From Nostoc punctiforme PCC 73102 (GTDB lineage Bacteria > Cyanobacteriota > Cyanobacteriia > Cyanobacteriales > Nostocaceae): a stretch of DNA of 32,000 bases. Below are positions 1 to 32,000 of this stretch, in pieces. The stretch spans positions 4,740,001-4,772,000 of the forward strand of contig NC_010628.1 of assembly GCF_000020025.1 (NCBI RefSeq), given 5' to 3'. The translations under genes and the position numbers were made by a program. Below the pieces are notes generated by a model. It made no database searches. It saw nothing but the letters and a program-made list of their open reading frames with translations, and was not told the origin of the DNA. How positions within the stretch are numbered: the stretch's first letter is position 1; every line of letters begins with the position of its first letter.

Positions 1-1146
1 CTAGACCAAGGCGAACTGATGAAACAGCTACAACTAGTCCGCTCTAAGTTAGGGCAACTACCAACAGAAGATAGCGCTGCTAGCTTAGTCCAAGGACAAC
101 GGCAAAACGCAGACAAAGAAGCGATTAAACAGCAACGCCAATCTTTGCAGCAAAACCTCCAAGCGGTACAGAAACTCACCCCGATTTTAAGAGAGAAAGG
201 GCTAAATTCGATTCAACGCGATCGCGCCAATCAAACCCAAAGCTTACAAGCACTGCGGGATCTCTTACCTACCTTCAAACAGAGATTGACCAACCGCCAG
301 CAGCTATTGCAGGAGGGAGCAATTTCTGGCGATACAGTCCTACAGTCACAGCAAGACTACTTAAATGCTGTGACCCAAATTAATGAAGCCGAATCGCAAC
401 TCAAGCAACTGGATGTCAAGGAAGCAGATGCCCAACGACAATACCTAGAAAATTTGAACTCAATAAAAGATTTACAAGCGCAATTAAAACAACTAGATAG
501 CAAAGAAGCGACCGCGGCGCAACAAGACTTAGAAACTGTAACTACCCGCAAAAAAGAAATTCAGGAAGTCCAGCGGAATATTGTTCAATTAGCACTGCAA
601 CTATCGAGCAACAGCTTAGTCAAGAGCAGTTACTCTGGACGAATTTTAGAAATCTCGGCAAGTCCGGGACAGGTTGTTTTACAGGGTACACCAATAGGAG
701 CGATCGCTGCACAAAAGCGATCGGCTCAACCTGTGAGTGTGGCATTTTTTCCCGTTGGCGATGGCAAGCAAATTCAACCAGGGATGAAGTTACAAGTCAC
801 ACCTAGTACAGTACAACGCGAACGCTTTGGTGGCATCATCGGTGCTGTCACAGAAGTCTCAGCCTTTCCCGTGACTAAAGAAGGTGCATTAAGTGTAGTC
901 GGCAATTCGGAATTTGTGGAAGCTTTGATGTCACAAGGGCCACAGATCCTAATTACTGCGCGACTGCAACCAGACAATTCGACCTTCAGCGAGTACAAAT
1001 GGTCTTCTTCCCAAGGGCCACAGACGAAAGTCACTTATGGAACTACTACCTCAGTACAAGTCACCGGATACTGTTGGCGAAAGTGTTACAAACGCATAAA
1101 CAAAAGTGTTACAACTAAAAGCTGCAACGGCAGATTGAAGGTTTGA
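1..1146 (+). CDS. HlyD-family membrane-fusion/secretion adaptor of an NHLM/NHLP-type bacteriocin export system (5' end outside window; native 3' end displaced by a MITE)
   Basis: The frame is open from base 1. It has a long Gln/Leu-rich coiled-coil followed by a beta-rich region (GRILEISASPGQVV, GAVTEVSAFPVT) typical of HlyD/type I secretion adaptors. It sits directly upstream of a C39-peptidase ABC exporter. The last 26 codons (from 1066) are read out of the inserted element. Confidence 0.8.
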   Translation, partial: LDQGELMKQLQLVRSKLGQLPTEDSAASLVQGQRQNADKEAIKQQRQSLQQNLQAVQKLTPILREKGLNSIQRDRANQTQSLQALRDLLPTFKQRLTNRQQLLQEGAISGDTVLQSQQDYLNAVTQINEAESQLKQLDVKEADAQRQYLENLNSIKDLQAQLKQLDSKEATAAQQDLETVTTRKKEIQEVQRNIVQLALQLSSNSLVKSSYSGRILEISASPGQVVLQGTPIGAIAAQKRSAQPVSVAFFPVGDGKQIQPGMKLQVTPSTVQRERFGGIIGAVTEVSAFPVTKEGALSVVGNSEFVEALMSQGPQILITARLQPDNSTFSEYKWSSSQGPQTKVTYGTTTSVQVTGYCWRKCYKRINKSVTTKSCNGRLKV

Positions 1147-1198
1147 GCTTACATAATACTTTCAAATACAAGTATGTATTACATTCGCCAACAGTATC
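1067..1198. mobile_element. 132-bp miniature inverted-repeat transposable element (MITE) inserted in the HlyD gene
   Basis: It has perfect 15-bp terminal inverted repeats: GATACTGTTGGCGAA (1067-1081) and TTCGCCAACAGTATC (1184-1198). A 7-bp direct duplication GTCACCG flanks it (1060-1066 and 1199-1205). The interior is non-coding and carries AAGTGTTACAA twice (1081-1091, 1104-1114). Confidence 0.75.
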
Positions 1199-1205
1199 GT
1201 CACCG

Positions 1206-1270
1206 TGGAAGAACGCGCCCCGATTACTTTTGTCCTGCCGATTCTGAGATCCTGGAGTGGCATTTCTTGA
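1206..1270 (+). other. Displaced 3' coding remnant of the HlyD gene
   Basis: Joining base 1066 to base 1206 (removing the element plus one GTCACCG copy) continues the HlyD frame as V-EERAPITFVLPILRSWSGIS-stop (TGA 1268-1270). This tail resembles HlyD-family C-termini. Confidence 0.7.
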
Positions 1271-1436
1271 TATTGGCGATAAGAGGAATTGAGGAAGAAA
1301 TTATTAAAAATTTTACCCATCGAATCAACCTTGACGCTGTACTAGAGTGCGGAATTTACTTAAATAAGAATGCATTTTGACGTACTGGGAAAACAATGTA
1401 TCTAATTATTTTCAGAAAACACTAAAATGAATACGC

Positions 1437-1562
1437 AATCTACTGAAATGAGAAAGTATTTAGGCAAAATGAGAAAGCAATATGTCTTTTTGCTTGCTGA
1501 ATCTACTGAAATGAGAAAGCATTTAAGCAAAATGAGAAAGCAATATACCTTTTTACTTATTA
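1437..1562. repeat. Two tandem copies of a 63-bp unit, each carrying two AAATGAGAAAG motifs
   Basis: Units 1437-1499 and 1500-1562 align without gaps and differ by a handful of substitutions. The 11-mer AAATGAGAAAG starts at 1446, 1467, 1509 and 1530. Confidence 0.9.
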
Positions 1563-1702
1563 ATTTGGCTCAATCAATACAATCAAGAATTCCGAAGATA
1601 ACAGTAGTGTAATACAGCAATTTTAGTCAGTTGAAAAATAACTAAAAATTTATGTTTAAACGCTTAAATTAAGCCAAAGTCCAAGTTTTAAAAAATATTT
1701 TT

Positions 1703-4700
1703 ATGTTCTGGCGAAATCTGCAAAATATATTAGGGCGTTTGCGTAAAAACAAGCGGTGTCATACTCCTACTCTGCTGCAAATGGAGGTAGTAGAATGCGG
1801 CGCTGCTGCTTTGGGAATTATTCTCGGTTATTACAATCGCATTGTCCCACTGACAGAACTGAGGCAAGCGTGCGGTGTCTCGCGAGATGGAGTTAGTGCC
1901 TTAAATATCTTGAAGGCTGCCAGAAATTATCGACTCAGCGCTAAAAGCTTTAAAACCAACTTAGCTGGCTTGTTGCAGTTAAAATTTCCCTACATTGTAT
2001 TTTGGAACTTTAACCATTTTTTAGTAGTAGAAGGAATCACCAAACAGCGAGTTTATCTCAATGACCCTGCTACTGGACGGCGCATCGTCTCCTTAGAAGA
2101 ATTCAGCGGCGCTTACACGGGTGTGGTGCTAGTTCTAGAGCCTGGTTCAGAGTTTCAACGCGGAGGACGCAAGCCCAGTACAATCTTAGCTTTGTGGTCG
2201 CGGTTGCGAGGCTCCATTGGCGCATTGCTTTACTGCGTGCTGGCAGGATTTTTGTTAGTAATTCCTGGACTGGCGCTACCTGCATTCTCCCAGGTATTTG
2301 TAGATAACGTATTGATTGAGCATCGGTATGAGTGGTTGCGTCCGCTAATTTTAGGCATGATCTTCACAGCCGGACTCAGTGGATTTTTGACGCTGCTACA
2401 GTTGCAGTTTTTGCGTCAAATGAAAATTAAGTTGTCTGTGGGCATGAAGAGTCGCTACCTATGGCACATTTTACGCCTACCCGTTAGTTTTTACGATCAG
2501 CGCTATGCTGGGGAAATCAGTAGCCGGATGCAACTCAACGACAGCATTGCCGATATGCTTTCGGGTGAATTAGCAACTACAGTAATTGCAGCAGCATCAG
2601 TATTTCTATATGTAATAGTGATGCTGCAATATGATGTTGTACTAACTTTAATTGCGATCGCCTTTGTCATTATCAACCTTGCCGCCTTACAGTGGGTGAG
2701 AGGGCGGCGCGTAGATGCCAATATCAAACTCATCCAAGAACAGGGAAAAGTTCGCGGCGTAGAAATTTCTGGTCTTCAGAGTATAGAGACGCTAAAAGCA
2801 TCTGGATTAGAGTCAGATTTCTTCTCCCGGTGGGGAGGTCACTATGCCAAAGCCATCAACACCCAGCAAGAATTAGAAGAAACAAACCAGACTATAGGTG
2901 TTTTACCATCTTTTCTGTCAGCGATCGCTTCCATGCTGCTTTTAGCTGTAGGCGGTTTGCGAGTCATGGATGGAGCCTTGAGCATCGGCATGTTAATAGC
3001 CTTTCTCGGCATGACGCAAAGGTTTTTCGCCCCAGTAAGTAATCTCATCAGCCTGGGAAGCGAACTCCAAGAGATGGAAGGTAATCTGACTCGCCTTGAT
3101 GATGTCTTGCGTAACCCCATTGACCGGCAATTGGAGCAGGGGGGCAGGGAGGCAGGGGAGCAGGGGAGCAGGGGAGCAGGAGAGAAAGAGGACAATTGCA
3201 ATCTTTCCCCTCTGCCCCTCTGCCCCTCTGCCCCCTTGCCTAAATTACAGGGGTATGTTGAATTACGCAATGTGACATTTGGCTATAGCCAAATTGCCCC
3301 GCCGCTGATTCAAAATTTTAATCTTTCGCTTAAGCCAGGGCAGCGAGTTGCCTTGGTGGGTGGGAGTGGTTCTGGTAAGTCTACCATTGCCAAACTTTTA
3401 TGTGGACTTTACGAACCGTGGCAGGGAGAAATTCGATTTGACGGCAAACCCAGAGAGCAAATTTCTCGCCAGGTACTAGCCAATTCTATTTCTGTCGTAG
3501 AGCAAGAGATTTTGTTATTTGCTGGCAGCGTCAGAGATAACTTGACGCTTTGGGATACTACCATACCTGACAGTCATCTTGTCCGGGCTTGTCAAGACGC
3601 AGCGCTTCACGATGTCATCCTTTCACTGCCAGGAGGCTATCATGCTGACCTTTTGGAAGGCGCTACTAATTTGAGTGGTGGTCAGCGCCAGCGGCTAGAA
3701 ATTGCCCGTGCTTTGGTGAATAATCCCAGTATCCTAATTATGGATGAAGCCACCAGTGCCCTGGATGCCGAAACAGAAAAGAACGTCAGTCGTAATCTGC
3801 GGTTGCGCGGCTGCACTTGCATCATCGTGGCGCATCGACTCTCGACTATCCGAGATTGTGATGAAATTATTGTCCTCGATCGCGGCAAGATAGTCCAACG
3901 GGGAAGCCATGCAGAATTGCAGCAAGTTGAAGGGACGTATTTACAATTAATTCGCAGTGAGGAAACAGAGGAGGCAGGGGAGCAGGGGAGCAGAGGAGCA
4001 GGGGGAGCAGGGGGAGCAGGGGGAGCAGGGGGAGCAGGGGAGGCAGGGGAAGAAATTACTTCCTTGTCCCCCGTGTCTCCCTCATCCCTCTTATCCTTTG
4101 CAAATCTCAAAGGACAACACTATCGTTTTCAATGCAATGAATCGCTACTGTTAGACGATCCGGAGACAATTTGGCTAGTAAAATCTGGTTACTTGGCACT
4201 ATTTGCGATCGCAGTTAATGATGGCATTCCCGAAGGTACTCGTCGCTATTTATTTAGTAGCACAGCCGGACAGGCGATGTTTGCGATTGCACCAAGTTTA
4301 CAGGGCAAGCAGCAAGAGATTTTAGCGGTGTCACTTGAGGAGACAGAAATTCTCAAAGTATCCAGAGCAGACTTTAACCAGTTGTTTGCGGACGCTAATA
4401 AAGAAGTAGTAACTCTGATAGAACGGTGGATTGCTCAATTAGGTTCGGTACTTGCTAGTATCACTACGCCAACGACACCAACATCGCTGCCAAAAACCCG
4501 CCAGTTCTCCTTAGTCAAAGACCAAATCTTCCAGTCGCATCAAATATCGTGGGTGCAAATTTTCCAAGGGCGCGCTAGATGGATGGGGTTTGAGCAACTG
4601 CCGTTAACTTCTGCCTCTAGAATGTTGCCTTTGGCTGAAAATATGTGGTTACAAGCAGATAACACTGTGGAGTTGAAAAGTGTTAACACCGCAGACATAG

Positions 4701-7024
4701 AAGATATCGATTCCTTGTTAAGTGGTTTGTCCCAACTACAAACTTACTTCCTCCACTGCATTAATCTGCTGCAACGGCAGGAGATGGATGCAGAATTACT
4801 GAGATTTCAAGGCAGGGAACGTCTTGAAAGCCAAGTGATGCAAGAAACGTTAGCAGAATTAGCATATGTATTGCCACAGCCAAAGTCAGACAGACTAAAT
4901 AATAGTTTAGGATTCAGTAGTAATCTTGATGCAACTGACCCAAACCAAGCCTTACTAATTGCTGCTGGTGCTGTGGGACGAGCATTAGGAATTAAGATTT
5001 GTCCGCCAGCTGCCTCAGAAGATTCTAATCGAGTGCAAGATCCTGTAGAAGCGATTGCTCGTGCTTCGCGTATCCGCGTGCGGCGAATTCAGTTGCGGGA
5101 CAACTGGTGGCAAAAGGATTGCGGGCCGATGTTGGCATTTACGCTTGCCGATAAACTGCCAGTGGCACTATTACCAGTGTCTGATACACGTTACAAACTC
5201 TACGTTCCTGGGGAACGAACGCCTATCTCTGTCGATGCCAACATAGCAGCAGCCCTAGCTAAGACTGCCTACGCATTCTATCGACCTTTACCCGATAAAA
5301 AGCTGAAAACTTTTGATTTACTTCAGTTTGCCCTCCAAGGACATTACAAAGAACTAATTATAGTTTTAGTAATGGGAATTACCATCAGTCTGTTAGGAAT
5401 GCTGACACCTCAAGCTACAGCTATCCTAATCGACAAAGCGATCCCAGATGCTAATCGAGGCTTGTTGAGCCAAATTGCTGTTGGTTTGGTGGCTGCTGCC
5501 TTTGGCGGAACGCTGTTTCAACTAGCCCTTGGGTTTGCCACCATTAGGCTGGAAACTTTTGCCGATTCCTCCACCCAAGCCGCAGTGTGGGATCGATTGT
5601 TAAATTTGAAGGTTTCCTTTTTTCGCTCTTTCTCAGTTGGTGACTTGGATTCTAGAGTCACGGCGATTACTCAAATTCGCCAGCGACTGGGTAACACAGT
5701 CTTAAAAACAATCTTCTCCAGTTTGTTCTCACTCCTGAATCTGGGATTGTTATTTTACTACAATGTTTCCTTAGCTCTCATAGCTTGTGCAGTGGCACTT
5801 GTAAATATTGCCGTCACTATCATCTCTGGTACTCTTATTGTTCGTAAAGTTCGCCCATTACTAGAGCTGCAAGGACAAATCTTTGGCGTGATGGTGCAGT
5901 TAATTAATGGAGTTGCCAAACTCCGAATCGCCAAAGCTGAAACCCGCGCCTTTGCCTACTGGGGTAAACAGTATACGCATCAACTGAAATTAATGCTGAG
6001 TACCCAAGGCATTGAAGACAGCCTCGCGGTAATCAATCAAGTATTACCTGTGTTAACCACTGCTGCCCTCTTCTGGTTTGCTACTAGTTTAATTGGCCAA
6101 TCCCAAACTCCTGGAGGAGGTGGTTTATCCACTGGCACTTTCTTAGCATTCAACGTTGCTTTTGGCACGTTTATTAACGGAGCCACTAGCTTAAGCAGCA
6201 CAGTTGTGGAAGTTTTGCAAGTTTTACCCTTGTGGCAACGGGCCCAACCTATTTTGCAAGCTGAACCGGAAATTAGTTCTGCTCAGGCAGATCCGGGTAG
6301 GCTATCGGGCAAATTAGTTGTAGACCGTATAACTTTCCGTTATCGCGACGATGGCCCCTTGACGCTGGATGATGTCAACATTCGTGCTGAACCAGGAGAA
6401 TTTATTGCTATTGTCGGCCCTTCTGGCAGCGGTAAATCAACTTTATTGAGGTTACTTTTGGGGTTTGAATTCCCGAAATCTGGCACGATTTACTATGACG
6501 GGCAAGACTTAACTTCTTTGGATGTCCATGCTGTACGCCGTCAATTGGGTGTGGTACTGCAAAATAGTCGGTTGATGTCAGCCTCTATTTTCGAGAATAT
6601 TGCCAGTGGTGCCTTAGTGACGATGGACGAAGCTTGGGAAGCAGCCCAGATGGCAGGTTTTGCAGATGATGTTGCAGCAATGCCGATGCAGATGCATACA
6701 ATCGTCAGTGAAGGAGGTAGTAATCTTTCTGGTGGACAACGACAACGGCTGTTGATTGCTAGGGCGTTGGTGTTGAAACCCCGGATTTTGCTATTCGATG
6801 AGGCGACTAGTGCTTTAGATAACAGAACCCAAGCAATTGTCAGTGAAAGTTTACAACAGCTAAAGGTAACTAGGGTTGCGATCGCTCATCGCCTCAGTAC
6901 TATTCAAAATGCTGACCGAATTTACGTACTTGCAAATGGCAAAGTAGTGCAACAGGGTAGTTTTGTTGAACTAGGAAATCAATCAGGGCTATTTGCACAA
7001 CTCATGATGCAACAGTTAATTTAA
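1703..7024 (+). CDS. Fused double ABC exporter: C39 peptidase-TMD-NBD (NHLM peptidase/ATP-binding type) joined in frame to cNMP-binding-like-TMD-NBD (NHLM ATP-binding type)
   Basis: The N-terminal C39 domain has Cys32 (QMEVVECGAAALG, codon 1796-1798) and the His motif FNHFLVVEG. Two complete NBDs are present: GGSGSGKST/LSGGQRQR/ILIMDEATSALD and GPSGSGKST/LSGGQRQR/LLFDEATSALD. A beta-barrel-like segment (ETIWLVKSGYLALFAI) follows the linker, as in TIGR03797-type proteins. It is a single uninterrupted 1773-codon frame. Confidence 0.9.
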   Translation: MFWRNLQNILGRLRKNKRCHTPTLLQMEVVECGAAALGIILGYYNRIVPLTELRQACGVSRDGVSALNILKAARNYRLSAKSFKTNLAGLLQLKFPYIVFWNFNHFLVVEGITKQRVYLNDPATGRRIVSLEEFSGAYTGVVLVLEPGSEFQRGGRKPSTILALWSRLRGSIGALLYCVLAGFLLVIPGLALPAFSQVFVDNVLIEHRYEWLRPLILGMIFTAGLSGFLTLLQLQFLRQMKIKLSVGMKSRYLWHILRLPVSFYDQRYAGEISSRMQLNDSIADMLSGELATTVIAAASVFLYVIVMLQYDVVLTLIAIAFVIINLAALQWVRGRRVDANIKLIQEQGKVRGVEISGLQSIETLKASGLESDFFSRWGGHYAKAINTQQELEETNQTIGVLPSFLSAIASMLLLAVGGLRVMDGALSIGMLIAFLGMTQRFFAPVSNLISLGSELQEMEGNLTRLDDVLRNPIDRQLEQGGREAGEQGSRGAGEKEDNCNLSPLPLCPSAPLPKLQGYVELRNVTFGYSQIAPPLIQNFNLSLKPGQRVALVGGSGSGKSTIAKLLCGLYEPWQGEIRFDGKPREQISRQVLANSISVVEQEILLFAGSVRDNLTLWDTTIPDSHLVRACQDAALHDVILSLPGGYHADLLEGATNLSGGQRQRLEIARALVNNPSILIMDEATSALDAETEKNVSRNLRLRGCTCIIVAHRLSTIRDCDEIIVLDRGKIVQRGSHAELQQVEGTYLQLIRSEETEEAGEQGSRGAGGAGGAGGAGGAGEAGEEITSLSPVSPSSLLSFANLKGQHYRFQCNESLLLDDPETIWLVKSGYLALFAIAVNDGIPEGTRRYLFSSTAGQAMFAIAPSLQGKQQEILAVSLEETEILKVSRADFNQLFADANKEVVTLIERWIAQLGSVLASITTPTTPTSLPKTRQFSLVKDQIFQSHQISWVQIFQGRARWMGFEQLPLTSASRMLPLAENMWLQADNTVELKSVNTADIEDIDSLLSGLSQLQTYFLHCINLLQRQEMDAELLRFQGRERLESQVMQETLAELAYVLPQPKSDRLNNSLGFSSNLDATDPNQALLIAAGAVGRALGIKICPPAASEDSNRVQDPVEAIARASRIRVRRIQLRDNWWQKDCGPMLAFTLADKLPVALLPVSDTRYKLYVPGERTPISVDANIAAALAKTAYAFYRPLPDKKLKTFDLLQFALQGHYKELIIVLVMGITISLLGMLTPQATAILIDKAIPDANRGLLSQIAVGLVAAAFGGTLFQLALGFATIRLETFADSSTQAAVWDRLLNLKVSFFRSFSVGDLDSRVTAITQIRQRLGNTVLKTIFSSLFSLLNLGLLFYYNVSLALIACAVALVNIAVTIISGTLIVRKVRPLLELQGQIFGVMVQLINGVAKLRIAKAETRAFAYWGKQYTHQLKLMLSTQGIEDSLAVINQVLPVLTTAALFWFATSLIGQSQTPGGGGLSTGTFLAFNVAFGTFINGATSLSSTVVEVLQVLPLWQRAQPILQAEPEISSAQADPGRLSGKLVVDRITFRYRDDGPLTLDDVNIRAEPGEFIAIVGPSGSGKSTLLRLLLGFEFPKSGTIYYDGQDLTSLDVHAVRRQLGVVLQNSRLMSASIFENIASGALVTMDEAWEAAQMAGFADDVAAMPMQMHTIVSEGGSNLSGGQRQRLLIARALVLKPRILLFDEATSALDNRTQAIVSESLQQLKVTRVAIAHRLSTIQNADRIYVLANGKVVQQGSFVELGNQSGLFAQLMMQQLI
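3133..3240. repeat. G-rich/C-rich inverted short-repeat element lying in frame inside the first ABC half
   Basis: Six 8-mers of GGAGCAGG type (3133-3180) are followed by a spacer containing CAATTG and then CCCCTCTG-type repeats (3204-3240). It is translated as EQGGREAGEQGSRGAGEKEDNCNLSPLPLCPSAPLP, between the TMD and the NBD entry motif KLQGYVELRNVTF. Confidence 0.7.
3968..4096. repeat. G-rich 8/9-mer tandem array plus CCTTGTCCCC..TCTCCCTCATC module, forming the linker between the two ABC halves
   Basis: GGGGGAGCA occurs x4 at 4001-4036 with a 9-bp period, flanked by GGAGCAGG variants. The module CCTTGTCCCCCGTGTCTCCCTCATCCC (4062-4088) recurs inverted at 12158-12183. Confidence 0.75.
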
Positions 7025-7369
7025 CTGAGTATTGATAAGATAGTAGGTAACTAAATTAACTTCTCTTTTTGCCATTTATAATTGTACACTGACCAATTAA
7101 ATGACGTTGAGACAAATTCGTGTCATCGAGTCAAACCTTACCCACTTTAGACTTGCAACCATTAGTGTTGATATAGGTTGTAAGTTCCCGGTGCTACTTC
7201 TAAGCTTAATGCTCTTTGAGTGCAAGCTTTACACCCTCAATGACATTAATTTGGCATAGCGACAAATAAAAAGTCACTGTACAAAAAAAACAGCATAGCC
7301 AGTAGACAAAGTAAAAAATTGCATAATTACTCCATCTAACTGGCTAAATATCGCCACGCTTTTGATGAT

Positions 7370-8986
7370 TTATTTTTCTGGCGGCAAATCAATACTGTAA
7401 ACAGTCTCCCCAGCCAAGTTACGCAATGTTACAGTCATCACCTTTGTATTTCCATCAATTTTCACTCCTCCAAAGAATTGCAAACCTTCACTTGGGGGAC
7501 GATTTGCTTTTGTACCTGGAGGAAGGCTTTGAAATATCAATTGGGGACCAAAGGTATTTTCTAGTTGGTTTGGGCCAAATGTGCCAGAGTTCAAAGGCCC
7601 GGCGACAAACTCCCAAAAAGGCTTAAAGTCTGTAAACTGTGCTTTGCTGGGGTCGTAATAGTGGGCTGCTGCATAATGTACATCAGCAGTTAACCAAACA
7701 ACATTCTGGATATTCTTATTTTTGATAAATCGTAGTAAATCGGCAAGTTCTAGTTCTCTTCCTAAAGCCGGGCCATCTCCGTTAGCCCAAGCTTCAAAAT
7801 CAGTACTACCGTCTCTAACTATCAATCCCAGTGGCATATCACTAGCAATCACTTTCCATGTTGCTTTTGATGACAGCAATTGCCTTTTTAACCATTGTAT
7901 TTGTATTCTACCCGCAAATTCTGTGTCTTTACTTGGTACTGGCTGATTATTAGGGCTATTCGGCCCCCGATAGGTACGCTCATCCAGCATGAAGATGTCT
8001 AATAATGGCCCATGCTTAAAGGAGCGATAAATTCTCGCTTTGTCTGGCTCATTGGTTGTATAACCAATAGGCAGATATTCCAAAAATGCTTGCCTTGCTC
8101 TTTGAGTTAGCAAGTTAACATCCTTAACTGTATAACGGTCATCGTTAAGGATAATTTGTCCAGGATACCAATTGTTTCTTGTTTCGTGGTCGTCCCACTG
8201 TGCTAATATCGGAACTTCAGCGTTGAAACGCTTGATGTTTTCATCCAACAAATTGTAAATATAGTTGCCACGAAATTCTGTCAGAGTTTCTGCTACTTTG
8301 GATTTTTCTGGTGTAGTGATGTTTTTCCAGATTGTGCCATCGTCTAGCTTAACTTCTGATTGAATGGGGCCATCAGCATAAATATTATCGCCAGAGTGAA
8401 TGAAAAAGTCGGGATTAAGTTGACGCATGGTTTCGTAAATTTTCATCCCACCAAAATCAGGATTAATTCCCCATCCCTGACCGGCAGTGTCGCCACCCCA
8501 AACAAAGAATATATCTCGCCTAGATTTGGGAGGAGTTCGGAAAGTACCTTTGACAGGAGCGCTGTAAGTGCCTTTATAATCTAAATCTTGGAAGATTACC
8601 CGATAAAATAATTGTTGGTCTGGTGGCAGGTTTCTAAGATAAAGTCGTGCTGTAAAGTCGCTATTTTGTAAAGCATTGGGGCCGACAACTCGCTGCACAT
8701 TTCTAAAAGATTCGCTGGTAGAGTATTCTACGAGCATTTTGGCGGGGCGATCGCTACGGCTCCAAATGACAATACTTTCGTTAGAAATATCTCCGCTAGC
8801 TACGCCATAAGGTATGGCAGGACGCATTTTATCTGAGGTGATAATTGCAGGCGCTTCAGCAAAAACTTTTGATTTTGATACAAAATTGGTGGAGATAATT
8901 CCACCTGCGGTTATAGCTGAACGTAGCAGAAACTGGCGACGGTTTAACCTCAATTGGTTATGAGATTCCATACTAAATAATGGCAA
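7370..8986 (-). CDS. phoD: PhoD-family alkaline phosphatase/phosphodiesterase with a Tat signal peptide
   Basis: It has a twin-arginine motif NRRQFLLRSAITAGG. PhoD-like N-terminal and metallophosphatase regions are present (GVASGD, WGGDTAGQGW, FIHSGDNIYADG, WDDHE). The start could be the Met at 8986 or at 8971. Confidence 0.85.
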   Translation of the reverse strand: MPLFSMESHNQLRLNRRQFLLRSAITAGGIISTNFVSKSKVFAEAPAIITSDKMRPAIPYGVASGDISNESIVIWSRSDRPAKMLVEYSTSESFRNVQRVVGPNALQNSDFTARLYLRNLPPDQQLFYRVIFQDLDYKGTYSAPVKGTFRTPPKSRRDIFFVWGGDTAGQGWGINPDFGGMKIYETMRQLNPDFFIHSGDNIYADGPIQSEVKLDDGTIWKNITTPEKSKVAETLTEFRGNYIYNLLDENIKRFNAEVPILAQWDDHETRNNWYPGQIILNDDRYTVKDVNLLTQRARQAFLEYLPIGYTTNEPDKARIYRSFKHGPLLDIFMLDERTYRGPNSPNNQPVPSKDTEFAGRIQIQWLKRQLLSSKATWKVIASDMPLGLIVRDGSTDFEAWANGDGPALGRELELADLLRFIKNKNIQNVVWLTADVHYAAAHYYDPSKAQFTDFKPFWEFVAGPLNSGTFGPNQLENTFGPQLIFQSLPPGTKANRPPSEGLQFFGGVKIDGNTKVMTVTLRNLAGETVYSIDLPPEK

Positions 8987-9034
8987 ATTTAAAAACTATT
9001 ACAGGAAAGCTTTTACCACTTTTTTTATAATAAA

Positions 9035-9064
9035 AAGTAAAGATTAAGTTATCGAAAGGTTAAT
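9035..9064 (-). promoter_or_regulatory. Candidate Pho box (three 8-bp direct repeats at 11-bp spacing) upstream of phoD
   Basis: The minus strand reads ATTAACCT-ttc-GATAACTT-aat-CTTTACTT, followed by TATAAA, 50-80 nt upstream of the phoD start. It resembles the Synechocystis SphR box (CTTAACCT x3 with 3-bp spacers), but repeats 2 and 3 match only partially. Confidence 0.3.
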
Positions 9065-9431
9065 AAAAAGCTTTCAATGTAATTATTTCATATTAAATAG
9101 AAAAAGAACATTAATAAAAAAGGTTATATTTTAACCTTAGTATTAAGTGAATATTTTGATATAATTTGCAACTAAAAATACGCTTATAGCGCTTAACATA
9201 TCCTATAAAAAATGGTGCGTTATTGCTTTAAACTAACGTACTAAATTAAAATTTACTTGATAATAGCCTCTAATGATAAGCCGCTAAATGTCTATACTCT
9301 CATATAAAGTGTTGGATTCGCTGAAGTACTCTATATTCCCACATCTACACTGTGAATTTCGTGTAGCAATTTGGGAAAGATAAGTTTGTAACGATTGATG
9401 AACTTTGAAATTATAGAGACGGGTATTTATA

Positions 9432-10880
9432 ATGTTGCCAGAAATATTACCTCAGCATTCAACACATGAGAGTATGCTGACTATTGGTGGTACAACAAAT
9501 GCTAATGAGTCAAACTTGCGATTAGAGTCAACTTTGCAAGAATTACTCTCTTGGCAAGTTCATATCGAAGTAGAACGTCCTGGCAATGATTTATCTATCC
9601 TCTTTAACCAAGAGCCTTTATTACCAGGAATTATCCTCAATAATAATCAAGAGTATGTAGGGATGATTTCGCGGCGGAAATTTTTTGAATATATGAGCCA
9701 CCCTTACAGTTTGGCTTTATTTTCTACAAAACCAATTAAAATTCTTTACAAGTTTTTCCAGACAGAGATATTAGCCATTTCTGAGGATATGTCTATTGTT
9801 AAAGCTACTGAGATAACTTTGCAACGACCACCTCAAATTGCCTATGAGCCAATTTTGGTTAAAACTACGTGTGGAAAATATAAGCTGCTCGATTTTCATC
9901 AATTACTCTTAGCCTACTCCCAAATTCATGTATTAACACTCGTTCAGCTACAACAGGTAGAGGAACAATCTAGAGTTGCTAAAGCAGGCTTTCGCGATCT
10001 TCAGCAAAACTATACGCGATTAATTCAGAATGAAAAAATGGCTGCATTAGGACAACTTGTTGCTGGTATTGCACACGAAATTAACAATCCTGTCAACTTT
10101 ATTGCTGGGAACCTTGTTCACGCCATCGAATATAGTCAAAATCTACTCAATCTCATTAGATTGTACCAACAATGTTATCCTGAACCAGAAGCGGATATTA
10201 AAACTGCGATCGCACAAATTGAACTGGATTTCTTAACTACCGATCTCCCTCGTCTTCTCACCTCTATGGAGGTTGGTACCAAGCGAATCGAGCAAATAAT
10301 TCTTTCTTTACGAAATTTTTCTCGTCTTGATGAATCTGAGAAAAAATTAGTTGATATCCATGAAGGTATTGATAGTACGCTAACAATCTTACAAAGTCGT
10401 CTTCAAAATAACCAAATAGGTGCAAACATCAACATAATTAAAGAATACAGCGATCTTCCCCAAGTAGAGTGCTACGCCGGGTTACTCAATCAGGTATTTA
10501 TGAATATTTTGGCGAATGCTATTGATGCTATAGAAGAGTCATTAGTCACTTGTACTGAGCGTAGTCGAAGTATTAGTCATTCGTCATTGGTAAGGGATAA
10601 AGGAAAAATTTTTATTCGGACTCAACTCACTGATGAAAATCAAGTAATTATTCGTATTTCCGATAATGGCCCGGGAATTCCAGAAAATTTGCAAAAGCAA
10701 TTATTTGATCCCTTTTTTACTACTAAACCCGTTGGTAAAGGAACTGGATTAGGTTTATCTATCAGTTATCAGATTGTTGTGGAAAAACACGGTGGTCATC
10801 TGCAATGTATATCAACTTTTGGCAAAGGGACTGAGTTTATTATTGAAATTCCAATTCACCTAAATTCTGAGCTTGTTTAG
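9432..10880 (+). CDS. Sensor histidine kinase (uncharacterised N-terminal sensor domain, HisKA, HATPase_c)
   Basis: It has the H-box EKMAALGQLVAGIAHEINNPVNF, the N-box NQVFMNILANAIDA, G1 DNGPGI and G2 GKGTGLGLS. There are no TM segments and no receiver domain. Confidence 0.85.
   Translation: MLPEILPQHSTHESMLTIGGTTNANESNLRLESTLQELLSWQVHIEVERPGNDLSILFNQEPLLPGIILNNNQEYVGMISRRKFFEYMSHPYSLALFSTKPIKILYKFFQTEILAISEDMSIVKATEITLQRPPQIAYEPILVKTTCGKYKLLDFHQLLLAYSQIHVLTLVQLQQVEEQSRVAKAGFRDLQQNYTRLIQNEKMAALGQLVAGIAHEINNPVNFIAGNLVHAIEYSQNLLNLIRLYQQCYPEPEADIKTAIAQIELDFLTTDLPRLLTSMEVGTKRIEQIILSLRNFSRLDESEKKLVDIHEGIDSTLTILQSRLQNNQIGANINIIKEYSDLPQVECYAGLLNQVFMNILANAIDAIEESLVTCTERSRSISHSSLVRDKGKIFIRTQLTDENQVIIRISDNGPGIPENLQKQLFDPFFTTKPVGKGTGLGLSISYQIVVEKHGGHLQCISTFGKGTEFIIEIPIHLNSELV
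10547..10591. repeat. 45-nt in-frame dispersed-repeat insertion in the HATPase_c domain
   Basis: It is bounded by TCATTAGT (10539-10546) and TCATTGGT (10584-10591). It encodes TCTERSRSISHSSLV, which is absent from the paralogue at 26294-28138 (ESLV-KNQGQICIR versus ESLV[15 aa]RDKGKIFIR). It contains TGAGCGTAGTCG, which is also found at 20914-20925. Confidence 0.65.
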
Positions 10881-10945
10881 AAAAACAAACAATAACCAAA
10901 GAAGAGACATTCTTAGTCAGTTCTTCTTCATTTAGATATTGAATT

Positions 10946-12049
10946 CTAACTATAAGTTCCTGCTGTTTCGCTTGTTACTGTAATAGGTTCTGACACGATA
11001 TCATCTATCTTATTAAACTCTCCAGCCCGCCAGCTATCTGTTGTATCCTTGATAAAACTGGCAATAGGGATTGCAATTAACAAACCTAGCACTCCTCCCA
11101 ATTTTGCCCCCAACAACAAAGAAATCACCACCCACACGGGATTTAAACCAGTCAAATTACCAAGAATTCGAGGTGCAACAAAATTAGAATTAACTTGGTC
11201 GATTGCAACAGCTATACCTAAGACTTCAACCCCTAACCAAAAGTTTTGCAATGCTACCAAAAGGCTTACTATGGCAATGCCGAATCCTGTCCCAAAGGGA
11301 AAGAGAGAAAACAAACCAATCCCGATGCCAAAAAGTAAAGCCAAGGGAACTCGCAGCGTCAAAAATGCCAGTGTAATTGTCACTCCTAATACGGCTCCCA
11401 ATGTTGCTTGACCGATAAAGTAATTGTGGAAGTCTTCTCGCAGTAATTCTCGCAATCTTAACCCGATGTTATGGGGAAACCACTGAAATATTCCGTCCCA
11501 AAGACGTTCGCCGTTTAATATTAGATAGACAGTTAACACTACCGCCAGCAACACATTGAGAACAATACCAATGGTATCGACGGCGAAACCAAGAATTCTG
11601 CCAGTGAAAGACTGAAGTTGGTTAGATAATCGTTCCAAAACTTGGGTAAATAACCCACTTAAATTAATGGGAAGCTGTTGCTGACTTAACGCCCAATCCT
11701 GGAAAGTTTGGAGTTGCTGAGTACCAGAATCAATCCAACTTGGCAAAATATTGGCTAGCTCAACGAGTTGTTGGATAATTAGGGGAACTAAGGTAATGCC
11801 TAAAGCCACTAAAATCACTAGAGTTAAAAGCAACACTCCTGCGATCGCTAGGTTACGTTTTACCCCTTGCTCTTGCAGAAACTGGATTGGATAGTTTAAG
11901 ACAAAAGCCAGTAGGATGGCGGCGGCAATAATGCTGATCAAGGGTTGAAAATACTGTACAACCTGGATCAATAGCCAACCGTTAAGAATAATAATCGGAA
12001 ATGCCAATCCTATAGTTAACCATCGCGGTAGTTTGTTTGCTGATTGCAT
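10946..12049 (-). CDS. AI-2E family transporter (PerM/UPF0118 permease)
   Basis: The protein is polytopic and hydrophobic with family-typical segments (LAFVLNYPIQFLQ, ATLGAVLGVTITLAFL, NPVWVVISLLLGAKLGGVLGLLIAIPIA). I place the start at Met49 of the tracked ORF (ATG 12049-12047), because the upstream 48 codons are a translation of a G-rich repeat. Confidence 0.8.
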   Translation of the reverse strand: MQSANKLPRWLTIGLAFPIIILNGWLLIQVVQYFQPLISIIAAAILLAFVLNYPIQFLQEQGVKRNLAIAGVLLLTLVILVALGITLVPLIIQQLVELANILPSWIDSGTQQLQTFQDWALSQQQLPINLSGLFTQVLERLSNQLQSFTGRILGFAVDTIGIVLNVLLAVVLTVYLILNGERLWDGIFQWFPHNIGLRLRELLREDFHNYFIGQATLGAVLGVTITLAFLTLRVPLALLFGIGIGLFSLFPFGTGFGIAIVSLLVALQNFWLGVEVLGIAVAIDQVNSNFVAPRILGNLTGLNPVWVVISLLLGAKLGGVLGLLIAIPIASFIKDTTDSWRAGEFNKIDDIVSEPITVTSETAGTYS

Positions 12050-12087
12050 TAGTGATGACTCCACAAGAGTTATAAATTTATTTTGGC

Positions 12088-12262
12088 TTCTAGGGAGCGG
12101 GAGTGGGGAAAGAGGCAGGGGGGCAGGGGGCAGGGGGCAGGGAGCAGGGGAGCAGGGGAGATGAGGGAGACAAGGGGACAAGGAGATAAACAAACTCTTA
12201 ACTCCTAACTCTTAACTCTTAACTCTTAACTCAGCACTCAGCACTCCTAATGCCCAATTCCC
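12088..12262. repeat. Composite repeat block: G-rich 8-mers, inverted CCTTGTCCCC module, heptamer tandem array, AATGCCCAAT tail
   Basis: GGGGCAG/GGGAGCAG runs span 12100-12157, and GAGATGAGGGAGACAAGGGGACAAGG spans 12158-12183. Eight exact-phase heptamers (CTCTTAA/CTCCTAA/CTCAGCA) span 12195-12250, followed by TGCCCAATTCCC. Confidence 0.8.
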
Positions 12263-12263
12263 A

Positions 12264-12698
12264 TTAAGATTGATTTCTCTCCATAAAATCCAACATAATT
12301 TGCCGATGCGTATTCCCCAAAGGGCGTACTTCGCGGGCGTTTTGCGAATAACAGTTACCTTGGTGAATATCTTCTGGGGTCAATAATCCCATATCCCAGC
12401 CTTCATTTAAAACCAGTTGATTTAATTCCACCAATAGTGGTGCATGAAAGATATGACGGACAACTCTTTCGTCGGTATAACAGCCAAATTCCACAAAGGG
12501 CGGTAGCTCATAGCCGATTTCTTCTAAAATTTCTCGCTTCACTGCGACATTTGGCGTTTCACCAGGTTCGATATGACCGCCAAATAGCGCCCAGTAACCA
12601 GGGTAGAGAATACCGGGGATGTTGTCGCGTAGTTGCATAAGAAACTTGTTTTCTTGATAGAGAATTGCGATCGCTACATGCACCGGTTGATTTTTCAT
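12264..12698 (-). CDS. NUDIX hydrolase
   Basis: It has a perfect Nudix box: GHIEPGETPNVAVKREILEEIGY (Gx5Ex7REUxEExGU). Confidence 0.85.
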   Translation of the reverse strand: MKNQPVHVAIAILYQENKFLMQLRDNIPGILYPGYWALFGGHIEPGETPNVAVKREILEEIGYELPPFVEFGCYTDERVVRHIFHAPLLVELNQLVLNEGWDMGLLTPEDIHQGNCYSQNAREVRPLGNTHRQIMLDFMERNQS

Positions 12699-12722
12699 AT
12701 ATTATTAATTTTTAATTGCTGA

Positions 12723-13211
12723 TTACTCTTCTTCTAGATAAACTTCCCCCAATTCTTTACCACCTAAAGGGATGCTTTGGTAGCGAATTTTACCCTTAAT
12801 CACCACTTGCGCTCCCTTCGCTAGATTTTTTTGATTGGTGATAACCCAAATTTTGCCAGTCGAGTCATTAATTTGATAAGCCCATTGCTTCATCAGGGGA
12901 GCTTGTTTTTCCACCTGACCTTGGATGTAAACTGTAGCTTGATTGTCTTGTTCTGGTTTAATTTCTCGAATTGGAGTGACATTGCTACCAATTTTGAAAT
13001 TAGTCCCATTCAAACCAGATGAGGTTAAACTACCACAACTACAAAGTCCTACCACCAATAAAAAAATCAACCCCAGGCGGTAGGAAACAATATTATGCCC
13101 GGATAAGAACGAAAGGGACAAATTTCTTGTTTGTTGCATGAAAGCCACTGATTGAGCAAATTTTTGCTTCACTGCTTGCTTTGTCGCCAGTTTTATTAGG
13201 TCAGTTCCCAT
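12723..13211 (-). CDS. Hypothetical membrane-anchored or lipoprotein-like protein with an OB-fold-like C-terminal domain
   Basis: It has a hydrophobic N-terminal segment ending LVVGLCSCGS. The C-terminal beta-rich region (ATVYIQGQVEK...GKIWVITNQ...VVIKGKIRYQ) resembles BOF/YgiW-type OB folds. The start is uncertain (Met1 or Met24). Confidence 0.45.
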   Translation of the reverse strand: MGTDLIKLATKQAVKQKFAQSVAFMQQTRNLSLSFLSGHNIVSYRLGLIFLLVVGLCSCGSLTSSGLNGTNFKIGSNVTPIREIKPEQDNQATVYIQGQVEKQAPLMKQWAYQINDSTGKIWVITNQKNLAKGAQVVIKGKIRYQSIPLGGKELGEVYLEEE

Positions 13212-13461
13212 CTATAATATTCTTTCTCTGTGGTTTCAGAAACACGCTCTCAACTGAGCAAAAAATGTTCTGAATTTTATCCTGCAATTCTTTATTCTTC
13301 AGAGAAAGCCGTTGATCTGAGAAAATAAGCATTATGGATTGACTGTGAGAGAAACGCTACGACATCAAGCAGATACACAATAATAGTTAAAAGTCAATAA
13401 GCAATATTTTTACTCTAGACTTTTGGATAAAAAGCGAATTAATTTATAGTTGGGAATTTTC

Positions 13462-14340
13462 ATGGAAACAAAAACTGCCAAACTCCTTGATGGTAAAGCA
13501 ATAGCCGCAAAAATTCAGCAAGAACTTTCTGTAGCCATTACACAATTACAACCAGAAATTGGACGACCCCCTGGTTTAGCAGTGTTAATGGTTGGCGACA
13601 ACCCAGCGTCAGCCGCTTATGTTCGTAATAAAGAAAAAGCCTGTGCAAAAGTTGGCATCGCCTCTTTTGGTAAGCATTTTCCTGCCGAAACGACCTTTAG
13701 GGAATTAGAAAAGGTTATTGCTGCACTAAACGACGATGAACGCGTGGATGGCATTCTTGTACAGTTGCCCTTACCTGACCACTTAGATGCTGTGGCTCTG
13801 CTACATCAAATTGATCCCGATAAAGATGCTGATGGACTGCACCCAGTTAACTTAGGGCGACTAGTACGGGGAGAAATCGGTTTACGCAGCTGCACCCCGG
13901 ATGGTGTGATGCGGCTTTTGCAAGAATATGAGATTCCATTGCAAGGAAAACAGGCAGTAGTGGTGGGACGGAGTATTTTGGTGGGTAAACCTATGGCGCT
14001 GATGCTACTAGAAGCTGATGCTACAGTGACGATCGCTCACTCGCGATCGCATGACCTCAAAAGCATCACCCAAAATGCTGATATTCTAATTGCAGCAGCA
14101 GGTCGTCCCGGACTCATCACTGCTGATATGGTAAAACCAGGCGCTGTTGTGGTAGATGTGGGAATGAATCGTGTCACCGATGCTAGTGGTAAAAGTCGCT
14201 TAATTGGCGATGTTGACTTTGAATCAACTGCTGGTGTAGCAGGTTTCATCACTCCCGTTCCTGGTGGTGTTGGTCCGATGACTGTTGCCATATTGTTACA
14301 AAATACATTCACCAGCTATTCCAGAGCAGCAAAAAAATGA
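13462..14340 (+). CDS. folD: Bifunctional methylenetetrahydrofolate dehydrogenase/methenyl-THF cyclohydrolase
   Basis: [48 protein letters not shown] and [10 protein letters not shown] are all FolD hallmarks. I place the start at ATG 13462, because the tracked ORF begins at an upstream TTG. Confidence 0.9.
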
Positions 14341-14344
14341 AAGA

Positions 14345-14479
14345 GAGTGATGAGTTATGAGTTATGAGTTAAAAGTTAAGAATTATTAATCCTAACTCTC
14401 AACTCCTAAGTCCTCTACAGACGCGATTAATCGCGTTTCAACCCCTAACTCCTAATTCCTAACTCATAATTATGAACTC
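14345..14479. repeat. Inverted heptamer arrays flanking a 16-bp perfect palindrome
   Basis: GAGTTAT-type heptamers run into AACTCCT-type (reverse-complement) heptamers. The central palindrome ACGCGATTAATCGCGT lies at 14421-14436, a second AACTCCT/AACTCAT array follows, and a T6 run lies at 14484-14489. Confidence 0.7.
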
Positions 14480-14555
14480 TTCATTTTTTCAGTCCCACAG
14501 CACCTTAAAATTGTGACGTATAAGACAAAAATCCCAAAGTGTCAGGAATTGAAGA

Positions 14556-15488
14556 ATGGTAGCAACTGATAACGTTCAAAAGACACCACCAGAGGAAGCC
14601 ACATTTAACTTAGTAGCCTATCTCAAAGAGCGACAAAAGCTTTGTGATAATGCTTTGGATCGGGCTATCCCCATCATTTATCCAGAAAAGATTTATGAGG
14701 CGATGCGCTACTCGTTATTAGCTGGCGGCAAGCGTGTACGTCCCATTCTTTGCCTTGCTACCTGTGAAATGATGGGTGGCACTATCGAAATGGCTATGCC
14801 AACGGCTTGTGCTGTGGAGATGATCCACACAATGTCTTTGATTCATGACGACCTCCCAGCGATGGATAATGACGATTACCGTCGGGGAAAGCTGACAAAT
14901 CATAAAGTCTATGGCGAAGATGTAGCGATTTTGGCTGGGGACGGCTTGTTAGCACTTGCTTTTGAGTTAGTTGCCCTTAAAACCCCCGCAAACGTTAACA
15001 GAGAGCTAACCTTGCAGGTCATTGTTCGTCTTGGTCGGGCGCTGGGGGCAGCTGGTTTGGTCGGTGGTCAAGTTGTCGATTTAGAGTGTGAAGGGAAATC
15101 AGATATTTCTCTAGAAACGCTAAATTTCATTCATAGACACAAAACTTCCGCCCTTTTGGAAGCTTGCGTAGTTTCTGGCGGAATTATCGCTGGGGCATCA
15201 ACTGAAGATGTACAGCGACTAACCCGTTATGCTGAAAATATTGGGCTAGCATTCCAAATCATAGATGATATTCTGGATATCACTTCTACAAAAGAGCAAT
15301 TAGGTAAAACAGCTGGTAAAGACCAAAAAGCGAAGAAAGTTACCTATCCTAGCCTTTGGGGACTTGAAGAATCGCGCTTAAAAGCCCAAGAGCTAGTTAA
15401 AGTAGCTTGTGCAGAATTAGAACCATTTGGAGACAGAGCCAAGCCACTCCAAGCGATCGCTCATTTTATTACCAGCCGCAATAACTAG
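14556..15488 (+). CDS. crtE: Geranylgeranyl diphosphate synthase (polyprenyl synthetase family)
   Basis: It has the first Asp-rich motif [17 protein letters not shown] and the second motif FQIIDDILD. Confidence 0.85.
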
Positions 15489-15753
15489 CAACGCTTTGTA
15501 GGATTCTAAATTCTTATACCGCAAGGGTTTCATTGATTGGGAATGGGTGGTTTATTTACATGATGCTGTACTACCGCCCAGCAGAATTGAAAATTCAAAA
15601 TTAAAAAGCTTACTTAATCGGCTTTTAATCCATTTTGAATAATTGATCTGTTTCCGCCGTGATGTACTAGGTTAATTTTGGATTTTGGGTTGAATCTAAA
15701 TGTTTCCTCAACCAACAACTGCTGCTAATATTTACTAACCTAACCAAAATACC

Positions 15754-16215
15754 ATGCAGGACATAGGCAACATTTTAGACAACCGGGTGCTGCTGGTTGC
15801 TCTGGTCGCTTGTTTAATTGCTCAAGCACTAAAGCTCGTAATCGAGATCGTCAAAAATCGTAAACTAAATATCCGTGTTTTGGTGACAACCGGAGGTATG
15901 CCCAGTGCCCATTCAGCTTTAGTTACAGCTCTCGCAGCTGGTGTAGGGCAAACACTGGGTTGGGCATCTCCTGATTTTGCCGTTGCGATGATTTTCGCCA
16001 TCATCGTCATGTATGATGCAGCCGGAGTTCGCCAAGCAGCTGGTAAGCAAGCTCGTATCCTCAATCAAATGATTGATGAATTATTTCATGAAAAACCAGA
16101 CTTTAGCCAAGACCGTCTGAAAGAATTACTTGGACATACACCAGTTCAGGTAATAGCTGGGGCGGCTTTGGGTATAACCATCTATTGGTTAGCTAGGTTT
16201 GCTTATTTAAACTAG
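15754..16215 (+). CDS. Divergent PAP2-family membrane protein (DUF212)
   Basis: TTGGMPSAHSALVTALA, MYDAAGVRQAAGKQA and GHTPVQV are typical of the DUF212/acid-phosphatase-related family. Several TM helices are present. Confidence 0.8.
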   Translation: MQDIGNILDNRVLLVALVACLIAQALKLVIEIVKNRKLNIRVLVTTGGMPSAHSALVTALAAGVGQTLGWASPDFAVAMIFAIIVMYDAAGVRQAAGKQARILNQMIDELFHEKPDFSQDRLKELLGHTPVQVIAGAALGITIYWLARFAYLN

Positions 16216-16258
16216 GACAATGAATCTTTGTTTGAGCGAGTATTTTTAATTGGTAACT

Positions 16259-16284
16259 GGTAATTTGTCAACTGACAAATTACC
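16259..16284. terminator. Hairpin between convergent genes (possible bidirectional terminator)
   Basis: GGTAATTTGTCA-ac-TGACAAATTACC is a perfect 12-nt inverted repeat. The stem is AT-rich and no clear U-tract lies on either side. Confidence 0.35.
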
Positions 16285-16326
16285 AACTTGGTAGATCGCA
16301 TCAGTATTTCAGAAAAATTAATATCG

Positions 16327-16977
16327 CTACAACCGCACAGTTGAGCGCAGCAGAATCACCTTACGACTATCTACTATGCTGGCGACAAAACCGCCATTGT
16401 TCAGCTTCTGCAATGTGTTGTATGCTTCACTTTGGTTGGTGGTATAAACTGCCAACAAATAAGGGCGTTGTCCATAAGAAACAAAACCTACATTACCTCC
16501 TACTGCTTGCTGTACACTATTTACTAGTTCAGGACGATTGTAATAATCTACTAACACTGCATAACCCTCTCCTAATGCTTGAGGATTATAGTTAACTGTT
16601 TGCTGAGGTGGTTGTTGCTGTAGTTGTGGCTGCACATCTGCCGTTGTTGGTCGAGTGGTGATGATAGCAGACAAGCCAACAATATTGCTTACATATCTTG
16701 CCCATCGATTGGCATCATCAATCTTTTTAAACCCCCCTATCCGCGTCACAGTTTCGTTGAGATATTTGCAGGTAATGGTTTTCAGTTCAGGCGGTAAGGC
16801 GCTACGCAACTGCTTTTGATTATCAGCTGTGGGACTGACTACCAATAAAAGATACTCACCCGAAGTCGGTGGTTGACAAAGAGGAATGGCTTGTTGGGCA
16901 AAAACAGAACTCATGCCACCAATCAACCCTGCAATCGCTAATCCTAAAACACTTGGTAAAGTCTGAAATCTATGCAC
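16327..16977 (-). CDS. Secreted hypothetical protein with two similar alpha/beta repeats joined by a Gln/Pro linker
   Basis: It has a signal peptide LGLAIAGLIGGMSSVFAQQ. The two segments (GEYLLLVV...GLSAIITTR and EGYAVLVD...GFVASIVDSR) share a pattern, and the linker is QPQLQQQPPQQ. Confidence 0.5.
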   Translation of the reverse strand: MHRFQTLPSVLGLAIAGLIGGMSSVFAQQAIPLCQPPTSGEYLLLVVSPTADNQKQLRSALPPELKTITCKYLNETVTRIGGFKKIDDANRWARYVSNIVGLSAIITTRPTTADVQPQLQQQPPQQTVNYNPQALGEGYAVLVDYYNRPELVNSVQQAVGGNVGFVSYGQRPYLLAVYTTNQSEAYNTLQKLNNGGFVASIVDSRKVILLRSTVRL

Positions 16978-17100
16978 AAAAGTTAGATTATGTAAATCAA
17001 GGTGTCTTAGAAGATTTTATAAGAAAAAAGCTGAAAACCTACTTACTTCAGTGTGGGAATGAAAGGAATGTTACAAAACAATTTTGTTATTACCAAATAA

Positions 17101-17262
17101 AATTGGGGACTGGGAACTGAGAACTGGAAAAGTTGGGGAAGAAGTAATAACCAATGCCCATTCCACATTCCCCATACTTCGACTCCTTTCGACTTCGCTA
17201 CCTCGGCTTCGCTCGGCACAAGTCAAGGCAAGTCGCTCAGTACAAGTTCCCCATTCCCCATT
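17101..17262. repeat. Composite dispersed-repeat block abutting the ycf54 stop codon
   Basis: It contains heptamers GGGACTG/GGAACTG/AGAACTG and GGGGAAGAAGTAATAACCAATGCCCATTCC (compare 18477-18525). The core is ACTTCGAC..CGCTACCTCGGCTTCGCTCGGCAC..GTCGCTCAGT, followed by CCCCATTCCCCA. Confidence 0.75.
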
Positions 17263-17263
17263 T

Positions 17264-17593
17264 CTAAGATACAGTAGCCAACGATGCCAAAGCATCTGGT
17301 ATTGTCTCAGAAGGAGCCTGGAATTCTCCAGTAATAACGTATTCTAAACGCAGTTTTAACCAAGTAATAAATTGGGGATTAGTTGAAATAATTGCTACTG
17401 ATGGTTGGGGACACTTTGCCTTGATTTGTGCAAATTGAGGTGCTTCCAAGAAAGCTGGTTGTTCAACCAACCAAAAATCTATTTGTTTTTCTTGTTCGTG
17501 GTAGTGACGAGTGCGTTCTTTGATAACTTCGTGTATCGGTTCTTCTTGGAGAAGAAAGCGTTGACTAGCCAAAACGTAATAGTATGTTTGCAT
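17264..17593 (-). CDS. ycf54: Ycf54 (DUF2488), Mg-protoporphyrin monomethylester cyclase-associated protein
   Basis: MQTYYYVLASQRFLLQEEP...IDFWLV...KLRLEYVITGEF closely follows my recollection of the Synechocystis Slr1780/Ycf54 sequence pattern. I place the start at ATG 17593. Confidence 0.8.
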   Translation of the reverse strand: MQTYYYVLASQRFLLQEEPIHEVIKERTRHYHEQEKQIDFWLVEQPAFLEAPQFAQIKAKCPQPSVAIISTNPQFITWLKLRLEYVITGEFQAPSETIPDALASLATVS

Positions 17594-17658
17594 TTTCATC
17601 CTTTGCTTGCTGTGTGAATCATGTAAGGGCACAGTACGACATTCTGTACCCTTATCAA

Positions 17659-18378
17659 CTAACTCTTACGGGATTTCTTGAACCAAGAACTGAACGGACA
17701 AGCACTTCCCGGCTTTTGGGCATTTGTTTGTTTGCCACCAAATGTTAGCTTTTCTAAGAACAGATTATTGTCGAAGTAGTGTTCTAAGGAAATAACCTTC
17801 AAGTCATCGGTAACTTTTGCAATGCTCATGCCGATAATTTCTATTGTCTCTCCAGTAGGTGCATGGCCTTTATATTCTCCGTTAAAATGTCCCCAATGCC
17901 GCCATTTGAATGTGACATTTGGTGGCCCTGAGAAAACTTCCAGCACTTCCCAAGGAAATCCTTGGGGAAATGTTGTGTGGAAGACTTTTGCGGATGATTC
18001 AAAGCTTTCTTCTGAAGCCTTGTAATGCTCTGAATCAGCCATAAATAGATTGTAAGTACCTTGGGCTGATAAATCTGCTGCGGTATACTCTACTCCGCCA
18101 TTGGTACTCACTCGAAACTGTTCATTGACAATAGATAACCATTGTTGCGGGTTAGCTTTGAAAGATACCTCCATCTCGAAGGTTCGCACTAAGTTTTGCA
18201 CGATCGCTTCCAGTGTACCTTCAAGGTGATTATGGATACTTTCTTTGGCAAGATTTTCTTTAGAACGAGAATAATCAGGCGGTGTCTGATAGCGCCACTC
18301 GACATCTGTGCTTTCTGCTATCACTTTATCTCTATCCTGTACCCAAAGTGGCAGGTTGTTAGACTGTGTTGCGCTCAT
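17659..18378 (-). CDS. Conserved hypothetical protein, plant 'pathogen-related protein'-like / NTF2 (SnoaL)-like fold
   Basis: DVEWRYQTPPDYS...FKWRHWGHFNGEYKGHAPTGETIEIIGMSIAKV resembles the family of that name. The assignment rests on recollection only. I place the start at ATG 18378. Confidence 0.55.
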   Translation of the reverse strand: MSATQSNNLPLWVQDRDKVIAESTDVEWRYQTPPDYSRSKENLAKESIHNHLEGTLEAIVQNLVRTFEMEVSFKANPQQWLSIVNEQFRVSTNGGVEYTAADLSAQGTYNLFMADSEHYKASEESFESSAKVFHTTFPQGFPWEVLEVFSGPPNVTFKWRHWGHFNGEYKGHAPTGETIEIIGMSIAKVTDDLKVISLEHYFDNNLFLEKLTFGGKQTNAQKPGSACPFSSWFKKSRKS

Positions 18379-18440
18379 AGAAGTTTTTGCTGAAGATTTG
18401 ATCCCAATTTCTAGATTTCGCAGTGACAACCCCTCTCTTT

Positions 18441-18525
18441 GGGAGTGCTGAGTACTGAGTGCTGAGTAGGAGCAGAGGAAGAAGAATTAGTAACCAATGC
18501 CCAATGCCCTATGCCCCATTCCCCC
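18441..18525. repeat. Heptamer array plus GAAGAA..TAACCAATGCCCAATGCCC module overlapping the pdxJ 3' end
   Basis: AGTGCTG/AGTACTG heptamers (the reverse complement of the CTCAGCA units at 12230-12243) are followed by GGAAGAAGAATTAGTAACCAATGCCCAATGCCCTATGCCCCATTCCCCC. Confidence 0.75.
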
Positions 18526-19234
18526 TTATAGCTTGCTTCATCTCGCGGACTGCCCTTTCTATACCTACTAATGCTGCCCGACTGATGATAGTATGACCAA
18601 TGTTCAGTTCTTCCATGCCTGGAAGTGCAGCCACCGGATAGACGTTCCAGTAGGTGAGTCCATGACCAGCGTTGACTCGCAATCCAGCTTGAATGGCTTG
18701 TTGACACCCTTTAGCTAATATGGCTAATTCTCGGTGGCGATTTGTTTCATCCTTAGCCTCAGCATATTGTCCGGTGTGCAATTCGATAAACTGCGCCTGT
18801 ACCTTGACAGATGCTTCGATTTGTGCGGGTTCGGCATCGATAAATAAACTAACTGGAATGCTAGCGCTTTGCAATTTATCGACTATCTCACCTATTCTAG
18901 CAATTTGACCAATAATATCTAGTCCGCCTTCTGTTGTGACTTCTTCGCGCTTTTCGGGGACTAAAGTCACGTAATCTGGTTTGATATCAAGTGCGATCGC
19001 TAGCATTTCTTCTGTTGCGGCCATTTCTAAATTAAGATGCGATCGCACTGTTTGCCGCAATATACGCACATCCCTGTCTTGGATATGTCGACGATCTTCG
19101 CGCAGATGCACCGTAATTCCATCAGCACCCGCTAATTCTGCCAGCACCGCAGCCGCCACCGGGTCTGGTTCTACCGTCCGCCGCGCTTGCCGGATGGTGG
19201 CAATGTGGTCAATGTTAACGCCAAGTGTAGGCAC
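18509..19234 (-). CDS. pdxJ: Pyridoxine 5'-phosphate synthase
   Basis: [40 protein letters not shown] and NAGHGL are all present. There is no ATG. The likely start is GTG at 19234, preceded by GGGAG; the tracked ORF starts at TTG 19258. Confidence 0.85.
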
Positions 19235-19341
19235 CCCAAATTTCTCCCAAATCCACAATCCTCAGAACTTGATTTTACCGGAAATAGTGGGAGTTTTGCT
19301 TAAGAAGCTCAAAACAAATTGAAGACGAGCTTCAATTATTT

Positions 19342-19683
19342 TCAACTGGTAGGGCGTACAATGCGAATCAAGTTACCTATCAATGATTCCTCTTGATTAA
19401 TTGCTTCATTAATTCGAGTTGCCATTCGAAACCTATCAGTATCATTTGTACAAACAATAATACCTAAATGTTTAGGTGAGCTTCTATGCAGTTTGATAAA
19501 ATCTTGACGATTTAGTGTTATTACAGTTCGATTATCGGCGATTGCAAAGGCTAACACTTCGTCATCTGGAATGCCTAAATTTGCGTTACCAGCTTCCTGT
19601 ACAGTTAAAACATCATGTCCCATTGTTCTTAACAGTTCACTAACTTTCTGTGGGAACATCTCATCAGCGTATAAACGCGCCAT
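19342..19683 (-). CDS. DUF5615-family PIN-like putative toxin
   Basis: The pattern is LYADEMFPQKVSELLRTMGHDV...DDEVLAFAIADNRTVITLNRQDF. It starts 3 nt after the stop of the DUF433 gene. Confidence 0.7.
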   Translation of the reverse strand: MARLYADEMFPQKVSELLRTMGHDVLTVQEAGNANLGIPDDEVLAFAIADNRTVITLNRQDFIKLHRSSPKHLGIIVCTNDTDRFRMATRINEAINQEESLIGNLIRIVRPTS

Positions 19684-19686
19684 GAT

Positions 19687-20013
19687 TTAAGCAAACTCAT
19701 TAGCACGAATCGCAGCTTCAATTTCTTCAGGATAAGCATCTGCATATATCCAAGCATTAACTAAATCAGCCGCGCCAATATGAGGATAATCTTGCAAAAG
19801 TTGGACTTCAGTAATTCCCAAGCGACGTGCTTCAACTAATAGCCAAATTGCAATACGAGTTCCAGCAATACAAGCTTCTCCACCACAAATACCGGGTGTT
19901 TTCGTGATCCCTTTTGCCCCGATGTTGATGGTTTGAGTTAGGCTTTGGATAATTGCTGCTTTTTCTGTTGGAAGTAGTGCCAGGATTTGATTTTCTAGTT
20001 CTTGAAGAGTCAT
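19687..20013 (-). CDS. DUF433-family putative antitoxin
   Basis: The DUF433 signature is present: ICGGEACIAGTRIAIWLLVEARRLGITEVQLLQDYPHIGAADLVNAWIYA. Confidence 0.75.
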   Translation of the reverse strand: MTLQELENQILALLPTEKAAIIQSLTQTINIGAKGITKTPGICGGEACIAGTRIAIWLLVEARRLGITEVQLLQDYPHIGAADLVNAWIYADAYPEEIEAAIRANEFA

Positions 20014-20159
20014 AACTTATCTTAGCTCAATTTTTATTGTACTTATTAACAAAGTTTAGGTGTTAAATCTCCGTTACAAAACGTAATTGCGTTAGCAAAA
20101 GCAGGTTTTTGGGCACAATACTTTAAATAAATAGCTAATTTATGAAGAGTTAATGAAGT

Positions 20160-23100
20160 ATGAATACAGCAGTTGAGCCGATTGACAAGCTTTTGAACTA
20201 TCAAATTAGCGAACAACTTTATACAGGCTCTAGAACCTTAGTTTACCGTGCAATTCGAGAAGCCGATCAACTACCGGTTGTAATCAAACTGCTCCAGCAG
20301 GAGTATCCCACCTTCAACGAACTGCTGCTGTTCCGAAACCAGTACACGATCGCTAAAAATATTGACCTACCCGGTATTGTTCGTCCCTATAGTCTAGAAC
20401 CTTATCGCAACAGCTATGTTTTGGTGATGGAGGATTTTGGCGGCATTTCCCTCAGAGATTGGCTCAATCAAAAAATGGCGAGCAACCAATATACTTTGAC
20501 AGAGTTCTTAGATATTGCGATCGCTCTGAGCAATATTCTTGACGGACTCTATCGCCATCGGGTTATCCACAAAGATATCAAGCCTGCCAACATCCTCATC
20601 AACCCGGAAAGTCAGCAAGTCAAGTTGATTGACTTTAGTATTGCCTCTCTTTTACCCAGAGAAACCCAAGAAGTTCACAGTCCTAATGTCTTAGAAGGTA
20701 CTCTCGCCTACCTTTCCCCGGAACAAACCGGACGGATGAATCGTGGAATTGATTATCGCAGTGATTACTATTCTCTCGGCGTTACCTTCTATGAATTACT
20801 GACTGGACACTTACCTTTTCAATCCAACGATCCGATGGAATTGGTTCACTGTCACATTGCCAAGCAACCAGAAGAATTAAAAGGCAGGGAGCAGGCTTGC
20901 CATGAGCTTGTCCTGAGCGTAGTCGTTGGCGCAGCCTCTCGTAGAGAAGGGCGTAGCCGAACGGGAGCAGGAGGTAGGAGGGAAGAAGAAATTCCTGAAG
21001 TTCTTTGTAACATTGTGATGAAATTGATGGCGAAAAATGCTGAAGATCGCTATCAGAGTGCATTAGGGTTGAAATTTGATTTAGAAAAATGTTTGTCTCA
21101 ATTGCAGGAAATAGGCTCGATTAAATCCTTTAAATTAGGTGAGCGGGATATTTGCGATCGCTTCATCATCCCAGAAAAACTTTATGGTCGCCAAGGCGAA
21201 GTTGAAAGTTTATTGGATGCCTTTGAGAGAGTCAGTCAGGGAAGCACTGAAATTATGTTGGTAGCAGGCTTCTGTGGTATTGGTAAAACTGCTGTGGTTA
21301 ACGAAGTCCACAAGCCAATTGTGCGACAACGAGGTTACTTCATTAAAGGTAAATTTGACCAATTCCAGCGCAACATTCCTTTCTCTGCCTTTGTGCAAGC
21401 CTTTCGAGACTTAATTAGGCAACTGCTGAATGAAACTGATGCCCAATTTGAGCAGTGGAAGTGCAAAATTCTCTCTGCTTTGGGTGAGAACGGACAAGTG
21501 ATGATTGAGGTGATTCCAGAACTGGAAAGTATGGTTGGTAAACAGCCTCCTGTACCAGAACTCTCTGGGAGTGCGGCACAAAATCGTTTCAAATCGCTGT
21601 TTTTGAAATTCACTCAAGTCTTCACTGCCGTAGAACATCCATTAGTAATCTTTATTGATGATTTGCAATGGGCAGATTCTGCTTCTTTAAAGTTAATGCA
21701 CTTATTAATGAGCGAAGTTGATATCGGCTATCTACTGTTAATTGGTGCTTATCGAGATAACGAAGTTAATCCAGTACATCCGCTAATGCTGACTTTAGAA
21801 GAGATTCAGAAGTTAGGTGCTACAGTTAATACAATTACCTTAGCTCTCCTCGAGCAAACACCCGTCAATCATTTAGTTGCAGATACATTAAGTTGCTCCC
21901 TAATGTTAGCCACACCGTTAACAGAGTTGATATTGAGCAAAACCAAAGGTAATCCTTTCTTCAGTACCCAGTTTCTCAAAGCGCTACACCAAGATCAAAT
22001 AATTACATTTAATTTTGACGGTGGTTATTGGGAATGTGATATTGCTCAAGTGCGATCGCTCGCCCTTACTGATGATGTAGTAGAGTTTATGGCAATTCAG
22101 CTTGAAAAATTGTCAATAGAAACTCAAGAAGTTTTGAAATTAGCGGCTTGTGTGGGAAACCAATTTGATTTAGCCACCTTAGCGATCGTCTATGAACAGT
22201 CTGAGGCAACAACGCCAGATGAGTTATGGAAAGCACTTCAAGAAGGATTTATTATTCCTAGCAGTGATATTTACAAATTCTATCAACAGCAAGCATTGGT
22301 AAATAGCCACAATGACTATGGACAAATAACCAGCAGCTACAAATTTCTTCACGATCGCATTCAGCAAGCTGCCTATTCACTAATTCCTGACAATCAAAAG
22401 CAAGTTACTCACCTGCACATTGGGCGTTTGCTGCAACAAGCGACGACTGTAAATGAACGAGATGAGAAAATTTTTGCGATCGTCAACCACCTTAATCAAG
22501 GGGTCACTTTGATTAGCGATCGGCAGGAGCAACAGGAACTCGCGCATTTAAACTTGGCGGCTGGGCATAAAGCCAAGGGTGCAACAGCTTATGCAGCAGC
22601 TTTAGACTATTTCAACACAGGTATTGCCATACTAACGAGTAATTGCTGGCACAGCCAATACAATCTCGCCCTCATCTTGTATGAAGGAGCAACAGAATCA
22701 GCTTACCTCTGCACCGATTTTGAACAGATGGAACAGTTAGCTGAGATAGTACTGAATCATGCCAAATCCTGGCTGGATCGAGTAAATATCTACAGTATTA
22801 AAATCCAGGCTTGCATGGCACAACATCAGCAGCTAGAAGCCTTGCAATTAGCACGAGAAATCCTAAAGCATCTGGGAGTGCATTTGCCGGAACAACCCAC
22901 CCCAGCAGACATCGAACAGGCACTGAGGCACACCCAAACCTTGCTCAATGGCAGTTCAATCGAATCTTTGTTGGAATTACCGCAAATAGCCGCACCGGAG
23001 AAAAAAGCGGCAATGGTGATGTTATCCAGCATTATTTCTGCGGCTTATCAAGCTGCTCCTGACCTTTTGCCCCTGGTGATCTTTGCCGAATTCCATTTAT

Positions 23101-26100
23101 CAGTAGAATACGGCAATGCTCCAGAATCGACTCATGGCTATGTAATGTATGGGTTGACCTTGGTTGCCACATTGGGAGATATTGACGCAGGCTATCGGTT
23201 TGGGCAACTGGGGATGAATCTTATGCAACGCATTCATGCCCCTAAACTAACTGCTAAAACCATTTTTGCCTTTAACTGCTTCCTTAGACATTGGCAAGAA
23301 CCTGCAAAATCTACCTTGGAAGGATATTTACAAGCTTATGCCAGTGGGCTAGAAAGCGGTGATATCGAGTATGTCGCTCTCAGCCTGATGTGTTATTGCT
23401 ACACAGCTTACTGGGGTGGTCAGGAGCTATCTGCCTTAAGACAAACAATAGAAGTGCATTGCAAGGTCATTCAGCAATTGCGCCAGGATACCTGTTTGCA
23501 CACACAAAGTATTTATCATCAGGCTGTAGTCAATTTGTTGGAGGTTGTGCTGGAACCTGAGCGGTTACTTGGCGAATACTGCCATGAGGATGAAATAATT
23601 CAGCTTTACGTCAAAACGAATCAGGAAGCAGGACTATATCAGGTTTATTTCAATAAACTTTTCCTTTCCTACCTTTTCCAAGACTATGAACAAGCGTTAG
23701 AAAACGCCAAACTTGCAGAACCGTATTTGGGTGCAATCACAGGACTAGTGATGCTTCCTCTGTTTTACTTCTACGATGCACTAGTTCGATTAGCGGTTTA
23801 CCCAACTGCCAGTAAGACAGACCAAATCAGAATTATAGAACGGGTGAGGGGCCATCAAGAAAAACTCAGCACTTGGGCGGCTCATGCACCAAGTAATCAG
23901 GCTCACCGCCATGCTTTAGTAATCGCAGAAAAATGTCGAGTCTTGGGGACCAAAGCTGAGGCAATTGAGTATTACGATCGCGCCATTGCTAAAGCCAAAG
24001 AAAACGAATACCTCAATGAGGAGGCTCTTGCTAATGAACTCACAGCTAAATTTTATTTAGAATGGGGCAAAGAACGCATTGCTCAAGAATATTTGATTAA
24101 TTCTTACTATTGTTACACTCGCTGGGGTGCTAAAGCCAAAGTTGATAATTTAGAACAACGTTATCCACAATTGCTAGCTCCCATATTACAACAGAAGCGT
24201 TCACGAAGTGACTCTGAAAGAGTATCGCCACTCACCCACAATGATACGATCGCAAATATTGACAGCATTACTACCTTCCACTCAAGCATTCATAAATCAG
24301 CAACATCTAACAGCAATACGTCAGTAATGCTAGATTTGGCAGCGGTTCTCAAAGCCTCTCAGACTCTTTCCAGTGAAATTGAACTGGATAAATTACTTAC
24401 GAAGCTGCTACAAGTGGTAATTGAAAATGCTGGAGCCGATAAGTGTGCGTTACTACTGCTCAAAGAAGGTAGATTGCTAGTTGAGGCGACCACTGAAGTT
24501 GGACACCAATCAAGGTTGTTACAGTCCATTTTTGTAGAAGATAGCGCAGACATTCCCCATAGCCTAATTTATGCGGTTAAACGCAGCCTGCAACCTACCG
24601 TCATCCTTGATGCAACAGTGTATCCGATGTTAATGGTCGATCCCTACATCATGCGTCAGCAACCCAAAAGCTTGCTGTGTACACCGATTCTCTATCAAGG
24701 CAAATTGTTGGGGATTTTGTATTTAGAAAACAATCTTACTACTGGGGCATTTACCAGCGATCGCGTCGAAATTCTTAATCTATTATGTACTCAAGCTGCA
24801 ATCTCCCTAGAAAACGCCCGACTTTATCAGCAAGCACAAGATACTCTAGAAAACCTTGGACAGACTGAACAATTCTTACGGTTAATTATCGACAATATCC
24901 CTCAGTCTGTTTTCTGGAAAGACCGCAATTGTGTTTATTTAGGCTGTAACTATAACTTTGCTCAAACTTCAGGTGTAGAATTGCCAGAAAATGTTATTGG
25001 TAAAACAGACTACGATCTTTCTTGGACTCGTGAGGAATCAAATTGGTATGTAGAGTGCGATCGCCACATCATGGAGTCTGGACAAGCTGAACTCAATATT
25101 ATCGAAACATTGCAGCAAGCAGACGGAAAACAAATCTGGTCGAATACAAATAAAATTCCCCTACGCGATAGAGAAGGAAACGTTTTTGGCATCCTTGGCA
25201 CGTCTGAAGACATCACCGAATACCACCAAGCACAACAATTGTTGCAACAGCAAAAACAAAAATTAGAACAAGCATTGCAAGAACTAAAAACGATGCAATT
25301 GCAATTAGTACAAGGTGAAAAAATGTCTGCCCTTGGTAACTTGGTAGCAGGTGTTGCTCATGAAATCAATAATCCTGTCGGCTTCATTGCCGGTAACATT
25401 GAACCAGCTAAAGATTATATTAAAGACTTGTTTGCACTGATTAATCTTTATCAGCAAAAGTTTCCCAATCCCGGCTCAGATATTCAAGATGAAATTGATG
25501 CCATCGACCTGAATTATTTACGCGAAGATTTACCGAAATTACTGGAATCGATGAAATTGGGTGTTAACCGTATTCGTAGTATCAGTACCAGTTTGCGAAC
25601 CTTTTCCAGAGCAGATAAGGATTATAAAGTTCCCTTTGATATTCACGAAGGCATTGACAGCACTATTCTAATTCTGAGACATCGTTTAAAAGCTAACGAA
25701 AATCGTCCGGCAATTGAGGTGGTGAAGAATTATGGCAAACTCCCCCTAGTCGAATGCTTTGCTGGACAACTTAATCAAGTGTTTATGAACTTATTAGCAA
25801 ATGCCATTGATGCACTTGAGCAATACAATACAGAGCGGAGTTTGGAAGCAATTCTAGCTAACCCCAATTGCATCACCATTCAAACCCGTGTAGCAAACTC
25901 AGGGGAGCATGTTTTGATTAAGATTTCTGATAACGGGGTGGGGATGTCACCAGAGATCAAAGAACGAGTATTTGACCATCTATTCACCACCAAGCCTGTA
26001 GGCAAAGGCACTGGATTAGGATTAGCGATCGCTCGTCAAATTGTGGTAGAAAGACATGGCGGTTCACTCTCCTGCACTTCAGAACTTGGACAGGGCACAG

Positions 26101-26135
26101 AGTTTGTCATTCAAATATCTACTCAACAACAATAA
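20160..26135 (+). CDS. Multidomain Ser/Thr protein kinase - P-loop NTPase (AAA_16/STAND-like) - TPR-like - GAF - PAS - histidine kinase (HstK type)
   Basis: The STK motifs are VVIKLL, HKDIKPANILI, IDFS and LAYLSPEQ. The P-loop is GFCGIGKT with DDLQWAD. The GAF segment includes LLCTPILYQGKLLGILYLEN and the PAS segment includes FLRLIIDNIPQSVFWKD. HisKA is AHEINNPVGF and HATPase_c is DNGVGM, GKGTGLGLA. Confidence 0.9.
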   Translation: MNTAVEPIDKLLNYQISEQLYTGSRTLVYRAIREADQLPVVIKLLQQEYPTFNELLLFRNQYTIAKNIDLPGIVRPYSLEPYRNSYVLVMEDFGGISLRDWLNQKMASNQYTLTEFLDIAIALSNILDGLYRHRVIHKDIKPANILINPESQQVKLIDFSIASLLPRETQEVHSPNVLEGTLAYLSPEQTGRMNRGIDYRSDYYSLGVTFYELLTGHLPFQSNDPMELVHCHIAKQPEELKGREQACHELVLSVVVGAASRREGRSRTGAGGRREEEIPEVLCNIVMKLMAKNAEDRYQSALGLKFDLEKCLSQLQEIGSIKSFKLGERDICDRFIIPEKLYGRQGEVESLLDAFERVSQGSTEIMLVAGFCGIGKTAVVNEVHKPIVRQRGYFIKGKFDQFQRNIPFSAFVQAFRDLIRQLLNETDAQFEQWKCKILSALGENGQVMIEVIPELESMVGKQPPVPELSGSAAQNRFKSLFLKFTQVFTAVEHPLVIFIDDLQWADSASLKLMHLLMSEVDIGYLLLIGAYRDNEVNPVHPLMLTLEEIQKLGATVNTITLALLEQTPVNHLVADTLSCSLMLATPLTELILSKTKGNPFFSTQFLKALHQDQIITFNFDGGYWECDIAQVRSLALTDDVVEFMAIQLEKLSIETQEVLKLAACVGNQFDLATLAIVYEQSEATTPDELWKALQEGFIIPSSDIYKFYQQQALVNSHNDYGQITSSYKFLHDRIQQAAYSLIPDNQKQVTHLHIGRLLQQATTVNERDEKIFAIVNHLNQGVTLISDRQEQQELAHLNLAAGHKAKGATAYAAALDYFNTGIAILTSNCWHSQYNLALILYEGATESAYLCTDFEQMEQLAEIVLNHAKSWLDRVNIYSIKIQACMAQHQQLEALQLAREILKHLGVHLPEQPTPADIEQALRHTQTLLNGSSIESLLELPQIAAPEKKAAMVMLSSIISAAYQAAPDLLPLVIFAEFHLSVEYGNAPESTHGYVMYGLTLVATLGDIDAGYRFGQLGMNLMQRIHAPKLTAKTIFAFNCFLRHWQEPAKSTLEGYLQAYASGLESGDIEYVALSLMCYCYTAYWGGQELSALRQTIEVHCKVIQQLRQDTCLHTQSIYHQAVVNLLEVVLEPERLLGEYCHEDEIIQLYVKTNQEAGLYQVYFNKLFLSYLFQDYEQALENAKLAEPYLGAITGLVMLPLFYFYDALVRLAVYPTASKTDQIRIIERVRGHQEKLSTWAAHAPSNQAHRHALVIAEKCRVLGTKAEAIEYYDRAIAKAKENEYLNEEALANELTAKFYLEWGKERIAQEYLINSYYCYTRWGAKAKVDNLEQRYPQLLAPILQQKRSRSDSERVSPLTHNDTIANIDSITTFHSSIHKSATSNSNTSVMLDLAAVLKASQTLSSEIELDKLLTKLLQVVIENAGADKCALLLLKEGRLLVEATTEVGHQSRLLQSIFVEDSADIPHSLIYAVKRSLQPTVILDATVYPMLMVDPYIMRQQPKSLLCTPILYQGKLLGILYLENNLTTGAFTSDRVEILNLLCTQAAISLENARLYQQAQDTLENLGQTEQFLRLIIDNIPQSVFWKDRNCVYLGCNYNFAQTSGVELPENVIGKTDYDLSWTREESNWYVECDRHIMESGQAELNIIETLQQADGKQIWSNTNKIPLRDREGNVFGILGTSEDITEYHQAQQLLQQQKQKLEQALQELKTMQLQLVQGEKMSALGNLVAGVAHEINNPVGFIAGNIEPAKDYIKDLFALINLYQQKFPNPGSDIQDEIDAIDLNYLREDLPKLLESMKLGVNRIRSISTSLRTFSRADKDYKVPFDIHEGIDSTILILRHRLKANENRPAIEVVKNYGKLPLVECFAGQLNQVFMNLLANAIDALEQYNTERSLEAILANPNCITIQTRVANSGEHVLIKISDNGVGMSPEIKERVFDHLFTTKPVGKGTGLGLAIARQIVVERHGGSLSCTSELGQGTEFVIQISTQQQ
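20877..20990. repeat. 114-nt in-frame dispersed-repeat insertion in the Ser/Thr kinase C-lobe
   Basis: It is flanked by GAAGAATT (20871-20878) and GAAGAAATT (20985-20993), and GGCAGGGAGCAGG/GGGAGCAGGAGG lie at its two ends. The core is CTGAGCGTAGTCGTTGGCGCAGCCTCTCGTAGAGAAGGGCGTAGCC, translated as ...GREQACHELVLSVVVGAASRREGRSRTGAGGRREE. Confidence 0.6.
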
Positions 26136-26293
26136 TGATTTCTGTTAGCGGTAGCGAGGCTTTAGCTCGTACTTTCTACTTTACTCAGCACTCTTAATTT
26201 TTGGTTTTCAAATTTAAACTTCTAGCAAATCGCTTTATGATCTTTAAATTATACAAAAGTTGGTTGGAAACCAACTCCCAAAAGTATCCTGCA

Positions 26294-28138
26294 ATGGACA
26301 AAAACCACTACTCATTTAAAGATCGATCGCGTAATTTCATATTACTATCAATTTTGGTGATTTTGTCCATTAATATTAGCGTCACCGCTATCATTAGTTA
26401 CAACATTGTGAAAGGGTTGTTGCTCAATAGTCTCAAGCAGCAAGCACTGTTAAAAACACAACAAGGTCAAAATGATATTGATAATTGGTTAGCCATTCGG
26501 AAGACAGAAATTAAAACTCTGGCAAATTCTGCTGTAGTGCGATCGCTAGATTGGCCGATGATAGAACCTTACTTGCAATCTGAGGTGAAGCGGCTAGAAA
26601 CGTTTTTGCTCATGGCGGTGAGCATACCAGATGCTACATTAATGAATACTCAAGGCGATCGGCTCAATGTTAAAGATCGAGAATTTTTTAAGAGGAGTAT
26701 GGTTGGTGAAACGGTAGCTGCCGATCCAATTATTGGACGCACAACCAATCAGTTACAGATTCAGATTAGTTCGCCGATTCCTGCCGAAACAGGCACAAAG
26801 CCAGCAGGTGTATTAATGGGAGGAATTCCGATTAACCGAGTAGTTGAGGTCATCAACAATTTACGTCAAGGCAAGGGCAGCTATGCCTTTGCGCTAAATT
26901 CTCAAGGAATTCCCATCGCCCATCCCGATACTGAACTAATTGGTACACCGGAACAAGCCGCCCATAGTTTTCTCAATTCACCCAGTCCCAGGCTAGCTGA
27001 AATTACTCAAAAGATGGTGGCTAGACGCACAAATATTGAATTGGCTCAACTGGATGGCAAGTGGAGCTATATTGCTTATACTCCCCTGAGAGAAGCAAAT
27101 TGGTCGGTAGCTTTAGTTGTGCCGCAAGAAAATATTGAATCGCCATTGCAGGCATTGAACCTATTGGCTACGGTTCTGGGAGGATTGCTAGTGGTTGGAT
27201 TGGTCGGTGGATGGCGACAGGTGCAACTATACGAACAGATTCGCGATCGCGCCTTGATTTCTAGCCAGCAAGCGCAACAACTCAGCAAAACCTTGAAAGA
27301 ATTGCAAAATACCCAAGCTCAACTCATCCACACCGAAAAAATGTCTAGCCTGGGACAACTAGTGGCTGGAGTGGCACATGAAATCAATAATCCCGCCAAT
27401 TTTATCCATGCCAATCTCAACCATGCAAGCGTTTACAGCCAAGACATCCTCGATTTGCTCAAGCTTTATCAACAAACCTATCCAAATCCTACGCCCGAAA
27501 TTAGCGATCGCATCCAAGACCTTGATATTGAGTTTCTGGCAGAAGATTTACCCAAGCTAATGGCATCGATGCAAGTGGGAACCAAGCGCATTCGTCAAAT
27601 TGTGCTGTCGCTGCGTAATTTCTCGCGCCTTGATGAAGCAGACATGAAATTTGTGGATATTAATGAAGGATTAGACAACACTCTGATGATTCTAAATCAT
27701 CGCTTGACAGCCACGCCTAATCAACCAGAAATCCAGATCGTTAAGAAGTACGGTGATTTACCCCTAGTAGAATGCTATGCAGGGCAACTCAATCAGGTGT
27801 TTATGAATGTTCTAGTGAATGCGATTGATGCCGTAGAAGAGTCATTAGTAAAGAATCAAGGACAAATTTGCATTCGTACTGAACTCACTAATGAAAAACA
27901 AGTGATTATTCAGATTTCCGATAATGGTATTGGGATGTCAGAAGAGATAAAGCAACGAGTATTTGACTATATGTTCACTACTAAACCTGTGGGTAAAGGA
28001 ATCGGATTAGGGATGGCGATCGCTTATCAAATTGTTGTGGACAAACATGCAGGAACTATTGAAGTTGATTCAACCCCAGGATGTGGAACAGACTTTACCA
28101 TCCGTATTCCTTTAAAAAGTAAAAGCTCAATACATTGA
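26294..28138 (+). CDS. Membrane sensor histidine kinase with a periplasmic Cache-type domain
   Basis: A TM helix (FILLSILVILSINISVTAIISY), a Cache-like region (EFFKRSMVGETVAADPIIGRTTNQLQIQISSPI...SYAFALNSQGIPIAHPD) and a second TM helix are followed by the H-box AHEINNPANF and HATPase_c. I place the start at ATG 26294, because the tracked ORF starts at TTG 26201. Confidence 0.85.
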   Translation: MDKNHYSFKDRSRNFILLSILVILSINISVTAIISYNIVKGLLLNSLKQQALLKTQQGQNDIDNWLAIRKTEIKTLANSAVVRSLDWPMIEPYLQSEVKRLETFLLMAVSIPDATLMNTQGDRLNVKDREFFKRSMVGETVAADPIIGRTTNQLQIQISSPIPAETGTKPAGVLMGGIPINRVVEVINNLRQGKGSYAFALNSQGIPIAHPDTELIGTPEQAAHSFLNSPSPRLAEITQKMVARRTNIELAQLDGKWSYIAYTPLREANWSVALVVPQENIESPLQALNLLATVLGGLLVVGLVGGWRQVQLYEQIRDRALISSQQAQQLSKTLKELQNTQAQLIHTEKMSSLGQLVAGVAHEINNPANFIHANLNHASVYSQDILDLLKLYQQTYPNPTPEISDRIQDLDIEFLAEDLPKLMASMQVGTKRIRQIVLSLRNFSRLDEADMKFVDINEGLDNTLMILNHRLTATPNQPEIQIVKKYGDLPLVECYAGQLNQVFMNVLVNAIDAVEESLVKNQGQICIRTELTNEKQVIIQISDNGIGMSEEIKQRVFDYMFTTKPVGKGIGLGMAIAYQIVVDKHAGTIEVDSTPGCGTDFTIRIPLKSKSSIH

Positions 28139-28270
28139 AATAGATAAAAATTATACAAGTTATTTTTTGGCTAAATTCTACCCTCATTCTCAAAGGCGAT
28201 ATACTTTAAGAAAGTTGATTTGTGAATTTAATCTGCTGTAACAGCTACTACATCAACTCTCTGAGGTAAT

Positions 28271-28909
28271 ATGCTTTTAAAATTGCAACAAATTATTGTT
28301 AAACCTGGTCAACAAATGTTGCTAAAAGATATTAGTTGGCAGCAGTTAGAAAATATTTTAGAAGAAATGGGAGAGAGGCGTGCTGCACGTATTTCTTATA
28401 GTCATGGTTGGTTAGAAATTATGGTTCCCCTACCAGAACACGAAAAAGATAAAGAACTTATTGGTGATTTAGTCAAAATTTTGTTAGAAATACTCCAAAT
28501 TGATTTTGAACCTTTTGGTTCCACAACACTTAAAAATGAGCGAATGCGGCAAGCAGTAGAACCAGATACCAGTTTTTATATTCAAAATCAAGCTGCTGTA
28601 ATTGGGAAAAATCGCATTGATTTAACTATAGACCCACCACCAGATTTAGCAATCGAAATTGATATTACTTCTCGAACTAGATTTAAAAATTATGAAATTT
28701 TGGGAGTTCCTGAACTTTGGCGACATACACAACAAGGTTTAGAAATTTTCTTGCTCAAAGAAGGGAAATATATAAAATCAGAATCTAGTCCTAATTTTCC
28801 TGATATCCCAATTGTTGAATTAGTGAATAAATATGTTCAGCAGTGTTTAACAATTGGCAGAAGTCAAGCTATGCGTAATTTTCGAGATTGGGTAAAGAAT
28901 AATTTATAA
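28271..28909 (+). CDS. Uma2-family (DUF820) PD-(D/E)xK-like endonuclease
   Basis: The family pattern is WLEIMVPLPEHE...EPDTSFYI...PPDLAIEIDITS...YEILGVPELW. Confidence 0.8.
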   Translation: MLLKLQQIIVKPGQQMLLKDISWQQLENILEEMGERRAARISYSHGWLEIMVPLPEHEKDKELIGDLVKILLEILQIDFEPFGSTTLKNERMRQAVEPDTSFYIQNQAAVIGKNRIDLTIDPPPDLAIEIDITSRTRFKNYEILGVPELWRHTQQGLEIFLLKEGKYIKSESSPNFPDIPIVELVNKYVQQCLTIGRSQAMRNFRDWVKNNL

Positions 28910-28994
28910 GAATGCGATCGCTATTTTTGAATGCCAGAATAAACAAGTGCGTAGTTTACCGCCGTAGGCATCGCTATTAAGTAAAACTGCAAAA

Positions 28995-31520
28995 CTAAGG
29001 TTTAATAAGCACAAATTCGTATTTATCAGTGCCAGGTATTTGTTGAACTTTAACTAAAAAGATGTCATTATTTATGCGATCACCTGATTGTGCAAACTGA
29101 ATCTTTCCTGTAGCACCATCGACTGAAAAACTTGGGCTGTGCAGTACTTGTTGTAATCCCTCACGTGTACTATTTTGCTGCAAGCCTGCGACAATTGCTT
29201 TAGTTGCATCATAAGCCGTAGCCGTTCGCCAATTCACGCGCCCGCGCCAAAGTTTTTGAGAATTTTTTAAAAAAGGATTATCAGGAAATGCTGCGGGATG
29301 CCAAGGCGCAGCGAGTACCATACCGTTGATATTGGCTTTCCCAACTTCTAATGTTTCAATTGTATAAAGTGTGGGACTACTGAATAGTGCTAACTGCCCT
29401 TTATTAGCTTCTGCTACTGCTAAACCTTTCTTAATTTGGTCGATGTAGAGACCTAATACCAAACCATCCGCCTTACTATTGATAGCCTGAGAAATGACTG
29501 CACTAGGGTTGAAATTAGAGGAAGAAACATCACAATTTGTAGTATTAATCTTGCCCCCAGCAGCCGTTATTTTTGTGAGTAATTCCTCTTTAAATGACTG
29601 ATTGTCAACTGCTTTAAAATCAACACAAATAAGAATATTGTTTTTTTTCATTGTTTTGATAGCATAACGAGACAAGCTATCAGCCATTAAACTAACATTG
29701 GGAACAGTGCGGAAAATATAGTTACCAGTATTAGAAAGGTTTTGGGCAAAACTGGTAGGAGATATCATCACTAACCCGTTTTTTTGATAGACATAAGCTG
29801 CGGGTATAGAAGCATTACTGGCATTGTGCCCAACCACAGCCAAAATTTTGGTATCCTTAACAAACTGATTGGCAATCTGTACGGCATCGGTTGGGTCATT
29901 ATTATCATTAGCGATCGCCAACTCCAATAGTTTGCCATTAGGACTGCCACTGTTATTTACTTCATCTTGGGCTTGAGCTGCACCGCGTAGTATCTCTTCT
30001 GCGACAGATTGAGTTGTACCGATAGGTACGCTCACGGCAATTTTGAGCCGATCTACTTTCTGGCGAGCTTTAGCATTGTTTAAGTAAATTAATGCTTCTG
30101 GGTCAGTGGAATTAGTTTTTCGATAAGCATCAAACTTTTCAATAGCAGTCTTACAGTCACTGTTAGCAAATGCTTGAACTCCAGCTTTTTTATCTGGGTT
30201 TGTATCTGGTTTTAATAAAATTTCTTCACCCAAGCTAATTCTATCACCTAAAGTAAACTCCTCTTTGGTACAGGAGTTTTCTATTGGCGGAACTCCAGGT
30301 TGAGATTTACTTCCTGGTCTCAAAAGGTAGACTACAGTACCGCCAATAACTAATCCGATTACTCCGATAATGCTAGCTGCTATATAGTTAAATTTGCCAG
30401 GTTCGGGAGGTGGGGGATTGACAATTACCGGAGGTGGGGTAAGTGGCTGTTCAGCAATTATTGGAGCTTCTATTAGGGCTATATCTTCATCTCTAAGTCC
30501 TAACGCTTGCTGAAGACGTTTCAAATTAGCGCCAGTTCTATCGCTGAGAGGAAACCCTTGTCTAATCTCGTCACGGAACGCTAGCTCATATTGCTGTAAT
30601 TTTATCCTTTTGTTTTCGATAGGTGCTAAAACCTGAGTTTCAATTGCAGCAGCATCCTCAGATGATAATTGCAGGGTCTCTTGTAATGCATCCAATGCAG
30701 TGCGACCAGCAACAGAAATTTTACCGTTCCCGCCCTCTACCCAATACTCAACTTCTCGAAGATATGTGAGTCTGGGATCGTTACTTGGTGCTTTTGCAAG
30801 CTTTATTTTAAAGCCACCTTTGACAGGATATATCTCTGGTTTCATGGCTGGCGTACTTTCTTGGACCTTCTTGGCAGCGTATTCATGCAATTCATCAACA
30901 GAAATCCAACCATCTTCATCGCGGTCTGCTGCACCAGTCTCTAACCCCTCAACTATGTAGCTGGTGTAAGTTGAGGTATCTACCCCATGCTGTTCAAAAG
31001 CAAATTGAGTTGAAGTCGAAGATGTAAGAACAGCCCGCCCTTCTCCACCCAATTGGTTCTTGACATCCACAAAACCATCATCTTTAGCCGCCATACCCTC
31101 TGCAAATGCGCCGCTAAAGCAACAATCGAGAATCACTACCTCGCGTTTGGAGCGACTATTGCTCATAACCTCATGGACAAAGTTAGCCGGTACTGTTGTT
31201 GCCCTAACTGGTACTCCCTTGTCAGTTTTACGGGTATTACGAGCCGCAAAGTAAAGCTTACCACTCTCATCTTTAATGCCATGTCCAGAAAAAAATAGCA
31301 GCACGAGGTCATCTTTTTGACGATTATCAAACAAGATTTCGATCGCTTCCTCCATCTCATGCCGTTGAGGGTTCAGCAGCACTTTGACATCATTAAAACC
31401 GCCAATCTCTGGGTTCTCTAAAACTCGCTGTATTGCCTCGACATCTTTTGTCGCTGCTGGCAATGGAGTAAGACCAGGTTCATACTCACTGACTCCGATT
31501 AGCAGTGCTACTTTTGCCAT
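28995..31520 (-). CDS. Transmembrane caspase-family (peptidase C14, orthocaspase) protein: caspase - EF-hand loop - two helical repeats - Pro-rich linker - TM - periplasmic Leu/Ile/Val-type (Peripla_BP_6-like) ligand-binding domain
   Basis: The caspase His/Cys dyad motifs are FFSGHG (His80) and ILDCCFSGAF (Cys134). The EF-hand loop is DRDEDGWISVDE (aa 199-210). The single TM helix is FNYIAASIIGVIGLVIGGTVVYLL (aa 377-400). The C-terminal ~430 aa have the pattern of ABC-type branched-chain amino-acid binding proteins (DPEALIYLNNAKA, KIAVSVPIG, ILAVVGHNASNAS, GLVMISPTS). Confidence 0.85.
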   Translation of the reverse strand: MAKVALLIGVSEYEPGLTPLPAATKDVEAIQRVLENPEIGGFNDVKVLLNPQRHEMEEAIEILFDNRQKDDLVLLFFSGHGIKDESGKLYFAARNTRKTDKGVPVRATTVPANFVHEVMSNSRSKREVVILDCCFSGAFAEGMAAKDDGFVDVKNQLGGEGRAVLTSSTSTQFAFEQHGVDTSTYTSYIVEGLETGAADRDEDGWISVDELHEYAAKKVQESTPAMKPEIYPVKGGFKIKLAKAPSNDPRLTYLREVEYWVEGGNGKISVAGRTALDALQETLQLSSEDAAAIETQVLAPIENKRIKLQQYELAFRDEIRQGFPLSDRTGANLKRLQQALGLRDEDIALIEAPIIAEQPLTPPPVIVNPPPPEPGKFNYIAASIIGVIGLVIGGTVVYLLRPGSKSQPGVPPIENSCTKEEFTLGDRISLGEEILLKPDTNPDKKAGVQAFANSDCKTAIEKFDAYRKTNSTDPEALIYLNNAKARQKVDRLKIAVSVPIGTTQSVAEEILRGAAQAQDEVNNSGSPNGKLLELAIANDNNDPTDAVQIANQFVKDTKILAVVGHNASNASIPAAYVYQKNGLVMISPTSFAQNLSNTGNYIFRTVPNVSLMADSLSRYAIKTMKKNNILICVDFKAVDNQSFKEELLTKITAAGGKINTTNCDVSSSNFNPSAVISQAINSKADGLVLGLYIDQIKKGLAVAEANKGQLALFSSPTLYTIETLEVGKANINGMVLAAPWHPAAFPDNPFLKNSQKLWRGRVNWRTATAYDATKAIVAGLQQNSTREGLQQVLHSPSFSVDGATGKIQFAQSGDRINNDIFLVKVQQIPGTDKYEFVLIKP

Positions 31521-31547
31521 CTCCCTATTCTTCCTTGCTAATGGAAT

Positions 31548-31928
31548 TTATGAGTTGCCCGCGATAAACTTTTGAGCTTGTTCAATAGCGGCGTTTAACT
31601 CTTGCTGACTGCTAGCTTTCACCTTGAGTTTTTTACCGTTAGCTTCAACTTCCAACTCAATAGTTTTGTTACCCAAGCGATCGCCCAAAAATCCCAACAA
31701 TTTCTTAAAATTGGCAAGGCTCACCTCGGCCTGCAACACTCCTACCAAAAAGCCACCAACAGATTTGGCTCCTTGAGGTATTTCTGTAACTGCTACAAGT
31801 TCAGCACTTTCTACATCTAATTCTTTGATGTCTCGCAGCAGATTCCGTGTTTCCTGTTCTTGTTCCTCTGCATCTAAGTCTGGATTAGAAAGAGCGATCG
31901 TCAGTTTGACGTTAGATTCAGAACTCAT
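31548..31928 (-). CDS. Small acidic protein, EACC1-like (effector-associated constant component-like), co-oriented 27 nt upstream of the caspase gene
   Basis: The 126-aa layout is VKLTIAL, then an acidic helix DAEEQEQETRNLLRDIKELDVESAELV, then PQGAKSVGG, then a hydrophobic helix FLVGVLQAEVSLANFKKLLGFL, then a beta-hairpin IELEVEANGKKLKVKA and a helix. This matches my recollection of small proteins found next to caspase/CHAT/trypsin effectors. A GGGAG Shine-Dalgarno for the caspase lies in the 27-nt gap. Confidence 0.55.
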   Translation of the reverse strand: MSSESNVKLTIALSNPDLDAEEQEQETRNLLRDIKELDVESAELVAVTEIPQGAKSVGGFLVGVLQAEVSLANFKKLLGFLGDRLGNKTIELEVEANGKKLKVKASSQQELNAAIEQAQKFIAGNS

Positions 31929-32000
31929 TTTGTGCCCTTTTAGGTTTTTCAGCAGTTGATGGTCAATTGTATTTCTGTAGTATATCGATTGACATCACCT

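Follow-up and report, generated by a model that had tools for sequence, protein, structure and literature searches.

An EACC1-caspase locus with a putative periplasmic binding-protein sensor in Nostoc punctiforme: a probable receptor variant of System 4

Gene organization

The window analyzed here is a stretch of 32,000 nucleotides from the chromosome of Nostoc punctiforme PCC 73102. It carries two ORFs on the minus strand, of which the 126-aa ORF (31548-31928) is the 5' gene and the 841-aa ORF (28995-31520) the 3' gene. A previous sequence-only reading had described them as a two-gene operon, and its coordinates, strand, and 27-nt spacing were confirmed. The features of the locus are as follows.

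28271..28909, plus strand: Uma2-family gene, 212 aa, convergent with the operon (Pfam Uma2, E 7.8e-18)
28995..30050, minus strand: LivJ-fold periplasmic binding domain, residues 491-841 plus stop (Peripla_BP_6, Foldseek)
30051..30272, minus strand: predicted extracytoplasmic helical pre-domain, residues 417-490 (AF2)
30315..30440, minus strand: Pro-rich linker (361-378) and single TM helix (379-402) (hydropathy)
30441..30785, minus strand: predicted cytoplasmic helical region with two repeats of ~24 residues, residues 246-360 (AF2, repeat alignment)
30786..31520, minus strand: caspase (C14) domain of the EACC1-associated type, residues 1-245 (NF047832, Pfam)
30888..30926, minus strand: EF-hand-pattern loop DRDEDGWISVDEL, residues 199-211, inside the caspase domain (PS00018)
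31521..31547, minus strand: intergenic spacer of 27 nt with RBS for the caspase gene (sequence read)
31548..31928, minus strand: EACC1-family gene, 126 aa, 5' in the operon (ORF and profile search)
31551..31745, minus strand: EACC1 C-terminal part, residues 62-126, putative pore-forming fragment (AF2, pI, conservation)
31746..31787, minus strand: EACC1 disordered loop, residues 48-61, putative caspase cleavage site (AF2, conservation)
31788..31928, minus strand: EACC1 N-terminal acidic beta-alpha-beta unit, residues 1-47, putatively autoinhibitory (AF2, pI)

The spacer contains a purine-rich RBS (aggaag...agggag) directly 5' of the ATG at 31520, and spacers in homologous loci measure 8-31 nt. 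The Uma2 gene does converge on the operon, as had been noted, its 3' end lying 85 nt from that of the caspase gene; it also matches the PADLOC model PDC-S17 (E 4e-40). It sits 3' of the operon in most Nostoc loci and is a syntenic neighbor, its membership in the EACC1-caspase system being not shown.

The operon is flanked by ilvD and a histidine kinase gene upstream and by the Uma2 gene and a histidine kinase gene downstream. The earlier reading had regarded a missing STAND NTPase as a concern and had suggested a look beyond base 32000, where we found ilvD and a GAF/PAS histidine kinase and no NTPase. The operon and its adjoining genes hold no NTPase of the STAND, MoxR-vWA, or GTPase type, and the sole AAA_16 domain lies inside an unrelated 1991-aa multi-kinase on the opposite strand. 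The concern falls away, as the two-gene EACC1-caspase system catalogued as System 4 is self-contained and needs no NTPase (Kaur, Burroughs, Iyer & Aravind 2020, eLife, PMC7159879).

The caspase and its link to the membrane

Pfam Peptidase_C14 covers residues 3-227 of the 841-aa protein (E 8e-22), and the NCBIfam model NF047832, "caspase, EACC1-associated type", is matched with 181.1 bits (cut-off 140); NCBI and UniRef already use this name for the protein family. The placement of an intact caspase domain at the very start of the protein holds: the FFSGHG (His80) and DCCFSG (Cys133/134) motifs are invariant in 37 homologues, with H80, D132, C133, and C134 each invariant among the caspase homologues. 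The codons of the catalytic residues lie at 31281-31283 (His80) and 31119-31121 (Cys134). Asp132, two positions before C134, is the predicted S1 residue. C134 aligns with C152 of KrAvs12, which is experimentally essential (Evans et al. 2025, bioRxiv 10.1101/2025.11.14.688446). The AF2 model reaches a pLDDT of ~88-93 in the core strands of the domain, for which a sequence search found no solved structure. By sequence and model, the His-Cys dyad, the fold, and the predicted acidic S1 residue of the orthocaspases (C14) are all present, and the protein carries a catalytically intact, active-looking orthocaspase of the EACC1-associated subfamily.

The loop from D199 to L211 matches PROSITE PS00018 exactly and lies between helices 184-195 and 208-222 of the AF2 model, whereas the Pfam EF-hand models give no match to the 841-aa protein at E<=0.1. 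The canonical EF-hand loop reported earlier is thus a match of pattern and predicted geometry, not of profile. Shuffling the 841-aa protein produced a PS00018 match in 65 of 20,000 cases (0.3%). Of the full-length homologues, 36 of 37 retain the loop, as do 70 of 80 related caspases; KrAvs12, the single EACC1-linked caspase from outside this clade that was compared, lacks it. Going by this pattern, the loop may make the caspase sensitive to Ca2+; orthocaspases are generally described as independent of Ca2+ (PMC7965980).

Downstream of the caspase domain, AF2 places helices across residues 249-356, within a region (246-360) that matches no Pfam family. The two helical repeats recognized earlier (275-298 and 332-355) align with a score of 48, compared with 21.9 +/- 4.2 for shuffles. 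The Pro-rich linker was likewise borne out, and so was the TM helix, as the only hydrophobic segment above the TM threshold: the only KD19 windows above 1.6 in the whole protein start at residues 377-385. AF2 gives the linker and TM region low confidence and does not model the TM helix. No signal peptide is predicted in the 841-aa protein. Because there is one TM helix and no signal peptide, the predicted topology places the caspase in the cytoplasm and the binding domain in the periplasm, in line with the proposal of a cytoplasmic caspase wired to an extracytoplasmic sensor.

The periplasmic binding domain

The extracytoplasmic part (417-841) comprises 425 aa, close to the ~430 aa proposed for it. 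It starts with Cys417, conserved in at least 90% of the homologues, which opens a pre-domain with helices at 442-488 (pLDDT >=78, AF2). The remainder has the type-I PBP fold of the LivJ/LivK (HAAT) binding proteins: Pfam Peripla_BP_6 covers residues 494-826 (E 1.4e-32; 114 bits against a cut-off of 31.7), the domain is modeled at pLDDT >90 and matches LivJ, LivK, and Atu2422, Foldseek gives target-normalized TM-scores of 0.86-0.88 to 4nv3, 3td9, 4n0q, and 3ip5, and phmmer retrieves Atu2422 (E 3e-17) and LivJ (E 4e-16).

We take the canonical contacts of LivJ with alpha-amino acids to be S79, T102, Y202, and E226. In an alignment of ~20% identity, whose register is uncertain in the C-lobe, S568 and Y692 preserve two of these contacts, with F591 at the T102 position and P716/T717 at the E226/D226 position. 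A minority class of homologues keeps T and D at those last two positions, and the pocket residues form co-varying classes. Judged by its residues, with two of the canonical contacts missing, the pocket does not resemble a standard site for branched-chain amino acids, and the ligand is probably not a standard alpha-amino acid. Gating of the receptor-caspase by a ligand, and by Ca2+ as well, is plausible.

A reading of the 841-aa protein as chiefly the membrane-anchored binding component of an ABC importer, next to which the caspase and the small ORF would be functionally unrelated or vestigial, is very improbable. Many database records do carry the names "ABC transporter substrate-binding protein" or [quoted passage not shown], in keeping with the fold and Pfam family of the LivJ-type proteins. 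However, the protein reaches 92.7 bits with the equivalog model PRK15404, whose cut-off is 477, and neither the window nor locus L001 shows an adjacent ABC permease or ATPase gene. The caspase has an invariant catalytic dyad, conservation and linkage also hold for the small gene, and in some genomes the PBP domain is replaced at the same locus by PstS-like, TPR, GUN4, or other modules.

The small protein and its family

The 126-aa protein is acidic, as stated earlier (pI 4.74), with a strongly acidic N-terminal part (residues 1-50, pI 4.05) and a basic remainder (residues 51-126, pI 9.47). A profile search assembled an EACC1-like family of 434 representatives. PF19953 (EACC1) is matched by 21 of 96 family members and no other family recurs; the member P0383 scores 25.2 bits (cut-off 23.6) and is 37% identical to the window protein over its full length (E 4e-25), and one relative has been named EACC1 by JGI. 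The window protein itself gives no match to PF19953 even at E<=10, and no NCBIfam model detects its sequence. The earlier label "EACC1-like" can be kept: the protein belongs to the EACC1 family through a link that is transitive via its relatives, and the PF19953 model appears biased against the cyanobacterial branch.

The KrEACC1 protein is a pore-forming toxin of 114 aa that is released via cleavage by its own caspase near residue 49 (Evans et al. 2025). Comparison of our family profile with the single KrEACC1 sequence by hhalign gives E 0.55. Because this direct match is not significant, the homology to the tested toxin rests on the shared Pfam model, PF19953, to which both KrEACC1 and the window family (through P0383) connect.

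The AF2 fold of the 126-aa protein is a beta-alpha-beta unit (strand 6-14, helix 20-35, strand 41-46), a disordered loop at 48-61 (pLDDT <50), and a beta-alpha-beta-beta-alpha part (strand 64-70, helix 71-85, strands 89-96 and 99-105, helix 108-123). This model fits the published N-terminal inhibitory unit that shares a sheet with C-terminal strands, and by analogy with KrEACC1 residues 1-47 are putatively autoinhibitory. The loop motif P51-x-G53-S-K55 is the best-conserved part of the family (96 members), position 55 being K in 79 and R in six of them and P51 being kept in 80. Both the disordered loop with K55 and the acidic N-terminal part beside a basic C-terminal part are compatible with activation by a protease, and we infer caspase cleavage within the loop near Lys55. 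For KrEACC1, the putative cleavage site was assigned to an Asp and not to a Lys (Evans et al. 2025); mapped through PF19953, its Asp49 falls near residue 58 of the 126-aa protein. Orthocaspases prefer a basic P1 residue (PMC7965980).

A Gly-rich hydrophobic stretch, S56-F74, begins in the loop and includes the conserved G58, G59, and G63 (the last in 87 of 96 members), so that the conserved hydrophobic segment with a central small/Gly patch described for System 4 is found here too. Such strong conservation would suit a division of labor that follows exactly the System 4 logic of Kaur et al. 2020 (PMC7159879), in which EACC1 is a membrane-embedded sensor activating the caspase and the PBP domain a deployed or anchoring module released by caspase auto-proteolysis. 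We consider this improbable. Although S56-F74 is the most hydrophobic 19-mer of the protein, its KD value of 1.27 is below the TM threshold, and AF2 models it as a strand and helix in a soluble alpha+beta domain. The PBP domain is predicted to lie across the membrane from the caspase, and we know of no effector activity of PBP domains. Experiments, moreover, show EACC1 to be substrate and toxin and the fused domain to be the sensor (Evans et al. 2025).

Linkage, synteny, and variation among strains

The EACC1 and caspase genes are almost always adjacent. In the co-occurrence check suggested earlier, 62 of 79 loci with related caspases have the small gene 8-31 nt upstream, as do 34 of 35 loci of the PBP type; 15 related caspases lack an EACC1 gene within 6 kb, and all but one of these (L036) also lack a LivJ-type PBP domain. 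Caspases that are 67-97% identical carry LivJ-like PBP, PBP_like_2, GUN4, TPR, SH3_3, or BamE-like modules at their C-termini. EACC1 has a mean identity of 86.5%, whereas the sensor averages 59% and falls to 36%; the flanking ilvD is ~97% identical. Strains thus differ in a swapped or mosaic sensor, against a constant EACC1.

The order ilvD - EACC1 - caspase - Uma2 - HK645 is common to many Nostoc genomes. The locus is chromosomal and syntenic and lies outside any defense island. Such a fixed site among housekeeping genes is unusual for a mobile defense system, and a non-defense role is possible. The same two genes could serve physiology and not antiviral defense, an extracellular metabolite, nutrient, or kin signal leading to regulated death or limited permeabilization during development or stress, e.g., in necridia at hormogonium release or upon nutrient collapse. 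We regard this as a tentative possibility. Besides the synteny and the housekeeping and signaling flanks, the small-molecule-binding fold faces the periplasm in the predicted topology, beyond the reach of intracellular phage proteins. Stress-response roles have been raised for DnaK-fused EACC1 modules (Evans et al. 2025), and orthocaspase activity accompanies cell death in cyanobacterial populations (PMC7965980). On the other hand, a mosaic, swapped sensor beside a constant EACC1 is seen more typically at loci of conflict or recognition than in a conserved developmental pathway, and the 3' Uma2 gene matches a PADLOC defense-candidate model.

Since EACC1 is constant, the sensor mosaic, and ilvD ~97% identical, and since a PstS-like domain has replaced the sensor in situ in some genomes and the pockets fall into co-varying classes, a broader though rather unlikely picture can be drawn: a polymorphic, chromosomally fixed receptor leading from an extracellular sensor to a death pore. 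Here, a strain-specific PBP domain would recognize a molecule from outside (for example a metabolite of kin or non-kin, a peptide from lysed neighbors, or a phage or competitor product) and trigger a Ca2+-potentiated, caspase-dependent EACC1 pore. If true, bacteria would have here their own counterpart of death-receptor, danger-signal, or allorecognition pathways, one that acts from outside the cell, whereas the tested systems in the literature compared sense intracellular phage proteins.

Proposed mechanism

We consider an EACC1-caspase system of Nostoc punctiforme, in which signaling runs from the PBP sensor through the caspase and EACC1 cleavage to a pore, to be the best explanation of the locus, with a probability of roughly 0.6. 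A ligand would change the occupancy of the PBP domain, and this change would pass via the TM helix and the helical repeats and alter self-association of the caspase, by analogy with single-pass receptors of the ANF-receptor type. The EF-hand-type loop may make the caspase Ca2+-sensitive. Once activated, the caspase would cleave the conserved disordered loop of EACC1, probably after Lys55, with Asp132 supplying the S1 pocket for the basic P1 residue. Freed from the acidic N-terminal unit, the basic C-terminal fragment would oligomerize into a membrane pore that kills or permeabilizes the cell.

The "death-protease output" proposed earlier needs to be divided accordingly: the protease is present, but in the tested system the part of death effector falls to EACC1, which the caspase activates, and we read the same roles here by analogy. 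That one EACC1 system tested so far is Avs-fused, comes from a Chloroflexota bacterium, and is reported in a preprint (Evans et al. 2025).

Comparison with known systems

The framework of Kaur et al. 2020, to which the sequence-only reading had pointed, is the right one, and the locus is a receptor variant of its System 4. The novelty which that reading had implied does not hold: the System 4 listing explicitly includes a variant with TM and extracellular PBP domains (PMC7159879), so that the architecture has been known since 2020, and ANF_receptor-type orthocaspases as well as a TM-receptor orthocaspase, MaOC6 of Microcystis, are listed by Klemencic & Funk 2018 (PMC5756287). With System 4, the locus shares the 5' EACC1 gene and the 3' gene with an N-terminal caspase, the constant small component and the variable C-terminal region, the TM helix in the caspase protein together with the extracellular PBP form, and a host of multicellular habit. 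It differs in that System 4 was described as prevalent among actinobacteria, with sporadic occurrence in proteobacteria (PMC7159879), whereas we find a large cyanobacterial branch, whose EACC1 proteins score below the Pfam EACC1 threshold. Moreover, the System 4 paper assigns effector functions to the variable domains and membrane sensing to EACC1, while the reverse assignment fits better here.

In the KrEACC1-KrAvs12 pair of Ktedonobacter racemifer, too, a small EACC1 gene precedes that of a Cys-protease; the DCC catalytic motif is shared (C152 there, C134 here), and NF047832 matches the two caspases with 83 bits (KrAvs12) and 181 bits (Nostoc punctiforme). The two EACC1 proteins would also agree in layout, a cleavable loop around residue 50 joining the N-terminal unit to the C-terminal fragment, with loop cleavage predicted in our case, although direct sequence similarity between the two is not demonstrable. 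In contrast, the KrAvs12 sensor is a cytoplasmic Avs/STAND ATPase recognizing phage tail-connector proteins, where the Nostoc punctiforme protein has an extracytoplasmic PBP domain and no NTPase, and KrAvs12 lacks the EF-hand loop that the Nostoc punctiforme caspase has.

Cyanobacterial orthocaspases with C-terminal receptor domains (Asplund-Samuelsson et al. 2012; PMC5756287) resemble our protein in their N-terminal p20-type caspase with intact His-Cys dyad and in carrying further domains at the C-terminus, among them ANF_receptor, GUN4, and TPR; domain swapping between paralogues is noted for them as well. The survey passages compared (PMC5756287, PMC7965980) describe the caspase proteins without mention of a small upstream partner gene, and they describe Ca2+-independent enzymes, whereas this clade carries an EF-hand-pattern loop.

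The locus also invites comparison with receptors outside the caspase literature. Receptors of the ANF/natriuretic-peptide type and cyanobacterial kinase-PBP receptors join a Venus-flytrap ectodomain of type-I PBP fold through a single TM helix to an enzyme inside the cell, and the activity of that enzyme depends on dimer geometry. The parts are the same here, but the domain order is reversed, with the enzyme at the N-terminus, and the output would be a protease acting on a separate toxin precursor. The likeness is only an analogy, not whole-protein homology. Set beside these systems, the locus is a good example of an already-described design and not a discovery.

Architecture and chromosomal context of the operon

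The locus encodes a linked EACC1 gene together with an active-looking caspase of the EACC1-associated type, which is joined through a single transmembrane helix to a C-terminal domain of the LivJ fold, and it is an EACC1-caspase system with a probability of roughly 0.9. The genes discussed here are listed below.

Features of the operon and its surroundings (window positions unless a locus is named)
28995-31520, minus strand: caspase and periplasmic binding protein (PBP) ORF, 841 aa, ORF call
31548-31928, minus strand: EACC1-family ORF, 126 aa, ORF call
28271-28909, plus strand: Uma2-family gene, converging on the operon with the gene ends 85 nt apart
20160-26135, plus strand: 1991-aa multi-domain protein with Pkinase, AAA_16 (STAND-like NTPase), GAF, PAS, and HATPase_c (histidine-kinase ATPase) domains
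1703-7024, plus strand: 1773-aa ORF with Peptidase_C39 followed by two ABC_membrane and two ABC_tran domains
3001-4686 of L001 (a locus record extending past the window edge): ilvD (dihydroxy-acid dehydratase, branched-chain amino-acid synthesis), directly upstream of the operon

The sequence-only reading had described two same-strand ORFs with this anatomy in the interval 28995-31928, and both ORF calls and domain matches agree with it. Since the two genes are separated by a spacer of only 27 nt, and a purine-rich ribosome-binding site is read right before the second ATG, they form an operon. A promoter and terminator scan of 28700-32000 returned no more sites than expected by chance.

The gene order ilvD, EACC1, caspase, Uma2, and HK645 (a histidine kinase beyond Uma2) is repeated across many Nostoc genomes, and the other window genes include folD, pdxJ, a polyprenyl synthase, PhoD, histidine kinases, and transporters. 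The operon occupies a fixed chromosomal locus and not a defence island. Most of the Nostoc loci examined retain the convergent Uma2 gene on the downstream side, and its product has a hit to the PADLOC defence-candidate model PDC-S17 (E 4e-40). The 1773-aa ORF resembles a tandem-duplicated exporter of the bacteriocin or peptide type fused as a single polypeptide.

An NTPase partner, which the sequence-only reading had proposed to look for beyond base 32000, was not found in that DNA; ilvD and a GAF/PAS histidine kinase lie there instead. Near the operon, the sole NTPase-type domain is the AAA_16 of the 1991-aa protein, which is encoded on the opposite strand with two genes in between, and no evidence ties this protein to the EACC1-caspase pair.

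Assignment of the small protein to EACC1

Direct scans of the 126-aa protein (Pfam at E<=10, NCBIfam, and PADLOC) delivered only sub-threshold matches to DUF2604 (E 0.013) and PDC-M28B (E 0.052). A profile built from its Nostoc homologues found 434 cluster representatives, and PF19953 (EACC1) was matched by 21 of 96 full-length family members, with no other Pfam family recurring. One member, P0383, lies above the Pfam gathering threshold for PF19953 and is 37% identical to the 126-aa protein over its full length (E 4e-25), and a further relative carries the JGI name "Effector Associated Constant Component 1". This evidence is indirect but consistent and places the 126-aa protein, by sequence relationship, within EACC1. 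As PF19953 misses the small partner, the Pfam EACC1 model could be extended. In public records the small protein is a "hypothetical protein" or, in several cases, a "Sugar ABC transporter permease", and P0118, a 215-aa record, appears as "ABC transporter substrate-binding protein"; the transporter names are evident annotation errors.

The AF2 model of the small protein (pLDDT 77) consists of a beta-alpha-beta unit, a disordered loop at residues 48-61, and a beta-alpha-beta-beta-alpha unit. The protein changes from acidic in its N-terminal half (pI 4.05) to basic in its C-terminal part (pI 9.47), and hydrophobicity peaks in the Gly-rich stretch S56-F74. The best-conserved positions among the 96 members are P51, G53, K55, G63, and L65, with Lys at position 55 in 79 of them and Arg in another 6. 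Compared with the PDB by Foldseek, the model matched only generic ferredoxin-like alpha+beta folds, none of them significantly (E >1e-3).

The Ktedonobacter racemifer protein KrEACC1 matches PF19953 through its C-terminal fragment only, and comparison of the 96-member family profile with this single sequence was not significant. When the registers are set through the Pfam model, Asp49 of KrEACC1 maps near residue 58 of the 126-aa protein, within the disordered loop.

The caspase domain

Peptidase_C14 covers residues 3-227 of the 841-aa protein (Pfam, E 8e-22), which scores 181 bits against the curated NCBIfam model NF047832, "caspase, EACC1-associated type" (cut-off 140). His80, Asp132, Cys133, and Cys134 are invariant in 37 full-length homologues. 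A pseudo-orthocaspase was considered and rejected because the His-Cys dyad is invariant. Cys134 aligns with Cys152 of KrAvs12, the caspase-bearing partner of KrEACC1. Mutation of Cys152 abolishes activity in this pair, to date the sole EACC1 system to have been tested (Evans et al. 2025, preprint, bioRxiv 10.1101/2025.11.14.688446). A phmmer search with the caspase domain gave no match among PDB sequences at E<=0.01, and with the whole 841-aa model in Foldseek the best 50 matches listed were all PBPs, with no caspase neighbour among them.

The loop D199-L211 (DRDEDGWISVDEL) fits PROSITE PS00018 at all positions and is kept in 36 of the 37 full-length homologues and in 70 of 80 related caspases, compared with 0.3% of shuffles. 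In the AF2 model it sits between helices 184-195 and 208-222; the Pfam EF-hand profiles do not match the 841-aa protein. KrAvs12 is without this loop, so among the caspases compared the EF-hand pattern is confined to the cyanobacterial relatives. Behind the caspase, residues 275-298 and 332-355 form a genuine repeat (score 48 versus 21.9 +/- 4.2 for shuffles).

Membrane topology and the extracytoplasmic domain

A single segment of the 841-aa protein (~379-402) exceeds the hydropathy threshold for a transmembrane helix. Because there is only this helix and no signal peptide, the caspase is predicted to lie inside and the PBP domain outside the membrane. The nearly invariant Cys417 follows immediately after the transmembrane segment, and further extracytoplasmic Cys residues are found at 455, 638, and 663 (contexts SDC, ILICVD, and TNCDVS); disulfides between these residues are conceivable and would agree with a periplasmic position.

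In the AF2 model (mean pLDDT 82.7), confidence is good in the caspase core and very high in the C-terminal domain. Peripla_BP_6 is matched at residues 494-826 (Pfam, E 1.4e-32), and the domain superposes on amino-acid-binding proteins of the LivJ, LivK, and Atu2422 type with target-normalised TM-scores of 0.86-0.88 (Foldseek). The ligand contacts in LivJ structures, S79, T102, Y202, and E226/D226, are partly replaced: phmmer alignments to LivJ and Atu2422 at ~20% identity retain S79 and Y202 as S568 and Y692, and place F591 at the T102 position and P716/T717 at the E226/D226 position. The canonical combination "PTSTS ... GGD" occurs in a minority class of homologues, and the pocket positions co-vary. 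When four other loci (L018, L023, L042, and L043) were compared with residues 588-592, 692, and 713-719 of the 841-aa protein, these positions fell into co-varying classes. The window locus has the type "PTS[FY]A / Y / FSSPT", whereas the less common "PTSTS / D or N / LGGD" retains the canonical amino-acid-binding residues. Such classes suggest, at the level of sequence, that different alleles may recognize different ligands.

The equivalog model for branched-chain amino-acid binding proteins scores 92.7 bits, far under its cut-off of 477. Calling the sensor domain a "branched-chain amino acid binding protein" is probably incorrect. Its ligand is likely to be something other than a standard alpha-amino acid, a conclusion that is tentative because the contact residues are transferred from LivJ through an alignment at ~20% identity. 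A functional link between ilvD and the LivJ-like sensor was considered and set aside, because the canonical contacts for amino acids are missing from the pocket and this locus can carry other extracellular modules instead. Because the pocket is non-canonical and sensor modules are swapped at this site, the presence of ilvD next to an operon with a LivJ-type sensor is probably coincidental.

Conserved EACC1 and variable predicted sensor across loci

Linkage was assessed over 80 genomic loci whose caspases are 67-97% identical to that of the window, 79 of them with enough upstream sequence. An EACC1-family ORF lies 8-31 nt upstream of the caspase in 62 of these 79, and in 34 of the 35 loci of the LivJ-PBP type, so that the linkage of small gene and caspase, whose absence the sequence-only reading had named as a refutation, holds across related genomes. 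The flanking ilvD is ~97% identical to the window gene across these genomes. Mean pairwise identity falls from EACC1 (86.5%) and the caspase (81.7%) to the helical repeats (63.4%) and the PBP domain (59.0%, minimum 36%). Divergence of caspase and PBP domain is nearly uncorrelated (Spearman 0.18): some pairs are at least 90% identical in the caspase but at most 65% identical in the PBP domain, and reverse pairs exist too. In some genomes the same syntenic position carries a PstS-like PBP_like_2 domain or no extracellular domain, and paralogues bear GUN4, TPR, SH3_3, or BamE-like modules.

Several loci illustrate these exchanges. In L034 and L035 (caspase ORFs from 6001), a PstS-like PBP_like_2 domain replaces the LivJ-like one, the assignment having been made by Pfam on L028 (ORF from 682, recovered without its flanks) and carried to L034 and L035 by matching length and the lack of a LivJ-type hit. 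Both positions are syntenic, with Uma2 and HK645 downstream and, in L035, also ilvD upstream. L015, flanked by ilvD, HKup878, and HK645, has a low-complexity tail in place of the extracellular domain. L028, L034, L035, and L015 all keep an EACC1 gene upstream, with almost no change. L059 has an EACC1 gene at 2790-3197, a caspase gene from 3208, and a second related caspase ~2 kb downstream at 6001. In L082, the caspase gene at 6001 has no EACC1 gene directly upstream and is followed by a 330-aa ORF (8372-9361) with an EACC1-family domain, a longer fused form, and then by a second caspase at 10010.

These patterns bear on two other explanations. The large protein might be a tethered binding protein of an ABC transporter, the name it has in many database records, but no transporter genes lie nearby, and it is the caspase and EACC1 that are conserved while the domain is swapped at the same locus. 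Alternatively, the same machinery may serve programmed death in physiology or development and not defence against viruses; such a role would fit the synteny, the surrounding housekeeping genes, and a periplasmic small-molecule sensor, whereas the mosaic of sensors speaks against it.

Proposed mechanism

For the EACC1-caspase system, we regard the following mechanism as a whole as moderately probable. The periplasmic domain would act as sensor, and its state would be relayed through the transmembrane helix and the helical repeats to self-association of the caspase. The caspase would then cleave EACC1 within loop 48-61, probably after Lys55, because this basic residue is conserved, Asp132 two positions before the catalytic Cys is invariant, and orthocaspases prefer a basic P1 residue. 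Once freed, the basic C-terminal fragment of EACC1 would make a membrane pore. The caspase, which had been read from the sequence as a death effector, is more plausibly what activates the effector, EACC1. Modulation by Ca2+ through the putative EF-hand-type loop is possible; the literature (PMC7965980) states the basic P1 preference and generally describes orthocaspases as Ca2+-independent.

Nostoc punctiforme is a filamentous cyanobacterium that has been studied well, and the value of the locus is that of a test case. Its caspase bears a defined extracellular ligand domain that can be expressed in soluble form, and the partner gene supplies a defined substrate, the putative pore former. This pairing could make testable both the trigger of orthocaspase-dependent cell death in cyanobacteria and whether this death depends on proteolysis, which a 2021 consensus review lists as unanswered.

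Comparison with known systems

In the system of Kaur et al. 2020 (PMC7159879), EACC1 is encoded by the 5' gene, and the product of the 3' gene joins an N-terminal caspase to a highly variable C-terminal region. In their original reading EACC1 is the sensor and the C-terminal domain the effector, a view contradicted by experiment and by a PBP domain predicted to lie on the far side of the membrane. It was shown in the Evans et al. 2025 preprint that Ktedonobacter EACC1 is cut by the adjacent Avs12-fused caspase into fragments of 5.7 and 7.1 kDa, that the C-terminal fragment is toxic, and that cleaved EACC1 permeabilises liposomes. The KrAvs12 caspase likewise matches NF047832 (83 bits). Klemencic and Funk 2018 (PMC5756287), who draw on Asplund-Samuelsson et al. 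2012, report that domains such as ANF_receptor, GUN4, and TPR are fused to orthocaspases of cyanobacteria, and describe MaOC6 as a likely transmembrane protein with an extracellular receptor domain. A literature search combining orthocaspase with periplasmic binding found no paper.

The system, its architecture, and its effector mechanism are already in the literature, and the large protein is correctly named in NCBI and UniRef. Of the sequence-only interpretation, the anatomy and framework stand and the novelty falls, since the system has been described, and the locus adds little as a discovery. Relative to the known systems, the modest additions are the assignment of the cyanobacterial small partner to EACC1 despite the Pfam miss, an EF-hand-pattern loop that the cyanobacterial relatives conserve and KrAvs12 lacks, the syntenic location outside an island, an EACC1 that stays constant while the sensor is swapped or mosaic, and a non-canonical ligand pocket.
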